Source: Halopseudomonas maritima
GTDB lineage: Bacteria > Pseudomonadota > Gammaproteobacteria > Pseudomonadales > Pseudomonadaceae
DNA: 64,000 nucleotides
NCBI RefSeq assembly: GCF_021545785.1
Contig: NZ_CP079801.1
Span: 2,826,057 to 2,890,056 of the forward strand
Reading direction: 5' to 3'
In this document: one piece after another, positions 1 to 64,000 of the stretch
Numbering within the stretch: the stretch's first letter is position 1
Layout of the letters: each line of letters opens with the position of its first letter
Made by a program: the position numbers and the translations under genes
Notes under the pieces: generated by a model
The model's database searches: none
Told to the model about the DNA's origin: nothing
Seen by the model: the letters and a program-made list of their open reading frames with translations, nothing else

Positions 1-90
1 CCGGCTATTTTCTTGGCCAACGGTGTGATGATCCCGGGCTATCAGCCTGCGGCCCAGTTGGCAGCTATCGCGCTGGAGAATCAGCAGTAA
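1..90 (+). CDS. 3' end of an upstream gene (C-terminal 29 aa, PAIFLANGVMIPGYQPAAQLAAIALENQQ*); possibly the DsbC thiol:disulfide interchange protein, by position upstream of hom
   Basis: Open frame running from the window edge to TAA at 88-90. DsbC assignment rests only on remembered dsbC-hom-thrC synteny in pseudomonads and a short C-terminal resemblance. Confidence 0.35.
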   Translation, partial: PAIFLANGVMIPGYQPAAQLAAIALENQQ

Positions 91-156
91 ACCCGGTGGC
101 GGCCTGTTCGCCATCGTTTTCATGTAATCGACTAACAACCAGGTAGGGACCATAGT

Positions 157-1461
157 TTGAAACCGGTCAAAGTAGGTATTTGTGGATTGGGCACCGTCGG
201 CGGTGGCACCTTCAATGTTCTGCAGCGCAACGCGACGGAGATTGCCCGGCGTGCTGGGCGTGGCATTGAGGTCGCCCAGATTGCAACCCGGCACCCCAAC
301 CCGGCCTGCAACCTGGGCATGACCCCGGTGACCGACGATGTATTCGAACTGGTCAACAACCCCGAGATCGACATCATCGTCGAGCTGATCGGCGGCTACA
401 CGCTGGCCAAGGATGTAGTCCTTAAGGCCATCGAGAACGGCAAGCACGTGGTGACCGCCAACAAGGCGCTGATCGCCGTGCACGGTAACGAGATCTTCTC
501 CGCTGCCAGCGCCAAGGGCGTGATGGTGGCGTTCGAGGCGTCAGTTGCCGGCGGTATCCCGATCATCAAGGCGCTGCGTGAAGGCCTGGCAGCCAACCGT
601 ATCGACTGGGTTGCGGGCATCATCAACGGCACCGGCAACTTTATCCTGACCGAGATGCGCGACAAGGGCCGTACCTTTGATGACGTGCTGGCCGAGGCGC
701 AGGCGCTGGGCTATGCAGAAGCCGATCCGACCTTCGACGTTGAAGGTATCGACGCCGCGCACAAGCTGACCATCCTGGCGTCCATTGCCTTTGGCATTCC
801 GCTGCAGTTTGAAAAGGCCTACACCGAAGGCATCACCAAGCTGACCACCGCTGACGTGAACTACGCTGAAGCGCTGGGCTACCGCATCAAGCATCTGGGT
901 GTGGCGCGCCGCACCGAGAATGGCGTAGAGCTGCGCGTGCACCCGACGCTGATCCCCTCTGACCGCCTGATTGCCAACGTAAACGGCGTGATGAACGCCG
1001 TCATGGTGCAGGGCGATGCTGTTGGGCCGACCCTGTATTACGGCGCTGGTGCCGGCTCCGAGCCGACTGCCTCGGCCGTTGTGGCTGATGTTATCGACGT
1101 GGTCCGCACCCTGACCACTGACCCGACCAACCGCGTACCGCACCTGGCCTTCCAGGCTGACGCGCTGTCGGACCTGCCGGTGCTGCCGGTCGACGAGGTC
1201 AACACCGCCTACTACCTGCGCCTGCACGCCCAGGACCGCCCCGGCGTGTTGGCCAAGGTCGCCAGTATTCTGTCCGAGCGCGGCATCAACATCGAATCCA
1301 TCATGCAGAAAGATGTGGAAGAGCAGGACGGCCTGGTGCCGATGATTCTGCTGACCCACCGCGTGCGCGAGCAGGACATGAATGAAGCCATTGCCGCTCT
1401 GGAAGCACTGGACGACATCGCCGGCCCGCTGATGCGGATCCGCGTGGAACAACTGGATTAA
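157..1461 (+). CDS. hom: homoserine dehydrogenase
   Basis: 434 aa; N-terminal GxGxxG NAD(P) fold (VGICGLGTVGGG); C-terminal ACT-like regulatory region; directly followed by thrC. Confidence 0.95.
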   Translation: MKPVKVGICGLGTVGGGTFNVLQRNATEIARRAGRGIEVAQIATRHPNPACNLGMTPVTDDVFELVNNPEIDIIVELIGGYTLAKDVVLKAIENGKHVVTANKALIAVHGNEIFSAASAKGVMVAFEASVAGGIPIIKALREGLAANRIDWVAGIINGTGNFILTEMRDKGRTFDDVLAEAQALGYAEADPTFDVEGIDAAHKLTILASIAFGIPLQFEKAYTEGITKLTTADVNYAEALGYRIKHLGVARRTENGVELRVHPTLIPSDRLIANVNGVMNAVMVQGDAVGPTLYYGAGAGSEPTASAVVADVIDVVRTLTTDPTNRVPHLAFQADALSDLPVLPVDEVNTAYYLRLHAQDRPGVLAKVASILSERGINIESIMQKDVEEQDGLVPMILLTHRVREQDMNEAIAALEALDDIAGPLMRIRVEQLD

Positions 1462-1466
1462 AACCG

Positions 1467-1552
1467 GGCTGAAGGCTGAAGGCTGAAGGCTGAAAGCGGA
1501 CTGCTTCAAGCCTCAAGCCTCCAGCCTCAAGCCAAAACCTGAAGGGTTTTGC
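1467..1552. repeat. Tandem heptamer repeat block: 4x GGCTGAA (1467-1494), then 4x TCAAGCC/TCCAGCC (1506-1533), then a short AAAACC..GGTTTT hairpin covering the thrC RBS
   Basis: Read directly in the hom-thrC intergenic region. The two heptamer sets are only partly complementary (5/7), forming an imperfect long hairpin. Confidence 0.8.
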
Positions 1553-1553
1553 A

Positions 1554-2963
1554 ATGCGTTATATCAGTACCCGTGGCCAGGCGCCGGCCCTGAATTTTGA
1601 AGACGTTCTGCTGGCTGGTCTGGCGTCTGATGGCGGTTTGTATGTGCCAGAGAGCCTACCGCGCTTCACTCAGGAGCAGATTGCGTCCTGGGCCGGTTTG
1701 CCGTATCACGAGCTGGCGTTCAACGTCATGCGTCCGTTCGTCAGTGGCAGCATTCCGGATGCCGACTTCAAACAGATTCTGCAGGACACCTACGGCGTCT
1801 TTGAGCACAAGGCGGTCGCGCCGCTGCGTCAGCTGGACAGCAACGAGTGGGTGATGGAGCTGTTCCATGGCCCGACCCTGGCGTTCAAGGACTTTGCCCT
1901 GCAGCTGCTGGGGCGTCTGCTCGACTATTTCCTGGTCAAGCGCGGTGAGCGCGTGGTGATCATGGGCGCGACCTCCGGTGACACCGGATCGGCGGCTATT
2001 GAAGGCTGCAAGGCCTGCGAGAACGTCGACATCTTTATCATGCACCCGCACAACCGGGTGTCCGAGGTGCAGCGTCGCCAGATGACCAGTATCCTCGGCG
2101 ACAACATCCATAACATTGCCATCGAAGGTAACTTCGATGACTGCCAGGAGATGGTCAAGGCCAGCTTCGCCGATCAGGGCTTCCTCAAGGGCACCCGTCT
2201 GGTTGCGGTCAACTCGATTAACTGGGCGCGCATCATGGCGCAGATCGTCTACTACTTCCACGCTGCCCTGCAGCTGGGTGGTCCGGCCCGTTCCATGGCG
2301 TTCTCCGTGCCAACCGGCAACTTTGGCGACATCTTTGCCGGTTACCTGGCGCGCAACATGGGTCTGCCGATCAGTCAGCTGATCGTTGCCACCAACCGCA
2401 ACGACATCCTGCATCGCTTCATGAGCGGTAACCAGTACGACAAGGACACCCTGCACCCGTCGCTGTCGCCGTCGATGGATATCATGGTGTCGTCCAACTT
2501 CGAGCGCCTGCTGTTTGACCTGCACGGTCGCAACGGCCGCTTGGTATCCGAGCTGATGGACGCCTTCAAGGTCAGCGGCAAGCTGTCTGTTGAGGATGAT
2601 CGCTGGACCGAAGCGCGCAAACTGTTCGACTCGCTGGCGGTTGACGACGAAGGCACCTGCGCGACCATCGCCCAGGTATTCGAGCAGTGCGGCGAAGTAC
2701 TGGACCCGCACACCGCTATTGGCGTGCGCGCAGCCCGTGAGTGCCGTCGTTCGCTGTCGACGCCGATGATCACCCTGGGCACCGCCCACCCGGTCAAGTT
2801 CCCGGATGCGGTTCGTCAGGCGGGTGTCGGTGAAGCGCTGCATCTGCCGGCGCACCTGAGTGACCTGTTCGAGCGCGAAGAGCGTATGACCGTGCTGCCG
2901 AACAGCCTGGCTGACGTGCAAGCCTTTGTTGCCGCCCATGGCAACCGCGGCAAGCCGCTCTAA
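1554..2963 (+). CDS. thrC: threonine synthase
   Basis: 469 aa; MRYISTRGQAP...LYVPE start typical of long-form threonine synthase; PLP-fold; hom-thrC order. Confidence 0.95.
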   Translation: MRYISTRGQAPALNFEDVLLAGLASDGGLYVPESLPRFTQEQIASWAGLPYHELAFNVMRPFVSGSIPDADFKQILQDTYGVFEHKAVAPLRQLDSNEWVMELFHGPTLAFKDFALQLLGRLLDYFLVKRGERVVIMGATSGDTGSAAIEGCKACENVDIFIMHPHNRVSEVQRRQMTSILGDNIHNIAIEGNFDDCQEMVKASFADQGFLKGTRLVAVNSINWARIMAQIVYYFHAALQLGGPARSMAFSVPTGNFGDIFAGYLARNMGLPISQLIVATNRNDILHRFMSGNQYDKDTLHPSLSPSMDIMVSSNFERLLFDLHGRNGRLVSELMDAFKVSGKLSVEDDRWTEARKLFDSLAVDDEGTCATIAQVFEQCGEVLDPHTAIGVRAARECRRSLSTPMITLGTAHPVKFPDAVRQAGVGEALHLPAHLSDLFEREERMTVLPNSLADVQAFVAAHGNRGKPL

Positions 2964-2977
2964 GCTGAGCTGCTGAC

Positions 2978-3010
2978 ACAACAACGGCGCCCTTGGGCGC
3001 CGTTGTTGTT
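2978..3010. terminator. Bidirectional intrinsic terminator between convergent thrC and ohr
   Basis: Perfect 14-15 bp GC-rich stem (ACAACAACGGCGCCC / GGGCGCCGTTGTTGT) with a 2-4 nt loop; TTGTGTTT follows on the + strand and TGT/AGC-rich sequence on the other side. Confidence 0.75.
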
Positions 3011-3015
3011 TGTGT

Positions 3016-3444
3016 TTACTCGACCCGAGTCAGGGTCACATCAATGTTGCCGCGGGTAGCGTTGGAGTAGGGGCAGACCTGATGCGCCGAGTCGATCAGC
3101 TGTTTGGCCTGATCGGCGTTCATACCGGGCAGGCTGACGCGCAATTCGACTTCAATACCAAAACCCTGCGGAATCTGGCCAATGCCCACCACGCCCTCAA
3201 CGGAGGCATCAGCGGGCATGGGTAGCTTGTCGCGGCCAGCAACAAATTTCATCGCACCGATAAAACAGGCGGAATACCCTGCAGCAAACAGCTGTTCAGG
3301 ATTGGTGCCCTGACCACCGGCGCCGCCTAGCTCTTTCGGGGTGGTCAACTCGATATCCAGTATGCCGTCGGAGGAAATGGCACGGCCATCACGGCCGCCA
3401 GTGGCTTCTGCATAGGCGCGATAAACAACGTTCTCGATACTCAT
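3016..3444 (-). CDS. ohr: organic hydroperoxide resistance protein (OsmC/Ohr family)
   Basis: 142 aa from ATG 3444, which has an AGGAG SD. Shows the conserved [16 protein letters not shown] and the two-cysteine Ohr signature. The ORF-track N-terminal extension is rejected. Confidence 0.85.
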
Positions 3445-3469
3445 GACTGATCTCCTGTTGTGGTATTTA

Positions 3470-3522
3470 GATTGTGTGCAATCTATGTGGGTCACTATAG
3501 CGTAAAGTTGATTGTGTGCAAT
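3470..3522. promoter_or_regulatory. Two 13-bp direct repeats GATTGTGTGCAAT (3470-3482 and 3510-3522) in the divergent ohr / DMT-transporter promoter region
   Basis: Exact repeat seen in sequence, spaced 40 bp, in an AT-rich patch. Each contains the small dyad ATTG-N4-CAAT. No ohrR gene is adjacent. Confidence 0.5.
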
Positions 3523-3596
3523 TTATTTTTCCGGCGCAGCCGACCGGCGGTGCTCGGGTTATACTCGCGACCCTCGATGTGACCCTAGGATCTCGG

Positions 3597-4472
3597 ATGC
3601 CATATCTTGTTGCGGTAACCCTGTTGTGGGCGGTGTCATTCAGTCTGATCGGCGAGTATCTGGCGGGGCAGGTGGACAGCTATTTTGCGGTGCTGACCCG
3701 AGCCCTGCTGGCCGGCCTGCTGTTTCTGCCGCTGCTGCGCCTGCGGCTGCTGCCGCGCCCGGTAGTGCCGGGGCTGCTGGTGGTGGGCGCGCTGCAGTTT
3801 GGCGTTACCTATATCTGCCTGTACCAGTCATTCGAGTACATCTCGGTGCCCGAGGTGCTGCTGTTCACCATCTTCACGCCCCTGCATGTCGCGCTTATTG
3901 ATGATCTGTTGAACCGCCGCTTCAGCAGTGGCCCGCTGGTGGCTGCCGCTATCGCGGTGGTGGGCGCGGGCATCATCCGCTACGACGGTTTGAGCGACAG
4001 CTTTATTCGCGGCTTTCTGATCCTGCAGCTGGCCAACTTTACCTTCGCCGCCGGGCAGGTGGGCTACGCCCATCTGGTGCGTCGTTATGAGCTAACCTCA
4101 ACCCAGCAGTGGCGCGGCTTTGGCTTGTTTTTCATCGGCGCACTGATGGTGATGCTGCCGGCCTGGCTGCTGTTGGGCAACCCGGAACGGCTGCCGCACA
4201 CCGCGTTGCAGTGGTCGGTGCTGGCCTGGCTGGGGCTGGTGGCGTCTGGGCTGGGCTTTCTGTTCTGGAACCGCGGCGCCGCGCAGGTGGATGCCGGCAC
4301 CCTCGGTATTATGAACAACGCGCTGGTGCCGGCGGGGCTGCTGGTCAACCTGCTGATCTGGAACCGCGAGGCGGATCTGCTGCGTCTGGCTGCTGGCTCG
4401 GCGGTGCTTGGCCTGTCTCTGTGGGTCAACGCGCGCTGGCCGCACTGGTTTGCACGGCCGGTGCAGGGCTGA
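3597..4472 (+). CDS. DMT-superfamily (EamA-like) transporter
   Basis: 291 aa from ATG 3597 (MPYLVAVTLLWAVSFSL); about 10 predicted TM helices; duplicated EamA-like halves. The GTG 3516 extension overlaps the repeats and is rejected. Confidence 0.75.
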   Translation: MPYLVAVTLLWAVSFSLIGEYLAGQVDSYFAVLTRALLAGLLFLPLLRLRLLPRPVVPGLLVVGALQFGVTYICLYQSFEYISVPEVLLFTIFTPLHVALIDDLLNRRFSSGPLVAAAIAVVGAGIIRYDGLSDSFIRGFLILQLANFTFAAGQVGYAHLVRRYELTSTQQWRGFGLFFIGALMVMLPAWLLLGNPERLPHTALQWSVLAWLGLVASGLGFLFWNRGAAQVDAGTLGIMNNALVPAGLLVNLLIWNREADLLRLAAGSAVLGLSLWVNARWPHWFARPVQG

Positions 4473-5372
4473 TCAGAGCGGCCCGGCGAAGGTATCGCAG
4501 GCGCCGATGTCGCCGGACTCAAAGCCGCGCTTGAACCACTTGACCCGCTGCGCCGAGGTGCCGTGGGTAAAGCTGTCGGGCACCACATCCTGTCCGGCAC
4601 GGCGCTGCAGGCGGTCATCACCGATCGCGCTGGCGGCGGTGAGGGCTTCATCCAGGTCGTCCGGGTCGAGCATCTGCCGCTGGGTGTTGGCGGCGTGGCC
4701 CCAAAGCCCGGCAAAGCAGTCTGCCTGTAGCTCCTGGCGCACCGACAGCGCGTTGACCTCAGCCTGACTCCGGCCAGCACCGGCCTGACGCACCTTCTGG
4801 CTGATGCCCAGCAGCGTTTGCACATGGTGACCGACCTCATGGGCCACCACGTAAGCCTGGGCGAAGTCGCCGGGGGCGCCAAGCTGCTGTTTCATGTCAT
4901 TGAAAAAGGACAGGTCCAGATACACCTGCTGGTCGCCGGGGCAGTAGAACGGGCCGACTGCAGAGCTGGCGGTGCCACAGGCAGACTGCACGCGGTTGGA
5001 AAACAGCACCAGGGTGGGTTCCTGATACTGCCGTCCGATGCTCTGGAATAGTTGATGCCAGGTGGTTTCGGTGTCAGCCAGCACTACGCTGACAAACTCG
5101 CTCAGCTCTTGCTCGGCGGGCGACAGTGGGCGTTGTTGTTGCTGGGTCACGGCTTGTCCGCCGCCCAGCAGCATCGGCAGCAGGTCAATGCCGAGCATCT
5201 TGCCACCCAGTACTGCCAGTACGCCGATACCCAGTATCCAGCGCCCGGCGCGCGTACCCAGCAGCATCGGAATAAAACGCAGTAGCAGCGCGCCGCCAAC
5301 GCCGGCACTGGCGGTGTTGTCACCGCGACGATCCTCGATATTGCTGCTGCGCCGTCTGCCTCGCCAGTCCAT
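4473..5372 (-). CDS. ypfJ: YpfJ-family putative neutral zinc metallopeptidase
   Basis: 299 aa; HEVGHH zinc motif; FYCPGDQQVYLDLSFF block typical of YpfJ/DUF; N-terminal TM anchor. Confidence 0.8.
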   Translation of the reverse strand: MDWRGRRRSSNIEDRRGDNTASAGVGGALLLRFIPMLLGTRAGRWILGIGVLAVLGGKMLGIDLLPMLLGGGQAVTQQQQRPLSPAEQELSEFVSVVLADTETTWHQLFQSIGRQYQEPTLVLFSNRVQSACGTASSAVGPFYCPGDQQVYLDLSFFNDMKQQLGAPGDFAQAYVVAHEVGHHVQTLLGISQKVRQAGAGRSQAEVNALSVRQELQADCFAGLWGHAANTQRQMLDPDDLDEALTAASAIGDDRLQRRAGQDVVPDSFTHGTSAQRVKWFKRGFESGDIGACDTFAGPL

Positions 5373-5393
5373 GTAGCCTCTCTCCTTGCGTTG

Positions 5394-6197
5394 TCAGACG
5401 TCCAGATGACGCCTGCCGTAGACCTTGATAAACAAGCGGATGATACGCCGCTTGCAGTGACCTTTGCGCTTTTCCAGCCGCTCGGCAAGCGCCTCGCTCT
5501 GCTGGTCCGGTGCCAGTGTTTGCAGTTGCGCCGCCAGGTTGCACAGGTCTTGCAGTTGGCCCAGCTGTTCACCTAACCGGGCTAGCGCCTGCATTTCGCT
5601 GCTCGCTGGCAGCCTGCTGTCATGCAGTTGCTCGAGCTGGTAGAGGTAGTACTTGGTCCACTTGCGGCAACGGTGAAAGAGCGCGTCCTGATCACTGTTG
5701 CAGGCGCGGCGCGCCAGTGCGCGAGCGCGTTTTCGGGTGCGTATCAGCCCTGCTGCCCAGTCGTCACGCACTCCGCTGTCGCAGTGCGGCCAGTCGTTCA
5801 GGACGCTGGCAAAGGCGGCGATGAGGCGTTCGTTGTTGTCGGCGCTGAGGCTGTGGTTGGCTGGGGATAACAGCAGTTGGCTGTTCAGCGCGGGGCTTAG
5901 GGGGCGCTCGAGTTCACGGGCCAACTGGCTGATCAGTTGCTGTTGTACATGCAGGTCGCGGCGTCCGGCCAGGGATTTGGCAGTCAGGCGCAGCTGCTGA
6001 TCCAGCCGGCGTAGGCGTTGAAGGCCGCTGTATGGGCGATAGAGCTGCAGCAGAGCGCGCAGACGTTTGCAGCACACGCGTAGCTGATGCACGGCGTCAG
6101 CGTCGGGTGGTGCACCGTCGACAATTGGCAGCAGAGCGCGGCGCGCGCGCTGGCGGGCCGCCTGATACAGCGGGTCGGCGTCAGGTTTGAGCGTCAT
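5394..6197 (-). CDS. CHAD domain-containing protein
   Basis: 267 aa, all-helical, conserved His/Arg pattern of CHAD domains (HQLRVCCKRLRALLQLY...). Confidence 0.6.
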   Translation of the reverse strand: MTLKPDADPLYQAARQRARRALLPIVDGAPPDADAVHQLRVCCKRLRALLQLYRPYSGLQRLRRLDQQLRLTAKSLAGRRDLHVQQQLISQLARELERPLSPALNSQLLLSPANHSLSADNNERLIAAFASVLNDWPHCDSGVRDDWAAGLIRTRKRARALARRACNSDQDALFHRCRKWTKYYLYQLEQLHDSRLPASSEMQALARLGEQLGQLQDLCNLAAQLQTLAPDQQSEALAERLEKRKGHCKRRIIRLFIKVYGRRHLDV

Positions 6198-6239
6198 CAG
6201 ACGAGTGTAGGTCAGCTACTGCGGTGCGGGAAGGGGCGC

Positions 6240-7055
6240 TCAGCCAAATGCCGCCACAACGCTGTCCTTGAGTTCGGCCCGGTAGGCGAGCCCCAGCTGG
6301 CGATGGCGCAGCGTCTCGGGCACCAGGCCGCGCAGTGAGTGGCTATCAACGGCGGGACTGAGCAGGTCGATGTCGTCACTGACGGCCATCACCGTTGCCC
6401 CCTGGCGGTGCTGTACCAGGCTCAGGGCCAGGTCTTCGGTATCCACCTGCAGGCTGGCGTGGTCGGCCAGTTCTGGCAGGCGCTCAAGGAAGGCACTGCG
6501 TAGCTCGCAATCGAGCCGGTCGATCCACGGGTAGCGGGTGGCTTGCTCCAGCTCAAGGGGCTGATTGAGGGACCAGCCGCGCGGCAGCAGCAGACGGTAC
6601 TCCTGTTCGAGCAGTGCGATAAAGTGATAGCCCTCGGGTACCTGGCGTTCGCTCAGCAGCCACAGGTCTGCCGGTTGCGTGGGTTGGGTGCGTACCTGGA
6701 GGCGATAATCCTGCAGTCGTCCTGCGGTCAGCTGCAGCAGGTAGCCGCTATCGCGGCTGGCCAGGCTGGAGTCGATGCCGACCGAGAGCCGCGGGCGCTC
6801 CACCCGCTTGAAGCGCTGCTCCATCTCACCGGCGTTGCCCAGCAGACGCACGGCCTCCTGATAGAACGCCTCACCGTCCGGCGTCAGCGTGACGCCCTTC
6901 TTGCCGCGGCTGAACAGGCGCAGGGCAAACTCCTGCTCCAGCTGGGCGACAGCATTGGAGATGGAGGGCTGAGCCACGTGGCAGCGTTCGGCTGCGGCGG
7001 TCAGGCTGCCCGCTTCTGCGGCGGCGCAGAAATAGCGCAGGCTGCGCAGGTCCAT
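6240..7055 (-). CDS. LysR-family transcriptional regulator
   Basis: N-terminal HTH MDLRSLRYFCAAAEAGSLTAAAERCHVAQPSISNAVAQLE; the rest is an LTTR substrate-binding domain. Confidence 0.9.
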   Translation of the reverse strand: MDLRSLRYFCAAAEAGSLTAAAERCHVAQPSISNAVAQLEQEFALRLFSRGKKGVTLTPDGEAFYQEAVRLLGNAGEMEQRFKRVERPRLSVGIDSSLASRDSGYLLQLTAGRLQDYRLQVRTQPTQPADLWLLSERQVPEGYHFIALLEQEYRLLLPRGWSLNQPLELEQATRYPWIDRLDCELRSAFLERLPELADHASLQVDTEDLALSLVQHRQGATVMAVSDDIDLLSPAVDSHSLRGLVPETLRHRQLGLAYRAELKDSVVAAFG

Positions 7056-7057
7056 GG

Positions 7058-7954
7058 TTACTCCTCAAAGTCAGGGAAATGCGCCAGCCCTGCGGCCACC
7101 ACTTCGTCGTGCGCGGGCACGATCAGCAGCTCCGGGTCCCGCTGGTGCAACTCGTGGATACGCTTGAGTTGTTCACTGTTGCGCTCACGGTCGCTGTCGA
7201 CATGGGATATCCATTGCACGAAGACCGGGCGCGGCTTGTTCTGCTCGACGCCGCGCTCGGTCCAGCTGGTATCGCCAATCAGAAACAGGCGCTTACCCGA
7301 GGGCAGGTTGACGAATAGGCCAACCTGACCTGCGGTATGACCGCTCAGGTCAACCAGCACTATCTGACCATCGCCAAACAGATCGAGACTGCGGTCAAAC
7401 CCCTGATAGGGCGCGTCATCGAGTGTTATCTGCCGCCACTCGCGTTCGCCTTCGAACTGCTCGGCGAGAAAGGCGGGCGGCTCGCCGTGGGTCTTGGCCT
7501 CCTCCAGCGCACCAGGCAGGATCAGCACCGGCAAGCCGGGAAAGTCCGGCAGGCCGCCCAGATGATCCCAGTGCAGGTGGCTGGGCAGAATAAAGTCGAT
7601 ATCACTGGCCTGATAGCCGGCTGCTTGCAGCTGATCACGCGCGGGGTTCAGGTTCTCGTAGGCGAGCAGTGTGCGGTTGAGCCAATTGTTGCGCGCGAAG
7701 GCCTTTGCGGTTTCATGGCTCAGGCCGGTGTCGAACAGAAAGCGCCCCTGCGGGTGCTCTATCAGTACCGCCGCATGCAGCAGATGCCGCTGGGTACCCC
7801 AGCGCCCACCGCTGACGACCATGGCCTCGGCGGCGCCGCTGGAGCTGGCAGTGGGGATTAGGGACAGACGCAGTTGGTCGGCGGTGGGGGCGGCGCTTAA
7901 CAGGCTGCTGCAGGCGAGTAGCAGGGGGGCGGCAAACAAGGCAAGGGGCTTCAT
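7058..7954 (-). CDS. MBL-fold metallo-hydrolase, exported (signal peptide)
   Basis: 298 aa; N-terminal signal peptide; HLHWDH metal-binding motif (HxHxDH); stop is 3 bp from the LysR start, implying an operon. Confidence 0.8.
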   Translation of the reverse strand: MKPLALFAAPLLLACSSLLSAAPTADQLRLSLIPTASSSGAAEAMVVSGGRWGTQRHLLHAAVLIEHPQGRFLFDTGLSHETAKAFARNNWLNRTLLAYENLNPARDQLQAAGYQASDIDFILPSHLHWDHLGGLPDFPGLPVLILPGALEEAKTHGEPPAFLAEQFEGEREWRQITLDDAPYQGFDRSLDLFGDGQIVLVDLSGHTAGQVGLFVNLPSGKRLFLIGDTSWTERGVEQNKPRPVFVQWISHVDSDRERNSEQLKRIHELHQRDPELLIVPAHDEVVAAGLAHFPDFEE

Positions 7955-7996
7955 GGGATGGCTCCGATTGGGTGAGGGCCCACTGTGGCATCCGCT

Positions 7997-8019
7997 GAAG
8001 AATAGATTAAATATTCTTT
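7997..8019. promoter_or_regulatory. AT-rich dyad GAAGAATA-N7-TATTCTTT upstream of the MBL-hydrolase/LysR operon
   Basis: 7/8 inverted repeat in a locally AT-rich promoter region (GAAGAATAGATTAAATATTCTTTATT); possible regulator site. Confidence 0.4.
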
Positions 8020-8051
8020 ATTGGTAGCTGTGCAATAAAAACGTTATGGAA

Positions 8052-8071
8052 GGGGCGGCCGCAGCCGCCCC
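8052..8071 (-). terminator. Hairpin terminator downstream of the PspA-like gene
   Basis: GGGGCGGC-CGCA-GCCGCCCC perfect 8-bp stem; on the minus-strand transcript a U-containing tract follows a few nt later. Confidence 0.5.
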
Positions 8072-8083
8072 TGGTGTGTTGCC

Positions 8084-8782
8084 TTATGCCTCAGCGCCGT
8101 TGTTGGCCCGTAGTCTGGCCAGCACGCTGTTGGCGTCGGTCTTGCCGGTAGCGATGCCGGCGCGTTGCAGACGCTGGTCCAAGGCGCTGCCGTCGTCTTC
8201 ATCCTGCAGCTGCTGCAGGGCGGCGCCAACGTCGCTGGCGTTGTCCTGGCGCTGGCGAATGCGCTCCAGAGAGCTGGCCAGGTCGCCCATGTGTGCCTGC
8301 AAGCCGCGGGTCTGCTGGCCCAGGTTGCCCATCAGGCGCTCGGCGCTGCGGTTGGCGCGGGCCAGTTGCAGCTCGCGGCGATACTGCTGGTGCAGCTGCG
8401 CGGCGCGGCGCAACTGCTCGCGCAGCGTTGCCTCCTGGCGCTCCAGCTGCTCGGCGTGCTGGCGTTGCTGCTGCAACTGGTTCTCCTGTGCGGCGATCCA
8501 TTCGGCCAGTTCGTAGGCCAGCCCGGACTCGTCGCGTTCAAGCGCCTGACGGGCCTGCTCTTCGCGCTGCTGCAGCTCGTCGCTGAGCTGCTGGTTGCTG
8601 CGTTGCAGCTGTTTGATGGTAGCCATCAGGCCGGCCAGCTCACGCTTGGCCAGCAGCATGGCGTTTTCGGTGTCGCGCAGTTCCTGCTCCATGATGCGCA
8701 GGGCGTTGGCGTCGACCAGTTGCTCAAGTGGCTCGTGCGCGCTGGCGCGGAACAGGGTGCCTACTTTTCTCCAGAGTGTCAT
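8084..8782 (-). CDS. PspA/IM30-family protein (ESCRT-III-like), copy 1
   Basis: 232 aa, fully coiled-coil; N-terminal MTLWRKVGTLFRA...LEQ typical of PspA/Vipp1/YjfJ; GGAG SD; 5 bp after the YiaAB-like gene. Confidence 0.85.
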   Translation of the reverse strand: MTLWRKVGTLFRASAHEPLEQLVDANALRIMEQELRDTENAMLLAKRELAGLMATIKQLQRSNQQLSDELQQREEQARQALERDESGLAYELAEWIAAQENQLQQQRQHAEQLERQEATLREQLRRAAQLHQQYRRELQLARANRSAERLMGNLGQQTRGLQAHMGDLASSLERIRQRQDNASDVGAALQQLQDEDDGSALDQRLQRAGIATGKTDANSVLARLRANNGAEA

Positions 8783-8787
8783 GGCGG

Positions 8788-9057
8788 TTACTCCGTATAT
8801 TCTTTCAGCAGTTGTTGGGCGCGGGCTTCAGACAGGCGGTTATGGATACGCTTGCCTTCGTGTTCGTCCCGCATGGTTTTCGACAGGGTGATGGTGGTGC
8901 TGACCAGAAACAGCGCGCAGACCGACATGTAGCCTTTGACCAGCAGGTCGGTGGGCGAGAAGATGACGCCCGCGCCGGTCGCCAGCAGGGCTATCGCAAA
9001 GGATGCCTTGACGAAGAAAATCCAGCCTGAGGAGTTGCTGTTGATCTCGTTATCCAT
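8788..9057 (-). CDS. YiaA/B two-helix membrane protein family
   Basis: 89 aa; two TM helices; translationally close-coupled just upstream of PspA copy 1; GGAGG SD. Confidence 0.55.
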   Translation of the reverse strand: MDNEINSNSSGWIFFVKASFAIALLATGAGVIFSPTDLLVKGYMSVCALFLVSTTITLSKTMRDEHEGKRIHNRLSEARAQQLLKEYTE

Positions 9058-9251
9058 GGTGTTGCCTCCAGCATAAGTGGCAGTCGCACGGGGTGTGGCT
9101 GCGTCTGGAGCGGACTGTGCACCGGCCTGATCGGCGGCGCCAGCGTTACCGAAAAGGTTGCGCAGAAGGTGGCTTAAGGTATTACATGGCGATACTTTCT
9201 TGGGTTGGAAGCCGTCGCATCGGCGGTCATGTTCGGTAAAGGTATTGTCAT

Positions 9252-10031
9252 ATGGCGCAGACCGCGGCGATTGTTTCGGCGCTCAAAAACGCATTGAAGG
9301 AGCAGGGCATCACCTATCAGCAGGTCGCTGAGGCGCTGGAGCTGTCGGAGGCGAGCGTCAAGCGCCTGTTCTCCGAGCGGCAGTTTTCTCTGCAGCGCCT
9401 GGATCAGATCTGCTCTTTGTTGGGGCTGGAAATCAGCGACCTGGTGCGGCGGCTGGATCAGGCCCAGCGCATTGACGCCTTGACCGCCGAGCAGGAACAG
9501 GAGCTGGTGAGCGATGACCGCCTGCTGCTGGTGGCGATCTGCGCACTGAACCGCTGGAGCCTGGCACAGATACTGGAAACCTATCAGCTCAGCGAAGTGG
9601 AAGCGGTCGGTCGGCTGGCGCGGCTGGATCGTATGGGGCTGATCGAGTTGCTGCCTGGCAACCGCATCAAGCCGCTGATCAGTCATGATTTTCGCTGGCA
9701 GCAGCATGGGCCGATTCAGCGTTTTTTCGAGCAACAGGTGCAGTCCGACTTCTTTCAGTGTCACTTCAACCGACCGGGTGAACTGCGTATGTTCCTCAGC
9801 GGCATGCTCTCGCCGCAGTCGACCGAGCAGATGCATCAGAAGTTGCAGCGTCTGGCGCAGGCGTTTCGCCACAGCCATCAGGAGGATCTGGTGCTGCCGC
9901 TGGAACAGCGTTTCGGCGTCAGCATGATTCTCGCTATCCGGCCCTGGGAGGTGGCAGCGTTTCAACAGCTGCGCCGAGCTGAGGCGGCCAAGTACTACCC
10001 TGGGCACAAACTAACGGGAGAGGCGGGATGA
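9252..10031 (+). CDS. XRE-family HTH transcriptional regulator with a C-terminal domain of unknown function
   Basis: N-terminal HTH_XRE (ITYQQVAEALELSEASVKRLFS); stop overlaps the MscS-family start (ATGA); divergent from the YiaAB-PspA operon. Confidence 0.6.
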   Translation: MAQTAAIVSALKNALKEQGITYQQVAEALELSEASVKRLFSERQFSLQRLDQICSLLGLEISDLVRRLDQAQRIDALTAEQEQELVSDDRLLLVAICALNRWSLAQILETYQLSEVEAVGRLARLDRMGLIELLPGNRIKPLISHDFRWQQHGPIQRFFEQQVQSDFFQCHFNRPGELRMFLSGMLSPQSTEQMHQKLQRLAQAFRHSHQEDLVLPLEQRFGVSMILAIRPWEVAAFQQLRRAEAAKYYPGHKLTGEAG

Positions 10032-11104
10032 ACCTGCTCACGGATATTCTGGCAGCAGTCCTGGCGTCTATGCCGTTGCTGCTGACGCTCGGGCTGGTGG
10101 CGTTGATGCTGGCGCTGGCGCATTTTTTGTTGATTCGGCGCAATCGCGATCTGGGCAACGAGCGGCTGTTTTCACGCCAGCTGATCATGCTGGCGCTGAC
10201 CCTGATTGGTCTGGTTGCCGTCATCCTGGCCTTGCCGGTCAGCGAGGGCGCGCGCAACCAGATTATCGCGCTATTGGGGTTGTTGATCTCCGGCGTCTTT
10301 GCCTTTTCGTCGTCCAATATCTTTGCCAACCTGGCCGCAGGCGTATTGTTGCGCATGACTCGGCCCTTTGTGCTGGGCGACTTTATCTCTGTCGGAGAGT
10401 ACTTTGGTCGGGTGGCCGAACGGGGGCTGTTTGACACCGAGATTCAATCTGAAAGTGGCGAGCTGATTGCGTTGCCCAACAGCTATCTGACCAGCCAGCC
10501 GATTGCCACGTTGCGCAGTGATGGCGCGCTGGTCTCGGCCGAGCTGTCGCTGGGGTATGACACTCATCACTCTGATGTAGAACCCTTGCTGCTCGCGGCG
10601 GCGCAGGCCAGCGGCCTGCAGGATGCCTTTGTACAACTGCTGGCGCTGGGCAACTTTGCCATCAGCTACCGGATATCCGGGGTGCTGCCCGAGGCGCGTG
10701 GCCTGATTACGGCGCGTTCCACCCTGTACAAGGCGATTCTCGACGGCTTGCACGGCGCAGGTATCGAGATCATGTCGGCCACCATCATGAATCAACGCCC
10801 GGTGCCTGCTGAGCACCTGTTTATCCCGGCAGGTGGCGGGCATCGCCAGCGCCGCGCGCAGGCTGCTGAAGCAGAAGCGGTGTTGTTCGACAAGGCGGAA
10901 CAGGCGCAGCAACTGGCCGAGCGCAAGGCGCAGTTGTCCGAGCAGGCGCGTGCGCTGGAGGCGGAGGCCAAAGGTGCTGATGGCGAGCGCAAGGCGGCGA
11001 TCAAGACGCAACTGGAGCATATGCGCGAGCAGCGGCGGGAGCTTGATGCGTTGACGGAGTCGGGTGTCGAGGCGGCTGGGGCAGGGCGGGCGGGGCGCTC
11101 CTGA
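10028..11104 (+). CDS. Mechanosensitive ion channel (MscS family), long C-terminal coiled-coil/acidic tail
   Basis: 358 aa; 3 N-terminal TMs then the MscS beta domain (GDFISVGEYFGRVAERGLFDTEIQSESGELIALPNSYL). Confidence 0.85.
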   Translation: MNLLTDILAAVLASMPLLLTLGLVALMLALAHFLLIRRNRDLGNERLFSRQLIMLALTLIGLVAVILALPVSEGARNQIIALLGLLISGVFAFSSSNIFANLAAGVLLRMTRPFVLGDFISVGEYFGRVAERGLFDTEIQSESGELIALPNSYLTSQPIATLRSDGALVSAELSLGYDTHHSDVEPLLLAAAQASGLQDAFVQLLALGNFAISYRISGVLPEARGLITARSTLYKAILDGLHGAGIEIMSATIMNQRPVPAEHLFIPAGGGHRQRRAQAAEAEAVLFDKAEQAQQLAERKAQLSEQARALEAEAKGADGERKAAIKTQLEHMREQRRELDALTESGVEAAGAGRAGRS

Positions 11105-11113
11105 GGAGCGCCC
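11093..11113. terminator. Hairpin between convergent MscS-family gene and yebC
   Basis: GGGCGCTCC-TGA-GGAGCGCCC perfect 9-bp stem; the loop is the mscS stop codon. Confidence 0.5.
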
Positions 11114-11120
11114 GCGCAGA

Positions 11121-11837
11121 TCAGAACTCGGCGTTGTGGAAGATGTTCTGCACGTCGTCGAGGTCGTTCAGCATGTCGGTAAACTTCTCGAACATGGCCA
11201 CATCATCACCGCTGATCTCGGTGGTGGTTTGCGGCACAAACTGGATCAGGTCGGCTTCAAAATCCAGCTCGCCAAAGGTGTCGATCAGCGCCTGCTTGGC
11301 CTTGAAGTACTCGGTGTGCGGGGCAAACACGGTGATCACGCCGTCTTCGTTCTCGATGTCGGTGACGTCGACGTCGGCCATCATCAGCGCTTCCAACGTG
11401 CCTTCTTCGTCTTCACCCTTGAACGCCAGAATGGCGCAGTGATCGAACATGTGGCTGACGCTGCCCTCGGTGCCGATCTTGCTCTTGGTCTTGGTGAAGC
11501 AGTTGCGCACGTCGGCGAAGGTGCGGTTCGGGTTATCCGTCAGGCAGTCAACGATGACCATGCAGTTGCCGGGGCCAAAGCCTTCATAACGCGCCTTGGA
11601 AAAATCCTCACCGCCGCCGCCCTTGGCCTTGTCGATGGCCTTGTCGATGACGTGGCCGGGCACCTGGTCTTTTTTGGCACGATCAATCAGGCCGCGCAGG
11701 GCCAGGTTACCATCGGGGTCCACGCCGCCTGACTTGGCGGTGACGTAGATCTCCCGCGCGTACTTGCTGTATAGCTTGGTTTTGGCGTCGGCCGTCTTGG
11801 CCATGGATTCCTTGCGGTTCTGATAAGCGCGACCCAT
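11121..11837 (-). CDS. yebC: YebC/PmpR-family transcriptional regulatory protein
   Basis: 239 aa from ATG 11837 ([30 protein letters not shown]...), the canonical YebC N-terminus. Confidence 0.9.
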
Positions 11838-11996
11838 CTGCGAGTGTCCTGTCGAAATGTCGAAAAACAGCGATTCTACCCGCAGTTGGCGGCGGATATC
11901 CACGTTTGAGCCCGGCCCGGCTGACGAACGTGGGGCCGCCGGACAGAGGGCATAGCGGCGGCGTATGATGGGGCTTTTGCCAGGGGGAGCCAGCGC

Positions 11997-12656
11997 GTGA
12001 TTTCCAGACTACCATCCTGGGTTGAGGCTGGCGCATTCAGCCTTGCGTTGATGGCCGGTGTGGTCAATGCGGTGGGCCTGCTGGGCTTCAGCCATCAGGC
12101 GGTGTCACACCTGACCGGTACCTCGACTCTGCTGGGCGCCGGGCTGACGCGGCTGCCGGCTGCGGAGTTGTTACACCTGCTGCTGGTGTTGCTCAGCTTT
12201 GTCGCCGGGGCTGCATTCAGCGGACTGTTTATTGGTAGCAGCGCGTTGCAACCGGGGCGGCGTTACGGACTGGCGCTGGTACTGGAGGCGCTGTTACTGG
12301 TGCTCGCCATGCTGGCACTGCAGGCTGCCAGCCTGGGTGGTCACTACCTGGCCTCCGCTGCCTGCGGGCTGCAGAACGCGATGGTGACCACCTACAGTGG
12401 GGCGATCATCCGAACTACCCATGTTACGGGCATCTTTACCGATCTGGGTGTGATGCTGGGGGCTCGCCTGCGTGGGGTGCCCGTGGATCGGCGCAAGGCC
12501 AAGTTGTTTCTGCTGCTGATCAGCGGCTTTATTCTGGGCGGCACGATCGGCGCGCTGGGCTTTGACCAATGGCAGTTCAACACGCTGTTGTTGCCCGCTG
12601 TGATGGCGCTGGGGCTAGCGGCGCTCTATCAGGTCTGGGTATTGCGTCAGCACTAG
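11997..12656 (+). CDS. YoaK/DUF1275-family inner-membrane protein
   Basis: 219 aa, 6 TM helices, pattern typical of DUF1275. Confidence 0.6.
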
Positions 12657-12684
12657 GCAAGCCTGGTGGAGCGAACAGGCTGTG

Positions 12685-13014
12685 TTACTGCATGTCGTCC
12701 AAGGTAATGACAATCTCACCATCCAGCTCTCCGGATGGCAGGATCGTATAACGGTCCCCGTCTTCGTCCTGCGCGATCAGTTCCTCCAGAGGTCTGCTCC
12801 CCATCTGGCTCTGCAGCTCGATACTGGCGCCGTCCGGGAGTACGTCGTCGCCCAGAATGTCTTCTGAGGGGCAGGAATCGCCTCGATACACAACGTAGAT
12901 GAACTGGATCTCATAGCCAGTCTTGTTGGTGATTGTGACGGGGGCGTCTGCGGCAACGGCTTTGCCGCTGAGCAGCAGCAACAGCGCAAGCATGTTGCAG
13001 AGTGTTCTGAGCAT
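12685..13014 (-). CDS. Small secreted protein, paralog A (unknown function)
   Basis: About 109 aa from M18; signal peptide MLRTLCNMLALLLLLSGKAVAA; shares TNxTGYxIxxxYVxxxxS...ILPDG...DEDGDxYT...TLDDM motifs with the adjacent paralog. Confidence 0.55.
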   Translation of the reverse strand: MLRTLCNMLALLLLLSGKAVAADAPVTITNKTGYEIQFIYVVYRGDSCPSEDILGDDVLPDGASIELQSQMGSRPLEELIAQDEDGDRYTILPSGELDGEIVITLDDMQ

Positions 13015-13134
13015 GGCGGGTGTCCATGGTGTTGAGGCTATCAGGGGCGAGTAGTCTGGAGGCACTCGGCATCTGCCAGCGACTGGGGTTGGTGGTTTGC
13101 AGACAGGGCGGCGGGGAGCCGCCCTGCGTTGAAC

Positions 13135-13467
13135 TTAGTCCATGTCATCCAGGGTAAAGACGACATCGTCACGGGCGACGTCGATTTCCCATACGGTGTA
13201 GGTGTCGCCGTCCTCGTCCTTGGCGCGAATGTCAAAGATGGAGGACTTGGCACCGCGCAGGTTGACCCGCACTGTGTGGCCGTCAGGCAGAATGTCCTCA
13301 TCCAGCACGTCTTCTTCCCAGCTCTTGGACTTGGCGTGGCTCACATACAGGTAATAGATGTCGTAGCCGGTGTCGTTGGTCACCTCGACATAGCCATCGA
13401 AGCCGGCGGCTGCGGGGCCGCTAAACAGGCATAGGACGGCAAACAGCGCTAAGGCTTTTTTGATCAT
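13135..13467 (-). CDS. Small secreted protein, paralog B (unknown function)
   Basis: 110 aa from ATG 13467 (GGGAGAG SD); signal peptide MIKKALALFAVLCLFSGPAAA; same motif set as paralog A. Confidence 0.6.
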   Translation of the reverse strand: MIKKALALFAVLCLFSGPAAAGFDGYVEVTNDTGYDIYYLYVSHAKSKSWEEDVLDEDILPDGHTVRVNLRGAKSSIFDIRAKDEDGDTYTVWEIDVARDDVVFTLDDMD

Positions 13468-13827
13468 TTTTCTCTCCCTGGGTGCGCCCGACTGGTAGGC
13501 GCGAAAGCTGATCGGACAGGCCGAACAACGCGTGTGACAGCCGGCCACGCCGCGACGCATGTCGCCGCAGATGCGGCGAGTGGGGGGCAGTGACCGGGAT
13601 GTTGGCCAGCGTATTGCTGGCCGGATAGAAGGATATCGCCCGGGGCGTTGATGGCAAGTACCTAAAACTGGGTATTTACCATCAGTTTGCCATCCGGCGC
13701 TGCAGCAGCTTAGCCACGGGCTATCCGGTGAGCCCTGCCACAGCGGCTGGTCTCATCGCTGCGGCGCTGGCACCCGCGCCGGCGTCTATGCTCGAGAAGT
13801 AGCCCCGATGAGCCACAGGGAGGCAGC

Positions 13828-14283
13828 ATGCAGACTCAGGCGCAGGCCCATTTGCTGGGCGAGCTGGAGGACAACATTCAGCGCTTTGATCGGGAGTCGG
13901 ATAAGCACAAGCGACTGTACCGGCGTTGCCAGAATCTGGTGATTGGCCTGACGGCTGTAACCTCGGTGGTGGCTGGGCTCGGCTTGCTGCTGCCGGGGTG
14001 GGAGCGCTACAGCCAGTTTGCGGTGTTGTGTCTGAGTGCGGGTGTGAGTGCGGCCACGGCCTGGGGCGAGATGCGCCGGCTGCGCGAATTGTGGCAGCAC
14101 GAGCGCGAGGTGTTCTACGCGCTGGTTGATCTGCGCCGAGAGCTGGAATTCGCCCGCACCTATGGCGAGTTGAGTGTCAGCGATCTGCAGGCCTACTTCG
14201 CCCGCATGAATGTGCTGCTGGGCAGCAGCTCGCAGCAGTGGGCGCAGATCCACCAGCAACGCGCTGACCAGGGTACGCCCTGA
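13828..14283 (+). CDS. Hypothetical 2-TM protein, possibly SLATT/DUF4231-like
   Basis: 151 aa; AGGGAGG SD; N-terminal helix, two central TM helices, C-terminal charged helix. Family assignment is by architecture only. Confidence 0.35.
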   Translation: MQTQAQAHLLGELEDNIQRFDRESDKHKRLYRRCQNLVIGLTAVTSVVAGLGLLLPGWERYSQFAVLCLSAGVSAATAWGEMRRLRELWQHEREVFYALVDLRRELEFARTYGELSVSDLQAYFARMNVLLGSSSQQWAQIHQQRADQGTP

Positions 14284-14303
14284 TCAGCGTCAGCTTGCTG
14301 CGA

Positions 14304-14726
14304 TTACTCGACCGTGATGGTGATCTGCTCGGAAGTAACCGAGGGCGACAGCGGGATGTGGTAGTGGTCGCCGACAATCAGCTGCAGGGTGTGTTTGCCG
14401 GGTGGCAACTCGAGGCTGGTCTGGGTCTGCCCGCCACCAAAGTGCACATGGTTGTCGTCGGCCGGAATGGGTTGACCTGCCGGGGGCAGGGTGTCGGTGT
14501 CGATCAGCAGGTGATGGTGGCCGGTGCCGGGGCGCTCAACCCCTGCTGGCGCCACGCCCATGCCCTCCAGGCCAAACTGCACAGTGACCGGTGAGCTGAC
14601 GGTCGCGCCGTCGCTGGGGGAAATGAAAAACACCTTGGCGTCTTCCGGTGCGGCGGTTTGGGCAAAGGCGAGGCTGGCGCTGCCGGCCAGCAGCAGTCCG
14701 GCGAGAGTGTGGGTGATCTGTTGCAT
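14304..14726 (-). CDS. DUF4399-domain periplasmic protein
   Basis: 140 aa from ATG 14726 (AAGGAG SD); signal peptide; His-rich HHHLLIDTD...DHYH blocks. Confidence 0.55.
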   Translation of the reverse strand: MQQITHTLAGLLLAGSASLAFAQTAAPEDAKVFFISPSDGATVSSPVTVQFGLEGMGVAPAGVERPGTGHHHLLIDTDTLPPAGQPIPADDNHVHFGGGQTQTSLELPPGKHTLQLIVGDHYHIPLSPSVTSEQITITVE

Positions 14727-15006
14727 GGGGTGCTCCTTGTTTGCGTTTTTGGCAGGGGGGCAACCTCTGGTTGACCCGTCAAATCGGCTCTGGTTCAACC
14801 CTCGTCGGCTGTTTGCGTCTGATGTTTATCCTGCCTACCCTGTGGAGGAGGGCGCTGACCGGAGCGCGGTCGACTGAAACAGTGCCCTGCCGGTTATATC
14901 TTCGCCATGCTGCTCGCGTGGCGTCTTTTGCGCAGCGCACTGCGTATCGTTTTTCAGGTGAGCAGGGCCGCCCTGCTCCTACATCGTCTTGCCCCTGGAG
15001 GCCGCC

Positions 15007-16470
15007 ATGTCTGCACCGTCCCGTCTTGCCGAACCCCGCCTGTTTCGCCAGCAATGTCTGGTTGCAGGCAACTGGATTGACGCCAGCGATGGCGCTTCCA
15101 TTGAGGTGGACAACCCGGCCAGCGGCGAGATTATCGGCAGCGTGCCCAGCCTGAACGAAGCTCAGCTCAACGATTGCATTACCCAGGCCGACCAGGCCTT
15201 TGCCAACTGGCGCAAGACCACGGCGCTGGAGCGCGCCGATCTGTTGATGCGCTGGAACGACTTGATCCTCAAGCACCGCGAGGACATCGCCAGCCTGATG
15301 ACCCTGGAGCAGGGCAAGCCGCTAGTGGAGTCGCGTGGTGAGGTGGATTACGCCGCATCCTTCATCCGCTGGTTTGCCGAGGAGGCGCGGCGCGTTTACG
15401 GCGAGACCGTTCCCGGTGCCAAGCCCGGGCAGCACATCGTGGTGACCCGCCAGCCGATTGGCGTGACGGCCGCCATCACGCCCTGGAACTTCCCGGCAGC
15501 GATGATTACCCGCAAGGCGGGCGCCGCGCTGGCAGCCGGCTGCTCGATGATCGTCAAACCCGCCAGCGCCACGCCCTTTACCGCGCTGGCGCTGGGTGTA
15601 CTGGCCGAAGAGGCGGGTATCCCGGCGGGCGTATTCAACGTGGTCACCGGCAAGGCGTCGATGATCAGCAAGGTGCTGACCAGCAGCGAGACAGTGCGCA
15701 AGCTGAGCTTTACCGGCTCGACCAGCGTCGGCAGCCAGCTGATGGCCCAATGCGCCGAGCATGTGCAAAAGGTATCGCTGGAGCTGGGCGGCAACGCGCC
15801 CTTTATCGTCTTTGATGACGCTGATCTGGACCGTGCGGTAGAAGGCGCTATGGTCTGCAAGTTTCGCAATACCGGCCAGACCTGCGTCTGCGCTAATCGC
15901 TTTCTGGTGCAGAACGGCGTGCACGATCGCTTTGTCGAGAAGCTGGCCGAGGCCATGGGCAAGCTCAAGCTGGGTGACGGCTTTGCAGAGGGCGTCACCC
16001 AGTCCGCGCTGATTAATCGGGCAGCGGTGAAAAAGGTGCAGGAACACTTTGAAGATGCGCTGGCCAAGGGCGCCAAGCATGTTGCTGGCGCATCACCCGG
16101 CGAGGCCAAGGGTAACTACGTTGAGCCCGTACTGGTGACCGGCGTGACCCCGGACATGCAGGTCTGCGCCGACGAAACCTTCGGTCCGCTGGCGGCGGTG
16201 ATTCGCTTCGACAGCGAGGAGCAGGCCATCGAGCTGGCCAACGATACGCCTTACGGGCTGGCCGCCTACTTCTACAGCACCAACATCCACCGCGTCTGGC
16301 GCGTTGCCGATGCGCTGGAGGCCGGGATTATCGGCGTCAACGAGGGGGCGGTGTCCAATGCCGCAGCGCCCTTCGGCGGGGTCAAGGCCAGCGGCCTGGG
16401 CCGCGAGGGCTCGCGTCACGGGCTGGATGAGTACACCGAAATCAAGTACCTGTGCATGGGTGGGGAATAA
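15007..16470 (+). CDS. gabD: NAD(P)-dependent succinate-semialdehyde dehydrogenase (aldehyde dehydrogenase family)
   Basis: About 487 aa; ALDH catalytic Cys/Glu regions (ELGGNAPFIVFDDADLD, FRNTGQTCVCANR); GGAGG SD before ATG 15007. Confidence 0.85.
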   Translation: MSAPSRLAEPRLFRQQCLVAGNWIDASDGASIEVDNPASGEIIGSVPSLNEAQLNDCITQADQAFANWRKTTALERADLLMRWNDLILKHREDIASLMTLEQGKPLVESRGEVDYAASFIRWFAEEARRVYGETVPGAKPGQHIVVTRQPIGVTAAITPWNFPAAMITRKAGAALAAGCSMIVKPASATPFTALALGVLAEEAGIPAGVFNVVTGKASMISKVLTSSETVRKLSFTGSTSVGSQLMAQCAEHVQKVSLELGGNAPFIVFDDADLDRAVEGAMVCKFRNTGQTCVCANRFLVQNGVHDRFVEKLAEAMGKLKLGDGFAEGVTQSALINRAAVKKVQEHFEDALAKGAKHVAGASPGEAKGNYVEPVLVTGVTPDMQVCADETFGPLAAVIRFDSEEQAIELANDTPYGLAAYFYSTNIHRVWRVADALEAGIIGVNEGAVSNAAAPFGGVKASGLGREGSRHGLDEYTEIKYLCMGGE

Positions 16471-16473
16471 AGT

Positions 16474-17604
16474 ATGGCTGAGCCACGGCGCATCGCCCTG
16501 ATGCCCGGCGACGGCATTGGTCAGGAGGTCATGACCGCCGCTGCCGAGGTGCTGCAGGCGCTGGATAAGCAAACGCCACTGGGCCTGACCTGGGATTGGC
16601 TGGAGTGGCCCTCGACCGACTGGCACCGGCGGCATGGCGAGATGATGCCGGTCGATGCCATGACCCAGGTGCAGGCTTACGACGCGCTGTTGATGGGCGC
16701 GCTGGGCGACCCGGGGCCGCTGACTGATGCAGGCCGCTACTGCCTGCCCGACAGCGTTTCGCTGTCGCCGCTGCTGCAGTTTCGCAAGGGCTTGGGGTTG
16801 TGGGCCTGCGAGCGGCCGGCCCGGTTGCTGCCCGGCGCGCCCCAGTATCTGGCCGATGCGCGCGCCGCCGAGGTCGACATGCTGGTGATTCGCGAGAATA
16901 GCGAGGGCGAGTACGTTAATCAGGGCGGTCGCCTGCACCGGGGCACGTCCGATGAGGTTGCCACCCAGCTGGAGGTATTTACCCGCCGCGCTACCGAGCG
17001 ACTGATTCGCCATGCTTTTGTCCGCGCCCGTGAGCGGCTGGAGGCGCGGGGGGCAGAGACGCGGCACTTTCACTGCGCAGACAAGGGCCGTGCTGGTGCA
17101 CAGGTATGCCTGATTACCAAGCGCAATGCCCAGCCCTACTGGGGCGATATGTACACCGAGGTGTTTGCCGAGATTGCCGCCGCGTTCCCCGAGATAGGTG
17201 TGCACCATGAGCTGGTTGACGCGGCCTGCATGAAGTTTGTGCAGTGCCCCTGGACCTTTGACGTGGTGGTGGCGAGCAACTTGCATGGAGACATTCTGAC
17301 GGATCTGGCCGCCGTGCTCTCGGGCGGACTGGGGCTGGCGCCGTCGTGCAATATCAATCCGGACAGCCGTGCCATGCCCGCGCTGTTCGAACCCACACAT
17401 GGCAGTGCGCCGGATATCGCCGGCCAGGGGCTCGCAAACCCTGCTGCCATGCTGCTCACCACAGCCCTGATGCTGGACTGGGTGGGCTGCGCACAGGCTG
17501 CCGAACGCCTGCGCCAAGCGGTTGCCAAGGATCTGGCGACCACAGCTGGCCAGCGGCGGACCTGTCGGGATGTGACTGCCGGCGTGATTGCCGCGCTGCA
17601 CTGA
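16474..17604 (+). CDS. Tartrate dehydrogenase/decarboxylase-like enzyme (isocitrate/isopropylmalate dehydrogenase family)
   Basis: 376 aa; IALMPGDGIGQEV N-terminus and the C-terminal NLHGDILTDLAA motif of beta-decarboxylating dehydrogenases. Confidence 0.8.
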   Translation: MAEPRRIALMPGDGIGQEVMTAAAEVLQALDKQTPLGLTWDWLEWPSTDWHRRHGEMMPVDAMTQVQAYDALLMGALGDPGPLTDAGRYCLPDSVSLSPLLQFRKGLGLWACERPARLLPGAPQYLADARAAEVDMLVIRENSEGEYVNQGGRLHRGTSDEVATQLEVFTRRATERLIRHAFVRARERLEARGAETRHFHCADKGRAGAQVCLITKRNAQPYWGDMYTEVFAEIAAAFPEIGVHHELVDAACMKFVQCPWTFDVVVASNLHGDILTDLAAVLSGGLGLAPSCNINPDSRAMPALFEPTHGSAPDIAGQGLANPAAMLLTTALMLDWVGCAQAAERLRQAVAKDLATTAGQRRTCRDVTAGVIAALH

Positions 17605-17685
17605 TCCCGCTCGTGTGTCAGGACACGCTCTGCGTGTCGCTGGCCGATCAGACTCGGGCTTCGGCCCGCCGAAAGGACAGGAGAG

Positions 17686-18945
17686 ATGGCTATGCACCAT
17701 TTGTCACCGCTGCTCAAGCAGGCCAGCCAGGTCTGTGTCGATCACGGCGAAGGTAGCTGGCTGGTCGATACCGACGGTCGGCGCTATCTGGACTTCACCT
17801 CCGGTATCGGTGTGACCAGCACCGGCCATTGTCATCCCACCGTGGTCGCCGCCGCCCAGGCGCAGGTTGGCCGCGTGATTCACGCCCAGTACACCACGGT
17901 TGCTCACCGGCCCATGCTGGAGCTGACCGATGCGTTGGCCGAACGCATGCCCGAGGGCATTGATTCGGTGGCCTTCGCCAACTCCGGCTCCGAGTCGGTA
18001 GAGGCGGCCCTGCGCTTGGCACGGCAGGCCACCGGTCGCGCCAATATCATCGTGTTTGATGGTGGCTTTCACGGTCGCACCATGGCCGCCGCCTCCCTCA
18101 CCACCTCTGGTACCAAGGTGCGCACCGGCTTTCACCCGATGATGGCCGGAGTGGTGGTATCTCCGTTTCCGCATGCCTACCGCTACGGCTGGAGCGAGGA
18201 GCAGGCCACCGAGTTTGCCCTGCGCGAGCTCGACCACATTCTGAAAACCCGCACTGCGCCCAGCGACACCGCCGCCATGCTGATCGAGCCGGTGCAGGGC
18301 GAGTTCGGCTACTACCCGGCCAACACAGCCTTTATGCAGGGCCTGGCCGAGCGCTGTCGGCAGCATGGCATCTTGCTGATCTGCGACGAGATTCAGGCCG
18401 GTTACGGGCGTACCGGGCGCTTCTGGAGTCACAACCACTTTGACGTGACCCCGGACATCGTGATTACCGCCAAGGGGCTGGCCAGCGGCTTTCCGCTGTC
18501 GGCCATTGCCGCCTCCGAAGCATTGATGAGCAAGGGGCTGGCAGGCTCCCAGGGCGGCACTTATGGCGCCAACGCCGTGGCCTGCGCCGCTGCGCTGGCG
18601 ACGCTGGAGGTGATCGACAAGGAGCAACTGGTGGCCAACGCAGCGGAGCAGGGTGAGCTACTGACCGAGCGGCTGCTGGGTCTGCGCCAGCGTTTCCCGA
18701 TGATAGATACGCTGCGTGGCAAGGGGCTGATGCAAGGCATGGAGATTGCCGACGATTACCGCACCCCGCGCGGTGATCTGGCCGCGCGCCTGACCAGCGC
18801 CGCGGAGGACGAGGGCTTATTGCTGCTGCGCTGCGGCACCGACGGGCAAATTGTCCGCTGGTTGCCGCCGCTGACGGTCAGCAGCGCGGAGGTAGACGAA
18901 GCGGTGCAGCGTTTCAGTCGGGCCCTCGAACAGGTGGCGGCATGA
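17686..18945 (+). CDS. Class-III (omega) aminotransferase, GabT-like
   Basis: 419 aa; PLP fold-type I class III signature (LLICDEIQAGYGRTGRFW). Confidence 0.85.
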   Translation: MAMHHLSPLLKQASQVCVDHGEGSWLVDTDGRRYLDFTSGIGVTSTGHCHPTVVAAAQAQVGRVIHAQYTTVAHRPMLELTDALAERMPEGIDSVAFANSGSESVEAALRLARQATGRANIIVFDGGFHGRTMAAASLTTSGTKVRTGFHPMMAGVVVSPFPHAYRYGWSEEQATEFALRELDHILKTRTAPSDTAAMLIEPVQGEFGYYPANTAFMQGLAERCRQHGILLICDEIQAGYGRTGRFWSHNHFDVTPDIVITAKGLASGFPLSAIAASEALMSKGLAGSQGGTYGANAVACAAALATLEVIDKEQLVANAAEQGELLTERLLGLRQRFPMIDTLRGKGLMQGMEIADDYRTPRGDLAARLTSAAEDEGLLLLRCGTDGQIVRWLPPLTVSSAEVDEAVQRFSRALEQVAA

Positions 18946-19889
18946 CGCGGATCCTGGTGCTGGTTGCCCCCGGCGAGGAAGCCTTGCCGGGGCTTGACGA
19001 GCTGCCCACCACGGTGGAGTTGCGCACGGTCAGCGATGAGGCGGATCTGCGCCTGCACCTGCCGCAGACCGATGTACTGGTGGTCACCGACTTTCGCACC
19101 GGGTTGCTCGAAGGCTGCTGGCCAGCCGAGCACAACATTCGTTGGGTGCATGCCACCAGTGCCGGGGTCGATGCCTTGATGTTCCCGGCGCTGTGGGACA
19201 GCGATGTGCTGCTCACCAATGCCCGAGGGGTGTTTGATCTGGGCATTGCCGAATACGTACTGGGCGCGGTGCTGATGCATGCCAAGGACAGCCTCGGCAA
19301 CCTGCGGCTGCAGCGTCAGCACCAGTGGCAGCACCGCGAAACCGCGCTGGCCGCGCGTCAGCAGGCTTTGGTTATCGGTGCCGGCTCAATCGGCAGCGAA
19401 GTGGCCAGGCTGTTGGCGGCACTGGATATCGAGGTGACCGGCATCGCCCGTACGGCACGGGAAGCGCCGCACTTTACCCGCGTGCTGGCTAGCGACCAGC
19501 TGGACGCGGTGTTGCCCGGGGCGGACGTGGTGATCATTACCGCGCCGCTGACCGAGGACACGCGCGGGCTGATTAACCGTGATCGCCTAGCGCTGATGCG
19601 TAGCGATGCGCTGCTGGTGAATGTAGGGCGCGGCGCCATTGTGGTTACCGACGATCTGGTCGCGGCTCTCCAGCAGCGTCAGCTCGGCGCTGCGGTACTG
19701 GATGTTGTTGACCCCGAGCCATTGCCCGAAGGGCATGCACTCTGGGACATGCCCAACGTGATGCTGTCGGCGCACATGGCCGGTGATTTCATCGGCTGGC
19801 GCCGCGCGCTGGGTGAGCAGTTCATGGCCAATCTGCACCGCTGGCTGGCCGATGAGCCCCTGCACAACCGTGTGAACAGGGGGAAATAG
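18942..19889 (+). CDS. D-isomer-specific 2-hydroxyacid dehydrogenase family protein
   Basis: 315 aa; NAD-binding GxGxxG (VIGAGSIGSEVA) and the catalytic R/E/H arrangement; start overlaps the upstream stop. Confidence 0.8.
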   Translation: MTRILVLVAPGEEALPGLDELPTTVELRTVSDEADLRLHLPQTDVLVVTDFRTGLLEGCWPAEHNIRWVHATSAGVDALMFPALWDSDVLLTNARGVFDLGIAEYVLGAVLMHAKDSLGNLRLQRQHQWQHRETALAARQQALVIGAGSIGSEVARLLAALDIEVTGIARTAREAPHFTRVLASDQLDAVLPGADVVIITAPLTEDTRGLINRDRLALMRSDALLVNVGRGAIVVTDDLVAALQQRQLGAAVLDVVDPEPLPEGHALWDMPNVMLSAHMAGDFIGWRRALGEQFMANLHRWLADEPLHNRVNRGK

Positions 19890-19938
19890 CGCCCGGAGAC
19901 TAGAAGCAGCCGGGTACTCTGGCACTGAGGAGACGATT

Positions 19939-21357
19939 ATGTCCGACGAAATTCTGGCAATGACGGCGATGCAGTTGCGGGCACATTTTTCCGACCGCCA
20001 GCTCTCGCCCGTCGACGTGGCCAGCGCCATGCTGGACCAGATCGAACGGCTAGACAGTCACACCAACGGTTTTTGCCTGGTGGACCGCGAGACCAGCCTG
20101 GCGCTGGCGCGCGAGTCAGAGCAGCGCTACAGCGCGGGCACGCCGCAGGGGCTGCTGGATGGCGTACCGGTGGCGGTCAAGGATGTCTTTCTCACTCCCA
20201 TGTGGCCAACCCTCAAAGGCTCCCATACCGTTGACCCGCAAAGCACGCTGGGCAAAACCGGCGCCTGCACTGCCGCCTTGGCACGTCACGGCTATGTGCC
20301 CATCGGCAAGACCACCACACCTGAGCTGGGCTGGAAGGGCGTGACCGACAACCCGGTTGACGGCGTGACCAACAACCCCTGGAACCCTGATAAAACCTCC
20401 GGCGGCTCCTCGGGTGGCAGCGGTGTGGCGGTGGCGCTGGGCATGGCGCCGCTGGCGCTCGGCACCGACGCGGGCGGCTCCATCCGTATTCCTTCTGCGT
20501 TCTGCGGCATTGTCGGGCTCAAGCCTTCTTTCGGTGAAGTGCCGCACTGGCCCTCCAGCCCGTTCGGCACCCTGGCCCATGCCGGCCCGATGACCTGGAC
20601 CGTGGAAGACTGCGCGCTGATGATGAACGTGCTGACCGAAGCCGATCATCGAGATACCAACGCGGTGCCACGGCGCAACATTGATTATCTGGCTGAGCTG
20701 AGTGGCGGCGTCAAAGGCCTGAAGATCGCCTACAGCCCTAATCTCGGCTACGTGGATGTAGACCCTGAAGTAGAAGCAGCGGTTGCCGAGGCGGCCAAGG
20801 TGTTCGCCGACCTGGGCGCCGAGGTGGTGCGGGTCGACCCCGGTTTCAGTGATCCGCTGGCCGCCTTTGGCCATCTGTTTTACGGCGGCGCGGCCAATGC
20901 CATTCGCGACCTCGGGCCCAAGAAGCGTGCGCTGATGGATCCGGAGCTGATCAAGGTCGCGGAGAAGGCGTCGCGCCTGAGCATGCTCGATTACATGGGT
21001 GCGATGAACGAGTCCATGGCGCTGCGTGAGCGCATGGCGGCCTTCCATCAGAAGTACGACCTGCTGCTGACGCCAACCCTGCCGCTGACCGCCTTCAAGA
21101 CCGGGCGCGAGGTGCCGGAAGACTGGCCCAGCACCCGCTGGCCGACCTGGACGCCCTTTACCTACCCCTTCAACATGACCGGTCAGCCGGGGCTGTCGGT
21201 CCCCTGCGGCTTTGATAGCAAGGGCTTGCCGATTGGCCTGCAGCTGGTCGGTGCGCGCTTTAACGATGCGGTGGTGCTGCGCGCTGGCCATGCCTACCAG
21301 CAGGCGGCGCCGCTGACCGATCGCCGTCCGGACCTGTTCAACGCTGCACAGGAGTAA
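19939..21357 (+). CDS. Amidase (amidase-signature family)
   Basis: 472 aa; GGSSGGSG signature and the Ser-cisSer-Lys triad region. Confidence 0.9.
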   Translation: MSDEILAMTAMQLRAHFSDRQLSPVDVASAMLDQIERLDSHTNGFCLVDRETSLALARESEQRYSAGTPQGLLDGVPVAVKDVFLTPMWPTLKGSHTVDPQSTLGKTGACTAALARHGYVPIGKTTTPELGWKGVTDNPVDGVTNNPWNPDKTSGGSSGGSGVAVALGMAPLALGTDAGGSIRIPSAFCGIVGLKPSFGEVPHWPSSPFGTLAHAGPMTWTVEDCALMMNVLTEADHRDTNAVPRRNIDYLAELSGGVKGLKIAYSPNLGYVDVDPEVEAAVAEAAKVFADLGAEVVRVDPGFSDPLAAFGHLFYGGAANAIRDLGPKKRALMDPELIKVAEKASRLSMLDYMGAMNESMALRERMAAFHQKYDLLLTPTLPLTAFKTGREVPEDWPSTRWPTWTPFTYPFNMTGQPGLSVPCGFDSKGLPIGLQLVGARFNDAVVLRAGHAYQQAAPLTDRRPDLFNAAQE

Positions 21358-21361
21358 CGCC

Positions 21362-22567
21362 ATGCCACTGGGAAGCTCCGACATTGACCTGTACGAATCG
21401 GAAGATCCGATCTGGAACCCGGCGCTGCTGACCATCCCGATTCCCGGTATCCGCAAGATGGTTAACCTGGCGTCTACCATGGACGATGTTATTCATCTGT
21501 CCATTGGGCAGCCTGACCTGCCGGCGCCCGAGACCGTGGTGGAAGCCTCGGTTGAGGCGCTGCGCGCCGGGCAGACCGGTTACACCATGGATGCCGGCTT
21601 GCCCGAGCTGCTGGAGTCGTTGGCCGAGTACTACAGCGAGCGCTATCAGCGGCCGCTGACGCCGGACAACATCATGATCACCACCGGCGCGACCGAGGCG
21701 ATCTATCTGGCGTTGACCGCAGTGGCGGCACCGGGTCGCCACTTTATCGTGCCCGATCCGGCATTCATGCTGTATGCACCGCTGATTCGCATGAACGGTG
21801 GCGAGGTGACCGAGATCACCACCCGTGCCGAAAACCACCACCAGCTTGATCCGCAGGAGGTGATCGATGCCATCGAGCCGCACACCCACGCGATTGTGCT
21901 CAACTCACCAAGCAACCCGACCGGCACGCTTTACCCCCGTGAGACGCTCGAAGCAATCCTGGAGGAGGCAGCCTATCGCGGTATTCATGTGATCAGCGAT
22001 GAGGTTTACGACCACCTGATCTATGACGGCCGTGAGTATCCCTCGGTGCTGTCGTGCTGCAGCGATCTGGACCATGTGATGGTGGTCAGCAGTTTCTCCA
22101 AAACCTACAGCATGGCCGGGATGCGCATCGGCTGGCTGATCGGCAGTCAGGCGGCGATCAAAAAGCTGCGGCGCTACCACATGTTCACCACCACAGTGGC
22201 CAACACGCCGTTTCAGTGGGCGGGGGTAGCGGCGCTGCGCAGCGGCGGTGCCTTTATCGAGGAGATGCTCAGCGAGTACACCCGGCGGCGCGACCGGCTG
22301 GTGGAGCTGGTGGAGCAAACGCCGCACCTGACCGGATACAAGCCCGAAGGGGCCTTCTACCTTTTCCCGGCGCTGCCAGAAGGGGTCAATGGCACCAACG
22401 TGGCGCTGCGGCTGCTGAAGGAAACCGGCGTGTGTACCATTCCCGGCGAGACCTTCGGCAACAGTTGCAGCAACGCTTTGCGGCTGAGTTATTCAACCTC
22501 GCTGGAGCGGATCGAGCGTGCCTTTGAGCGGATTATTCCGTGGATGGAGAAGCAGGATTTTGATTAG
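21362..22567 (+). CDS. Class I/II PLP-dependent aminotransferase
   Basis: 401 aa; SFSKTYSMAGMRIGW lysine-PLP motif. Confidence 0.85.
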   Translation: MPLGSSDIDLYESEDPIWNPALLTIPIPGIRKMVNLASTMDDVIHLSIGQPDLPAPETVVEASVEALRAGQTGYTMDAGLPELLESLAEYYSERYQRPLTPDNIMITTGATEAIYLALTAVAAPGRHFIVPDPAFMLYAPLIRMNGGEVTEITTRAENHHQLDPQEVIDAIEPHTHAIVLNSPSNPTGTLYPRETLEAILEEAAYRGIHVISDEVYDHLIYDGREYPSVLSCCSDLDHVMVVSSFSKTYSMAGMRIGWLIGSQAAIKKLRRYHMFTTTVANTPFQWAGVAALRSGGAFIEEMLSEYTRRRDRLVELVEQTPHLTGYKPEGAFYLFPALPEGVNGTNVALRLLKETGVCTIPGETFGNSCSNALRLSYSTSLERIERAFERIIPWMEKQDFD

Positions 22568-22933
22568 GGGTGGGTTCTAAGCTGGTTAATCAGTGTTTAG
22601 GGGAGGTCCGGTTGGCTGTTTCTCGTGGCGCGCTGTTGTCGAATCGGCTTTTCGCCTTTTCGGCGAGCTAAGGGGCACCCGACTACGCGGCCCTTCGGGT
22701 TCGCTGCGTTGCTCGGTCTGACGGGGAGCGGCAGAACTCGTCGCTTTGCTCCTCAGACATGCTGCCGCTCTATTTCCCGTCAGCCCTGCGCTACTCGCCC
22801 GCGTAAACGGGACGAAACCCGGGTGCGCACTCCACCATGCGAGCACGTTGATCGCTCCCACACGCTTCGCGTGGGAGCGCCTGACTGGACGCTCTGCGTC
22901 CGATCCCTCATACGGCACTCTTCTTACGATCCG
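22568..22933. other. Hairpin-dense 366-bp intergenic block between convergent genes; candidate structured ncRNA or REP-like repeat cluster
   Basis: At least six short GC stems with TTC/TTCG-type loops are visible (CGCC-TTTTC-GGCG; GGCCC-TTC-GGG; GAGCGGCAG...CTGCCGCTC; CCCG-CGTAAA-CGGG overlapping CGGG-ACGAAA-CCCG; CACGC-TTC-GCGTG; GACGC-TCT-GCGTC). No convincing ORF. Confidence 0.5.
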
Positions 22934-24130
22934 CTAAATCGCCCTGCGCGCGCGCAGCTCGGCAATCTGCTGTTCGCTGTACCCGAGTGTGCCAAGGATG
23001 GCATCGGTGTGCTCACCCAGCGCCGGCCCGGTCCATTCGGCGCTGCCGGGGGTGTCTGACAGTTTGGGCACGATGCCTGGCATCTTGAAGGCTTTGCCGT
23101 CGGGCAGGGTGGCGTTCAGAAACATCTCGCGGGCGAGATACTGCGGGTCGGTGAACATGTCGGCGGCGGAGTAGATCTTGCTGGCCGGGACTTCGGCCTG
23201 CTCCAAAACCTTTAACACCTCGTCCTGCGGAAGGCTCGCTGCCCAGCGGTCGATCAGTGCGTACAACTCGTCGCGACGGGTGTCCCGGCCGGCGTTGTCG
23301 GCCAGGGTCGGGTCATCGGCGAGATCATCACGGCCAATGGCACGCATGAAGCGCTGAAAAATGGCGTCGCCGTTGGCGCCGATCTGTACTGCTTTGCCGT
23401 CGCTGCAGGTGTGGATGGAGGAGGGGGTGATACCGGGCATGATGTTGCCGGTGCGCTCACGCACAAAGCCCATCACGTCAAACTCCGGCACCATGCTTTC
23501 CATCATCGCGAACACTGCTTCGTACAGGGCTACATCGACGATCTGCCCCTTGCCCTGATTGACCTCCCGGTGCCGCAGGGCCATGAGCGCGCCGATGACG
23601 CCCCAGAGCGCGGCGATGGAGTCGCCGATCGAGATGCCGGTGCGCACCGGCGGGCGATCTTCAAAGCCTGTGATATAGCGCAGTCCGCCCATGGATTCGC
23701 CCACGGCGCCAAAGCCCGGCTGATCTTTCAGCGGCCCGGTCTGGCCGAACCCGGACAGCCGCACCATCACCAGAGCGGGGTTGAGCGCGTGCAGGGTGTC
23801 CCAGTCCAGCCCCAGCTTTTCCAGGGTGCCCGGTCGAAAGTTCTCGATCAGGATGTCCGCCTCACTGAGTAACTGCTTGAGAATGGCGATGCCGTCGGCA
23901 TCTTTGAGGTTCAGCGTGAGCGATTGCTTGTTACGCGCCTGCACAAACCACCACAGCGAGGTGCCCTCGTACAGCTTGCGCCATTTGCGTAGCGGGTCAC
24001 CGCCGTTGGGTGATTCAACCTTGATGACCTCGGCGCCAAACTCGGCGCAGATGCGGGCGGCAAAGGGGCCGGCGATCAGGGTGCCGAGTTCGATCACCTT
24101 GAGGCCGGCGAGGGGTTTGGCGCTGTGCAT
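22934..24130 (-). CDS. CoA-transferase family III (CaiB/BaiF-type) protein
   Basis: About 398 aa from MHSAKPLAGLKVIELGTLIAGPFAA, the diagnostic N-terminus of family III CoA-transferases. Confidence 0.85.
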   Translation of the reverse strand: MHSAKPLAGLKVIELGTLIAGPFAARICAEFGAEVIKVESPNGGDPLRKWRKLYEGTSLWWFVQARNKQSLTLNLKDADGIAILKQLLSEADILIENFRPGTLEKLGLDWDTLHALNPALVMVRLSGFGQTGPLKDQPGFGAVGESMGGLRYITGFEDRPPVRTGISIGDSIAALWGVIGALMALRHREVNQGKGQIVDVALYEAVFAMMESMVPEFDVMGFVRERTGNIMPGITPSSIHTCSDGKAVQIGANGDAIFQRFMRAIGRDDLADDPTLADNAGRDTRRDELYALIDRWAASLPQDEVLKVLEQAEVPASKIYSAADMFTDPQYLAREMFLNATLPDGKAFKMPGIVPKLSDTPGSAEWTGPALGEHTDAILGTLGYSEQQIAELRARRAI

Positions 24131-24229
24131 GCTGTCTCCGGCACGGTGTTGGTGGCTGCACAGTGTAGGCCATTGCATCCAGGCAGCCTATCCGCGCGTG
24201 AGTGCGGCGCCTGGGACAGGGCTGCGCAG

Positions 24230-25545
24230 TCAGTCTTCAATGGCGTCGGCAAACTGGCCGATGGCATCAACCACGCGCTGCGCCTCGTCGCGAATCTCCA
24301 GCATGACTTCCCCGGCGCGATTGGCCAGCTCCACTCCCTGTTCGGCCTTCTCTCGCCCGCCGCTCATGCCGCTGACTGCCTGCTGGGCCAGCTCCATGTT
24401 TTGCTGCACCACGTCGTTGATCTCAACCGTGGCCTGCGCTGTGCGCGCCGCGAGGTTGCGCACCTCGTCGGCAACTACGGCAAAACCACGCCCTTGCTCG
24501 CCGGCGCGTGCCGCCTCGATGGCAGCGTTCAGGGCCAGCAAGTTGGTCTGCTCGGCGATGCCGCGAATCACCTGCACGATGCTGTTGATGCGCTCAGACT
24601 GGGCGCTCAAAGCGCCGATGCTGTCTGCTACCTGTGCCAGCTCCTGTGCGATGCTGCGCACCACGTTGACGGTCTGATCGACGGTGTCTGCGCCATTGCG
24701 GGCGCTGCTATCTGTCTCGGCGGCGATGTCGAAGGCCAGTTTTGCTGCGGCGGACTCGGCGTGCCGGCGCTCGACCTGTGCGGTGATATCGCTGGCAAAT
24801 TTCACCACCCCATACAGCCTGCCCTGGGCGTCGTACAGCGGGTTGTAGGTAGCACGCAGCCAGACTTGCGCACCGCCTTTGCTGATGCGGCGGAAGCGGT
24901 CGGAGATGAAGTTGCCGTTGTTCAGGCTGGCCCAGAAGCGACGGTACTCTTCGCTGGCGGCATCCTCCGGCGTGCAGAACAGGCTGTGGTGCTGCCCTTT
25001 GATCTCATCCAGACGGTAACCCATGGTGCCGAGGAAATTCTCGTTGGCGGTGACGATGTGTCCGTCGGTGGTGAATTCGATCACAGCCATGGACCGGTTG
25101 ATGGCGTTCGGCAGGCTTTCATGCTGCTGTTCGGCCTGCACCTCGCGGGTGATGTCGGTGGCCAGCTTGAGCACGCTATCCACCCGGCCGGCGGCGTCGC
25201 AAATGGGGATATAGCTGGCCTCCAGCCAGATCGAGCGCCCCCCTGGCCCTGACGCATAAAACGGTCGCTGAAGCTCTCGCCATCGGCCAGGCGCTGCCAG
25301 AACCTTTTGTATTCGGCGCTGGCTACCAGCTGTGGCGCACAGAACATACTGTGCTGCTGACCGCGTATCTCGTCCAGCTGATACCCCACCACGTTCAGAA
25401 AGGCGGGGTTGGCGTCGAGGATCACGCCCTTGGGACTGAACTCGATCCAGGCAAGGTTCTGCCGGATGGCTTCAAGGATGCTGTTCTTGTTGTCGAGCTC
25501 TTGCCGAGCCTGTTGCAGCGCGGCGCGCTGGCTGGATCCGAACAT
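24230..25545 (-). pseudogene. Soluble PAS-PAS-MCP chemoreceptor (BdlA-like architecture) interrupted by a -1 frameshift in a C6/G6 homopolymer
   Basis: ORFs 25081-25545 (PAS-1: [34 protein letters not shown]) and 24230-25183 (PAS-2 plus MCP signalling domain) overlap in different frames. Adding one G in the GGGGGG run (plus-strand CCCCCC 25238-25243) restores ...[34 protein letters not shown]... Confidence 0.7.
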
Positions 25546-25758
25546 CGTTAACCTCTAGCGTCGAAACTATAGATGGTGCTGACACATAACAGGGGCATCG
25601 GCCAGAGCGGAGACATCTTGAGATGGCGGCGGCGAATTTCACAGCGCGGCGGTGGCGCGCTATGCTCGTCTGAAGCCCGTGCCATGTGCGTGGCCTGAGT
25701 TCTGGCGAAGCATGCTGCCTCGCTACCAAATCAATGTTGTGCCGATCAGGAGTGTTTC

Positions 25759-26688
25759 TTGGCTACCAGTCTGCTTGTGTTGCTTGACGATATTGCGTCG
25801 GTGCTTGATGACGTGTCCGTGATGACCAAGGTGGCGGCCAAGAAAACCGCCGGCGTGCTGGGCGATGACCTGGCGTTGAACGCGCAGCAGGTGACCGGAG
25901 TGCGCGCCGAGCGCGAACTGCCAGTGGTCTGGGCGGTGGCCAAGGGGTCCTTGCGTAACAAATTCATTCTGGTGCCCGCGGCGCTGTTGATCAGCGCCGT
26001 CGCGCCCTGGCTTATCACGCCGCTGCTGATGCTGGGTGGTGCCTTTCTCTGCTACGAGGGGGCCGAGAAGCTGGCGCACCGCTTTCTGCATGATGTGCAC
26101 AGTGAGCATCAGGAAACGGTCAAGGCGCTGAATGACGAGAAGGTGGATATGGTGGCGCGCGAGAAACGCAAGATTGCCGGCGCCATTCGCACCGACTTTG
26201 TCCTGTCTGCCGAGATTATTGCCATCACCCTGGGCACCGTGGCGGAGGCCGAGTTTTTGACCCGTGTGCTGGTGTTGTGTGGTATTGCCCTGCTGATGAC
26301 CATCGGTGTTTATGGCCTGGTCGCCGGCATCGTCAAGCTTGATGATGGCGGTCTGGCGCTGACCCGGCGCAGCAGCGCTTTTGCCCAGGCCTGCGGGCGC
26401 GGCATCCTGGCGGCGGCGCCGTGGTTAATGAAAACCCTGTCAGTGGTAGGAACTGCAGCAATGTTCATGGTCGGTGGCGGCATCCTCAGTCATGGGATTG
26501 CGGTAGTACACCACTGGATTGAAGCCAGCGCCGCGCAGGTGTCGGGCTGGCCCTGGCTGGGCACGGTGCTGGGCGGGCTGACACCGACCTTGCTGAATGC
26601 GTTGTTCGGCATTGTCGCCGGCGCGCTGATACTGGGCTTGATTACCCTGGTCGGCAAGCTGCGCGGACAGGGTGCCAGCGCCGGTTAG
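25759..26688 (+). CDS. DUF808 (YedI-like) inner-membrane protein
   Basis: 309 aa; [19 protein letters not shown]-terminus characteristic of DUF808. Confidence 0.75.
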
Positions 26689-26707
26689 GCGATAGATGCA
26701 AGGCGGC

Positions 26708-28030
26708 TCAATGCTTGACGGAGCTGAGTGCCTGCGTGTGGGTGTTGAGGTCTTCGCCCAGGCGATACTGGTTGTTGCCGCTGCGCTTGGCGGCATACAT
26801 CGCCAGGTCGGCGGCGTGGATCAGCTTGTCCATGGTCGGGGCATGTTCGGGGAAGAGTGCGACCCCGAGGCTGGCGCCAATGCGGTAATCGCGCCCTTGC
26901 AGCGTCATGGCAGGCGCCAGGCTGGTGAGCAGCTTTGCGCTGATGCGCTCGGCCTCCGCGCCGACCTCGGTGCTGCGTGACAGCCCTTCGAGCAGCACGA
27001 CAAACTCGTCACCGCCCAGACGCGCGACCATGTCGCTGCTACGCACAGCGCTGCGTAGGCGTTGCGCGACTTCCACCAGCACAGTGTCACCGGCGGCGTG
27101 GCCGTGCTGGTCGTTGATGAACTTGAACTTGTTGAGATCGATGAACACCAGCGCCAGGCGGCTGTTCTGGGCGCGGGCGCGTGTAATCGCTGCGCCGAGC
27201 TGCTGTTCGAGCATCAGGCGGTTGGGCAGGCCGGTCAGTGGGTCCTTGTGGGCGAGCTGGCGCAGCTCCTGGGCTGAGCGCTTTTCGTCGGTGATGTCGC
27301 GCACGACACCCATCATCCTGATGGCCTCGCCTTGCTCGTTCTTGATCACGTTGCCGGTTTCCCTGACCCAGTGCACGCTGCCGTCTGGCCAGACCACACG
27401 GTATTCCTCGTCGTGGTTCTCGCCGGTTTCGATGCAGCGGATCTCACCAGCGCGTACGCGCTCGCGATCATCAGGGTGCACGCTGTTGCAGAACAGGCTG
27501 TAGCTGGGTGTCACCGCCCCCGGCTGGTAGCCGAACATGCCGTAAATGGCTTCCGACCAATACAGCCGGTCGGTGTCGATCTCCCAGTCCCAGGTGCCGA
27601 TTTGGGCAAAATACTGGCTACGCTTGAAGCGCTCCATGGTCTCGGCGCTGGACTGCAGGTCGGTCTCGGGGTGCAGTAGCAGCACCGTCTGGCCGTCGAT
27701 GTCGGGCAGGCGAGTCAGATCCTGCTGGCGCAGGCCCTGTGATGTCGGCAACTGCAGCTCGATACGCTCCAGGGGGGCGGGCATGGCGGTCAGCGCTGGC
27801 AGCCAGCGGCTGATCGGCAAGTCTGCTCGCAGCTGTTGTGCAGACTGTTCGAGCAGACGACGCGCTGAAGGGTTGTGCCAGCGGATGCGGTGCCGGCCGT
27901 CGAGTATCAGCAGGCCGTTGGGTGACAGCTCCAGTAGTGCCTTGAACGTGGATGCCCGCCTGCGACTGCGCTGCAAGGCCAGGCCTGCGAGCAGTAAGAG
28001 CATGGATAGGGCAGTCAACAAAAGGGTCAT
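26708..28030 (-). CDS. Membrane-anchored PAS-GGDEF diguanylate cyclase
   Basis: PAS domain then GGDEF (RLGGDEFVVLL), the inhibitory-site RxxD present; start taken at ATG 28030 (TM helix LLLTALSMLLLLAGLAL). GTG 28141 is the alternative. Confidence 0.75.
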   Translation of the reverse strand: MTLLLTALSMLLLLAGLALQRSRRRASTFKALLELSPNGLLILDGRHRIRWHNPSARRLLEQSAQQLRADLPISRWLPALTAMPAPLERIELQLPTSQGLRQQDLTRLPDIDGQTVLLLHPETDLQSSAETMERFKRSQYFAQIGTWDWEIDTDRLYWSEAIYGMFGYQPGAVTPSYSLFCNSVHPDDRERVRAGEIRCIETGENHDEEYRVVWPDGSVHWVRETGNVIKNEQGEAIRMMGVVRDITDEKRSAQELRQLAHKDPLTGLPNRLMLEQQLGAAITRARAQNSRLALVFIDLNKFKFINDQHGHAAGDTVLVEVAQRLRSAVRSSDMVARLGGDEFVVLLEGLSRSTEVGAEAERISAKLLTSLAPAMTLQGRDYRIGASLGVALFPEHAPTMDKLIHAADLAMYAAKRSGNNQYRLGEDLNTHTQALSSVKH

Positions 28031-28172
28031 TGGGTTATCAGGCAGCGACGATTTGCCGCAGTATAACGCGGCGGCGAGGGCAGGCCATCCCGTAGTGGCA
28101 ATTTGCTTTGATGGCAGCTGAACCACCGGCGCTGGCAGCACTCACAGTTATACAGGTGCGCGGGAGCGAGAC

Positions 28173-28670
28173 ATGAAGGATATGGAGCAGGTACTGAACA
28201 CGATTGGCCGTACTCTGGTCGATGAGTTTTCCGATCTGACAGATATTGAGCAGGGCACCCGCGTTACGCTACGACTGCTGCTGGCGGCGCTACTGGGTGG
28301 CGTGCTGGGCCTGGAGCGCGAGCGGCAGGGCAAGGCTGCTGGTGTGCGTACGCACATGCTGGTATGCCTTGGCGCTGCGCTGTTTGTACTGGTGCCGGAT
28401 GTAGCCGGGGCGCTGGATGACGCCATGAGCCGGGTGATTCAGGGTGTGGTTGCCGGTGTTGGCTTTCTTGGCGCGGGCACTATCCTCAAGGGGGATGCGG
28501 CTAATCAGGTCAAGGGTCTGACCACCGCCGCCGGCATCTGGCTGACCGCTGCGATTGGCGTCACCATTGGCCTGGGGTACCAGGCAACCGGCCTGCTCTG
28601 CGCGGCGCTGGCGTTGATCATTTTGCACCTGGTGCCGATCTTGTTCCGCCCTCCGCAATCACCCTCCTGA
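28173..28670 (+). CDS. MgtC/SapB-family membrane protein
   Basis: 165 aa; MgtC N-terminal domain pattern (LLLAALLGGVLGLERE). Confidence 0.75.
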   Translation: MKDMEQVLNTIGRTLVDEFSDLTDIEQGTRVTLRLLLAALLGGVLGLERERQGKAAGVRTHMLVCLGAALFVLVPDVAGALDDAMSRVIQGVVAGVGFLGAGTILKGDAANQVKGLTTAAGIWLTAAIGVTIGLGYQATGLLCAALALIILHLVPILFRPPQSPS

Positions 28671-28871
28671 AAACGCCGAACTGTGCGCGGGTAGGCTTTT
28701 CTTTGTCTGACGCGCCCAGGGCTGCTGTAGTTAAATAGCCAGTGCACGGATCGCGCCTTCTCTCACGCCGCCTGGAAGCGCCCGCCTTTTTACTGATCCG
28801 TCCCTCTTGTACTGCCTGTCTGAGCCGGTCTTTGTGCCTCTTCCGGCGTCGCCTGAAAAGTGTCTTTAAAA

Positions 28872-28909
28872 TCATCACATGTAATTCATTGCATTGTTAC
28901 ATGTGATGA
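28872..28909. promoter_or_regulatory. Perfect 13-bp inverted repeat TCATCACATGTAA-N12-TTACATGTGATGA, 15 bp upstream of the yjfI-like start codon; putative operator of the PspA/flotillin/ATPase/PLD operon
   Basis: Seen directly, in the only strongly AT-rich patch of this region. Each arm carries an ACATGT palindrome. Confidence 0.6.
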
Positions 28910-28923
28910 ACTAGTCTCGCTGT

Positions 28924-29544
28924 ATGGAAAAGAAATCATCTGCCTACTATCAACGACTGTATCGTCAGCGCTTGCGTGAGCAGGGGCTGGTCAAGAAGGA
29001 AGTCTGGATATTGCCCGAGCATGCCTCTGCGCTCATGGCAGTAGAACGAAAGCTGCGCCAGCCGATGGCCCAGCTGGACGCAATGGAGAAGGAGATAGAC
29101 ATGAGCATGCAGCAGGTTTGGAGTGCCACGGCGTTGCATAAGGCCTTGAGCGGCACCGAGTTGTTTCAGGGCAAGCGCGCCAGTGTGGAACTGATTGACG
29201 GCAGCGAAGCCAGCTTGCACGTCACCATGCATGACTACGGTGATTTGCCGCTGTTTGTTGCCGTGTTTGGCGAGCAGATCATCGTTGAAGCCTTGTTGTG
29301 GCCGGTGAGTGATGTGCGTGATCTGGCTGAGTTTAATGAAGAGGTGCTGCGCACCCACAAGCTCTTTCCGCTGTCGAGCATCGGCCTGGAGCGTCTGGCC
29401 GACGGCACCGATTGCTACACGATGTTTGGTGCCTTGAGTTCTGGCTCGGCCCTGTCTGATGTGGTGTTCGAGATCGAGCTGCTGGCGGATAACGTGATCA
29501 AGGCGACCGAGGCCTACGAGAACCACCTGGTGATGCAAGCCTGA
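28924..29544 (+). CDS. YjfI-like (DUF2170) protein with an extra 55-aa basic N-terminal extension
   Basis: 206 aa; sits in the position of E. coli yjfI just before the yjfJ-type PspA; the C-terminal two-thirds resemble DUF2170. The N-terminal KK/RR-rich segment could bind nucleic acid. Confidence 0.45.
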   Translation: MEKKSSAYYQRLYRQRLREQGLVKKEVWILPEHASALMAVERKLRQPMAQLDAMEKEIDMSMQQVWSATALHKALSGTELFQGKRASVELIDGSEASLHVTMHDYGDLPLFVAVFGEQIIVEALLWPVSDVRDLAEFNEEVLRTHKLFPLSSIGLERLADGTDCYTMFGALSSGSALSDVVFEIELLADNVIKATEAYENHLVMQA

Positions 29545-29558
29545 CAAGGAGAAAGCTG

Positions 29559-30254
29559 ATGAACGTGTGGAGCAAATTGCTGACTGCAATGCGTGGTGGC
29601 GCCCATGAGGCAGGCGAGGCGCTGGTCGACAGCCAGGCGCTGCGTATCCTCGATCAGGAAATTCGTGATGCTGATGCCGAGTTGCACCGGTCCCGCGAAG
29701 CGCTGGCCAATATCATGGCCAAGCAGAAGCTGGCAGCGGACAAGTTGAGCAAGGTCTCGGCGCGCGTCGCTGAGTATGAGCAGTATGCGCTCAAGGCGCT
29801 GGAGTCTGGTGACGAGGCGCTGGCGCGTGAAGTTGCCGAGAAGATCGCAGGCCTGGAAAACGAGGCAAAGCTGGAGTCCGAGCAGGCTGAGGCCTATGCC
29901 ACCAGCGTGGCCAATCTGCGTCAGGCGGTGCAGCAGGCCGAAGGCAATATCAAGCGTCTGAAGCAGCAGGTTGATGTGGTCAAGGCTACCGAGAGCGTGC
30001 AGAAGGCGCAGCTTGCGGTGTCACAACGCTACGGCGGCTCTCAGGCCAAGATGCACACCGCGCTGGAATCGCTGGAGCGTATCAAGCAGAAGCAGGCCGA
30101 GCGTGGCGCCCGCATGGAAGCCGCGGCGGAGCTTGCGGTCGAGGGCAGCCCAGACCAGGCGCTTGAAGAAAAGCTGCGGGCGGCGGGCATTACGCCGGCC
30201 TCCGGCAGTGCGGACAGCGTGCTGGCACGCCTGAAGCAGCGCTCCGATAGCTAA
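29559..30254 (+). CDS. PspA/IM30-family protein (YjfJ-like, ESCRT-III-like), copy 2
   Basis: 231 aa coiled-coil; MNVWSKLLTAMRGGAHE...ALRILDQEIRD N-terminus matches copy 1 and the PspA family; 14 bp after the upstream gene. Confidence 0.85.
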   Translation: MNVWSKLLTAMRGGAHEAGEALVDSQALRILDQEIRDADAELHRSREALANIMAKQKLAADKLSKVSARVAEYEQYALKALESGDEALAREVAEKIAGLENEAKLESEQAEAYATSVANLRQAVQQAEGNIKRLKQQVDVVKATESVQKAQLAVSQRYGGSQAKMHTALESLERIKQKQAERGARMEAAAELAVEGSPDQALEEKLRAAGITPASGSADSVLARLKQRSDS

Positions 30255-30280
30255 ACCTTGCAAGCGGTCAGGGAGGGGGG

Positions 30281-30922
30281 ATGGAGCTTTTCTTTCAGAC
30301 GTCGCTGACGTTTCCGGTGGTGCTGTTCAGCTTCATGCTGTGCGTGGCCCTGTTGTATTGGCTGACGGTAGCGCTGGGCGCGGTGGATGTTGACGTGCTG
30401 GATGCCGGCGGTGACGGCGGCATGGACGACCCGTCCAATGCCGAGGGGCTGGGTGGCCTGCTGATGAAGCTGGGCCTGCATGAGGTCCCGCTCACGCTGG
30501 TACTGACGGTGCTGGTGTTCTTTGCCTGGCTGGCCAGTTACTTCGCGCAGCTGTTGCTGCTGGGCTGGCTGCCGTTAGGGCTATTGCGCTACCCCGTGGG
30601 CCTGGTGGTGATCGTGCTGGCGCTGGTGGTGGCTGTGCCTGTCACCCGGCTGGTGGTGGCGCCGTTGCGACCGCTGTTTCGCAAGGTATTGGGTTCGACC
30701 ACGCGCTCGTTGCTGGGGCAGGTGGTGGTGGTGCGCTCGCCGCTGGTCAGTGATCGACTGGGCGAGGCGGTGATGGAAGACGGCGGTGCGGGCCTGATCC
30801 TGCGTGTGCGCGCGGACCCGGCGCTGGGGTTCAAGCGTGGCGACCGCCTGGTCCTACTGGAATACCTGGAGGCGGAGCACGCCTATCGGGTGATCGGTGA
30901 AGACGAATTTAACGGGAAATAG
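30281..30922 (+). CDS. YqiJ/DUF1449-like inner-membrane protein (NfeD-like C-terminal OB-fold; partner of flotillin)
   Basis: 213 aa; N-terminal TM, acidic DAGGDGGMDDPS loop, 2-3 further TMs, C-terminal beta-rich ...GDRLVLLEY...YRV domain as in E. coli YqiJ; immediately before the flotillin gene. Confidence 0.6.
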   Translation: MELFFQTSLTFPVVLFSFMLCVALLYWLTVALGAVDVDVLDAGGDGGMDDPSNAEGLGGLLMKLGLHEVPLTLVLTVLVFFAWLASYFAQLLLLGWLPLGLLRYPVGLVVIVLALVVAVPVTRLVVAPLRPLFRKVLGSTTRSLLGQVVVVRSPLVSDRLGEAVMEDGGAGLILRVRADPALGFKRGDRLVLLEYLEAEHAYRVIGEDEFNGK

Positions 30923-30976
30923 TGCGAGACGGCACTATTCAGGTGCTGTGTTGCCCTGCAAAGGAGTTTGAGCGTA

Positions 30977-33025
30977 ATGAGTATGTCTATGGTAATGCCC
31001 TTCCTGATCGGGGTCGGTATTGTCTTTCTGCTGATCGTCGGTTTTTTTGTCCTGTTCAATGCGTTCTACATCAAGGTGCCCCAGGGCACGGCGTTGATTG
31101 TGAACGATATGAGCTCTACCCCCAAAGTGCACTTCACCGGGGCGCTGGTTTATCCAGTGATCTACAAGAAAGAGTTCATGAAAATCTCCCTGCTGACGCT
31201 CGAAGTGGATCGACGTGGCAAGGATGGGCTTATCTGTCAGGACAACCTGCGAGCTGATATCACCGTTGCCTTCTATCTGCGGGTAAACGAGACCCAGCAG
31301 GACGTGCTCAAGGTGGCCAAAGCAATTGGGGTGGACCGAGCCTCTGACCGCACCGCCGTCAATGAGCTGTTCAACGCCAAATTCTCCGAAGCGCTGAAGA
31401 CGGTCGGTAAAAAGTTTGAATTTGTCAGCCTGTTTGAAGAGCGTCAGAACTTCCGTGACCGCATCATCGAGGTCATCGGCAACGACCTGAACGGCTATGT
31501 GCTGGAAGACGTTGCAATCGATTACCTCGAGCAGACGCCGCGCACCTCGCTTGACCCCACCAACATTCTTGATTCCCAGGGTATTCGCAAGATTACCGAG
31601 CTGACTGCAACCCAGAACGTGATCACCAACGAGCTGGAGCGCAACGAAGAGCTGGCGATCATGAAGAAGAACGTCGAAACCCGCGAAGCGACGCTGGCAC
31701 TGGAACGCCAGCAGGCGGATGCCGAGGCGCGCCAGCAGCGTGAAATCGAAACCATTCGGGCGCGTGAGCAGGCCGAAACTGTCAAGGTGCAGGAAGAAGA
31801 GCGCCTCAAGGCTGAGCAGGCGCGTATCCAGACCCAGCAGGATCTGGATATTCGCAGCGAGAACCACCACCGCGAAGTCGAGGTGGCCCAGCAGAATCGC
31901 CAGCGCGCTGTGGTAATCGAGGTTGAGAAAGTAACCCGTGCGCGTGATCTGGAAGTGGTCGCTCGCGAGCGTGAAGTTGAACTGCAGCGCATCGAGAAAG
32001 AAAAGGCGCTGGAGGAAGAACGCAAGAATATTGCCGGCGTGATTCGCGAGCGTGTTGCGGTCGAGAAAACCGTGGCGCAGGAAGAGGAGCGCATCAAGGA
32101 AGTACGCGAAGTCGCCGAGGCCGATCGCCAGAAGCAGGTTCAGGTGCTCAATGCACAGGCCGAGGCAGAGCAGGAGCTGGTGCGGCAGGTCAAGCAGGCC
32201 GAGGCCGATGAAACCAAGTCGCGCCACAAGGCTGTCGAGATGAATAACCTGGCCCAGGCCGAGCTGGAAGCGGCTGCCAAGCAGTCCGAGGCGGCCAAGA
32301 AGCGCGCCGAAGGTACGCAGGCAGAAGCCGCTGCCAATGGCCTGGCTGCGGCCCGTGTGCGCGAAGTGACCGCCGCCGCCAAAGAGAAGGAAGGTCTGGC
32401 CGAGGCGCGCATCCAGTCCGAGCAGTTGATTGCTCAGGCCAAGGGCGAGCAGGAGCAGGGGCTGGCGCAAGCGCGGGTGATCGAGGCGCAGGCGGCTGCG
32501 AAGGAGAAAGAAGGTCTGGCAGAAGCCAAGGTGCTGGAAGAAAAGCTCACCGCACAGGCGCGCGGCGAAGAGCAGCTTGGTGTGGCCAAGGCCCGCGCGG
32601 CCAAGGATCAGGGGCTGGTCGAGGCCGAAGTATTGCTGGAGCGCCTCAACGCCGAAGCCGAAGGTCTGGGCAAAAAGTTCTCCGCACTCGATGCGCTCAG
32701 TGCCGACGCCCGTCAGCACGAAGAGTTCCGCATGCAGCTTGAGAAGAGCTTCGAAGAAGCGATGGCCGCCATCGCCGCCAATAAGGACATTGCGCGGGAT
32801 CAGGCAGAGGTACTGTCGACAGCACTCGGCAAAGCCAATATCGAGATCGTGGGCGGGGAGGGTGACTTCTTCAACTCCTTTGCCAAGTCGCTGTCGGTGG
32901 GCAAGGCCATCGAAGGTGTGGTCGGCAAGAGCCCGGTCGTGCAGGACGTGCTGCAACGGCTGCTGGCCGGTCGTGGCAACGGTGATATGCCGAGCGTCGC
33001 CAACAAGGGCGACGCAGAGGCCTGA
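30977..33025 (+). CDS. Flotillin-family SPFH/band-7 protein (YqiK-like) with an extended repetitive coiled-coil tail
   Basis: About 682 aa from ATG 30977 (AAGGAG SD 10 nt upstream); N-terminal TM then SPFH domain then ~400 aa E/A/K/R-rich coiled coil including a 40-aa internal tandem repeat (AAAKEKEGLAEA...). Confidence 0.85.
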   Translation: MSMSMVMPFLIGVGIVFLLIVGFFVLFNAFYIKVPQGTALIVNDMSSTPKVHFTGALVYPVIYKKEFMKISLLTLEVDRRGKDGLICQDNLRADITVAFYLRVNETQQDVLKVAKAIGVDRASDRTAVNELFNAKFSEALKTVGKKFEFVSLFEERQNFRDRIIEVIGNDLNGYVLEDVAIDYLEQTPRTSLDPTNILDSQGIRKITELTATQNVITNELERNEELAIMKKNVETREATLALERQQADAEARQQREIETIRAREQAETVKVQEEERLKAEQARIQTQQDLDIRSENHHREVEVAQQNRQRAVVIEVEKVTRARDLEVVAREREVELQRIEKEKALEEERKNIAGVIRERVAVEKTVAQEEERIKEVREVAEADRQKQVQVLNAQAEAEQELVRQVKQAEADETKSRHKAVEMNNLAQAELEAAAKQSEAAKKRAEGTQAEAAANGLAAARVREVTAAAKEKEGLAEARIQSEQLIAQAKGEQEQGLAQARVIEAQAAAKEKEGLAEAKVLEEKLTAQARGEEQLGVAKARAAKDQGLVEAEVLLERLNAEAEGLGKKFSALDALSADARQHEEFRMQLEKSFEEAMAAIAANKDIARDQAEVLSTALGKANIEIVGGEGDFFNSFAKSLSVGKAIEGVVGKSPVVQDVLQRLLAGRGNGDMPSVANKGDAEA

Positions 33026-33086
33026 TTCACCCTTTCGCTTGCGCCCCGGCATGGCTGGGGCGTTGCATTGCTAAGCCAATTCGGGA

Positions 33087-36000
33087 ATGACGAGGATGTC
33101 AGAGTCAGCAGGCGAAGATCAGGCACAGGGCCTGGTTGATCGGGCTGTAGCTGAAGGCGGTGCCTACGAGGTGTTGCACAAGCGGCTGCTGGAACAGGGG
33201 CGGCAACTTGCCGGCCTGGCCGAAGCACTGAATGCCCAGCGGCAGCAGGAGTTTGGCAGTCAGCCGATTGAAGTGATTGGTCGCACGCGCGTGCGCACTG
33301 AGAACAACTGCATCGCACGCGATATCGCCCAGGTCGGCGGGCTGATGCTGTTCGGCTACAACGTGTTTATCGGGCTCAAGCAGGAAACCCGGGTACAGGA
33401 CGTTTTCTCCCTTTATCGGCTGGTTCAGCAGGATGGCGAGTACGACGCTCAGGCTGTCGATCTGGCCGGCAGCTTTCTGGCCGAGGCCAGCTTCGTCAAC
33501 GACTTTGACGAGCTCTATCGCTACTACAAGAACACGCGGCTGCTGCAACTGAGCGTGCGTGACGGCAAGTTGCTGGCGGCCTTCCAGATTGGCGAGCGGA
33601 TCAGCGATGTGCGCGTCTTCCGCTGGTCGGTGTCGGCTGATGGCGGTCAGGTGCGCTACATCGATAACCGCGGTGAGCGTGACATTCAACTGCCGCGCCC
33701 CTTTGATTTCGAGTGGACAGCCGCCGGCCGCGACGCTGTGGTGCAGGGCCGCCACTCGCATTTCAATATTCTCGATACCCTGTTTGTCGACACCCTGGGT
33801 GGTGACCTGACCGTCAAGGTGGAGAACAACACCGAGGACGGCCTGGGTATCTACCGCGAGCCGGTTGCCGACAAGACCCAGTCGCTGAATGATGTGCAGA
33901 TCGAGTACGCACACCTGGGCACCCTGATTCTGCTGAAGGTGCTGCCGTACCGTGAGGAGCAGTGGCGTTATCTGGTATTCAATACCCTGACGCGCAAGGT
34001 ACAGCGCATCGATGCGATTGGGCAGGCCTGCGTGCAGCTGCCGGAAGATCACGGCATCATCTTCCCGGGCGGCTGCTATCTGCAAAGTGGCGAGTACCGC
34101 ACCTTTGATCAGCCCATGGACGGCATGCGCTTCAAGCGCTCTGTCCGCTCGCCCAACGGCGAGGATGTGCAGTACGTTTTCTACCACCCGGAGCAGGGCC
34201 GTTCGGCGCTGTTTACCTACAACCTGATCAGTCGCGAATTGCAGAGCCCGCAATTTGGCCACGGGCATGCGCGCCTGGCTGACGGGCGCATGGTGATCTT
34301 TTCTGCCGAAGGGGATGAGCCTACGCGCATCCATCCGATGCAAATCTGGCAGACGCCGTTCTATACCGATGAGCACGCGGCGACCCAGCCGCAACGCGGC
34401 GGCTTCTTTGGGCGCATAGGCAACGCCGAGCTGGTGCGCGGCGTATCTGACTTGCTCAATCTGGCGCGTGAGATCGACAGCAATGAGGTGTCGCTGCAGC
34501 GCTATGCGCTGCTGTGCCAGGAAACCCAGCGCCTGTTTGATGCCTATTACTGGCTCAGTGATGAGGCTTGTGGCGGCGTTGCCCCCTTGCTGCGGCAGAT
34601 ATCCTCCAGTGCGGCCATGGTGCTGGACGAGTTCGAGAAGGTCGAGAGTATTCGGCAGCAGTCAGCGCGGGCCATGACGGAGGCGCAGACACGTCAGCAG
34701 GAGCTGATGTCGGGCCTGTCGGTGCAGGAGTTCTCTGATGTTCAGGCCTACGTTGATGCGCTGGGGGCGCTCAATGCCCAGCGCGGCAAGCTGCTCACCA
34801 TTCGCGAGTATCGCTACATCAATGTTGCGCAGATCGACGAGATGGAAGCGCAGCTGCTTACCGAGCATGAGCGGTTGGCAGCAGAGGTGTCCAGTTTTCT
34901 GGCCGGCGAGCAGGCGCTGGCGCCTTATCACCAGCAGCTGCAGGCGCTCGATACCAGTGCTGAACAGGCTGAAACAGTCACTCAACTGGCGGAACCGCTG
35001 GAGCAATTGATCGCCATGGCGGCGGGCTTGGATATGCTGTCCGAGCTGATAGCGTCGCTGCGTATTGACGACGCTACCCAGCGCACCCGCGTGGTGGAGG
35101 CCATCTCTGAGCTGTACGCCAAGCTCAACCAGTCCAAGGCGCGAGCCGAGTTGCGGCGCAAGTCGCTTGGTTCGGCCGAGCAGGTGGCGCAATTTGGCGC
35201 CCAGTTCAAGTTGTTCAGCCAGGCAATTACCAATGCGCTGGCGCTGGCGCAGGACCCTGAGAGCTGTGATGAGCAGCTGTCGCGCCTGCTGGTTCAGCTG
35301 GAAGAGCTGGAGAGCCAGTTCGGTGGCCATGAGGCGTTTCTGAGTGACATCCTCGATAAACGAGAAGAACTACTTGAGACCTTCGAGGCCCATCGCCAGC
35401 GTCTGCTGGATGAGCGTCAGCGCCGTGCCCAGGGTCTGCAGGATGCCGCAGTACGCATCATCGACAGCTTGCCACGGCGCACCGGTCGGTTGACCGAGCC
35501 GGATCTGCTGAACGCCTTTTTTGCCACCGACCCGCTGATTCTCAAGCTGCGTGAGCTGATCGAGCGGCTGCGCGACCTGCACGACAACGTCAAGGCTGAT
35601 GATATTGAGGCGCGCCTCAAGGGTGCGCGGGATCAGGCGGTGCGTGGCCTGCGCGACAAGCGCGAGCTGTTCGAAGGTGGCGGAAATGTTATTCGGCTGG
35701 GGCCGCGTCACCGCTTCAGTGTCAATGCCCAGGAACTCGATCTGACCCTGCTGCCCCGTGGTGACTCGCTGAGCCTGCACCTGACGGGCACCGACTATTT
35801 TGAGCCCTTGGTCAATGACGAGCTGGACGCCCTGCGCGACTACTGGGATGGCGGCCTGCTGTCCGAGTCCCCGCAGCTGTATCGCGCCGAATACCTAGCC
35901 GGTGAGGTTATTGCGCTCGCTCAGCGTGCTGAAGCCGGCCTGAGCATGGAGCTGCTGCATCAGCAACTGCTGGAGCCTGAACACTTGGTACGCACGCTGC

Positions 36001-38312
36001 GCGAGATCGCGACGCCGCGCTATCGCGAGGGGTACGAGAAGGGGATTCACGATCACGACGCGGCGCTGATTCTGGCGCAGCTGCTGCCGCTGCTCGCCAG
36101 CGCCGGCCTGCTGCGTTTTGACCCGCAGGCGCGGGCGCTGGCAATGCTGTTCTGGGCGCAGAGTGCCGATACGCCGGCGGTGTCCGGCTGGGCTGAACGG
36201 GCCGCGGCCGTGCTGCAGATTCAGCAGTTGTTCGGGCGCGCCGACGCGCTGCTGCAATTACAGGGCGAGGTGCAGTCCAGCCTTGCTGAGTGGCTGCAAG
36301 GGCGCCTGATCGAGGCTGACAGCAGAACGCTGGCAGCCGCCGCCGCCTGGTTGATCGAGTGGCTGGCTGAGCCGCAGCCGATCTGGCAGGTCAGCCGGTA
36401 TGCCCAGCAGCTTTATGTTGGCCTGCAGGACTATCTGGCACCACTGGGTCTGTGGGACAGCTGCATGCAGTCGGTTGAGCGCCTGGCTGGCGCGCCGGGG
36501 CAGCAGTGGCAGTTTTTGCAGCACTGGTTTAGCGGCTTGTGTGAGCAGGACGATTTTGCCCCGCTGCGTCGTTACGTACCTGAAGCGGTTGCCTTATGTC
36601 TGCTGCAGCCGCAGGTTCAGGTGACCGTTGTCGAGGTTGACCTGCGGTTTGCGGTGTCTGGTCTGCTGGGACAGCACCCACGCGTGCGGGACGGAGCGCT
36701 GACGCTGGCGGTGGATGAGTTCTTTACTCGCCTACGTCAGCACCGGCAGGATTTTCAGCCGGGTCTGGAGCGCTATCAACAGTTGCGTCAGCAACTGCTT
36801 GATGAGCAGCGCAAGACGTTGCGGCTGGCTGAGTTCAAGCCGCGCCCGCTCACCTCCTTTGTGCGCAACCGCCTGATCAACGACGTGTATCTGGGCGTTA
36901 TCGGTGACAACCTCGCCAAGCAGATGGGTACTGTGGGTGAGGGGCGGCGCTCGGACCTGAACGGTCTGCTGATGCTGATTTCCCCGCCCGGTTACGGCAA
37001 AACCACGCTGATGGAGTATGTGGCGCACGCGCTGGGTCTGGTGTTCATGAAGATCAATGGGCCGGCGCTGGGACATGAGGTGCGCTCGCTGGATCCGGCG
37101 CAGGCGCCCGATGCGACGGCCGCGCAGGAGCTGGTCAAGCTCAATCTGGCGCTGGAGATGGGCAATAACGTGATGCTGTATGTCGATGACATTCAGCACA
37201 CCCACCCGGAGTTTCTGCAGAAATTCATCTCGCTGTGCGATGGCACCCGCCGTATTGAAGGCGTCTGGAAGGGGCGCACACGTACCTATGACATGCGCGG
37301 TCGCAAGTTTGCCGTGGTTATGGCTGGTAACCCCTACACCGAGTCCGGTGAGGTGTTCCGCATTCCGGACATGCTGGCCAACCGTGCCGACATCTATAAC
37401 CTCGGTGACACCCTGGCGGGTATGAATGATGTGTTCGCGCTCAGCTATATCGAGAACAGTCTGACCTCCAACTCCGTGCTCGCCCCCCTGGCTGGCCGCG
37501 ATCTGAACGACTTGTACCGCCTGGTAGCCAAGGCTGAAGGCAAGCCGTTCTCTGCCAATGAGTTGAGTTACGACTACAGCGCTGCGGAGATCAACGACAT
37601 GGTTGCCACCCTGCAGCGCATGATGCAGCTGCGTGATGTGGTGCTGCGGGTCAACCAGCAGTACATCGCCAGCGCCGCGCAGGATGATGGCTATCGCACC
37701 GAGCCGCCGTTCAAGTTGCAGGGCAGTTATCGCAACATGAACAAGCTGGCGGAGAAGGTGTCGGCGGTGATGAACGAGCAGGAACTGCAGCAACTGGTCG
37801 ACGATCACTACCAGGGCGAGTCGCAGCTGCTGACCACCGGGGCAGAGGAGAACCTGCTCAAGCTGGCCGAGTTGCGCGGCACGCTGAATGCAGAACGTGC
37901 CGAGCGCTGGCGACAGATCAAGGCAGATTTTCTGCGCAATCGCGCGATGGGTGGTGACGACGCGGATGTAGGCAAGCGCGTGGTCGGTCAGCTGAGCGAT
38001 CTGGTGCAGAGCGTGCGCGCCTTGGCCGGCTCTGGGCAGTCGGAGGTGGCTGTGCCCTGGGATGAGCTGCTCGCTGCGTTGCAGTCGCTGCACAAGCTGA
38101 GCCCCAAGGTGCGTGTCGTGATGCCGCCCCAGCAGCTGATTCAGCAGATGCTCGACGGGCTGTCGGACAGCATGCGCGCAACAGTGACCCCACTGGCTGA
38201 TGTGATGGACCGTCAGGTGGTGGCCGGGCGGGAGGCGCAGACCCAGTTGCTCGACATTGTGCGGCAACTGAAGGTCGTGACCCTGGATGACCAGGATGAC
38301 AGCAAACCATGA
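33087..38312 (+). CDS. Giant 1741-aa protein: beta-rich N-terminal region, ~750-aa helical region, C-terminal MoxR/AAA_5-type (dynein-related) AAA+ ATPase domain
   Basis: Walker A LISPPGYGKTTL (nt ~36985-37020); Walker B VMLYVDDIQHT (~37165-37200); sensor-1 AVVMAGNPYTESG and arginine RIPDMLANRADIYNL (~37310-37400). Stop overlaps the start of the PLD gene (ATGA). Confidence 0.8.
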   Translation: MTRMSESAGEDQAQGLVDRAVAEGGAYEVLHKRLLEQGRQLAGLAEALNAQRQQEFGSQPIEVIGRTRVRTENNCIARDIAQVGGLMLFGYNVFIGLKQETRVQDVFSLYRLVQQDGEYDAQAVDLAGSFLAEASFVNDFDELYRYYKNTRLLQLSVRDGKLLAAFQIGERISDVRVFRWSVSADGGQVRYIDNRGERDIQLPRPFDFEWTAAGRDAVVQGRHSHFNILDTLFVDTLGGDLTVKVENNTEDGLGIYREPVADKTQSLNDVQIEYAHLGTLILLKVLPYREEQWRYLVFNTLTRKVQRIDAIGQACVQLPEDHGIIFPGGCYLQSGEYRTFDQPMDGMRFKRSVRSPNGEDVQYVFYHPEQGRSALFTYNLISRELQSPQFGHGHARLADGRMVIFSAEGDEPTRIHPMQIWQTPFYTDEHAATQPQRGGFFGRIGNAELVRGVSDLLNLAREIDSNEVSLQRYALLCQETQRLFDAYYWLSDEACGGVAPLLRQISSSAAMVLDEFEKVESIRQQSARAMTEAQTRQQELMSGLSVQEFSDVQAYVDALGALNAQRGKLLTIREYRYINVAQIDEMEAQLLTEHERLAAEVSSFLAGEQALAPYHQQLQALDTSAEQAETVTQLAEPLEQLIAMAAGLDMLSELIASLRIDDATQRTRVVEAISELYAKLNQSKARAELRRKSLGSAEQVAQFGAQFKLFSQAITNALALAQDPESCDEQLSRLLVQLEELESQFGGHEAFLSDILDKREELLETFEAHRQRLLDERQRRAQGLQDAAVRIIDSLPRRTGRLTEPDLLNAFFATDPLILKLRELIERLRDLHDNVKADDIEARLKGARDQAVRGLRDKRELFEGGGNVIRLGPRHRFSVNAQELDLTLLPRGDSLSLHLTGTDYFEPLVNDELDALRDYWDGGLLSESPQLYRAEYLAGEVIALAQRAEAGLSMELLHQQLLEPEHLVRTLREIATPRYREGYEKGIHDHDAALILAQLLPLLASAGLLRFDPQARALAMLFWAQSADTPAVSGWAERAAAVLQIQQLFGRADALLQLQGEVQSSLAEWLQGRLIEADSRTLAAAAAWLIEWLAEPQPIWQVSRYAQQLYVGLQDYLAPLGLWDSCMQSVERLAGAPGQQWQFLQHWFSGLCEQDDFAPLRRYVPEAVALCLLQPQVQVTVVEVDLRFAVSGLLGQHPRVRDGALTLAVDEFFTRLRQHRQDFQPGLERYQQLRQQLLDEQRKTLRLAEFKPRPLTSFVRNRLINDVYLGVIGDNLAKQMGTVGEGRRSDLNGLLMLISPPGYGKTTLMEYVAHALGLVFMKINGPALGHEVRSLDPAQAPDATAAQELVKLNLALEMGNNVMLYVDDIQHTHPEFLQKFISLCDGTRRIEGVWKGRTRTYDMRGRKFAVVMAGNPYTESGEVFRIPDMLANRADIYNLGDTLAGMNDVFALSYIENSLTSNSVLAPLAGRDLNDLYRLVAKAEGKPFSANELSYDYSAAEINDMVATLQRMMQLRDVVLRVNQQYIASAAQDDGYRTEPPFKLQGSYRNMNKLAEKVSAVMNEQELQQLVDDHYQGESQLLTTGAEENLLKLAELRGTLNAERAERWRQIKADFLRNRAMGGDDADVGKRVVGQLSDLVQSVRALAGSGQSEVAVPWDELLAALQSLHKLSPKVRVVMPPQQLIQQMLDGLSDSMRATVTPLADVMDRQVVAGREAQTQLLDIVRQLKVVTLDDQDDSKP

Positions 38313-38995
38313 TGGACTTTCAGCAACTTGACCAGGTGTTGCGCGACAGCGTGGCCGATTTGCGTATGAGCAATGAGGAGCGAGTGGAGCTGCGAGAGCT
38401 GGGCAGTGGTCTCGAACCTGACCGCATCCGTTTTTTGCGCAATCGCGCCTTTGCACTGGTACGAGAGCTTGCAGCCGAGCCGGAAAACGTGATGTCGGCA
38501 CTGAAATGGCTTGAACAGGTGGTGAAGACGTTGGACACCTCGCAGGCAAACGAGGTGCAGGTGGCCAGTGCCCATTTCAGCCCGGGCGAGAGCTGCCGGC
38601 GGCGGATTCTGGACTTGTGCAACCAGGTGCGTGACAGCCTGAGTATCTGCGTCTTCACCATCTCCGATGATCGCCTCAGCCGCGCAGTGCTGGCCTGCCA
38701 TCAACGCGGGGTCAAGGTGCGAATCATCAGCGACCATGAGAAGCAGCACGACATGGGCAGCGATATCGCCATGCTGCGTGATGAAGGTATTCCGCTGCGG
38801 GTCGATCCCGGCCCCTACCACATGCACCACAAGTTCGCCCTGTTTGATGATCGAATCCTGCTCAACGGCAGTTTCAACTGGACGCGCAGCGCCAGTGATT
38901 ACAACCAGGAGAACCTGCTGGTGATCGACCATGTGCCGCTGGTCGCCGATTACGTACGTGAGTTCGAAGGCCTCTGGCAGCGTTTCGCGGTGTGA
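38309..38995 (+). CDS. Single-HKD phospholipase-D-superfamily protein (Nuc/Zucchini-like endonuclease fold)
   Basis: 228 aa; one HxK(x)4D(x)6GSxN motif (HMHHKFALFDDRILLNGSFNWTRSA, nt 38821-38895); ~90-aa helical N-terminal extension; translationally coupled to the giant ATPase. Confidence 0.8.
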   Translation: MMDFQQLDQVLRDSVADLRMSNEERVELRELGSGLEPDRIRFLRNRAFALVRELAAEPENVMSALKWLEQVVKTLDTSQANEVQVASAHFSPGESCRRRILDLCNQVRDSLSICVFTISDDRLSRAVLACHQRGVKVRIISDHEKQHDMGSDIAMLRDEGIPLRVDPGPYHMHHKFALFDDRILLNGSFNWTRSASDYNQENLLVIDHVPLVADYVREFEGLWQRFAV

Positions 38996-39059
38996 GTGGT
39001 TCTGCGTCGGTGTGGTGGATGCGTTACACTGCCGCCCGGCTTTTCAAAGGACGCTTCCC

Positions 39060-39599
39060 ATGGCATTGCAGGCAACTCCCTACAAGGTTCAGCTGAACAT
39101 TACCGATACCGATCTGGGTGTGTACGAGACGGTACGCATGACCGTTGCCCGTCATCCGTCGGAGACCGAGGAACGTCTGGCGGTGCGACTGCTGGCCTAT
39201 GCGCTGTGGTATCAGGAGCGCCTAGCTTTTGGCCGTGGGCTGTCGGATGTCGACGAGCCTGCGTTGTGGCTCAAGACCCTGGATGATCGCGTCGAGCACT
39301 GGATTGAGGTTGGCCAGCCGGATGCCGAGCGCATGACCTGGTGCTCGCGTCGCGCCCAGAAAGTGTCCGTGCTGGTGTACGGCAGTACCCGGGTCTGGCA
39401 GAACAAGCAGCTGTCAGCGGTCGCAACCCTGGGCAATCTGAATGTGGCGGCGCTTGCTGAAGAGCCGTTGCAGGCGCTCGCGACTGATCTGCCGCGCAGC
39501 ATCGATTGGGGCGTCATGATCAGCGACGGCGTGCTGTACGTGAGTGATGGCGATCAGCAGCACGAGCTGCCGCTGGAGTGGTTGCAGGGTCAGCGCTAA
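39060..39599 (+). CDS. yaeQ: YaeQ-family protein (PD-(D/E)xK-like fold)
   Basis: 179 aa from ATG 39060 (MALQATPYKVQLNITDTDLGVYETVRMTVARHPSETEERL...), the canonical YaeQ N-terminus; stop overlaps the recJ start (TAATG). Confidence 0.75.
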   Translation: MALQATPYKVQLNITDTDLGVYETVRMTVARHPSETEERLAVRLLAYALWYQERLAFGRGLSDVDEPALWLKTLDDRVEHWIEVGQPDAERMTWCSRRAQKVSVLVYGSTRVWQNKQLSAVATLGNLNVAALAEEPLQALATDLPRSIDWGVMISDGVLYVSDGDQQHELPLEWLQGQR

Positions 39600-41320
39600 T
39601 GCGTATCGAGACCCGTCCACTGCCGGATGTCATGCCTGCGCTGGGGGAGCTGCCACCGCTGCTGAGTCGGCTCTACGCTGCCCGTGGTGTGCTCAGTGAG
39701 ACGGAGCTGGATCGCCGCCTGCAGGCACTGCTGCCTTACAGCGGCCTGCGGGGCATTGAGCAGGCGGTTGCCGTGCTCGAATCAGCACTGCGCGAGCGGC
39801 GCTCGATACTGATCGTTGGCGACTTTGATGCTGACGGCGCTACCGCCAGCAGTGTCGCGGTGCTGGCGCTGCGCCAGCTGGGCGCGGCGCAGGTTGATTA
39901 TCTGGTGCCAAACCGCTTCGAGTACGGCTACGGTCTCACGCCCGAGATCGTTGAGGTTGCCCTGACACGCAGCCCCGACCTGCTGGTCACCGTGGATAAC
40001 GGTATTTCCAGCATCGATGGCGTAGCGGCAGCCAAAGCTGCAGGCCTGCAGGTTGTGGTCACCGACCATCACTTGCCGGGTGCCGAGCTGCCCCGGGCGG
40101 ACGCTATCGTCAACCCGAGCCAGCCAGGCTGCGACTTTGCGAGCAAGGCCATGGCGGGTGTCGGGGTCATCTTCTATGTGATGCTCGCGCTGCGCGCAGC
40201 GCTGCGTGAGAGCGGCTGGTTTGTCGAGACCGGCCGTGCTGAACCCAATCTGGCCGAACTGTTGGACCTGGTCGCACTGGGTACCGTGGCGGACGTGGTG
40301 CCGCTGGATGCCAATAACCGCATTATGGTGCACCAGGGGCTGGCGCGTATTCGGGCTGGCCGCTGCCGCCCCGGTATTCGTGCGCTGCTTGAGGTTGCCG
40401 GCAGACCGCGCGAGCGTCTGGTGTCAACCGATCTGGGCTTTATTGTCGGTCCGCGTCTGAATGCGGCGGGGCGCCTGGACGATATCAGCCTGGGTATCGA
40501 GTGCCTGCTGACCGAGGACGAGGGGCTGGCGCTGGACATGGCCCGTGAGCTGGATGGTCTCAACCGCGACCGTAAGGCGATCGAGCGAGACATGCAGCAG
40601 CAGGCGCTGAAAACCCTCGAAGCTATGCAGCTCGATGAACAGGATCTGCCCTTCGGGTTGTGCCTGTTTGATGCCGAGTGGCATCAGGGCGTTATCGGCA
40701 TTCTCGCCTCGCGTCTGAAAGAGCGTTTTCATCGGCCGGTGATCGCCTTTGCCGATGCGGGCGACGGGATGATCAAGGGCTCGGCACGCTCTATTGCAGG
40801 TCTGCACATCCGCGATGCGCTGGATGCGGTAGCGGCTCGTCATCCCAATTTGCTCAACAAGTTTGGTGGCCACGCCATGGCTGCCGGTATGACGTTGCGC
40901 GAGGCGGACTTCCCGGCCTTTGCCGAAGCCTTCGATGCCGAGGTGCGTCGTCAGCTGCAACCGGCGGACCTGGCCGGCCGGCTGCTGTCCGACGGCCAAC
41001 TGGAGGCTACCGAGCTGTCGCTGGAGATGGCCGCTTCATTGCGTGAAGCCGGTCCTTGGGGGCAGCATTTTCCCGAGCCGCTGTTTCATGGCGAATTTGA
41101 GGTGCTACAGCAGCGTCTGGTCGGTGAGCGGCATCTGAAGATGGTGCTGCGCGTTGCAGCCAGCGCTGAGGTGCTGGACGCCATTGCCTTCAACATTGAT
41201 CCGCACGTTTGGCCCGACCCTGCCGTGCAGCGCGTGCTGTTGGCTTACACGCTGGACATCAACGAGTTTCGCGGGCGCCGCAGCCTGCAGTTGATGGTTC
41301 GTCACCTGGAGCCTTGCTAG
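39599..41320 (+). CDS. recJ: single-stranded-DNA-specific exonuclease RecJ
   Basis: About 573 aa; DHH motifs (ILIVGDFDADGATAS; VVVTDHHLPG) and the DHHA1 region; C-terminal OB domain. Confidence 0.9.
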   Translation: MRIETRPLPDVMPALGELPPLLSRLYAARGVLSETELDRRLQALLPYSGLRGIEQAVAVLESALRERRSILIVGDFDADGATASSVAVLALRQLGAAQVDYLVPNRFEYGYGLTPEIVEVALTRSPDLLVTVDNGISSIDGVAAAKAAGLQVVVTDHHLPGAELPRADAIVNPSQPGCDFASKAMAGVGVIFYVMLALRAALRESGWFVETGRAEPNLAELLDLVALGTVADVVPLDANNRIMVHQGLARIRAGRCRPGIRALLEVAGRPRERLVSTDLGFIVGPRLNAAGRLDDISLGIECLLTEDEGLALDMARELDGLNRDRKAIERDMQQQALKTLEAMQLDEQDLPFGLCLFDAEWHQGVIGILASRLKERFHRPVIAFADAGDGMIKGSARSIAGLHIRDALDAVAARHPNLLNKFGGHAMAAGMTLREADFPAFAEAFDAEVRRQLQPADLAGRLLSDGQLEATELSLEMAASLREAGPWGQHFPEPLFHGEFEVLQQRLVGERHLKMVLRVAASAEVLDAIAFNIDPHVWPDPAVQRVLLAYTLDINEFRGRRSLQLMVRHLEPC

Positions 41321-41444
41321 GCCGCGTGCAGTTGCTGTCGCCCATTCGGGTGGCAGGGATTGACCTTGATGGCACTTTGGTTTTTGATGCATTGATACAA
41401 GAGCGTCGATTGCATCACATTTAGGCTGGCAGAGTTTGAGTAGG

Positions 41445-41795
41445 CTAGGGTCTGTTGACGTTTCGTTCGCCCGCCTGTTGTTACTCGTAAAGCCGCCAAT
41501 CAAGGAGCGAGGAGCGTAGTTTGGTTATTCCAAATAAACGACGAGCGACGTTGAATGGCGGCTTTACAGGCGCAACCTCGGCGGCCTCATCTGGAGGGCC
41601 GGGTTCATTTTTCGGCCGTACGGCGTTGTCGGTCGCTTATGTGGAGTAACCAGCAAAACGCCGGGCGCGTTTTGGCGCGCCAGCCCTGCCGGGGTGACGC
41701 GCGGGGCTGCGCTGAACACACTGCACTCCCTCTGCCTTGTCTGGCCGAAAAATGGCCTCCGGCAGGCCGGCGAACGAAACGTCAACAGACCCTAG
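41445..41795. repeat. 351-bp noncoding element bounded by 27-bp perfect inverted repeats (CTAGGGTCTGTTGACGTTTCGTTCGCC ... GGCGAACGAAACGTCAACAGACCCTAG), with nested internal inverted repeats; candidate MITE or large structured element
   Basis: Terminal inverted repeats at 41445-41471 and 41769-41795 seen directly. Internal dyads GTAAAGCCGCCA...TGGCGGCTTTAC and GGCGCG-TTTTG-GCGCGCC. Confidence 0.6.
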
Positions 41796-41796
41796 G

Positions 41797-42819
41797 TGTG
41801 ATCTTTCAGTAGGTTGTTCATTCGGGACATACCCGGCAGATTGGAGGTGCGAAACAACAAGCCCCCGGAGTCCCGAATGAACAATCACAAAAATGCCCGA
41901 TTAACTGTCCATGGTCGAGCCCTTTTGATCACTCGTATCCTTGAAGATGGTCTGCGCCCCTGCGAAGCTGCACAAGCGATGGGGGTCAGCCTGCGTACCG
42001 CTTACAAGTGGCTCGCGCGCTACAAAAACGAAGGCCACGACGGGCTGCACAATCGTTCTTCCCGACCTCGCTATTGCCCGCATGAAACGCCACCTGATCA
42101 GCAACAGCAGATCATTGAACAGCGCCGCGAGCGCCGAGTTTATAGGCATATCAGCGCCCAGGTAGGCGTGAGCGTCGCCACTATCGGCCGAGTTTTACGA
42201 CGAGCTGGCCTGAACCGGCTGAGTGCGCTTGAGCCTGCGCGGCCGACCAATCGATATGAGCACGACAACCCTGGCGACCTGTTGCACTTGGATATCAAGA
42301 AGCTGGCACGCTTCCGGCGCCCCGGTCACCGTGTCACAGGTGAGTTCAAAGGGAAGTCGCACGGCGCAGGCTGGGAGTACATCCACATAGCCATTGACGA
42401 CCATAGCCGTGTTGCGTGGGCAACGACTCATCCTGACGAGACGGCTGCCAGTGCATGGCGTGCGCTGACTAGCGCCATTCGCTACTACCGGTCACTCGGG
42501 ATACGTATTCAGCGCTTGCTGACGGACAACGGTAGCTGCTATCGCTCCGCGCTGTTTGCACGCGCTTGCCGACGACTGGGGCTCAAGCATGGCCGCACGC
42601 AGCCCTATACGCCACGAACCAACGGCAAGGCCGAGCGCTGGATACAAACGGCATTACGGGAGTGGGCTTATGCTCGTTCTTACGACGACTCTGAGCAAAG
42701 AGCAGATCATCTAAATGCATGGCTACATCAGTACAACTGGCATCGCCCACACTCAGCTATCGGTGATCTGCCACCTATCAGCAGGCTGCCGAAGATGAAC
42801 AACCTACTGGCTTTACACA
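41797..42819 (+). mobile_element. IS481-family insertion sequence (1023 bp) with 6-bp CCTAGG target-site duplication
   Basis: Imperfect terminal IRs TGTGATCTTTCAGTAGGTTGTTCAT / ATGAACAACCTACTGGCTTTACACA resemble the IS481 ends (TGTGAAGATTCAATAGGTTGT...). Direct repeats CCTAGG at 41791-41796 and 42820-42825. Insertion at a CTAG site; the transposase TAG stop is supplied by the target. Confidence 0.85.
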
Positions 42820-42824
42820 CCTAG
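41877..42824 (+). CDS. IS481-family DDE transposase (integrase core domain)
   Basis: 315 aa; N-terminal HTH (MNNHKNARLTVHGRALLITRILEDG...) and rve-type DDE catalytic core (HLDIKKL...DNGSCY...E). Confidence 0.9.
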   Translation: MNNHKNARLTVHGRALLITRILEDGLRPCEAAQAMGVSLRTAYKWLARYKNEGHDGLHNRSSRPRYCPHETPPDQQQQIIEQRRERRVYRHISAQVGVSVATIGRVLRRAGLNRLSALEPARPTNRYEHDNPGDLLHLDIKKLARFRRPGHRVTGEFKGKSHGAGWEYIHIAIDDHSRVAWATTHPDETAASAWRALTSAIRYYRSLGIRIQRLLTDNGSCYRSALFARACRRLGLKHGRTQPYTPRTNGKAERWIQTALREWAYARSYDDSEQRADHLNAWLHQYNWHRPHSAIGDLPPISRLPKMNNLLALHT

Positions 42825-42834
42825 GGGCCAGTTA

Positions 42835-45105
42835 GTGGCGGATCTGAAACAGAAGTTGCTCAATATGCAGCGCCAGCTTGGGCTCAACCCTGATGAGGTA
42901 CGCCAGCGGTTGCGCCTGTTGCTGATGGGGGACGCGGGGTTTGACTGCCTGGCCGCGCATCTGCCGGCGCTGGACCGCTTGCACGCCGACTGCATCGAAG
43001 GGTTGCTGGCGCATCTCAACAGTATTGAAGGGAGCGCCGCGCTGCTCGCCTCGTCTGGTCGCACAGAGCAGCTGCAGGGGCTGCAGAAGGGCTACTTTCA
43101 GCAGCTGCTGCGTGGCCCTTACGACATGCAGTACGTACGTTTGCGGCTGCTGGTGGGGTTAGCCCATCAGCGCCTGGGCGTGGAGCTCAAGTGGTATCTG
43201 GCGGCCTTCCATTTCTATCTGGATTTCATGCACAAGGCGATCAACCGTCACTGGCGCAGCGAGCCCAAGCTGGCCGAGCAGTTGTACGGCTGCCTGCTCA
43301 AGTCCGCCTTTTTCGACATTTCTCTGACCGCCGATACCTATATTGCTGCTGACAAGCAGGCGTTGCAGGCCAGCGAAGACCGCTATGCACGCGCGGTGCG
43401 TGGCGCCAACGACGGGCTTTGGGAGTGGCATGTCGAAGACGACCGCCTGTATCTGTCTGACCGTTGGCTAGCCATGCTTGGGCTGGATGCCGCTCGCGCT
43501 CCGCGTAGCTTGAGCGACTGGGCGGCGCTGATCCCCGAGGCGCAGCGGGGCGACTTTCTGGCAGCACTGCAGGCCCACCTGGATGGACGGCAGGCGTTTT
43601 TGCATGTCGAGTGCCAGCTGCGCGATAGCTGGGGGCGCCTGATCTGGGTGATGATTCGCGCTGTTGCTTCCACCGACCGTCAGGGAGAGCGCCTGCTCGC
43701 GGGTTCGCTCACGGATATCAGTCAGCGCAAGCAAACCGAGCAGGCGTTGGCGCATCAGGCGTTGCATGATGCGCTGACCGGCCTGCCTAACCGGCAGCAG
43801 GTTGGTGCGTTGCTCAGTCAGGCGCTGCAGCGTCAGGGTAAGCCTGGAGCCCGGCATGCTGCGGTGCTGTTTATCGATCTGGATCGTTTCAAGCTGATCA
43901 ACGAAAGCCTGGGTCATCAGACCGGCGATCAGGTGTTGATTCAGGTTGCCAAGCGCATCGAGCGTTGTCTGCGCCCCGGTGATCACCTGGGGCGCTTTGG
44001 CGGGGACGAGTTTGTCGTTTTGCTGGATGACCTGGCCCAGCCGCATGATGCCGAACTGGTCGGTCAGCGCATCATGCACGCCTTGCAGTATCCAATCGTT
44101 GCCGGATCGCGCCGGCTTGCGGTCAGCGTCAGCATTGGCGTGGCACCCATGAAAGACCACGGCGATGAACAGGACGCTTTGCGTGAGGCTGACCTGGCGC
44201 TGTACCGCGCCAAGGCCTATGGCAAGGGGCAGCTGGCGCTGTACAACGACAGTCTGCAGGAAGAGGCGACTCAGCGGCTCAATCTGGAAAATGCCCTCAG
44301 TGAAGCGCTGAGCCGTGACCAGTTCGAGCTGTACTATCAGCCCATCGTCCAGGTGTCGGCCGGCCGCACGCTGGTGGTTGGGGTAGAGGCGCTGCTGCGC
44401 TGGTGGCAGGGCGAGCGGATGGTGCCGCCGGATGAGTTTATTCCGGTGCTGGAGGAGTCTGGTGAGATCGTCGCGGTGGGCGAGTGGGTGCTGCGTCAGG
44501 CCTGCACCCAGGTTCGTCAGTGGCACTCGCAGGGTCTGGCCGGGTTGCGATGTTCGGTTAATCTCTCCAGCCGCCAGCTGCAAGAGCCGGGTTTTGCCGA
44601 CCGGGTGGCGCAGATTCTCAAGGAAACCGGCTTGCCACCCGCGAGTCTGGTGCTGGAAATAACCGAAAGCCTGCTGATGCGTGACGGGCCAGACACGCTG
44701 GCGACATTGCGCGAACTGGAAAGCATGGGTGTACGCATTGCGCTGGATGATTTTGGCACCGGCTTCTCCTCGCTGGGTTACCTGCATCGCTATCCGCTGC
44801 ACATCATCAAGGTCGACAAGAGCTTTATCACCAAGGCTCCCAACGACGAGCGGCTCAAAGCCATCAGTCGAGCCATCATCGGGCTGGGCAAGGGGCTGGA
44901 CATGGACGTGATTGCCGAAGGTATCGAAACGCCCGAGCAGATGGATTTTCTGCATAACGAGGGCTGCCAGTTCGTGCAGGGCTACTGGTTCAGCCGGCCG
45001 CAGTCGGCGGCTGTCATCCACCCTGTGCTGCAGCGGTTGTCGGTGATTGACTCACCGGAGACCTCGCTGCTGGAGCTGAGTCCGGCAACTGCTATAGTGC
45101 AGTGA
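42835..45105 (+). CDS. Globin-coupled sensor - PAS - GGDEF - EAL multidomain c-di-GMP turnover protein
   Basis: 756 aa; N-terminal sensor-globin fold with proximal-His motif (LAHQRLGVELKWYLAAF); PAS; GGDEF (RFGGDEFVVLL) with RxxD; EAL (EALLRW ... DDFGTGFSSL ... EGIE). Start (GTG 42835, or ATG 42865) lies 10 bp after the IS481 target duplication. Confidence 0.85.
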   Translation: MADLKQKLLNMQRQLGLNPDEVRQRLRLLLMGDAGFDCLAAHLPALDRLHADCIEGLLAHLNSIEGSAALLASSGRTEQLQGLQKGYFQQLLRGPYDMQYVRLRLLVGLAHQRLGVELKWYLAAFHFYLDFMHKAINRHWRSEPKLAEQLYGCLLKSAFFDISLTADTYIAADKQALQASEDRYARAVRGANDGLWEWHVEDDRLYLSDRWLAMLGLDAARAPRSLSDWAALIPEAQRGDFLAALQAHLDGRQAFLHVECQLRDSWGRLIWVMIRAVASTDRQGERLLAGSLTDISQRKQTEQALAHQALHDALTGLPNRQQVGALLSQALQRQGKPGARHAAVLFIDLDRFKLINESLGHQTGDQVLIQVAKRIERCLRPGDHLGRFGGDEFVVLLDDLAQPHDAELVGQRIMHALQYPIVAGSRRLAVSVSIGVAPMKDHGDEQDALREADLALYRAKAYGKGQLALYNDSLQEEATQRLNLENALSEALSRDQFELYYQPIVQVSAGRTLVVGVEALLRWWQGERMVPPDEFIPVLEESGEIVAVGEWVLRQACTQVRQWHSQGLAGLRCSVNLSSRQLQEPGFADRVAQILKETGLPPASLVLEITESLLMRDGPDTLATLRELESMGVRIALDDFGTGFSSLGYLHRYPLHIIKVDKSFITKAPNDERLKAISRAIIGLGKGLDMDVIAEGIETPEQMDFLHNEGCQFVQGYWFSRPQSAAVIHPVLQRLSVIDSPETSLLELSPATAIVQ

Positions 45106-45121
45106 CATTGGCGGACGGGGC

Positions 45122-45547
45122 TTGGTGCTCATGCGAAACGGGTTTCTGGCGTTTGTGGCAGGCTTTTTGGCGGTTTTCTGTTTTCATCAGCCGGCGCTGG
45201 CATTGCTGCACGGACTCGGTGTTGTACCGTTTCCGGCCTTTGCCCTGACTGCCACTGACCCGCTGCGCGTCCCGGCCGTTGTTTCGTCCGCCTTCTGGGG
45301 TGGCGTATGGGGTCTGGTGCTGGTGGTTGCGCTGTCGCGTATGGAGAAGCAATGGCTCTGGCTCAAGGCGGCTTTGTTCGGCGGTGTGGCGCTGACCCTG
45401 GTGGCCTTGTTGGTGGTGTTTCCGCTCAAGGGCTACGGGCTGGACTGGCAACAGTTTGCGCCGCGTTTTGCCATTGGATTTGTCCTCAATGCGCTCTGGG
45501 GCTTAGGTACGCTGGTTTTTCTGCGCGCCTTTGCTGCCCGCGCCTGA
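45122..45547 (+). CDS. Hypothetical 4-TM membrane protein
   Basis: 141 aa, four hydrophobic helices, no recognisable motif. Confidence 0.4.
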   Translation: MVLMRNGFLAFVAGFLAVFCFHQPALALLHGLGVVPFPAFALTATDPLRVPAVVSSAFWGGVWGLVLVVALSRMEKQWLWLKAALFGGVALTLVALLVVFPLKGYGLDWQQFAPRFAIGFVLNALWGLGTLVFLRAFAARA

Positions 45548-45622
45548 GCGTACCGAGCGGCTCTGCACTCCCCGTGTGATTTCCGCTACAATGGCGGCTT
45601 TTGCCTGCCGGGGTCCGTCACC

Positions 45623-46718
45623 ATGGAAATCAATCCGATTCTGAACACCATCAAAGATCTGCGCAGCCGCTCTGAAACCATCAGGGGGTATCTTTGACTA
45701 CGATCACAAGCGTGATCGTCTGACCGAAGTAGAGCGTGAGCTGGAAGACCCGAGCGTCTGGAATGAACCCGAACGCGCCCAGAATCTGGGGCGTGAACGC
45801 TCCCAGCTGGCCGAAATCGTCGGTACCCTCGATGAAATGAGTGGTGGCCTGGCTGACGCCGGCGAGTTGCTCGAGATGGCTGCCGAAGAGGGTGATCAGG
45901 GCGCCGTTGACGATGTGGTAACCGAGCTGAAGCGTCTGCAGGAGGCGCTGGAGAAGCTGGAGTTCCGCCGCATGTTCAGCGGCGAGATGGACGCCAACAA
46001 CTGCTATCTGGATATTCAGGCCGGTTCTGGCGGCACCGAAGCGCAGGATTGGGCCAACATTCTGCTGCGCATGTACCTGCGCTGGGCGGACCAGCACGGC
46101 TTTGATGCGGAGATTGTCGAACTGTCCGAAGGGGAAGTGGCCGGTATCAAGAGTGCGACCGTGCACATCCGCGGCGAATACGCCTTTGGTTGGCTGCGTA
46201 CCGAAATTGGCGTGCACCGTCTGGTGCGCAAGAGCCCGTTTGACTCCGGCAACCGTCGTCACACCTCGTTCTCGGCGGTGTTTGCCTCGCCTGAGATCGA
46301 CGACGATATCGAAATCGATATCAACCCGGCAGATCTGCGCATCGACACCTATCGTTCATCGGGTGCCGGTGGTCAGCACGTTAACACCACTGACTCGGCG
46401 GTGCGGATTACCCACATTCCGACCAACACTGTGGTCAGTTGCCAAAACCAGCGCTCGCAGCACGCCAACAAGGACCACGCCATGAAGATGTTGCGTGCCA
46501 AGTTGTACGAGCTGGAAATGATGAAGCGCACCGAGGCCGCCCAGGCGCTGGAAGACACCAAGTCCGATATCGGCTGGGGGCACCAGATTCGTTCCTACGT
46601 GCTCGACCAGTCGCGCATCAAGGATTTGCGCACCGGCATTGAGAACAGCAACTGCAACGCGGTGCTGGACGGCGACCTCGACGAGTTTATCGAAGCCAGC
46701 CTGAAGATGGGCCTGTAA
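45623..46718 (+). CDS. prfB: Peptide chain release factor 2 with programmed +1 ribosomal frameshift
   Basis: Frame 0 [24 protein letters not shown] then in-frame TGA at 45695-97. Classic site AGGGGG-TAT-CTT-TGA-C. The +1 frame from 45696 gives [16 protein letters not shown]... through SPF and GGQ motifs to 46718. The ORF track shows only the 3' part (45837-46718). Confidence 0.9.
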
Positions 46719-46799
46719 GCCAGCCGCCGCACGATAATGTGTCATGGCCCGCGCGCCGCGGGCCCACAACAGAACAGTATTTTTCCGGGATTCACCGAC

Positions 46800-48305
46800 A
46801 TGACCGACCAGCCGCAAGACCTGCAAGCCCAACACGAGGAAGAGAATCAGCTGATCGCGCAGCGCAAGGCCAAGCTGGCCGCAGCCCGCGAGCAGGGCAT
46901 CGCCTTCCCCAACGACTTCCGCCGCGACAGCCTGTGCGCCGACCTGCAGAAGGCGTATGAGGGTAAGAGCAAGGAGGAGCTGGAAGCCGCGGCCATTCCG
47001 GTCAAGATCGCCGGTCGCATCATGCTTAACCGCGGTGCCTTCATGGTGCTGCAGGACACCTCCGGTCGCCTGCAGGTTTACGTGGACCGCAAGGGTCTGC
47101 CGGCCGAGACGCTGGAAGCGATCAAGACCTGGGACCTGGGTGACATCATTGCCGCCGAAGGCACCCTGGCGCGTTCGGGCAAGGGCGATCTTTATGTGCA
47201 CATGAAAAACGTGCAGCTGCTGACCAAGTCCCTGCGCCCGCTGCCGGACAAGCACCACGGTCTGACCGACACCGAGCAGCGCTACCGTCAGCGCTATGTT
47301 GACCTGATCGTCAACGAAGAAGCGCGTCACACCTTCCGCGTGCGCTCCCAGGTGATCGCGCACATCCGCCGCTTCCTTAACGAGCGCGGCTTCCTGGAAG
47401 TCGAAACCCCGATGCTGCAAACCATTCCGGGCGGCGCGGCGGCCAAGCCGTTTGAAACCCACCACAACGCGCTGGATATGGCGATGTTCCTGCGTATCGC
47501 GCCGGAGCTGTACCTCAAGCGTCTGGTCGTCGGCGGTTTTGAAAAGGTGTTCGAGATCAACCGTAATTTCCGTAACGAGGGCGTCTCGACCCGTCACAAC
47601 CCCGAGTTCACCATGCTCGAGTTCTACCAGGCCTATGCGGATTATCGCGACAACATGGACCTGACCGAAGAGCTGTTCCGTGAGCTGGCGCAGGCGGTGC
47701 TCGGCACCACGGACGTGCCCTATGGCGACAAGGTATTCCATTTTGGCGAGCCCTTTGTGCGCCTGTCGGTATACGACTCCATCCTCAAGTACAACCCGGA
47801 TATCACCGAGGCAGACCTGAACGACGTCGAGACAGCACGCGCCATCGCCAAGAAGGCCGGCGCCAAGGTGCTGGGTCACGAAGGTCTGGGCAAGCTGCAG
47901 GTGATGATTTTTGAAGAGCTGGTCGAGAGCAAGCTCGAGCAGCCGCACTTCATCACCGAGTACCCGTTCGAAGTCTCGCCGCTGGCGCGTCGCAACGACG
48001 ACAACCCGAACGTCACCGACCGTTTCGAGCTGTTTATCGGTGGTCGCGAGATCGCTAACGCCTACTCCGAGCTTAACGACGCCGAAGACCAGGCCGAGCG
48101 CTTCCTGGCTCAGGTGGCCGAGAAGGACGCCGGTGACGACGAAGCCATGCACTACGATGCCGACTTTGTTCGTGCGCTGGAGTACGGCATGCCGCCGACC
48201 GCCGGTGAAGGCATCGGTATTGACCGCCTGGTGATGCTGCTGACCAACTCGCCGTCGATTCGCGACGTCATCCTGTTCCCGCATATGCGGCCAGAAACGG
48301 CGTAA
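46800..48305 (+). CDS. lysS: lysine--tRNA ligase (class II)
   Basis: About 501 aa from [26 protein letters not shown]; anticodon-binding OB domain plus class-II motifs 1-3. Confidence 0.95.
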
Positions 48306-48312
48306 GCCGTTT

Positions 48313-48459
48313 CAGCTGCAAGCCGCAAGCTACAAGCGGCAAGCAGTGCGAGTTGTATCAGGACTATGATGATTATCGGCTGGTTCGTGTAACCTGCGAG
48401 AGTACGGGACTGCATGGACAGCTTATAGCTTGCGGCTTGAAGCTTGCAGCTTGCAGCTG
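48313..48459. repeat. Long imperfect inverted repeat made of tandem CNNCAAG heptamers (CAGCTGCAAGCCGCAAGCTACAAGCGGCAAGC ... GCTTATAGCTTGCGGCTTGAAGCTTGCAGCTTGCAGCTG) flanking ~76 bp, downstream of lysS
   Basis: Seen directly; each arm is 32-39 bp; same construction as the repeat after hom. Confidence 0.75.
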
Positions 48460-48480
48460 CGACCCAAGGGAGCTACCCCC

Positions 48481-49761
48481 GTGAAACAGAGTGAGCAGTA
48501 TCAGCTGGTCATCCGCAGTCTGTCCGACCGCATTGTCGAGGCGCAGGCGCCGATTCGGGTGCTGGATGCCATCAAGTGGGACGATGGCATTCGCGATGCG
48601 TTTTTTAAAAAGCGCTGCAAGGCGCTGCCGGAGGTGACGGCGGATTACTACGCTCAGCGTCCGCTGAGCTTTGATCCGGCCGAGCGGCGGCAGATTTTTC
48701 AGGATATCGAGCGCGATATCACCCGGCAGCTGGGCAGCTTTAACCCGGTGGGTCAGATCATGCGGCGCATGTGCCGCGAGTACCGCATGGTCATCCGTAT
48801 GCTGGAGGCGCGCGGCACCCAGGATTTTGGCCTGATCTCGCAAGAGCTCTACGGTGCGGCCTCTGACGCTTTTCACGCGGGTGATCCGACCCTGACCGAT
48901 CTGGGTATCACGCTGAGCGAGTCGCTGAAAAACATTGCGCGTACTGATCTGGCCCGTGAGCCCAAGACCATTGCCGCGCCGGAAGCGGTCGAGATTCTGC
49001 AGGCACGCATGAACGAGGCCTTTCCGGATGACCAGGCGGTGCGGGTATTCGAGTCTGACGGTATTGTTGCTGATGCCGCTGCTGGCGCGGATTACATCAA
49101 GATCCGCACTGATGCGCTGTTCAATCAACGGGATCTGAATATTCTTGCCGTGCACGAGGGCATGGTACACGTGGCGACCAGTCTGAACGGCCAGCATCAG
49201 CCGATCTGCACCTTTCTGGCCAAGGGGCCGCCGTCTTCTACGGTCACCCAGGAAGGCCTGGCGATTCTGATGGAGGTGCTGACCTTCAACTCCTACCCTG
49301 CGCGCCTGCGCAAGCTGACCGACCGCACCCGGGCCATTCAGATAGCCGAAACCGGGGGCAACTTCCTGGACGTTTTCCAGTTCTACCGGGACGAAGGCTA
49401 CTCGCGCGATGACAGCTACAACAATGCCAGCCGCGTGTTCCGTGGTTCCTCCAGCGAGGGGCTACCGTTCACCAAGGATCTGGTCTACCTGAAGGGCTTT
49501 ATCCTCACCTACAACTACATTCAGCTGGCGGTGCGCAAGGGCAAGCTGCAGCAAATTCCGCTGCTGTTTTGTGGCAAGACTACGCTGGAAGACATGCGTA
49601 CCCTGGGGCAGCTGGTGGAGGAAGGGCTGGTGGTGCCGCCGCGCTATCTGCCGGCCCCCTTTGCTGATCTCAACGCCCTCAGTGCCTGGATGTGTTTCTC
49701 GGGCTTTCTCAACAATCTGAGTCTGGAGCGGGTCGAAGCCGACTACGCCAACATTCTGTAA
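48481..49761 (+). CDS. Flavohemoglobin expression-modulating QEGLA-motif protein (DUF1704)
   Basis: 426 aa from GTG 48481 (AAGGGA SD); contains the eponymous TVTQEGLAILMEV motif. Confidence 0.7.
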   Translation: MKQSEQYQLVIRSLSDRIVEAQAPIRVLDAIKWDDGIRDAFFKKRCKALPEVTADYYAQRPLSFDPAERRQIFQDIERDITRQLGSFNPVGQIMRRMCREYRMVIRMLEARGTQDFGLISQELYGAASDAFHAGDPTLTDLGITLSESLKNIARTDLAREPKTIAAPEAVEILQARMNEAFPDDQAVRVFESDGIVADAAAGADYIKIRTDALFNQRDLNILAVHEGMVHVATSLNGQHQPICTFLAKGPPSSTVTQEGLAILMEVLTFNSYPARLRKLTDRTRAIQIAETGGNFLDVFQFYRDEGYSRDDSYNNASRVFRGSSSEGLPFTKDLVYLKGFILTYNYIQLAVRKGKLQQIPLLFCGKTTLEDMRTLGQLVEEGLVVPPRYLPAPFADLNALSAWMCFSGFLNNLSLERVEADYANIL

Positions 49762-49773
49762 GCGGAGTTACTG

Positions 49774-50106
49774 ATGTCGCAAGCGCAGGAAATCAACAAG
49801 CTACCCCTTATCCTTACCGCCATCATCACTGTGGTGCTGACCGTTGCGGTGCTGCACCTGTATGGCTACCTCAATTTCGTCAATCCCGAGAAGGGCCTCG
49901 AGCTGGCTGACTACCGCGTGGTAACGGTGGGCTCTGAGGAGGCGGGTAATCTGCGCAGCAACCCGGCCAAGCACGAGGCCGAGTGTGTGGATGGCATTCT
50001 GGTGCTGCACGCCAGCCATATGAACGGCCTGTCCGGCGTGCTGCGTGACAGCCGCGACCGGGTGGTGCGGTGCGTCAATCAGGTGGTTCCGGCGCTGGAG
50101 GAATAA
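49774..50106 (+). CDS. Hypothetical small single-TM protein
   Basis: 110 aa, one N-terminal TM helix; 3 bp before ung. Confidence 0.4.
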   Translation: MSQAQEINKLPLILTAIITVVLTVAVLHLYGYLNFVNPEKGLELADYRVVTVGSEEAGNLRSNPAKHEAECVDGILVLHASHMNGLSGVLRDSRDRVVRCVNQVVPALEE

Positions 50107-50109
50107 GTT

Positions 50110-50805
50110 GTGGGTGAGCGGCCAATTCAACTGGATGACAGCTGGCTCGGCGAGCTGCAGGGCGAGTTTGAACAGCCGTACATGCAGCAGCTGCGCAGCT
50201 TCTTGCAGCAGGAGAAGGCTGCCGGCAAGACAACCTTTCCGCCTGGGCCGCAGGTCTTCAATGCGCTCAACTCTACGGCGCTGGATCAGGTGCGGGTGGT
50301 GATCATTGGTCAGGACCCCTATCACGGCCCGGGGCAGGCTCACGGGCTGAGCTTCTCGGTGCCGCCCGGTGTGCGCACGCCACCGTCGCTGCAGAATATT
50401 TTCAAAGAGATCAATCGCGATCTGGGTTTACCGATTCCGCCCCACGGCTGTCTGCAGTCCTGGGCGGAGCAGGGTGTTCTGCTGCTCAATGCGGTGCTGA
50501 CGGTTGAGCAGGCGCAGGCCGGGTCCCACGCCAAGCGCGGTTGGGAGCGTTTTACCTCAAAGGTGATTGAGGTGGTCAACGCGCGGCGCGAGCACTGTGT
50601 GTTCCTGCTGTGGGGCAGCTACGCCCAGCGCAAGGGCGAACAGATCGATCGCGAACGTCATTGTGTGCTGACCTCGGTGCATCCTTCGCCGTTGTCCGCC
50701 CATCGCGGATTTATCGGTAACGGCCACTTTTCCGCCGCCAACGACTATCTTGTCAGTCATGGGCAGGCACCCATTGACTGGGGTCTGCCTGATCTTCCCC
50801 GTTAG
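50110..50805 (+). CDS. ung: uracil-DNA glycosylase
   Basis: [18 protein letters not shown] catalytic water-activating loop and HPSPLSA DNA-intercalating leucine loop. Confidence 0.9.
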
Positions 50806-50862
50806 CCCCCGGGGCCAGGCTCGCGGCGGCGCACGCCTGCCGTCGGGTCGCTCCGGCGTGAG

Positions 50863-51690
50863 TTGGAGACTGTTATGGAGCATGCACTGCAACCCTATAC
50901 CGCGCTTGTACCGCGCACCGACAAACTGGTGGTGCAGAAGGCCGGCCATACCGCGCTGGTTACCATTGATAACCCGCCGGCCAATACCTGGGATTCCGAC
51001 AGCCTGCACGGCTTGCCCGAGCTGCTGCATCATCTGAACGCCGATCCGGATATCTACGCGCTGGTGCTGACTGGCCGCGGCGAGCGTTTCTTTTCCGCGG
51101 GCGCCGATCTGAATATGTTTGCTGACGGTGATGCGGCGCGGGCGCGGGAGATGGCCCGTCTGTTTGGCGCAGCCTTTGAGGCGTTGCGCGATTTCTCCGG
51201 CGTCACCATTGCGGCCATCAACGGCTATGCGATGGGTGGCGGCCTGGAGTGCGCGCTGGCCTGTGATATCCGCATTGCTGAGCGGCAGGCGCAACTGGCC
51301 TTGCCGGAGGCCAGTGTCGGACTGTTGCCCTGCGCTGGTGGCACTCAGGCTCTGGCCTGGCTGGTCGGAGAAGGTTGGGCCAAGCGGATGATTCTCTGCG
51401 GCGAGCGGATTGATGGCGTGCGGGCCGAACGTATCGGCTTGGTACAGGAGTGCGTGGAGCAGGGGCAGGCGGTGGCGGTGGCACTACGCCTGGCAGCCCA
51501 GGTGGCACGTCAGAGTCCGACCGCAGTGGGCTACTGCAAGCAGCTGATCCAGGGTGCCCGCAACCAACCGTTGAACTCTTTGCTGGCCAGTGAGCGCGAG
51601 CACTTCGTTGACCTGTTCGAGCTGGAGGATACCGTGGAGGGGGTTAACGCCTTTCTGGAGAAGCGACCGCTGCGGTGGACGCGGCGGTGA
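50863..51690 (+). CDS. Enoyl-CoA hydratase/isomerase (crotonase) family protein
   Basis: 275 aa; crotonase fold with oxyanion-hole segments (FFSAGADL; INGYAMGGGLECALACDIRIA). Confidence 0.85.
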   Translation: METVMEHALQPYTALVPRTDKLVVQKAGHTALVTIDNPPANTWDSDSLHGLPELLHHLNADPDIYALVLTGRGERFFSAGADLNMFADGDAARAREMARLFGAAFEALRDFSGVTIAAINGYAMGGGLECALACDIRIAERQAQLALPEASVGLLPCAGGTQALAWLVGEGWAKRMILCGERIDGVRAERIGLVQECVEQGQAVAVALRLAAQVARQSPTAVGYCKQLIQGARNQPLNSLLASEREHFVDLFELEDTVEGVNAFLEKRPLRWTRR

Positions 51691-51702
51691 GTGGCTGCTG
51701 GC

Positions 51703-52536
51703 TCAGGCCAGCAGCTGCATGGCGGCTTCCATCTCGGCAGACAGGTCTTCGTCTTCCTGTTCGTCGGCCGGGTTCAAACCGAGCTTGGCAAAGGCGCTGA
51801 TGCCGCTCCAGTCCATTTGCGCGTACGGGTGCTGGGTGCCGGACAGTGACTGCAGCATGGCCACCTGCACAATGTCGGCGTAGTCAACACTGGCTGAGTT
51901 GCGCTGGAAGTCCAGATGCTCGGACGGTACGTGACGCAGCGGCTCGGGGAAGTCCCAGGCCTGCAGAATGCGATCGCCCAGCAGCGGGTGAATGCGGTCG
52001 ATAACCAGGTTCAGGCTGATGGAGTCGCGCAACAGCTGGCTGTTCTCTTCGGCGTAGCTAAGAATCGGCAGCACGCCAATCTGGTGGACCAGGCCAGCCA
52101 GTGTGGCCTGATCGGGCTTCAGACGGGTGTAGTGACGGCACAGCACATGGCTGATGCCAGCCACTTCTGTGCTGCGCGTCCATACCTCACGCATCTTGCG
52201 GTCAATCACGTCAGAGGTCGCCTGGAACATCTGCGACATCGCCAGACCGGTTGCCAGGTTGGCGGTGTAGGCGATGCCCATGCGGTTCACGGCCATCGAC
52301 AGGTCGGTGATTTCTTGGCGGCTGCGCAGTAGCGGACTGTTGACCACCTTGATCAGGCGGGCGCTGAGGGCGGCGTCGTTGCTTATTTCGCGCACCAGGT
52401 CGGGAATGCTGACGTCCGGGTCTTCGGCGGCCTCTCGCACCCGTAGTGCAACCTCCGGCAGGGTGGGTAGTACCAGCTGATCTTTCTCGATGGCTTGCAT
52501 CAGCTCATCATGGACGCGTTGGGCGAGGTCGGTCAT
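51703..52536 (-). CDS. HDOD-domain signalling protein
   Basis: 277 aa matching the HDOD domain across its whole length. Confidence 0.75.
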   Translation of the reverse strand: MTDLAQRVHDELMQAIEKDQLVLPTLPEVALRVREAAEDPDVSIPDLVREISNDAALSARLIKVVNSPLLRSRQEITDLSMAVNRMGIAYTANLATGLAMSQMFQATSDVIDRKMREVWTRSTEVAGISHVLCRHYTRLKPDQATLAGLVHQIGVLPILSYAEENSQLLRDSISLNLVIDRIHPLLGDRILQAWDFPEPLRHVPSEHLDFQRNSASVDYADIVQVAMLQSLSGTQHPYAQMDWSGISAFAKLGLNPADEQEDEDLSAEMEAAMQLLA

Positions 52537-52554
52537 GTCATGTCCCTTGGTGTT

Positions 52555-53559
52555 CTATTGTTCGGCTTCAGCGCTGGTCAGTGCCTGCTCGTAGGGTAGC
52601 TCACTGAGCGTCAGTAGCGGGCCGTCGCTGGCGGCCAGGCTTAACGTCGCCAATTGTGCTGCATCCTTCTGCAATACGGCCAGCAGTTCGACTGCCTTGG
52701 ATCCGCGCGCGGCGATTACGACGTCGCCCACGGCTTTGCCGCTGTCGCGATCGATAATCTCGGTGCCCGGCTTGGGCGGTGCGTCGCCAGCCATCAGCAG
52801 GCGGTACATGCGACGCTTGAGTTTGCCCAGGTACTGCATGCGAGCAACGATCTCCTGGCCGGTGTAGCAGCCCTTGCGGAAGCTGACGCCGCCCAAGTGT
52901 TGCAGATTGAGCATCTGCGGAATATAGCTTTCGAGGGTCGGCCCGGTCACTTGGCCGATGCCGCTCTGGATTTGGCGCAACTGCCACTGGTTGGCGCTAA
53001 CCAGTGAAGCGTGGGCGGACAGCTTCGCCAACAGGGCAGGCGCATCGGCAATCGGCGTCCAGACGGCATAGGCCGCGCCCGGCAGGCGCAGGGCGACGCT
53101 GTTGCCCGTGCGGCTGATGCCGTTGTCTTCGGCAGGTGGCTGGAGGCCGGCCGCATGCAATGCCTGTTCGGCTTGCTCGCCCCATAGGCCGAAGCCGGCC
53201 CAGTTGTCGCTTTGGTCCGCCAGTTGGCATTGGCGGTAAAGTGCGGCGTATTTGCCGAGATCGGCCAATTGCGGGGCAACCAGCTCGCGCGCCAGACTCA
53301 ACAGCATGCCGTCGGTGGTTCGCCAGATGCGGAAGCTGGACTGCATGCGGCCCTTGGGGCTGCAGCGCGCGCCGAGGCTGCTGTGATCCTGGTCGAGCTG
53401 GCGCAGGTCGCAGGTGATTTGGCCCTGCAGGAATTTGTCGGCATCGCTGCCGGTCACACTGATCAGGCCCTGATGGTCGAGCAGGCTCAGGCCTGTCGCG
53501 AAGTCGCTGCTGTCGCTCGCCTCGGCAAAGTGGCTGGCAAGCTCGGCGTGTAAGGTCAT
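52555..53559 (-). CDS. ygfZ: tRNA-modifying folate-binding protein YgfZ (CAF17)
   Basis: 334 aa; GcvT-like fold with the C-terminal KGCYTGQEIVAR motif diagnostic of YgfZ. Confidence 0.8.
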   Translation of the reverse strand: MTLHAELASHFAEASDSSDFATGLSLLDHQGLISVTGSDADKFLQGQITCDLRQLDQDHSSLGARCSPKGRMQSSFRIWRTTDGMLLSLARELVAPQLADLGKYAALYRQCQLADQSDNWAGFGLWGEQAEQALHAAGLQPPAEDNGISRTGNSVALRLPGAAYAVWTPIADAPALLAKLSAHASLVSANQWQLRQIQSGIGQVTGPTLESYIPQMLNLQHLGGVSFRKGCYTGQEIVARMQYLGKLKRRMYRLLMAGDAPPKPGTEIIDRDSGKAVGDVVIAARGSKAVELLAVLQKDAAQLATLSLAASDGPLLTLSELPYEQALTSAEAEQ

Positions 53560-53697
53560 ACCGTCGTTGTTCCCTTGGTGTGTGGTGATACATGATAGGG
53601 TGCGGGGCGGGTGCTTGTCAGGCGCCGCTTGCTGCTATCTTGCCGTTATAATGAGAATTGCAATGCGCAGTTCAATTCTCAGCTTGTGGAGTTGCCG

Positions 53698-53952
53698 ATG
53701 TCGGCCGATATAGAAATGAAACGTTTGTTCTGGCACAGCCGTCGCGGCATGCTGGAACTGGATGTCTTGCTGGTGCCCTTTCTGCAGGAGGTGTATCCGA
53801 CGCTGGACGAGGCTGATCAGGCGCGTTATCGCCAACTGCTGGAGTGTGAGGATCAGGACATGTTCGTCTGGTTTATGCAGCGTGGCGAGCCGGATGACCC
53901 GGAGCTGCGTCACATCGTGAGGATGATTCTGGACCGTGTACAGCCAAACTGA
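53698..53952 (+). CDS. sdhE: FAD assembly factor SdhE (YgfY; also antitoxin CptB)
   Basis: 84 aa from [22 protein letters not shown] with the conserved RGxxE motif. Confidence 0.8.
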
Positions 53953-54388
53953 ATATCTGTTGCTGCAACGCCAACCGTCCCGCTGGATGGCCTTTTTGCT
54001 GCTGCTCAGCGGGCTGTTGGCGTGTCTGGGCGTATTCAATAGCGCCTTGACCCTTTGGCCGAGCTTGCTGTGTGTAGCGCTGGTGCTGCTGTATGGCGGT
54101 TGGGTCTGGCCGCGTCAGGTGAGTTTGCGACACCCGCACTCGGTGACCGGTTTGCGCTTTGACAGCGAAGGTTGGCACATCCTGCGCCGTGACGGTTCGG
54201 AAGTGGCGGCGCGCCTGCTGGCTGATACCTATGTCAGTGCCATGCTGACGGTGGTCAGGCTGCGCGAGCAGGGTCGCTGGTGTCCGGTGTCCGTCGTCTT
54301 GCCGGCCGACGCCGCGCCGGAAGAAAGCCTGCGTCGGCTGCGCCTGCGTTTGCGCTTCAGTCGTCAGCGTTGGGTGGTGGCAGAATAG
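53936..54388 (+). CDS. ygfX: YgfX (CptA)-family inner-membrane protein
   Basis: 150 aa; two TMs; overlaps the sdhE stop by 17 nt, as in the E. coli ygfY-ygfX pair. Confidence 0.65.
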
Positions 54389-55970
54389 TATCCAGCGCTT
54401 GCTCCAGCTGCGCCGGGTAGTCCAGGGTGTAGTGCAGGCCGCGGCTCTCGCGGCGCTGCATGGCCGAGCGAATGATCAGGTCGGCGACCACCGCCAGGTT
54501 GCGCAGCTCCAGCAGGTCCCGGCTGACCCGATAATTGCTGTAGAACTCGTGGATTTCCGCCAGTAGCAGGTCAACGCGGTGTTTCGCCCGTTGCAGTCGC
54601 TTGGATGTCCGCACAATCCCCACGTAATCCCACATGAAGCGCCGCAGCTCATCCCAGTTGTGGGAGATGATCACGTCCTCATCCGAGTCGGTCACCTGGC
54701 TTTCATCCCAGATCGGCAGCTCTTGCGGCATGGCGCTGTCTTGCAAGCGCGCCAGAATGTCCTGGCTGGCGGCACGGCCGTACACAATGCATTCGAGCAG
54801 CGAGTTGCTGGCCATGCGGTTGGCGCCGTGCAGGCCGGTGAAGCTGGTCTCGCCAATGGCGTAGAGTCGGGTGAGGTCGGTGCGCCCGCTGCTGTCGACC
54901 ATTACGCCGCCACAGGTGTAGTGGGCCGCTGGTACGACCGGTATTGGTTCGCGGGTGATATCAATGCCAAATGCCAGGCAGCGTTCGTGCACAGTCGGGA
55001 AGTGACTACGGATAAAGTCGGCCGGCTTATGGGTGATATCCAGGTACACACAGTCCAGACCCAGGCGCTTCATTTCATGGTCGATGGCGCGGGCCACGAT
55101 ATCGCGCGGTGCCAGCTCGGCGCGCTCGTCAAAGCGCGGCATAAAGCGCTCGCCATTGGGCAGGCGCAGCAGGGCGCCTTCGCCGCGCAGGGCTTCGGTG
55201 ATCAAAAAACTCTTGGCCTTGGGATGGTACAGACAGGTCGGGTGGAACTGGTTGAATTCCATGTTGGCCACCCGGCAGCCGGCGCGCCAGGCCATGGCGA
55301 TACCGTCGCCCGAGGCGCTGTCCGGGTTGCTGGTGTACAGGTACACCTTGCTGGCGCCGCCCGTGGCCAACACGGTAAAGCGTGCGGCGACAGTTTCGAC
55401 GTGCCCGCTTGAGCGGTTCAGGATGTAGGCGCCCAGGCACTCGTTGCCGCTGCGGCCCAGCTTTTTGCTGGTGATCAGGTCAACCGCCACGCGGTTATCC
55501 AGTAGCTCGATATTGCTGTGCTCTTCGGCCCGTTGCAGCAGTGTGTTGAAGATGGCTGCGCCGGTGGCGTCAGCGGCGTGGATGATGCGGCGATGACTGT
55601 GGCCGCCCTCGCGGGTCAGATGGAAATCGTCGCTCTCGCTGCCATCCGAGCGTCGCTCGCGGGTGAAGGGTACGCCCTGTTCGACCAGCCAGCCGATGGC
55701 GTCGGCGCTATCGCCAACAATCTGCCGTACAGCGTCTTCGTGACACAGGCCGCCGCCAGCGATCAGGGTGTCCTGGACGTGCGCGTCAACCGTGTCGGCA
55801 TCGTCCAGCACCGCTGCTACACCGCCTTGGGCCCAGAAGGTGGAGCCCTCGGATAGCTGTCCTTTGCTCAATACGGCTACGCGTAGATCGCTGGCCAGGT
55901 GCAGAGCTAGGGTCAGGCCGGCGGCGCCGCTGCCGATGACCAGTACGTCGTATTGGCGTTGTCGCGTCAT
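54357..55970 (-). CDS. nadB: L-aspartate oxidase
   Basis: FAD-binding N-terminus [13 protein letters not shown], the fumarate-reductase-like capping domain and the C-terminal ...[13 protein letters not shown]. Start taken at ATG 55970; the TTG 56006 extension is less likely. Confidence 0.9.
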
Positions 55971-56284
55971 ATCTTTATTCAGCTGCTGGATGGTCTGGGT
56001 GCTCAAGTGGCGCCCAGACAGGTGTCTTTGGCAGTATGCATACGACCGAAGGTGTTGCGGAAAACGGTCGTGGGCGCTGGCTTCGGCCCCCTTTTACTTG
56101 CGCAGGGGAGGCGTGTGGATAAGGCCGCGCTTGCCTAGTATATAGAAGCGCGCTGCCGCACAATACTGTCTCCCATGGGTGAGGGCCTGATGGTTTGCTT
56201 GCTGGCAGGATGCTGGCATTGTGCGCTCACATGGGAACTTTTTGTCATTTATGACGTTCCTACTGCTGTACCTGAGTGAGGGGA

Positions 56285-56312
56285 GAACTTTTGGTTACAA
56301 CTTGTGTCTACG
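56285..56312 (+). promoter_or_regulatory. Sigma-E (AlgU/RpoE)-type autoregulated promoter
   Basis: GAACTT - 16 nt - TCTACG, 40 bp upstream of the algU start. Matches the GAACTT-N16/17-TCtgA consensus. Confidence 0.55.
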
Positions 56313-56352
56313 ATAACGACGCGAATCGCGGACCCTGCAGAGTGATTTCATT

Positions 56353-56928
56353 ATGACAGGGCAGAGCGATCAGCAGTTGGTTGAGCGTGTTCAGAAAGGC
56401 GACAAGCGTGCCTTTGATCTGCTGGTTCTTAAATACCAGCACAAGATTCTCGCATTGGTGACGCGTTTTGTGCATGACAGCCATGAAGCGCAGGACGTGG
56501 CTCAAGAAGCGTTCATCAAAGCCTATCGCGCGCTGGCGAACTTTCGTGGTGATAGCGCGTTCTATACGTGGCTGTACCGCATTGCGATTAACACCGCAAA
56601 GAACTACCTGGTGGCGCGCAATCGTCGGCCGCCGGATTCGGATATCGCCGCAGATGAGGCGGAGTATTACGAAGGCGACAGCATCCTGAAGGATATTCAC
56701 TCGCCTGAACGCGAAATGTTGCGCGACGAAATCGAGCAGGTAGTGAACAAAACCCTCGAACAGTTGCCTGATGATTTAAGAACAGCGTTAACCCTGCGTG
56801 AGTTCGAAGGGTTGAGCTATGAAGACATTGCCAACGTGATGGCCTGCCCGGTCGGCACCGTCCGCTCCCGGATCTTCCGGGCGCGGGAGGCAATAGATAA
56901 AGCCCTGAAACCGTTGCTTGAAGCATGA
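56353..56928 (+). CDS. algU: ECF RNA polymerase sigma factor sigma-E (AlgU/RpoE)
   Basis: 191 aa; DQQLVERVQKGDKRAFDLLVLKYQHKI is near-identical to the RpoE/AlgU N-terminus; sigma70 regions 2 and 4. Confidence 0.95.
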   Translation: MTGQSDQQLVERVQKGDKRAFDLLVLKYQHKILALVTRFVHDSHEAQDVAQEAFIKAYRALANFRGDSAFYTWLYRIAINTAKNYLVARNRRPPDSDIAADEAEYYEGDSILKDIHSPEREMLRDEIEQVVNKTLEQLPDDLRTALTLREFEGLSYEDIANVMACPVGTVRSRIFRAREAIDKALKPLLEA

Positions 56929-56983
56929 TCGGCAACAGGGTGCAACGCAGTGAGCCCTTGGGGCCAACAGCAGAGGTATAGCA

Positions 56984-57610
56984 ATGAGAAACGAAGTCTT
57001 GCAGGAGTCTCTTTCCGCTCTCATGGACAACGAGGCTGATGAACTGGAAGTGCGCCGTGTTCTCCAGGCAGCTGATCAGGATCCAGCACTGCGTAGTACC
57101 TGGGCGCGCTACCAGATGGCTCGCTCGGTCATGCACAAGGAGCCCTGGCAGGGTTCGGTAGACCTGTCAGCTGGCATCGCTGCAGCGCTACAGGATGAGC
57201 CGGCGTTGCACCTGGAATCTGGGCAGGCGGCGCCTGTTGCCGCTCAGGGATCTGTGTTGTGGCGCAACCTCGGTCGGGTAGCCGTGGCGGCATCCGTGAC
57301 CTTGGCCGTGCTGGTAGGCGTGCGGATGGTCAATCAGGGTGATGCGCCGACGCAGCCGATGACTGCGGCCAGCAGCCCTGCGCCGTCTATGCTGCAGGCT
57401 AATCCGGCTGCACGCTCCGGTGCGGTATTGGCCGGCTACTCGCAGACCGGCACTGCCGCCGCCGAGCCGCTGGCGCCTGCGCAAGGTCCCTCGGCCTGGC
57501 ATGAGCAGCGCATTAGTCGCTACCTGCGTGAGCACGCCGAGGCTGGTGCCCAGTTCAATACGCCGCAGCTGGTGCCTTATGCCCGCGCAGCGAGCATGGA
57601 AGGTCGCTAG
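56984..57610 (+). CDS. mucA: Anti-sigma-E factor (MucA/RseA)
   Basis: 208 aa; N-terminal sigma-E-binding domain (LSALMDNEADELE), single TM, periplasmic tail ending in a protease-targeted YARAASMEGR. Confidence 0.9.
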   Translation: MRNEVLQESLSALMDNEADELEVRRVLQAADQDPALRSTWARYQMARSVMHKEPWQGSVDLSAGIAAALQDEPALHLESGQAAPVAAQGSVLWRNLGRVAVAASVTLAVLVGVRMVNQGDAPTQPMTAASSPAPSMLQANPAARSGAVLAGYSQTGTAAAEPLAPAQGPSAWHEQRISRYLREHAEAGAQFNTPQLVPYARAASMEGR

Positions 57611-58569
57611 TGGTGAAATGGTCGCGACACCTTGCCTGTTGTTCTGCCGCGGTGCTGATGGCAGCGCCGCTGGCTCAGGCCAAGGATGCAGGACAGTTGT
57701 TGCGCGGCATGGCCGACGCGGTTGATCAGCAAAGCTATCAGGGAGCGTTCGTTTACGAACGCTCCGGCAGTTTCAGTACCCACCATATCTGGCGTCAAAC
57801 TGACGACGACGGCGTGACCGAACGTCTGCTCCGGGCTGATGGAGAGCCCCAGGAGTGGTTGCGCCGCGACGGTCGTTTGCAATGCGCCAGCTCCTATTTC
57901 GCGGTGTCCGACTGGCAGGGGGCTGCTTCTCAAGCGGTTGACCCGGCACGTCTGCAGCGCTGGTATGCGCTTGAGGTGCTGGGTAGTACGCGGGTGGCAG
58001 ATCGTCCTGTCACCGTGGTGGCGCTCAAGCCCCGAGATGTCTTTCGTTATGCCTATGAACTGTATCTCGACGATGAAACCGGTCTGTTGCTCAAGTCATT
58101 GTTGATCAATGAGCGCAATGTGCTGCTCGAGCGCTTTCAGTTCGTCGATGTGAATTTCTCCTTGCCAGATGACGCGCTGGAGGTTGGTTCTCGCTGCCTG
58201 CCATTGAATGCTGCGCAGCCGGAAAAGCTCGTGGATGCCTCTGACTGGCAGCCAGGCTGGTTGCCGCCCGGCTACACCGCAGGTGACTCGATGGTGCGCG
58301 CTCTGGCGTCCGGTGAGCCAGCTGTGATGACCCGGGTGTACAGCGATGGCTTGGCGCGCTTTACCGTGTTCGTCGAGCCGCTGGGTGAGGAGCGCCCGGC
58401 GGACAATCTGGCGGCGCAACTCGGCCCGACAGTGGCGATCAGCCGGAGACTCCAGGTCGAGGGGCAGACCTATCTGGCCACGATCGTTGGTGAGATACCG
58501 CCAGCAACTGCTGAGCGCATCGCTGCTTCCTTTCCTCACGCCGCCGTTTCGGCAGAGGCGTTGCCGTGA
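57610..58569 (+). CDS. mucB: Sigma-E regulatory protein MucB/RseB
   Basis: 319 aa, signal peptide, RseB lipoprotein-carrier-like fold; start overlaps the mucA stop. Confidence 0.9.
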   Translation: MVKWSRHLACCSAAVLMAAPLAQAKDAGQLLRGMADAVDQQSYQGAFVYERSGSFSTHHIWRQTDDDGVTERLLRADGEPQEWLRRDGRLQCASSYFAVSDWQGAASQAVDPARLQRWYALEVLGSTRVADRPVTVVALKPRDVFRYAYELYLDDETGLLLKSLLINERNVLLERFQFVDVNFSLPDDALEVGSRCLPLNAAQPEKLVDASDWQPGWLPPGYTAGDSMVRALASGEPAVMTRVYSDGLARFTVFVEPLGEERPADNLAAQLGPTVAISRRLQVEGQTYLATIVGEIPPATAERIAASFPHAAVSAEALP

Positions 58570-59027
58570 TTGAGGAGCGGGGGCGGGTGTTGAGTGTGGA
58601 GCCCGGCGCGGTCTGGGTGCAGACCATGCGCAGCAGCACCTGTGGAAGTTGCGCGGCCAAGGCTGGTTGCGGGCAGGGGTTGCTGCAACGACTGGGTGCC
58701 GGCGGGCGAATGGGGTTTGTACGGGCCCTGACGGAACGTCAGTGGCAGGTTGGGGATGAAGTGTTGATCGGCGTGCCCGAAGACGCCCTGGTGCGCGGCG
58801 CGCTCTGGGTTTATCTGGTGCCCTTGGCGTTGTTGTTTGCTGCCGCGCTGGCAGTGCAGGGGATAGGTGGCTCCGAGCCGCAGGTCATTTTGGCCGCGCT
58901 CCTCGGCCTGAGTTCAGGTTTTGTACTGGTCCGTTGGCATGGGCAGCGCGCCCGCCACAACCCGCAGCTGACGCCGCAGGTGCTACGCGCCGCCAGCCTC
59001 GATGGGGTGCCGCTGACGAACCTGTGA
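58566..59027 (+). CDS. mucC: RseC/MucC-family protein
   Basis: 153 aa; N-terminal Cys cluster CGSCAAKAGCG plus 2 TMs. Confidence 0.85.
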   Translation: MIEERGRVLSVEPGAVWVQTMRSSTCGSCAAKAGCGQGLLQRLGAGGRMGFVRALTERQWQVGDEVLIGVPEDALVRGALWVYLVPLALLFAAALAVQGIGGSEPQVILAALLGLSSGFVLVRWHGQRARHNPQLTPQVLRAASLDGVPLTNL

Positions 59028-59068
59028 AGTGCGATGTTCCTTGAGACAAGTGAGGAGAATACGGGCGT

Positions 59069-60487
59069 ATGTTGTCGCTGAGACGTTTGGCCCTGGTGGC
59101 TACAAGTATTTGTGTAATGAGCTGGCAGTCGCTGGCATTGGCGGTGGACCTGCCGGACTTTACCGAGCTGGTTGAGGAAGCATCGCCAGCGATTGTTAAT
59201 ATCAGCACACGGCAAAAGGCAGCTAGCCAGAATGTGGTGCAAGGCATGCCTGATCTTGAGGGGATGCCGCCGCTGTTTCGCGAGTTTTTTGAGCGCAGCT
59301 TTCCCCAAGCGCCTTCCCCGCGCGAGCGAGAGACTCCGCAGTCCCTCGGTTCCGGTTTTATCATCTCCCATGACGGCTATGTGTTGACCAATAATCATGT
59401 GGTCGCTGATGCCGACGAGATTTTTGTGCGTCTGTCGGACCGCCGTGAACTGCAGGCAGAACTGGTCGGTGCCGATCCGCGTTCTGATCTGGCGCTGCTG
59501 AAGATCGATGCCGGCGGCGACCTGCCGGTGGTCAAGATTGGCAAGTCGGCCGAGCTCAAACCCGGTGAGTGGGTGCTGGCGATTGGTTCGCCCTTCGGTT
59601 TCGACTACTCGGTTACGGCCGGTATCGTCAGCGCCAAGGGGCGCAGTCTGCCGAACGAGAACTATGTACCGTTCATTCAGACTGATGTGGCGATCAACCC
59701 GGGTAACTCCGGTGGCCCGCTGTTCAATCTGGAGGGTGAGGTTGTAGGCATCAACTCCCAGATATTTACCCGCTCGGGCGGCTTTATGGGCCTGTCGTTT
59801 GCCATTCCGATGGATGTCGCGATGGATGTGGTCGCGCAGATCAAGGACAGCGGCAGTGTGCAGCGCGGCTGGCTGGGTGTGGTGATCCAGGAGGTCAACA
59901 AGGATCTGGCCGAGTCGTTTGATCTGCCCAAGCCCGCCGGTGCACTGGTTGCCCAGATCATGCCGGGCGGCCCGGCAGACAAGGGTGGTCTGAAAGTCGG
60001 TGACGTGATTCTTGAGTTCAATGGTCACGAGGTGGTGCGTTCCTCTGATCTGCCCCACGCTGTTGGGCGTGTCCGCCCGGGCGCCGAGGCGTCGCTGGTG
60101 GTGATGCGTGACAAGGAGCGCAAGACCCTGCGCATGGAAGTGGGTGCGCTGCCCGATGATGATAACGTTGCGGCGCTGGCCAGTGATGCGCCGGCCCAGG
60201 CGACCTCTTCCAACCGTCTGGGCGTCACGGTGGTCGAGCTGAGCGACGAGCAGAAGAAAAATCTGGATATCCACTCTGGCGTGGTGGTGCGCGAAGTCAT
60301 GCGGGGTCCGGGTGCCATGGTTGGTCTGCGTCCGGGTGACATCATCACCAATCTCGACAACCAGTCGGTGGACTCGGTCGAGACGTTCACCCAGATTGCT
60401 GGCGAGCTGCCGGACAATCGCTCCATCTCGATGCGCGTGATTCGCCAGGGGCGCGCCAGCTATATTACCTTCCGTCTGGCGGAGTGA
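59069..60487 (+). CDS. mucD: Periplasmic serine endoprotease DegP/MucD (HtrA family)
   Basis: 472 aa; trypsin-like domain (GNSGGPL) plus two PDZ domains; signal peptide. Confidence 0.9.
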   Translation: MLSLRRLALVATSICVMSWQSLALAVDLPDFTELVEEASPAIVNISTRQKAASQNVVQGMPDLEGMPPLFREFFERSFPQAPSPRERETPQSLGSGFIISHDGYVLTNNHVVADADEIFVRLSDRRELQAELVGADPRSDLALLKIDAGGDLPVVKIGKSAELKPGEWVLAIGSPFGFDYSVTAGIVSAKGRSLPNENYVPFIQTDVAINPGNSGGPLFNLEGEVVGINSQIFTRSGGFMGLSFAIPMDVAMDVVAQIKDSGSVQRGWLGVVIQEVNKDLAESFDLPKPAGALVAQIMPGGPADKGGLKVGDVILEFNGHEVVRSSDLPHAVGRVRPGAEASLVVMRDKERKTLRMEVGALPDDDNVAALASDAPAQATSSNRLGVTVVELSDEQKKNLDIHSGVVVREVMRGPGAMVGLRPGDIITNLDNQSVDSVETFTQIAGELPDNRSISMRVIRQGRASYITFRLAE

Positions 60488-60645
60488 TCCGCTCTGTTGG
60501 CCGGTTATCGGTGGTAGCAAGCTCCCGATGACCGGCCCTGGCGGCGATAGCGACATCGCCGCTAATCAGGTACACTCGCCGGCTGTTTTGGGGACTCTTC
60601 CCCGTCATCGCCATGTCTGGCAACCCTGTCTGGATGATCCGCGCC

Positions 60646-62445
60646 GTGAGTGACCTGAGCCTGATTCGCAACTTTTCCATTATTGCCCACATCGACCACG
60701 GCAAGTCGACGCTAGCTGACCGCTTTATTCAGCTGTGCGGTGCCCTGAGCGAGCGGGAAATGGAGGCTCAGGTGCTGGACTCCATGGATCTGGAGCGTGA
60801 GCGCGGTATCACCATCAAGGCGCATAGCGTCACGCTGTATTACACCGCTAAAGACGGCAAAACCTATCAGCTCAACTTTATCGATACCCCCGGTCACGTC
60901 GACTTTCACTACGAAGTCAGCCGCTCGCTGGCAGCCTGTGAGGGTGCCTTGCTGGTGGTGGACGCCGCCCAGGGTGTTGAGGCGCAATCGGTAGCCAACT
61001 GCTACACCGCGATTGAACAAGGCCTGGAGGTCATGCCGGTCCTCAACAAAATCGACCTGCCGCAGGCAGAGCCTGAGCGGGTCAAGGGTGAGATCGAGAG
61101 CGTTATCGGCATCGATGCAACCGACGCAGTGGCCTGTTCGGCCAAGAGCGGCATTGGCGTTGAGGATGTGCTTGAGGCGCTGATCAAAACCATTCCCGCG
61201 CCTGAGGGCGAGATCGAATCGCCCTTGCAGGCGTTGATCATTGACTCCTGGTTCGACAACTATCTGGGTGTGGTGTCGCTGGTGCGCGTCAAGCACGGCC
61301 GCATCAAGAAAGGTGACAAGGTGCTGGTCAAGTCGACTGGCAAGTTTCACCAGGTCGACAGCGTGGGCGTGTTCAGCCCCAAGCACACCGAAACCGCGGA
61401 CCTGAAAGCGGGCGAGGTAGGCTTCATCATCGCCGGTATCAAGGACATTCACGGCGCGCCGGTAGGCGACACCCTGACCCTGTCGGCAACCCCAGACGTA
61501 GCCCCGCTGCCCGGTTTTCAGAAGGTCAAGCCGCAGGTGTATGCCGGTCTGTTCCCGGTTAGCTCTGATGATTTTGAGGATTTTCGCGAGGCGTTGCAGA
61601 AGCTGACTCTCAACGACGCCGCGCTGCAGTTCGAGCCAGAGAGCTCCGAGGCACTGGGCTTTGGTTTCCGCATCGGCTTCCTGGGCATGCTGCACATGGA
61701 GATCATCCAGGAGCGCCTGGAGCGCGAATATGACCTGGATCTGATCACCACGGCACCGACGGTGGTGTTCGAGGTAGTGAAAAAAGGTGGCGAGATCATC
61801 TACGTCGATAACCCTTCACTGCTGCCTGACCCTTCGGTCATCGAAGAAATGCGCGAGCCGATTGTGCGCGCCAACATTCTGGTACCGCAGGACCACCTGG
61901 GCAGCGTGATTACCCTGTGCGTCGAGAAGCGCGGCGTGCAGCATGACATGGTTTTTCTCGGCACGCAGGTTCAGGTTACCTATGATCTGCCGATGAATGA
62001 GGTGGTACTCGACTTCTTCGACCGGCTAAAGTCGGTCAGCCGCGGCTATGCCTCGCTGGATTACAGTTTTGATCGCTTCCAGGCGGCCAAGTTGGTGCGT
62101 CTGGATATCTTGATCAATAGTGAAAAGGTCGACGCGCTGGCGTTGATCGTGCACCGTGACAACGCAGCCTACAAAGGTCGCCAGCTGGTCGAGAAGATGA
62201 AGGACCTGATTCCGCGTCAGATGTTTGATGTGGCTATTCAGGCAGCGATTGGCGGCCAGATCGTCGCCCGTTCGACGGTGAAGGCTCTGCGCAAGAACGT
62301 ATTGGCCAAGTGCTACGGCGGTGATGCCAGCCGTAAGAAGAAGCTGCTGGAGAAGCAGAAGGCCGGTAAGAAGCGCATGAAGCAGGTAGGTAGTGTGGAA
62401 ATCCCGCAGGATGCATTCCTCGCGGTGCTCAAGGTCGACAATTAG
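60646..62445 (+). CDS. lepA: Elongation factor 4 (LepA)
   Basis: About 599 aa from GTG 60646 ([27 protein letters not shown]). Confidence 0.95.
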
Positions 62446-62466
62446 GGACGGTAAGCTCGAACGATG

Positions 62467-63345
62467 ATGCATCTCAATTTTCCGCTGGTGCTGGTTATCG
62501 CGGTCGCAGTCAGCGGCTTTCTGGCGTTGCTGGACCGGGTGCTATTGGCACCGCGTCGTCGTCGTGCTGTTGCCAGCTACGAGGCTCAGGTTGATGTGGC
62601 TGATCCGCAGACTGTCGAGCGGCTGGAAAAGGAACCGCTGCTGGTCGAGTACGGCAAGTCGTTTTTTCCGGTCCTAGCCATTGTGCTGGTGCTGCGCTCC
62701 TTCCTGGTTGAGCCGTTCCAGATTCCGTCCGGCTCCATGAAGCCCACCCTCGAGGTGGGTGACTTCATTCTGGTCAACAAGTTTGCCTACGGTATTCGTT
62801 TGCCGGTGATCGACACCAAGGTCATCCCGATTGGTGATCCGCAACGGGGCGATGTCATGGTGTTTCGCTACCCGAATAACCCGTCGATCAATTACATCAA
62901 GCGGGTTGTTGGCTTGCCGGGTGATCACATTCGCTATGCGGGCAAACAGTTGTATATCAACGGCCAGAAGATTGAGCACGAACTGGTCGAGATTGTGCCG
63001 GATGATGAAGTGCCCGCTGGCCATCCTTTACAGGCGATGGCAAATGCAGCCATTTATCATGAGCAGTTAGGCGAGGCCAGCCACCTGATCCGTCAGAAGC
63101 AACTATCGCAAGCACCCAAGCCGAACGAGTGGGTGGTACCGCAGGGATATTACTTCATGATGGGCGACAACCGTGACAACTCGAACGACAGCCGCTATTG
63201 GCAATCAGCTGAAATGCCGCAAGAGTTGTGGGGAATGGTTCCAGACAACTATATTGTAGGGAAGGCTTTTGCCGTGTGGATGCATTGGCCGGAGCCCAAG
63301 CTCAGCAACTTGCCAAGTTTCTCGAGCGTCGCCCTGATCCATTGA
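62467..63345 (+). CDS. lepB: Signal peptidase I
   Basis: N-terminal TM then catalytic Ser (GSMKPTL) and Lys (KRVVGLPGD) boxes and the GDNRDNSNDSRYW box E. Confidence 0.9.
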   Translation: MHLNFPLVLVIAVAVSGFLALLDRVLLAPRRRRAVASYEAQVDVADPQTVERLEKEPLLVEYGKSFFPVLAIVLVLRSFLVEPFQIPSGSMKPTLEVGDFILVNKFAYGIRLPVIDTKVIPIGDPQRGDVMVFRYPNNPSINYIKRVVGLPGDHIRYAGKQLYINGQKIEHELVEIVPDDEVPAGHPLQAMANAAIYHEQLGEASHLIRQKQLSQAPKPNEWVVPQGYYFMMGDNRDNSNDSRYWQSAEMPQELWGMVPDNYIVGKAFAVWMHWPEPKLSNLPSFSSVALIH

Positions 63346-63391
63346 GGGTGCCAGACAGGACATAACATCAACAACGGACTATGAGGTAATT

Positions 63392-63769
63392 ATGCGCCAC
63401 TCCCAGAAAGGGGCATCCTTCTTCGGCTGGTTGGCGGTCATCGCCCTGCTTGTTTTCGGCATGGTCATTGCGATGAAGCTGGTTCCCATCTACATGGATC
63501 ATTACTCTCTGCGCAATATCATCACTACGGTCAATGAAGACCCGAGCGTGAAGATCAACTCCCTGCGCGACCTGAACAGCTACATCCAAAAGGGCATGCA
63601 GCTGAACAGTATCCGCGACATCGACGCCAAGGAAGCGATCGAGACCACCCAGAGTGGTCAGAATGCCTACACCGTGGTGCTCAAGTACGAAGTGCGCGCG
63701 CCACTCCTCAATACAGTGGACCTGTTGGTGCACTTTGACGAAACCTTTATTGTCAGACCTCTCAAGTGA
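63392..63769 (+). CDS. DUF4845-domain protein
   Basis: 125 aa; single TM; the conserved small ORF between lepB and rnc in pseudomonads. Confidence 0.6.
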
Positions 63770-64000
63770 GCAATAAGCTAGACCGACTCGAACGTAAGAT
63801 TGGCTATACATTCAAGGACCAGGAGCTGCTGCTGCTGGCCTTGACCCACCGCAGCCTGGGTGGCCGTAACAATGAGCGCCTAGAGTTTCTGGGCGACTCG
63901 ATCCTCAATTTCGTCGCCGCCGAAATGCTCTTCCAACACTTTCCCCAAGCCCGTGAAGGGCAGCTTTCGCGCCTGCGTGCACGGCTGGTGAAGGGCGTCA
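63766..64000 (+). CDS. rnc: ribonuclease III (5' part; continues beyond the window)
   Basis: GTG start overlapping the upstream stop (GTGA); RNase III signature [26 protein letters not shown]. Confidence 0.9.

Follow-up and report, generated by a model that had tools for sequence, protein, structure and literature searches.

BacE of Halopseudomonas maritima, a large AAA+ protein with a probable MoxR-like motor, is encoded next to a flotillin-like gene

The window analysed here is a 64,000-nucleotide stretch of Halopseudomonas maritima DNA (assembly GCF_021545785.1, contig NZ_CP079801.1), and it carries the genes bacA to bacF listed in Table 1. The open reading frame of 1741 codons on which the original prediction centred is real: an ORF check of the window recovered it with an ATG start, and the NCBI version, which begins at the second ATG (33096) and has 1738 residues, is 100% identical. 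By its sequence the protein represents BacE in Halopseudomonas, the product of gene five in an envelope-stress operon of the bacABCDEF type. Its syntenic ortholog in Pseudomonas aeruginosa, PA3728/PA14_16190 (PMC10948618), is 69% identical with 1746 residues against 1741, has the same Pfam architecture and likewise sits between a flotillin-like gene and a PLD gene with yaeQ-recJ downstream; we see no substantive difference between the two orthologs from different genera. The gene order common to both (DUF2170, PspA, a 213-aa protein, a 688-aa protein, DUF3686 ATPase, PLDc_2, YaeQ and RecJ) forms a collinear eight-gene block with 60-85% identity gene by gene. RecJ is 73% identical beside the 69% of BacE, whose evolution looks housekeeping-like in these alignments, and the GC content here (0.585-0.62) lies inside the range of the window (0.551-0.653). 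In size no other gene of the operon comes near bacE, which is also among the most strongly conserved.

The family is already catalogued, and its architecture and context were described earlier by Wallart et al. 2024 (PMC10948618), who characterized bacABCDEF as an envelope-stress and biofilm operon of P. aeruginosa, and by Ravi et al. 2024 (PMC11237479), who described the same operon independently. For this window we have mainly recognised again a family that had been catalogued before, and claim no discovery. BacE shares what marks the DUF3686/BacE family, namely both Pfam domains, C-terminal AAA+ motifs, flotillin/YqiJ-like genes upstream and synteny with P. aeruginosa. The family counts at least 5,599 proteins, and the AAA+ motifs are close to invariant across it. 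In the searchable literature we found no experimental work on BacE, and searches for DUF3686, PF12458 and DUF7902 returned no mention.

Among the other products of the operon, BacA is 63% identical to the product of the P. aeruginosa gene at the same position, and the P. aeruginosa ortholog of BacC has been called “short NfeD” (PMC13086221). BacD, with one N-terminal transmembrane segment, is 85% identical to PaFlo3/PA14_16180, and its Band_7 match (E=2e-4, 21.8 bits) falls slightly below the cut-off of 23.6. BacF matches the NucT and DrmC models weakly, below their cut-offs. The bacF ATG overlaps the bacE stop codon (ATGA), an arrangement that couples translation of bacE and the PLD gene in this genome.

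Table 1. Features of the bac locus; nucleotide positions refer to the window and residues to BacE.
Feature	Nucleotides	Strand	BacE residues	Description and basis
Putative operon promoter/operator	28875..28916	+		sequence reading, candidate function
bacA	28924..29544	+		DUF2170/CesT-Tir-like, 206 aa; Pfam DUF2170 E=1e-53; NCBIfam “biofilm formation regulator BacA” equivalog, 351 bits vs 300
bacB	29559..30254	+		PspA/IM30 (bacterial ESCRT-III-like), 231 aa; Pfam PspA_IM30 E=6e-54; 68% identity to P. aeruginosa
bacC	30281..30922	+		YqiJ/short-NfeD-like membrane protein, 213 aa; ~3 TM segments; weak YqiJ_N match E=0.06
bacD	30968..33025	+		flotillin-like SPFH protein, 685 aa; N-terminal TM, SPFH domain, long E/A/Q-rich coiled coil
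bacE	33087..38312	+		DUF3686/DUF7902/MoxR-like AAA+ protein; collinear with P. aeruginosa locus
Long helix		+	10-56	precedes propeller; AlphaFold2
DUF3686	33207-34550	+	41-488	Pfam
Divergent beta-propeller, predicted	33270..34352	+	62-422	~6-7 four-stranded blades, within DUF3686; AlphaFold2
Mostly helical middle region, ~800 aa		+	~446-1250	helices predicted at its modelled ends
DUF7902	34911..35165	+	609-693	Pfam; within the mostly helical middle
AAA+ alpha/beta core	36954..37406	+	~1290-1440	motifs and predicted structure
Walker A PPGYGKTT	36984-37007	+	1300-1307	motif read
Walker B LYVDDIQH (DD type)	37176-37199	+	1364-1371	motif read
Pre-sensor-1 beta-hairpin		+	1389-1402	predicted structure
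Sensor-1 AGNPYTESG	37323-37349	+	1413-1421	motif read
Arginine-finger region RIPDMLANRADIYNL	37359-37403	+	1425-1439	motif read
Helical lid/C-domain with invariant QGSYR	37425..37946	+	~1447-1620	conservation, alignment, model
Probable sensor-2 LQGSYRNM	37716-37739	+	1544-1551	motif read, QGSYR invariant
C-terminal tail, poorly conserved, low confidence	37947..38309	+	~1621-1741	mean identity 0.08-0.18 across representatives; pLDDT below 60
bacF	38309..38995	+		single-HKD PLD-family (Nuc/NucT/DrmC-like), 228 aa; Pfam PLDc_2 E=5e-28

Upstream of bacA two 10-bp palindromic boxes, TCACATGTAA and TTACATGTGA, flank a -35-like TTGCAT, with a -10-like TAGTCT some 7 nt ahead of the bacA ATG. The ACATG boxes of the window stand at -47 and -25 from this ATG. 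Of 30 related loci 29, P. aeruginosa among them, have at least two ACATG boxes in the 100 nt upstream, mostly near -47/-25; the background is 0.3% of random 100-nt windows. The putative operator boxes read TTACATGTAA, and the candidate promoter would be leaderless. A sigma-54 consensus, as proposed for P. aeruginosa, was not found in 28672-28923 with up to two mismatches allowed, and generic sigma-70 and terminator scans gave nothing above shuffled expectation.

The N-terminal ~1250 residues of BacE, said at first to match nothing that could be named, in fact contain two Pfam families: PF12458 (DUF3686; 665.5 bits against a cut-off of 25, E=3.8e-200, covering profile positions 2-448 of 448) and PF25472 (DUF7902; 98.2 bits against 26, E=3e-28). 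Pfam still assigns a function to neither. AlphaFold2 models of two BacE segments predict a divergent beta-propeller at the N-terminus (model pLDDT 84) followed by a long helical region, with helices seen at aa 446-559 and 1209-1280. The expected succession of a beta-rich block and then helices is thus what the models show, whereas the strands span aa 62-422 and not the 150-430 first given. A single marginal hydrophobic stretch (aa 991-1011) and no transmembrane segment above marginal were found, and BacE is best read as soluble and cytoplasmic, with a mass of about 190 kDa.

In the C-terminal part, the Walker A, Walker B, sensor-1 and arginine motifs all lie where the original prediction had placed them, and Pfam AAA_5 (PF07728) matches with 29.6 bits, above its gathering cut-off of 22. 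The motifs are well kept in the family: of 69 full-length proteins that each represent a 50%-identity cluster, 68 have PPGYGKT, and an alignment of 18 sequences reaching down to 32% identity shows no variation in SPPGYGKTT, DDIQH, GNPY, PDML.NR and QGSYR. Such agreement is far beyond chance. The predicted pre-sensor-1 hairpin carries a conserved aromatic in the family consensus GV[WY]xG. Sequence and profile searches of the PDB with BacE favoured RuvB, p97 and NVL, their alignments being limited to the P-loop and uninformative for the clade. In a fold search the nearest solved structures for the AAA+ module were the MoxR proteins CbbQ, a Rubisco activase, and NorQ, which acts in NO-reductase maturation, and the predicted fold points to a MoxR-like motor.

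Canonical MoxR ATPases, of the AAA_5/PS-II-insert clade, are stand-alone proteins of ~300 aa that are paired with a VWA-domain adaptor. BacE differs from members of this family such as CbbQ, NorQ and RavA in its 1250 extra N-terminal residues, its lack of a VWA partner, its classical-AAA-like PPGxGKT P-loop, its DD Walker B (hhhhDD where hhhhDE is usual) and the lack of an AAA_3 match. Indeed AAA_3 (PF07726, MoxR proper) was absent among the BacE matches at E<=0.01; BacE itself gave no Pfam VWA match and a single DxSxS-like triplet, and no VWA-domain partner was present among the conserved neighbours of 82 loci or in Pfam-annotated loci. With DD at Walker B, hydrolysis may be slow or the ATPase may act as a switch. 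The kinship with CbbQ and NorQ, along with the AAA_5 match, would suit a classical MoxR-style maturation chaperone for cofactor insertion into, or activation of, a membrane enzyme complex, the flotillin microdomain concentrating the client. We consider such a chaperone quite unlikely, as the 82 neighbourhoods hold neither a VWA/MIDAS partner nor a recurrent enzyme client, 1250 residues foreign to ~300-aa MoxR proteins are joined to the AAA+ module and AAA_3 is unmatched.

We sampled the gene neighbourhood in 82 loci from about nine phyla, 80 of them genome loci. A flotillin-like SPFH gene lies directly upstream of bacE on the same strand in 79 of the 82, which are all loci with upstream DNA, the rest being truncated; among the genome loci it does so in 78 of 80 and the other two are cut by contig ends. 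A YqiJ/NfeD-like gene was present at 74 of the 82 loci, PspA at 40, DUF2170 at 40 and the PLD gene at 17. The three-gene core recurs in Clostridium, Fusobacteriota, Bacteroidota and a clade at 30% identity, and the recurrent accessory neighbours (TelA, rhomboid, LiaF/LytTR, CesT-PspA and TPM) are all membrane-related. The invariant genetic partner of bacE is the flotillin-like gene and not the PLD gene; flotillin-like BacD and YqiJ/NfeD-like BacC are obligate genetic partners of BacE, and the PLD (BacF) is a lineage-specific accessory. SPFH operons typically include an NfeD-type partner.

These counts bear on two readings that look to nucleic acids. The original prediction offered a McrB-like NTPase motor driving the PLD-family nuclease, in which case the locus would be an anti-phage or DNA-targeting system. 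McrB of McrBC restriction belongs to the same broad AAA+ superclade, a PLD gene of a nuclease superfamily follows bacE in the window and overlaps it by ATGA, and this PLD is weakly similar to the defence nucleases NucT, DrmC, MkoC and DpdK; moreover, the P. aeruginosa operon is induced on phage infection (PMC12041424). We reject such a motor given the 17 of 82 loci with a PLD against a flotillin-like gene in all 79 with upstream DNA, and neither an obligate McrC-type nuclease partner nor a McrB-type fold was found at the BacE locus. A role in defence is likewise rejected: PADLOC returned no match for BacE, BacA, BacC or BacD (a scan of the operon gave weak PLD matches and coiled-coil noise for PspA), no bacE homolog was found in phage sequences, and homologs on plasmids amount to 13 of 72,556 records, for the most part megaplasmids or chromids. 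We rate the McrB-like motor as very unlikely.

The second such reading takes the database name at its word. NCBI calls the 100%-identical H. maritima protein “DNA repair ATPase”, as had been guessed for homologs, and the name traces to the description line of PF12458, “ATPase involved in DNA repair”. recJ stands 1.3 kb further downstream in the window, but adjacency to yaeQ/recJ is limited to 6 of 80 loci, all of the Pseudomonas group, and therefore reflects simple synteny. Domain profile searches of BacE detected no DNA-binding, SMC, RecN or nuclease domain, the similarity to RuvB covers ~40 P-loop residues (16 bits against a cut-off of 282, E about 0.006), every conserved partner is a membrane protein and DUF3686/PF12458 was not found in the literature searched. 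A DNA repair ATPase is the least probable of the functions considered and in our opinion highly improbable.

Expression of the operon has been followed in P. aeruginosa. PA14 transcribes the six bac genes together, and in a bacA mutant each of them goes up 6-13 fold (PMC10948618). Phage infection co-induces PA3728-PA3732 (PMC12041424), a joint rise also seen in a suppressor proteome (PMC13637947), and membrane-active staphylococcal toxins induce the PspA-like PA3731. Deletion of paFlo3 (bacD) in PA14 gave marginal phenotypes only (PMC13086221).

Since a flotillin-like gene always lies directly upstream of bacE, BacE most likely remodels a membrane-stress scaffold made of flotillin/NfeD, and PspA, as a MoxR-like motor, a reading to which we give a probability of roughly 55%. 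It bears out in general terms the earlier suggestion of a flotillin-linked scaffold or remodeller. The identity and orthology of BacE, its domain folds, motif conservation and gene linkage are direct findings; we infer its oligomeric state, ATPase activity, contact with BacD and direction of remodelling. Gene order is what suggests that BacE may interact physically with BacD, BacC or BacB. The AAA+ modules would form a ring, as in NorQ and other MoxR-type AAA+ ATPases, and ATP hydrolysis, coupled via the conserved pre-sensor-1 hairpin and a conserved loop after strand 2, would drive the pulling or reshaping of a protein substrate. The propeller and helical arm may dock the motor on the cytoplasmic face of a BacC/BacD flotillin assembly, which it would assemble, disassemble or remodel during membrane stress. 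An alternative target may be the PspA/ESCRT-III-like polymer BacB recruited to the scaffold. The BacF PLD would then be an add-on output, like rhomboid and TelA elsewhere, and not the core client. Speaking against this scaffold motor are the lack of a VWA partner nearby, the unmatched AAA_3 and the DD Walker B, as well as the marginal paFlo3 phenotypes (PMC13086221) and the coupling of bacE to the PLD in this genome, where the output may be directed at lipids or nucleic acids.

A narrower role would be that of a Vps4-like ATPase that disassembles or recycles the PspA/IM30 polymer BacB, with flotillin as a membrane platform only. ESCRT-III is disassembled by AAA+ motors in archaea and eukaryotes, and the likeness to Vps4/CdvC lies in an AAA+ ATPase that is encoded with an ESCRT-III-superfamily PspA in a membrane-remodelling context. 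PspA shares the operon with bacE in the window and at 40 of 82 loci, it is present in Bacteroidota as well with a different CesT-type partner, and in P. aeruginosa PspA is co-regulated with BacE. We still hold this narrower role to be unlikely.

The scaffold motor has a parallel in HflK/C-FtsH, where an SPFH cage encloses an AAA+ machine. Both systems pair an SPFH scaffold with an AAA+ ATPase at the inner membrane, genetically as well as functionally, the BacE side of the comparison resting on gene linkage. FtsH is a membrane-anchored AAA+ protease of the classical clade, whereas BacE is predicted to be soluble, MoxR-like and without a protease domain; HflK/C is periplasmic, whereas the bulk of BacD is predicted to be cytoplasmic. 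The likeness is an analogy only and not one of ATPase homology. In its most specific form, which we put forward tentatively, BacE would be a dedicated non-proteolytic ATP-driven motor, a MoxR-like ring whose propeller-tipped arms grip BacC/BacD and open, close or recycle the scaffold and PspA polymers in membrane repair.

The bac operon joins three membrane-maintenance systems, PspA/ESCRT-III, flotillin/SPFH and NfeD, and it has effects on biofilm, virulence and rhamnolipid production in P. aeruginosa. The name “DNA repair ATPase”, for which we found no supporting evidence in the literature searched, stands in thousands of database entries. If our hypothesis were correct, the principle of an SPFH scaffold plus AAA+ machine known from HflK/C-FtsH would extend to flotillins, and flotillin microdomains would gain an energy source. 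A vague annotation becomes a testable hypothesis, that of a bacterial flotillin scaffold with its own ATP-driven remodeller.

The giant AAA+ protein seen in the window was confirmed, its open reading frame being as originally described. NCBI holds an entry with 100% identity to BacE (P0001, 1738 aa, with the second ATG, 33096, as start) under the name 'DNA repair ATPase [Halopseudomonas maritima]', an annotation the original prediction had anticipated. The motifs quoted for BacE were all found in place, and we add a probable sensor-2. Scanning 1.84 billion representatives with BacE aa 1-510 as query gave 749 relatives, full-length ones having 1590-1930 aa. PPGYGKT is kept at about the same position in 68/69 full-length representatives, and SPPGYGKTT, DDIQH, GNPY, PDML-NR and QGSYR are invariant in an 18-sequence alignment with identities down to 32%, so the motifs are not chance matches. 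Conservation within BacE is highest in the AAA+ segment, aa 1251-1450 (85-98% identity per 50-aa window, 120 close homologs).

Coordinates of the bac genes in the window and of domains and motifs within BacE
Feature	Position	Strand	Details
bacA, DUF2170 protein	28924-29544	+	NCBIfam equivalog 'biofilm formation regulator BacA', 351 bits, cut-off 300
PspA/IM30 protein	29559-30254	+	upstream of bacE
YqiJ/NfeD-like protein	30281-30922	+	about 3 TM segments; upstream of bacE
BacD, flotillin-like SPFH protein	30968-33025	+	one N-terminal TM segment
bacE	33087-38312	+	ATG start, 1741 aa
Pfam DUF3686	BacE aa 41-488		E=3.8e-200
Pfam DUF7902	BacE aa 609-693		E=3e-28
Pfam AAA_5	BacE aa 1295-1418		29.6 bits, cut-off 22
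Walker A PPGYGKTT	BacE aa 1300-1307
Walker B LYVDDIQH	BacE aa 1364-1371
AGNPYTESG motif	BacE aa 1413-1421
RIPDMLANRADIYNL	BacE aa 1425-1439
Probable sensor-2 LQGSYRNM	BacE aa 1544-1551		added here

BacE is soluble and combines a propeller and a helical arm with a MoxR-like AAA+ module, in which the catalytic motifs are invariant. Its N-terminal region had been said to match nothing nameable, yet both DUF3686 and DUF7902 match there, and our modelling confirmed a predicted divergent propeller. For aa 1190-1741, structure prediction (pLDDT 76) gives strands in the AAA+ order, and C-terminal to the core come a helical lid and a low-confidence tail. Helix 3 and the strand carrying sensor-1 are separated by a beta-hairpin (aa 1389-1402); this pre-sensor-1 hairpin is conserved in the family as GV[WY]xG. 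The P-loop resembles classical AAA and RuvB proteins, Walker B carries DD instead of DE, and a Pfam search gave no AAA_3 match in BacE. Structurally the motor is placed beside CbbQ and NorQ. The MoxR likeness expected originally stands, but a role as a MoxR-type maturation chaperone is improbable, as neither a VWA partner nor a client is present. No convincing transmembrane segment was found in BacE; its sole hydrophobic stretch, AALILAQLLPLLASAGLLRF (aa 991-1011, window 36057-36119, Kyte-Doolittle 1.79), is preceded by the invariant residues G986, H988, D989 and D991 and might represent either a helix buried in the protein or an element touching the membrane. A 1040-aa protein at another locus (L086, 7001-10123) has DUF3686 and DUF7902 with 37% identity to BacE aa 23-1070 and lacks the AAA+ module and a flotillin-like neighbour; encoded in an 8.9 Mb genome beside Por-secretion-tail proteins, it is an uncommon version of the BacE N-terminal part, either truncated or independent.

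Neighbourhoods were compared by tblastn with the window's neighbour genes at 80 genomic loci from Gamma-, Beta- and Zetaproteobacteria, Myxococcota, Acidobacteriota, Actinomycetota and Clostridia. A flotillin-like gene lies directly upstream of the bacE homolog on the same strand in 78, the two others ending at a contig edge, and a YqiJ-like gene is present in 71; BacA (38/80), PspA (37/80) and PLD (17/80) are less frequent, and yaeQ with recJ is confined to Pseudomonas-group loci (6/80). Unsupervised clustering of all ORFs at 82 loci agrees with these counts. A gene for an SPFH/flotillin scaffold always accompanies bacE, and one for the scaffold's NfeD-type partner nearly always does; often they lie inside a PspA operon responsive to envelope stress. 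The partner that never varies is flotillin and not the PLD, and the quantitative demonstration of this is our contribution. The proposed McrB-like motor driving the PLD does not fit such numbers (17 loci against 78) and is very improbable. A Vps4-like recycling of PspA by BacE is unlikely too, if less so, and is weakened by the half of loci without adjacent PspA.

The core of YqiJ-like, flotillin-like and BacE genes also holds in Clostridium intestinale, Haliovirga (Fusobacteriota), Sphingobacterium (Bacteroidota; CesT-PspA upstream) and a metagenomic clade at 30% identity with TelA downstream. In C. intestinale (L081, 3990-5157) LytTR and LiaF-like genes, parts of the Firmicute Lia/PspA-type envelope-stress circuitry, directly precede it. 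The accessories that clustering of the 82 loci found downstream of bacE are all membrane-related: TelA at 12 Xanthomonadales loci, plus the distant clade, and a rhomboid intramembrane protease between bacE and the PLD at 11 Pseudomonas loci (examples of this slot: L001 15259-15825; L013 16035-17132; L084 12001-13221; L085 15457-16993). Two rhomboids lie close to the Sphingobacterium locus. The family occurs in 0 of 50,697 phage records and 13 of 72,556 plasmid records, most of them from megaplasmids or chromids, and PADLOC gave no match for BacE.

Within the operon BacD is the most conserved, being 85% identical to P. aeruginosa and 42-44% to its Clostridium, Fusobacteriota and Bacteroidota counterparts. 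It scores just below the Pfam Band_7 cut-off (21.8 vs 23.6 bits) and gave no Pfam match as full-length query, so that automated annotation misses both BacD and the flotillin link. Downstream of bacE comes the single-HKD PLD gene, whose start codon shares the sequence ATGA with the bacE stop, and then yaeQ and recJ. The 61-nt gap between the BacD stop and the bacE start holds a GC-rich stem-loop, GCGCCCC GGCATGGCT GGGGCGT (window 33041-33062), with no T-run behind, which might set the ratio of abundant scaffold to ATPase. After recJ lies an ORF that, judged from its sequence, resembles an IS481-type transposase (41814-42824). Genes for two further proteins, one PAS-GGDEF as confirmed by Pfam and the other probably GGDEF-EAL as judged by eye, flank the operon region (26708-28141, minus strand, and 42835-45105). 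GC content of the bacE stretch (0.585-0.62) is inside the range of the whole window (0.551-0.653).

The bacA ATG is preceded (window 28875-28916) by a pair of 10-bp palindromes, TCACATGTAA and TTACATGTGA, located at -47 and -25, with a -35-like TTGCAT between them; some 7 nt separate the end of a -10-like TAGTCT from the ATG, and no Shine-Dalgarno sequence is present. Two or more boxes of the ACATG type within 100 nt before bacA, mostly near -47/-25, recur in 29/30 loci from Pseudomonas (including P. aeruginosa), Lysobacter, Comamonas, Cellvibrionaceae and others (e.g. L083 2670-2722), against 0.3% of random windows. This arrangement suggests a sigma-70 promoter that is under operator/repressor control and may be leaderless; a search of this region gave no sigma-54 consensus, whereas sigma-54 was proposed for P. 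aeruginosa.

The P. aeruginosa locus has the identical eight-gene order, with 60-85% identity per gene. In PA14, RT-PCR showed that genes one to six make up a single operon, bacABCDEF, in which PA14_16190 is bacE and the gene for the PLD is bacF; all operon partners went up 6-13 fold in a bacA mutant (Wallart et al., PMC10948618). The window protein is the Halopseudomonas ortholog of BacE. PA3728-PA3732 increase jointly upon phage infection (PMC12041424) and in another proteome (PMC13637947), and membrane-active toxins induce PA3731. Since Ravi et al. had described the operon, with the PLD in some Proteobacteria only and shortened flotillin-YqiJ(-AAA+) operons elsewhere (PMC11237479), and Wallart et al. 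had named the gene, BacE and its genomic context were already known; the flotillin appears under the name PaFlo3 in a 2026 study, which also lists the NfeD partner (PMC13086221). The name 'DNA repair ATPase' goes back to a Pfam description line, and our literature search found no paper supporting it; we regard it as unsupported, and a true DNA-repair ATPase as the most improbable reading of all.

Taken together, we favour, at a probability of about 0.55, that BacE would use ATP hydrolysis for the assembly, disassembly or remodelling of the BacC/BacD scaffold, or of PspA polymers on it, in keeping with the remodeller idea of the original prediction. The AAA+ modules would form a ring, the conserved hairpin and a conserved loop after strand 2 may contact a protein substrate, and propeller and arm may dock on the BacC/BacD assembly from the cytoplasmic side. 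Our work re-identifies BacE and is no new finding; it adds the flotillin counts, the CbbQ/NorQ placement, the propeller and the unsupported name for what is a conserved giant ATPase within a medically relevant stress operon.

Follow-up and report, generated by a model that had tools for sequence, protein, structure and literature searches.

A probable BacF ortholog, with a predicted MitoPLD/Zucchini-like phosphodiesterase domain, at the end of a bac operon in Halopseudomonas maritima

The window (the whole stretch of DNA analysed, 64,000 nt of Halopseudomonas maritima, GCF_021545785.1 NZ_CP079801.1:2826057-2890056) carries on its forward strand a run of genes with intergenic gaps of 14-61 nt, plus one overlap. 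These genes, and the parts of the last of them, are:

28924-29544, + strand: bacA, DUF2170 / CesT-Tir-like chaperone-regulator (DUF2170, E=1.2e-53)
29559-30254, + strand: bacB-like gene, PspA/IM30 (PF04012, PspA_IM30, E=6.4e-54)
30281-30922, + strand: bacC-like gene, multi-TM protein of YqiJ/YuaF (NfeD-like) type with three hydrophobic segments
30968-33025, + strand: bacD-like gene, N-terminal TM and flotillin/SPFH-like region, ortholog of PA3729 / PA14_16180 / PaFlo3
33087-38312, + strand: bacE-like giant ATPase with DUF3686 (beta-propeller region), coiled coil, DUF7902 and AAA+ (aa ~1290-1420)
38309-38995, + strand: bacF-like gene, N-terminal four-helix domain and single-HKD PLD domain, 228 aa from the ATG at 38309 or 227 aa from the ATG at 38312
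38309-38312, + strand: ATPase/PLD stop/start overlap ATGA (alternative, TGATG at 38310-38314)
38309-38563, + strand: N-terminal helical domain of the bacF product, aa 1-85 (helices 4-16, 22-32, 37-54 and 58-80)
38564-38992, + strand: PLD catalytic domain, PLD6/Zucchini-like, aa 86-228
38825-38878, + strand: catalytic motif H173-x-K175-x4-D180-x6-G187-S188-x-N190

The gene order is that of bacABCDEF of P. aeruginosa (DUF2170 chaperone, PspA, YqiJ-like protein, flotillin-like protein, giant AAA+ ATPase, PLD), with the same five genes upstream of the PLD. That operon is published, with bacF (PA14_16200/PA3727) as its sixth gene (Wallart et al. 2024, PMC10948618), and an operon class 'CesT/Tir-PspA + band-7/flotillin + AAA+ (+ PLD)', in which the PLD hydrolase is optional, was described by Ravi et al. 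2024 (PMC11237479). The ORF at 38309-38995 very probably encodes the BacF of Halopseudomonas, orthologous to the product of the final gene of that operon; the two proteins share ~65% identity and the same place after orthologous giant ATPases. Because both gene and operon have been reported before, no new system is added here.

The bacA product matches NCBIfam NF050185 ('biofilm formation regulator BacA') with 351 bits against a cut-off of 300. The bacC-like protein has a weak YqiJ_N match in Pfam (E=0.062), and its gene occupies the same position in all loci compared. The bacD-like protein carries a TM segment at aa 1-39 and is 84-86% identical to its Pseudomonas orthologs; it gave no Band_7 or other match in Pfam and zero matches to PDB sequences, and its SPFH assignment is taken from PMC13086221 and PMC11237479. 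By tblastn, the bacC- and bacD-like genes show 58-86% identity to Pseudomonas genes at the same operon positions. The membrane-organising neighbours claimed in the original prediction are present upstream, as PspA, DUF2170/BacA, three-TM and TM + flotillin-like proteins. In the BacE-like ATPase, Pfam places DUF3686 (E=3.8e-200), DUF7902 and AAA_5/AAA (aa 1295-1418); the protein is 100% identical to an H. maritima protein labelled 'DNA repair ATPase', and the cluster of P. aeruginosa ATPase orthologs (P0298) holds 3222 sequences. A literature search found no mention of DUF3686 or of entries 9LKX/9LKY.

Translation confirmed the predicted 228-aa frame with its one HKD motif. The ORF upstream (33087-38312, 1741 aa) ends in a TGA stop at 38310-38312 and the first ATG of bacF lies at 38309, so that the predicted ATGA overlap is present from this start. 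A second ATG follows immediately, at 38312, and is the start in the NCBI model for Halopseudomonas maritima (227 aa, 1-nt TGATG overlap with the ATPase). As read from the sequence, either start is of a geometry expected for coupling to the ATPase gene. Geometry of the ATGA/TGATG type also occurs in loci L001 and L002 and in six Lysobacter-type loci. The gene is real; its product appears to be a small, active phosphodiesterase with animal MitoPLD/Zucchini among its close relatives.

In P. aeruginosa, the bac operon influences biofilm formation and virulence. All six bac genes of PA14 have been linked by RT-PCR, with bacF as the last gene of the mapped operon (PMC10948618); the junction primers of that study lie at the end of the ATPase gene and the beginning of the PLD gene, the orthologous junction. 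A bacA mutant of PA14 shows increases in BacE (8.9-fold) and BacF (6.1-fold) at the protein level (PMC10948618). PA3728-PA3732 are induced on phage infection of P. aeruginosa, and PA3727 is not among the phage-induced genes given in the same paper (PMC12041424). An occurrence of 'PA3727' in bioRxiv 10.1101/2021.09.08.459554 was rejected as a mention, being a typo for PA3427. Scans of 28.4-41.6 kb for terminators and sigma-70 promoters gave sites no more numerous than in shuffled sequence. For the window genes, the short gaps, the overlap and the lack of a terminator signal above background are indirect evidence of co-transcription. On comparison with P. aeruginosa, the sigma-54 consensus (TGGCAC-N5-TTGCW, at most two mismatches) was not found upstream of the window bacA (28671-28923), and its counts over the whole window equal chance; a conserved 13-nt inverted repeat does lie upstream of bacA.

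The catalytic domain of BacF is matched by Pfam PLDc_2 as a single domain (aa 102-223, E=4.8e-28, 98 bits against a cut-off of 27), far above chance level. The motif reads H173-H-K175-FALF-D180-DRILLN-G187-S188-F-N190 and occurs once per chain. Among 105 representatives of 50%-identity clusters, the H, K, D, G, S and N are each kept in at least 99%. Loss of the HKD residues in orthologs, named beforehand as a finding that would speak against the prediction, was looked for, and the motif proved intact in 129 of 130 relatives (loci), including all 69 of the 69 operon-linked copies. With phmmer, the best PDB matches are PLD6 structures (9lkx, 2e-31; 4ggj, 9e-30), and over 136 aa the domain shares 43% identity with its human PLD6 counterpart (E=2e-31), making mammalian PLD6 the nearest solved relative. 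An AlphaFold2 model of BacF (pLDDT 94.7) retrieved 4ggk (E=2.4e-14, TM 0.79) and Nuc, 1byr (TM 0.85), with Foldseek. The proposed placement in the single-HKD Nuc/Zucchini branch is upheld by these matches. It is scarcely credible that the PLD domain serves as a scaffold without catalysis, as a pseudo-enzyme of the kind seen in FAM83 (DUF1669): many homologs carry precomputed Pfam PF07894 (FAM83/SACK1) matches and Foldseek retrieves FAM83 structures, but these matches are far weaker than those to PLD6 and Nuc, and the motif conservation speaks against it.

BacF shares with PLD6/MitoPLD/Zucchini (4ggj, 4ggk, 9lkx) its small size, single HKD motif and fold. PLD6 acts at the cytosolic face of a membrane, and BacF is predicted to do so; PLD6 has an N-terminal transmembrane anchor, whereas residues 1-85 of BacF form, in the AlphaFold2 model, a soluble four-helix domain, specific to the BacF family, that takes the place of this anchor. 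A sequence scan of BacF found no hydrophobic or TM segment and no signal peptide. Conserved N-terminal positions in the family are D17, E24, R44, F48, W67 and L68, and some relatives have an N-terminal amphipathic helix and coiled coil replacing the four-helix domain. Fold comparison of the N-terminal domain was uninformative. T117, D120, K145, D148 and D152 are invariant in the BacF family and not kept in PLD6. Nuc (pKM101, 1byr) and NucT (Helicobacter pylori, 6ehi) have the same fold (TM 0.85 and 0.78) and catalytic motif but only 25-27% identity to BacF, which scores 27-47 bits against the NucT NCBIfam models (PRK13912; cut-offs 211-351); both are secreted or periplasmic with signal peptides, whereas BacF is cytoplasmic with an extra N-terminal domain. 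We are confident that BacF is a cytoplasmic single-HKD phosphodiesterase of the PLD6 (MitoPLD/Zucchini) clade, predicted to be catalytically competent. By analogy with Nuc and Zucchini it should be a homodimer in which two HKD motifs build one active site, and should work via a phospho-histidine intermediate; crystal dimers are known for Nuc, NucT and Zucchini (PMC5714352).

The link between ATPase and PLD recurs in Pseudomonadales, in Lysobacter and on a Planctomycete-like contig, where the two genes adjoin. In Halopseudomonas, the P. aeruginosa group and Lysobacter the PLD gene directly follows that of the ATPase, often with an ATGA overlap; the spacer is ~1-16 nt in the P. aeruginosa group, whereas the window has the overlap, and in many other Pseudomonas species a rhomboid gene, lacking in the window, stands between the two. 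The functional tie to the giant ATPase suggested in the original prediction is supported by this overlap or close adjacency across orders and by co-transcription of the junction in P. aeruginosa (PMC10948618). A PLD is present in 50 of 60 loci with BacA-PspA and in none of 11 without; ten PspA-containing loci, one of them in the same genus, have no PLD. The PLD is an accessory component of the operon. The slot after the ATPase may otherwise hold a rhomboid protease (32 loci) or TelA (16 loci), and every such gene is membrane-related. Of 22 metagenome family members in loci with at least 6 kb on either side, 11 are linked to flotillin/ATPase genes, as are all five of those at 50% identity or more. 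Among the more distantly related family members, about one in two is a solitary gene without a conserved neighbour, and the enzyme is therefore not strictly dependent on the Bac machinery. Clustering of neighbours at 61 metagenome loci without a linked ATPase or flotillin gene gave no recurrent partner.

Genes for YaeQ (E=8.7e-63) and RecJ lie downstream of the PLD, and had been taken to make a DNA-targeting role plausible. PLD, YaeQ, RecJ and the ATPase are all on the same strand, the PLD-YaeQ gap is only 65 nt in the window and the ATPase bears the database name 'DNA repair ATPase', as might be expected of a DNA repair or processing module. Synteny largely refutes this explanation, which is highly improbable. 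YaeQ and RecJ are neighbours in pseudomonads only, at distances (0.1-6 kb) that vary with unrelated insertions; they still adjoin the ATPase where the PLD is absent (L027, L035, L036), and are missing where the ATPase-PLD link persists in Lysobacter, in metagenomic loci and in Planctomycete-like loci. The PA14 operon, as mapped, stops at bacF (PMC10948618). The 'DNA repair' name is an inherited Pfam/COG label, and the similarity of the ATPase to PDB entries is of Walker-A level only (RuvB/VCP, E~0.006).

Our preferred reading, held tentatively and at somewhat less than even odds, is that BacF hydrolyses phospholipids (cardiolipin/PG) close to the membrane, in concert with the PspA-flotillin-AAA+ machinery. 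Translational coupling would yield BacF in fixed proportion to BacE, and the four-helix N-terminal domain would dock it, on the inner side of the cytoplasmic membrane, to the assembly of PspA, flotillin and BacE. At this site BacF could hydrolyse anionic phospholipid head groups, turning cardiolipin or PG into phosphatidic acid, and so change charge and curvature at the places where damaged membrane would be sealed or remodelled by the ESCRT-III-like PspA polymer with its AAA+ partner. A role of this kind has been proposed for MitoPLD at the outer membrane of mitochondria, and BacF would be its bacterial counterpart. Whether PLD6 acts on lipids is itself in dispute, and lipid versus nuclease function has been argued since 2006-2012; MitoPLD reportedly converts cardiolipin to phosphatidic acid and promotes mitochondrial fusion (the 2006 work of Choi et al.).

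Several observations may be counted for the lipid role: the intact motif and fold, the identity to PLD6, the operon linkage and the membrane-related slot genes, together with the lack of a TM or signal sequence and the amphipathic helix and coiled coil of some relatives. Co-transcription and the rise in BacE and BacF (PMC10948618), and the phage induction of PA3728-PA3732 (PMC12041424), are possible further support. Placement of BacF at the membrane or on BacE is a step that we infer, as tentatively as the mechanism itself. Against the lipid role, all biochemically characterised small single-HKD enzymes of this branch (Nuc, NucT, BfiI, Zucchini) are nucleases in vitro (PMC5714352), and the nearest multi-domain PLD relatives carry modules of nucleic-acid type, namely HHH_3, a lamin-tail domain and a weak CCCH zinc finger. 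The solitary state of about half of the distant members, the ten PspA loci without a PLD and the absence of PA3727 from the phage-induced genes given in PMC12041424 also count against it.

The same in vitro activities (PMC5714352) favour the main rival reading, possible but rather unlikely, in which BacF, like Zucchini and NucT, is an endonuclease specific for single-stranded RNA/DNA, restrained or positioned by the Bac membrane complex. Such an enzyme might degrade membrane-proximal RNA in envelope stress or, paired with BacE as nuclease and NTPase, could be an effector that attacks the nucleic acid of an incoming phage. In its favour are the fusion of the nearest tandem-PLD relatives to HHH_3 and lamin-tail domains, the name 'nuclease' given by NCBI to some orthologs, the induction of PA3728-32 in phage-infected P. 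aeruginosa, and the pairing of PLD nucleases with NTPases in the Mokosh and Azaca defence systems (bioRxiv 10.1101/2025.07.10.664194), along with weak PADLOC matches to the MkoC and DrmC PLD regions. However, a constitutive non-specific nuclease in the cytoplasm would be toxic, and the conserved operon partners are all membrane proteins, none of them nucleic-acid-binding. The PLD domain of the family is mildly acidic (median pI 6.1), with the additional acidic residues D120, D148 and D152 conserved in loops on the face that bears the active site. Net charge or pI as such was rejected as a substrate indicator, because the PLD6 core is likewise near neutral.

The defence role considered in the original prediction found no positive evidence. 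DISARM DrmC, Dpd DpdK, Mokosh MkoC and Azaca have, as here, a PLD-type HKD domain beside an NTPase, but BacF gives only weak, partial matches to anti-phage PLDs (for DrmC, 31.7 bits where the cut-off is 133). PADLOC gave no match for the ATPase and, for the PLD, MkoC at best (E=3e-8 over 90 aa), with no defence assignment; BacE is neither a helicase nor a known defence NTPase, unlike the partners in anti-phage systems. Those systems sit in variable islands, whereas the bac locus is a conserved membrane-stress operon, with uniform GC (0.56-0.65) and core-genome synteny conserved across genera, neither patchy nor island-like. Viral contigs held only distant PLD-only relatives (at most 32% identity), none full-length or bearing the N-terminal domain, and a viral structure library likewise only distant PLD-only relatives (at most 21%).

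It is improbable that membrane damage sensed by PspA, flotillin and AAA+ licenses a Zucchini-like BacF to destroy membrane-side nucleic acid. If true, this would be an unrecognised defence or abortive-infection logic acting on phage-induced or other envelope injury, its effector being, among bacterial proteins, the one most closely related to the piRNA nuclease; we know of no piRNA pathway in bacteria. Should BacF simply be a nuclease, the question would be why a machine for membrane stress has a nuclease attached to it. Should it hydrolyse cardiolipin or PG, bacterial membrane repair would gain a lipid-remodelling arm, and the lipid role of MitoPLD would be supported too. BacF is a soluble, easily expressed bacterial enzyme with 43% identity to PLD6, and its operon companions include an ESCRT-III-like PspA, a flotillin and a giant AAA+ ATPase.

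The bac operon of the window ends with the genes for a giant ATPase (BacE) and a PLD-superfamily protein (BacF), both on the plus strand:

33087-38312, plus strand: BacE, 1741 aa, with DUF3686 (E = 3.8e-200), DUF7902 and AAA_5/AAA at aa 1295-1418; stop codon TGA at 38310-38312.
38309-38995, plus strand: BacF, 228 aa, confirmed as an ORF by translation; a real gene.

They are preceded on the same strand by genes for BacA/DUF2170, PspA, a 3-TM YqiJ-like protein and a TM + flotillin-like protein, making six genes with intergenic gaps of 14, 26, 45 and 61 nt and then the ATPase/PLD overlap. Exactly this operon class has been described by Ravi et al. 2024 (PMC11237479). In P. aeruginosa PA14, bacA-bacF (PA14_16140-16200) form one six-gene operon by RT-PCR, and in a bacA mutant the BacE protein was up 8.9-fold and BacF 6.1-fold (Wallart et al. 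2024, PMC10948618). When mapped on the P. paraeruginosa locus (L020), one junction primer of Wallart et al. lands within the 3′ end of the gene for the ATPase and the other within the 5′ end of that for the PLD, which identifies the giant ATPase as BacE and the PLD as BacF. The window bacF is orthologous to the final bac gene, an operon member already described, and no biochemical activity has been assigned to BacF in the literature. The SPFH protein PaFlo3 corresponds to PA3729 (PMC13086221).

The first ATG of bacF overlaps the ATPase stop codon, giving the ATGA overlap described in the original prediction. A second ATG follows directly, and the NCBI model of the identical H. maritima protein starts there (227 aa), which produces a TGATG overlap instead. 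Judged from the sequence, both geometries imply that BacF synthesis is translationally coupled to that of BacE. The presence of many YaeQ-family proteins of 179 aa in the 90%-identity protein cluster with BacF (window 38309-38992) looks like a clustering artefact, the bridge possibly being a fused PLD-YaeQ gene call. BacE itself is 100% identical to an H. maritima protein, its C-terminal part is 98% identical to that of H. pachastrellae, and the P. aeruginosa ATPase cluster comprises 3222 sequences. The similarity of BacE to solved structures is at the Walker-A level only (RuvB and VCP), and the name 'DNA repair ATPase' has simply been inherited.

BacF is a cytoplasmic protein with a PLD6-like fold. 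It carries one copy of the HKD motif (H173-H-K175-FALF-D180-DRILLN-G187-S188-F-N190), within a Pfam PLDc_2 match at aa 102-223 (E = 4.8e-28, 98 bits vs a gathering score of 27). An AlphaFold2 model (alignment of 113 sequences, mean pLDDT 94.7) places four helices (aa 4-80) ahead of the PLD alpha/beta domain. The best sequence matches among solved structures are to mammalian PLD6 (MitoPLD/Zucchini; E = 2e-31 and 9e-30, aa 91-226), followed by fly Zucchini and Nuc (~1e-14) and NucT (2e-10), which bears out the Nuc/Zucchini-like assignment of the original prediction. Foldseek with the model ranked the structural relatives in the same order as the sequence search (4ggk, PLD6, TM 0.79; Nuc, TM 0.85). 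Identity to human PLD6 is 43% (58/136), and 39-47% across the whole bacterial family.

An exhaustive HMMER search returned 13,133 relatives, the full architecture of N-terminal domain and PLD being shared by the representatives of more than 100 clusters at 50% identity. Across 105 such representatives, H173, K175, D180, G187, S188 and N190 are each conserved in at least 99%, and the HKD motif is intact in 129 of the 130 genes of the fetched loci, including all 69 that are operon-linked. Loss of these residues in close orthologs had been named as the sign of a non-catalytic domain; the counts speak against this, and the idea that BacF is a pseudo-enzyme was rejected. Further positions conserved in the family are T117, D120, D142, K145, D148, G150, S151 and D152, of which T117, D120, K145, D148 and D152 are not kept in PLD6. 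Four PLD relatives (proteins P0231, P0254, P0262 and P0263), with catalytic domains 43-51% identical, lack the four-helix domain and have an amphipathic Trp/Arg/Leu-rich N-terminal helix, then a charged coiled coil of about 150 aa, a possible membrane-tethering variant.

Eighty genome loci were fetched by the ATPase C-terminus and compared by tblastn. Every locus whose contig reaches far enough upstream has the YqiJ-like, flotillin-like and ATPase genes. The PLD gene lies directly after the ATPase gene in 23 loci, with the ATGA overlap in Halopseudomonas and six Lysobacter-type loci. A rhomboid-protease gene (PF01694, E = 2.9e-19) is placed between them in 25 loci, with overlapping stop and start codons, and two Lysobacter loci have an uncharacterised 262-aa protein plus TelA in this position. 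The rhomboid-family intramembrane protease (186 aa; 11386-11946 in locus L008) was found in 31 other loci, many from Pseudomonas species; it follows the ATPase gene in three PLD-less loci (L033, L064, L078) and is absent from the window. Among adequately covered loci, 50/60 with BacA-PspA have the PLD gene vs 0/11 without (Fisher p = 1.4e-7, uncorrected for phylogeny), the latter being a single Stenotrophomonas/Xanthomonas/Luteimonas group. Members of this group have TelA (PF05816, E = 7.8e-69) in the slot behind the ATPase gene, often preceded by the 262-aa protein. Occurrences of TelA after the ATPase gene were:

L066, 11464-13355; also L045, L048, L053-L055, L060, L063, L065, L067-L070 and L072-L074.

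Since TelA, PLD or both can follow the ATPase gene, the flotillin-ATPase core seems to accept alternative accessory modules. Ten PspA-containing loci have no PLD gene, among them that of H. pertucinogena, of the same genus.

A further 80 metagenome loci were fetched with the PLD family profile. Where at least 6 kb was available on both sides, 11 of 22 PLD genes were linked to flotillin/ATPase genes: 5/5 at 50% identity or above, 5/10 at 44.5-50% and 1/7 below that. Gene order differs in some of the linked loci, and no recurrent neighbour was found for the unlinked metagenome copies. On one contig with Planctomycete-type neighbours (PSCyt1/PSD1/DUF1501; L188, 8001-8704), a DUF3686 ATPase gene is followed about 1.1 kb downstream by a PLD copy, with one opposite-strand gene between them; the PLD copy is split into overlapping frames (an N-domain ORF of 117 aa and a PLDc_2 ORF of 131 aa), probably by a frameshift or sequencing error. 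The ATPase-PLD linkage is far from random and spans phyla, and the PLD is an accessory component of the operon that is able to stand alone.

Downstream of bacF in the window are the genes for YaeQ and RecJ, which the original prediction counted towards a plausible DNA role. Only pseudomonads have them in this position, at a distance of 0.1-6 kb and with variable insertions between; they come straight after the ATPase gene in PLD-less loci (L027, L035, L036), and are absent from PLD-bearing loci of Lysobacter and metagenomes. This pattern is lineage synteny, and a PLD-YaeQ-RecJ functional module was rejected. The earlier interpretation was half right: its fold assignment, ATPase link and membrane context (PspA, YqiJ-like 3-TM and TM + flotillin-like genes upstream) hold, and these two neighbours were over-read. 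The longest recJ ORF opens with GTG at 39578, and its first 22 nt (39578-39599) lie within the end of yaeQ; the true recJ start may be further downstream.

The interest of BacF lies in its unusually close kinship to animal PLD6 and in the question of lipid versus nucleic acid as substrate, on which none of the evidence is decisive. That BacF is a lipid-remodelling enzyme is tentatively suggested by its partners: all conserved ones, and the alternative occupants of its slot, are membrane-associated (PspA, flotillin-like, YqiJ-like, rhomboid, TelA), and the PLD occurs only in loci with PspA. In some relatives an amphipathic N-terminal helix and a coiled coil also take the place of the four-helix domain, and PLD6, the closest homolog among those characterised, is tethered to a membrane. 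PLD6/MitoPLD reportedly makes phosphatidic acid from cardiolipin, as described by Choi et al. in 2006. A nuclease is a rather unlikely alternative, for which it speaks that all characterised small single-HKD enzymes of the Nuc/Zucchini branch are nucleases in vitro (PMC5714352) and that the closest tandem-PLD relatives bear HHH_3 or lamin-tail domains; however, BacF is cytoplasmic and mildly acidic, and the loops on its active-site face carry extra conserved acidic residues, which is not what a non-specific nucleic-acid binder would be expected to show. The remaining probability falls to other or unknown substrates. By analogy with its family, BacF would be homodimeric, with a single composite active site, and would act through a phospho-histidine intermediate. 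As a lipid-remodelling enzyme it might be docked by its N-terminal domain to a BacE/PspA/flotillin assembly under the membrane, as the gene context suggests, and could there, at sites of repair, produce phosphatidic acid by hydrolysis of cardiolipin or PG.

A role in defence is a low-probability sub-case of the nuclease alternative. Defence systems pairing a PLD nuclease with an NTPase exist (bioRxiv 10.1101/2025.07.10.664194), and in phage-infected cells PA3728-PA3732 are induced, PA3727 being absent from the induced list (PMC12041424); this induction is compatible with ordinary envelope stress. PADLOC had no model matching the ATPase and gave weak partial matches to the PLD (MkoC at 3e-8), while DrmC models score far under the NCBIfam cut-offs on BacF. 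GC content is even across the bac region, and the viral contigs and viral structure models searched held only distant PLD-only relatives.

A sigma-54 consensus was not found upstream of bacA in the window. A perfect 13-nt inverted repeat at 28872-28909 (TCATCACATGTAA / TTACATGTGATGA, arms 12 nt apart), ending 14 nt short of the bacA start codon, may be an operator or a 5′-UTR hairpin of the bac operon. H. pachastrellae and H. oceani have a near-identical inverted repeat in the same place and P. paraeruginosa a related one (TTACATGTGAG / CTTACATGTAA); there is none in the L008 locus. Just upstream of the operon are genes for a PAS-GGDEF diguanylate cyclase (26708-28141, minus strand) and an MgtC-family protein (28173-28670, plus strand). 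Directly downstream of recJ is an IS481-family transposase (LZ_Tnp_IS481, rve; 41814-42824), followed by a protoglobin-PAS-GGDEF-EAL protein (42835-45105), so that the biofilm-associated bac operon is flanked on both sides by c-di-GMP genes.

Follow-up and report, generated by a model that had tools for sequence, protein, structure and literature searches.

Within the 64-kb stretch of DNA analyzed here, which we call the window, an insertion sequence (IS) of the IS481 family lies in the 5′ leader of a gene for a Protoglobin-PAS-GGDEF-EAL protein, and an older palindromic insert in the same leader and a candidate native promoter lie upstream of it (Table 1). The initial annotation had described an element of the IS481 family inserted into a CTAG site, flanked by CCTAGG direct repeats and placed 10 bp upstream of a globin GGDEF-EAL gene of the same orientation, and its description holds, since the ends, the duplication and the transposase profile all agree and the coordinates match. 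The right copy of the duplication is separated from the GTG start codon of the sensor gene by 9 nt, such that the first base of the GTG is 10 bp past the last duplicated base.

Table 1. Features of the recJ-sensor spacer, the IS481-family element and the sensor gene (positions in the window).
Feature	Position	Strand	Remarks
Candidate native sigma-70-type promoter, TTGACC-17 nt-TTTGAT	41360..41388	+	ortholog conservation, 9/12 consensus match
Older palindromic insert bounded by inverted repeats, 352 nt	41445..41796	.	5′ leader; CTAG on both sides
Left target-site duplication copy, CCTAGG	41791..41796		
IS481-family insertion sequence	41797..42819	+	1023 bp, intact
Left terminal inverted repeat (IRL)	41797..41821	+	consensus TGTGA..AGGTTGTTCA common to ~68 relatives
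Stem-loop (predicted)	41812..41887	+	inner IRL 41812-41828 pairs with transposase start region 41870-41887, including ATG 41877
Transposase gene, 315 aa	41877..42824	+	stop TAG 42822-42824 inside duplicated target
Right terminal inverted repeat (IRR)	42795..42819	-	doubles as coding sequence of the transposase C-terminus
Right target-site duplication copy, CCTAGG	42820..42825		alignment to L001 restarts at 42820
Sensor gene Shine-Dalgarno sequence, AGGGG (predicted)	42823..42827	+	overlaps transposase stop codon
Protoglobin-PAS-GGDEF-EAL gene, intact, 756 aa	42835..45105	+	native GTG start

The left end of the element reads TGTGATCTTTCAGTAGGTTGTTCAT and the reverse complement of its right end reads TGTGTAAAGCCAGTAGGTTGTTCAT, which gives imperfect terminal inverted repeats of 25 nt with TGT at the start, and the 6-bp target duplication is perfect and fits the NCTAGN consensus. 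The 15-nt core of the inverted repeats, CAGTAGGTTGTTCAT, is found at two places in the 64 kb, both of them ends of the IS, where 0.04 would be expected by chance, and the window contains a single copy of the element. The transposase is a single ORF without a frameshift, with Pfam matches to LZ_Tnp_IS481 (PF13011, 94.5 bits), rve and rve_3, and it scores 313.3 bits with the NCBIfam model NF033577 for "IS481 family transposase", which has a cutoff of 224. Its DDE triad consists of D139 (HLDIK), D217 (LTDNG) and E253 (GKAERW); 35 residues separate the second aspartate from the glutamate. By its profile score, its DDE triad, its length and inverted repeats, the 6-bp NCTAGN duplication and a target-derived stop codon, the element belongs to the IS481 family. 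It has in common with IS481 of Bordetella pertussis, ISRe46 of Rhodococcus equi, and ISLxc2 and ISLxx4 of Leifsonia xyli a size of ~1 kb and a single DDE ORF with a leucine-zipper/HTH N-terminus, and it shares with members of the family inverted repeats starting with TGT, an NCTAGN target, a 6-bp duplication and a TAG stop taken from the target (PMC6794481, PMC2516522).

The most likely start codon of the transposase is ATG 41877, which has a GGAG sequence 6 nt upstream and is the point from which the IS481 profile and every relative begin, rather than the mechanically listed TTG 41814. At the other end, the ORF reaches the extreme end of the IS, and the TAG of the duplicated target is therefore its stop codon. 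That the CTAG target supplies the stop had been noticed in the initial annotation with IS481 itself given as the parallel, and the observation stands, with the right duplication as the source of the TAG, but the parallel is drawn here from papers on other family members, ISRe46 (PMC6794481) and ISLxc2/ISLxx4 (PMC2516522), in each of which the CTAG target provides the TAG stop, rather than from IS481 proper. The transposase ORF also ends in the flanking CTAG in 62 of 73 metagenomic relatives, and in 7 more it ends in CTAA.

Copies of the IS with 98% nucleotide identity are present at other sites with other flanks in two metagenomic loci (L010 and L011), and a copy with 83% nucleotide identity is located at another site in a third metagenomic locus (L012). 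Among 5.8 billion proteins, a metagenomic copy at 98% comes closest to the transposase, followed by one at 78%, and a search of a plasmid database with the IS returned partial matches that cover at most 49% of the query at ~68-71% identity. The same ends flanked by NCTAGN recur in ~68 relatives, a few of which have N(C/T)TA(A/G)N flanks instead (CTAA or TTAG). The sequence of the IS is new, and the traits of NCTAGN targeting, target-supplied stop and effects on flanking genes are already published for the IS481 family; what the survey of ~70 relatives contributes is that the published traits hold clade-wide. A preference of the clade for landing directly before co-oriented genes was considered and is ruled out, as there is no bias between the two ends: 13 of 41 right-end flanks have an ORF of 80 aa or more that starts within 60 nt of the IS, as do 13 of 36 left-end flanks read outward.

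The element is also predicted to form a stem-loop over the start codon of its transposase. The fold has an MFE of -37.4 kcal/mol (z -4.3), and an explicit pair count across 63 relatives finds compensatory changes at 8 of the 17 pairs, with 87% of cells paired; the observed covariation score is matched by none of 500 shuffles. RNAalifold run on a MAFFT alignment did not recover this long-range hairpin, and a search of the entire window against Rfam with gathering thresholds, which covers both the palindromic leader and the IS hairpin, gave no matches. Translation-blocking 5′ stem-loops are known from IS10 and IS50. In the case of IS200, a stem-loop in the start region represses the transposase (PMC4513863), and there too an inverted repeat near the left end pairs with the ribosome-binding and start region of the transposase. 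As with IS200-type stem-loops, the structure predicted here would stop translation mainly on transcripts that enter from outside, though it differs from them in that its 5′ arm is the inner IRL itself and its 3′ arm holds the ATG, and in that the support here is from covariation only.

The protein encoded downstream of the IS has a protoglobin domain at residues 20-173 (PF11563, 84.5 bits) and Pfam matches to GGDEF (149 bits) and EAL (251 bits), and it scores under the cutoff of every named NCBIfam equivalog. Its output motifs are RPGD380 (the I-site), GGDEF389, EALLRW518, DDFGTG638 and EGIE695, and by these motifs a catalytically competent GGDEF and/or EAL output is predicted. Residue H111 (LAHQRLG) is the proximal histidine and aligns with His123 of HemAT (SIHLRIG), whereas the distal Tyr70 of HemAT (DAFYKNL), the B10 residue that stabilizes bound O2, lies opposite a leucine (EGLLAHL) in the sensor, a placement that comes from a single pairwise phmmer alignment of 31 bits. 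The c-di-GMP signalling at this locus had been called O2/NO-responsive; the proximal histidine does line up with that of HemAT, but a response to O2 or NO is not established, given the leucine opposite HemAT Tyr70. A globin-coupled histidine kinase was matched along with HemAT. Globin-coupled sensors with c-di-GMP output include DosC of E. coli and BpeGReg of B. pertussis. The protein resembles such sensors and HemAT in its N-terminal sensor globin with a proximal histidine, and its GGDEF motif is intact and accompanied by an RxxD I-site, but it differs from sensors of the DosC/BpeGReg type in adding a PAS domain and a complete EAL domain.

Eight full-length orthologs of the sensor were found at IS-free loci, and the closest of these, from Halopseudomonas pachastrellae T53 (L001), is 95.6% identical to it. 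Comparison with IS-free relatives, which the initial annotation had proposed, yields in this genome the empty site, where the uninterrupted sequence runs ...CAACAGACCCCAGGGGCCAAGTAGTG and the target itself reads CCCAGG. The alignment of L001 to the window ends at 41475, inside the palindromic insert and among indels in the leader, and restarts exactly at the first base of the right duplication. We regard the insertion before the sensor gene as a recent, strain-specific transposition; there was no sign of a fixed and degenerate element, or of an IS-free sister strain that fails to restore a single CCTAGG. All eight orthologs share the GTG start, L001-L007 also keep a GGGG(G) run 7-8 nt upstream of it, and in L002 and L003 there is no alternative in-frame start further upstream. 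The N-terminus of the sensor is thereby confirmed, and the suggestion that the protein might be N-terminally truncated is refuted by the occurrence of the same GTG and GGGG Shine-Dalgarno sequence in the IS-free orthologs. The proposed use of this GTG with an AGGGG sequence formed in part by the duplicated target is likewise upheld. Judged by these alignments, the sensor gene remained intact after the insertion, as did the GTG start and the predicted ribosome-binding site.

Upstream of the IS, a single block of the recJ-sensor spacer shows conservation across all eight orthologs, and it contains the candidate promoter, which is also the only plus-strand sequence in 41300-42860 with a 9/12 match to the sigma-70 consensus. 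A stricter scan, in which the second base of the -10 hexamer has to be A, gave no hit. On the basis of its conservation and consensus match, we regard TTGACC-17-TTTGAT as a candidate for the promoter that drives the sensor gene. It lies 69-87 nt upstream of the GTG in L002, L003, L007 and L008 and ~1.45 kb upstream of it in the window. The earlier statement that the native promoter has been displaced by ~1 kb agrees with the geometry of the insertion, which amounts to 1029 bp, and the conserved promoter-like motif backs such a displacement. Between this motif and the IS lies the palindromic insert, which is bounded by perfect terminal inverted repeats of 23 nt (41449-41471 and 41769-41791) and whose RNA is predicted to fold at -198 kcal/mol (z -10.6), with a weak terminator-like hairpin within it at 41582-41601. 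A shorter version of the insert is present in L001 alone, and it is missing from L002-L008; no second copy of the palindrome was found in the window or in 90 fetched loci. The possibility that it is a MITE of the IS clade was rejected, as its termini (GGTCTGTTGACG...) are unlike the inverted repeats of the clade. The CTAG used as target by the IS is at the edge of this older insert.

With regard to transcription through the element, no terminator-like sites are predicted on the plus strand between 41797 and 42835, and inside the IS there is no plus-strand sigma-70-like match of 9/12 or better. A hybrid promoter using TTTACA of the IRR (42812-42817) as its -35 was rejected, because there is no -10 at a distance of 16-18 nt and transcription would start inside the gene. 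Expression of the sensor had been thought to depend on transposase read-through or on an outward promoter of the IS, or else to be silenced. Read-through is indeed relevant, but read-through from the native promoter had been overlooked, and the outward promoter of IS481, Pout, leaves the left end of the element antisense to the transposase (PMC6161684), and therefore would point away from the sensor gene. Transcripts from Pin, on the other hand, extend into adjoining DNA from 97 IS481 copies, and 46 copies, with all IS types counted, show Pin read-through into a co-oriented gene (PMC6161684).

A comparator for the locus is the IS481 insertion at bteA, reported in 2011, in which the IS has likewise entered the leader of a co-oriented gene and separates a native promoter from the start codon (PMC3053399). 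IS-derived transcripts enter bteA, and with IS481 in this orientation in the 5′ UTR the net amount of BteA protein is lowered (PMC3053399). At bteA, 136 bp lie between the IS and the start codon, and the native promoter P1 remains downstream of the insertion. Unlike bteA, the sensor gene has 9 nt between the duplication and its GTG, which leaves no room for a native promoter downstream of the IS, and the transposase stop overlaps its Shine-Dalgarno sequence.

Taken together, the locus has an intact IS in the leader and a promoter-like motif moved away from the gene. We consider it probable that the sensor can still be expressed, at a lower and largely deregulated level, and our best guess for the outcome, which draws on the bteA analogy, would be reduced and deregulated expression. 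Only two transcript routes to the sensor gene would be available, one in which transcription from the native promoter crosses the IS and one in which transcripts of the transposase promoter leave the right end. On native read-through RNA the hairpin would mask the transposase start codon, which would leave ~950 nt without translating ribosomes and exposed to Rho-dependent polarity. Transcripts from the transposase promoter, which is presumed to be weak, may run out of the right end, where no terminator is predicted, and ribosomes ending at the TAG would already be on the sensor Shine-Dalgarno sequence, 10 nt before the GTG, so that re-initiation would be possible. The net effect may be a sensor that is lower in amount and largely uncoupled from native control, as with IS481 at bteA in B. 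pertussis. We can also envisage, as a tentative and rather doubtful extension, that the hairpin and the TAG-ended ORF of the IS481 clade act jointly, such that the transposase stays silent on host read-through RNA and RNA from the transposase promoter is bicistronic with a coupled downstream gene.

Other outcomes have to be weighed against reduced expression. The stop/start arrangement, with the TAG overlapping the Shine-Dalgarno sequence and 10 nt from the GTG, could together with an IS promoter (that of the transposase or one near the right end) lift the sensor above its native level. Such activation would have precedents in IS481, which drives katA and from which abundant bteA transcripts start 11 bp inside the IS end (PMC3053399; PMC6161684), and it would be helped by the lack of a predicted terminator from the transposase gene to the GTG. 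We nonetheless regard it as unlikely, in that the plus strand of the IS has no sigma-70-like match reaching 9/12, transposase promoters are typically weak, and the abundant IS transcript at bteA gave less protein rather than more (PMC3053399). The opposite extreme is that transcription from upstream ends within the palindromic leader or the IS and no transcripts are contributed by the IS, in which case the gene would be effectively switched off and decaying into a pseudogene. The ~1.45 kb that now separates the candidate promoter from the gene, the weak terminator-like hairpin in the leader, and the masked transposase start on read-through RNA, which would favor Rho termination, all point in this direction. 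Complete silencing nevertheless seems quite improbable to us, since no intrinsic plus-strand terminator is predicted in the IS and the ORF is full length at 756 aa, with all catalytic motifs and its close identity to L001, although such preservation tells us no more than that the insertion happened recently or the gene remains in use.

An effect close to neutral is given a similarly poor chance. If the native transcript read efficiently through the whole IS and the sensor were translated from its own Shine-Dalgarno sequence, both level and regulation would be essentially unchanged, and the untouched Shine-Dalgarno sequence and GTG, the lack of a predicted plus-strand terminator and a leader that has already tolerated a 352-nt insert would all fit this. 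A largely untranslated insert of 1 kb in a leader is, however, usually polar, and the output of P1 at bteA fell after the insertion of IS481 (PMC3053399).

One c-di-GMP enzyme of the organism is probably without its native transcriptional control, and strain-level variation of this kind can alter biofilm and motility behavior. Should the joint reading of hairpin and TAG be true, c-di-GMP turnover at this locus would be tied to the transposase's own expression signals. For IS biology the insertion is a real but ordinary event that adds nothing fundamental, and the hairpin, if it is undescribed for the IS481 family, would be a small new piece. The locus also presents successive insertions that have accumulated at CTAG sites within a single short leader, although CTAG is a rare sequence in this genome.

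The Protoglobin-PAS-GGDEF-EAL gene downstream of the IS481-family element (the sensor gene, encoding a c-di-GMP enzyme) has orthologs at eight Halopseudomonas loci, with 75-96% amino acid identity in a scan that took a single genome from each species, and in all eight recJ lies upstream and the element is absent. In the closest of these, from H. pachastrellae T53 (L001), the site reads ...CGAACGAAACGTCAACAGACCCCAGGGGCCAAGTAGTG, which is the window sequence minus the element and one CCTAGG, with one differing target base (CCCAGG), and BLAST co-linearity of the window with L001 to L004 picks up again at 42820-42824. The orthologs keep both the GTG and, 7-8 nt before it, a Shine-Dalgarno sequence (SD) of the form GGGG(G), the alignment dissolving further upstream, and in L002 and L003 no alternative in-frame start was found between the GTG and the next upstream stop codon; on this comparative evidence the GTG at 42835 is the native start and the sensor protein is not truncated. 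The initial annotation had raised a possible N-terminal truncation, which the conserved GTG and SD exclude, and had proposed the comparison with relatives free of the element, which recovered the pre-insertion site in L001 and the true N-terminus.

The sensor protein is full length at 756 amino acids, is 95.6% identical to the L001 ortholog, and carries an RxxD I-site and the GGDEF, EAL and DDFGTG motifs. Its globin domain (42835-43380) shares the proximal histidine of HemAT, with H111 aligning to His123, whereas HemAT's distal Tyr70 aligns to a leucine, with a histidine two residues later. With this leucine the sensed ligand may differ from that of the classic O2-binding globin-coupled sensors.

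Features of the recJ-sensor gene interval and its insertion sequence
Feature	Window positions	Strand	Description
Promoter-like motif	41360-41388	+	lies in the conserved block of the recJ-sensor spacer
Palindromic leader insert	41445-41796		352 nt; perfect 23-nt inverted repeats at 41449-41471 and 41769-41791
Target duplication CCTAGG	41791-41796 and 42820-42825		directly abutting both ends of the element
IS481-family element	41797-42819	+	1023 bp; sequence inspected directly
Hairpin	arms 41812-41828 (inner left inverted repeat) and 41870-41887	+	fold and covariation
Sensor gene	42835-45105 (GTG start)	+	Protoglobin-PAS-GGDEF-EAL architecture (Pfam)

The element begins with TGTGATCTTTCAGTAGGTTGTTCAT and ends, in reverse complement, with TGTGTAAAGCCAGTAGGTTGTTCAT, these termini forming imperfect inverted repeats of 25 nt; with the flanking target included, an inverted-repeat search scored them as a 32-nt pair with 81% complementarity, and the 15-nt core common to both ends is found nowhere else in the 64 kb of the window, with a chance expectation of 0.04. 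Its one long ORF is an IS481-family transposase, with Pfam matches to LZ_Tnp_IS481, rve and rve_3, a score of 313 bits against the NCBIfam equivalog 'IS481 family transposase' (cutoff 224), and an intact DDE triad (D139, D217 and E253) in which 35 residues separate the second aspartate from the glutamate. Both the match to the profile and every relative start at ATG 41877, with GGAG 6 nt upstream, and the transposase is therefore most likely 315 amino acids long, in place of the 336 given by a mechanical ORF call from a TTG. The stop codon, TAG 42822-42824, falls within the right CCTAGG copy. The element is a new member of a well-known family, and the initial annotation, which had described an IS481-family element between CCTAGG repeats whose transposase stop is supplied by the target CTAG, was right in its structural interpretation and in all its statements about the sequence.

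The nearest protein to the transposase in a large collection is a metagenomic copy at 98% identity, the next being 78% identical, and a metagenome scan returned 80 loci at 53-98% identity. Copies of the element with 98% nucleotide identity sit at other sites with other flanks in L010 and L011, and an 83% copy sits in L012. In 62 of the 73 loci with a readable stop codon the ORF ends ...(T)TACACA-N-C-TAG, so that the TAG lies in the flanking CTAG, and seven more end in CTAA. About 68 loci share the ends TGTGA...AGGTTGTTCA at lengths of 1019-1044 bp, almost all with NCTAGN at both sides (CTAA or TTAG replaces it in a few), and the 6-bp duplication is perfect in about 28 of them. More than half of the relatives (L013-L089) have NCTAGN at both ends with unequal outer N bases, which suggests chimeric assembly across a multicopy element or recombination between copies, not imprecise duplication. 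A preference for landing just upstream of same-orientation genes was rejected, since an ORF of at least 80 amino acids starting at most 60 nt from the end of the element was found in 13 of 41 right-end flanks and, reading outward, in 13 of 36 left-end flanks.

The recJ-sensor spacer is poorly conserved apart from a single block, which all eight orthologs share and which holds TTGACC, 17 nt and T(T/C)T(G/C)AT. This motif is the sole 9/12 sigma-70-like match on the + strand within 41300-42860, a stricter promoter scan giving no match there, and its conservation and position make it the candidate promoter of the sensor gene. In L002, L003, L007 and L008 the distance from the end of its -10 element to the GTG is 69-87 nt; in the window it is 1446 nt, of which the insertion sequence and the duplication account for 1029 nt. 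The block as a whole (41360-41425; about 3880-3960 in L001-L008) reads GGGATTGACC, promoter-like spacing, then GATACA.AGA....A.TG.ATCAC, and conservation extends beyond the putative -10 into a stretch that may represent an operator or leader element.

Within the element, the 3' arm of the hairpin includes the transposase ATG and the final base of GGAG. The region 41812-41887 folds at -37.4 kcal/mol (z -4.3), and the same fold occurs in all 63 distinct relatives aligned (from L011-L089), with changes on both sides in 8 of 17 pairs; at pair 26-87, for example, 33 sequences have U-A, 23 have C-G and 4 have G-C. Paired cells amount to 87%, falling to at most 53% once the partner is shifted 1-3 columns along the alignment, and none of 500 shuffles reached the observed covariation. 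Neither coding nor the constraint on the terminal repeats accounts for the positions that covary, which fall immediately internal to the left inverted repeat and immediately before the ATG. Hairpins that silence the transposase are known from IS10 and IS50. IS200 is a precedent for one that keeps the transposase untranslated (PMC4513863). By analogy, the hairpin here would do so, especially on RNAs entering from outside; that it forms, with the target-supplied stop, a clade-wide regulatory design seems doubtful. A weak candidate transposase promoter (TTGTTC in the left inverted repeat, 17 nt, CAGATT) would start transcription inside the hairpin loop.

The 9 nt that separate the duplication from the GTG leave no room for a promoter. 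From 41797 to 42835 the + strand has no predicted terminator-like site, and two routes remain by which the sensor gene could be transcribed. The first is read-through from the promoter-like motif across the palindrome and the element, on which RNA the transposase gene would probably be untranslated, inviting Rho-dependent polarity. Alternatively, transcripts from the transposase promoter would run past the right end, and because the transposase stop overlaps the sensor gene SD (AGGGG 42823-42827), 10 nt ahead of the GTG, ribosome re-initiation at the GTG is possible.

The action of the element here is something for which the IS481 family is already known. In B. pertussis, transcripts from the IS481 promoter Pin extend from 97 copies into adjoining DNA, and in 46 of 101 such cases, counted over all IS types, the DNA they enter belongs to a gene pointing the same way (PMC6161684). 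Pout is directed outward from the left end, on the strand opposite to the transposase (PMC6161684), and an equivalent promoter would here point away from the sensor gene. The nearest parallel is a copy of IS481 that lies in the leader of bteA and shares the orientation of that gene, where an abundant IS-derived transcript accompanies less protein (PMC3053399). From this precedent and the remaining routes, we give reduced and deregulated expression about an even chance, rate activation by the element as unlikely, and regard complete silencing and a near-neutral effect as each slightly less probable than activation. It is reasonable to suppose that the insertion may rewire c-di-GMP signalling.

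The element landed in the CTAG that closes, on the right, the older palindromic leader insert, which has CTAG on both sides, is common to the window and L001 (where it is shorter, about 125 nt at approximately 3866-3990) and is absent from L002-L008. The window version contains nested palindromes and folds as RNA at -198 kcal/mol (z -10.6); no further copy was found in the window or the loci fetched for comparison, and it may be a MITE or a REP-like element. It also holds one weak terminator-like hairpin per strand, at 41582-41604 (+) and 41754-41768 (-), the former of which would have sat in the sensor gene leader already before the element arrived. No palindromic tetramer is as depleted in the window as CTAG, with 28 copies where trinucleotide counts predict 55, and this scarcity may explain insertion at this spot: the 480-bp recJ-sensor spacer held three copies before the insertion (41317, 41445 and 41792), so that a CTAG-targeting element was likely to land there.
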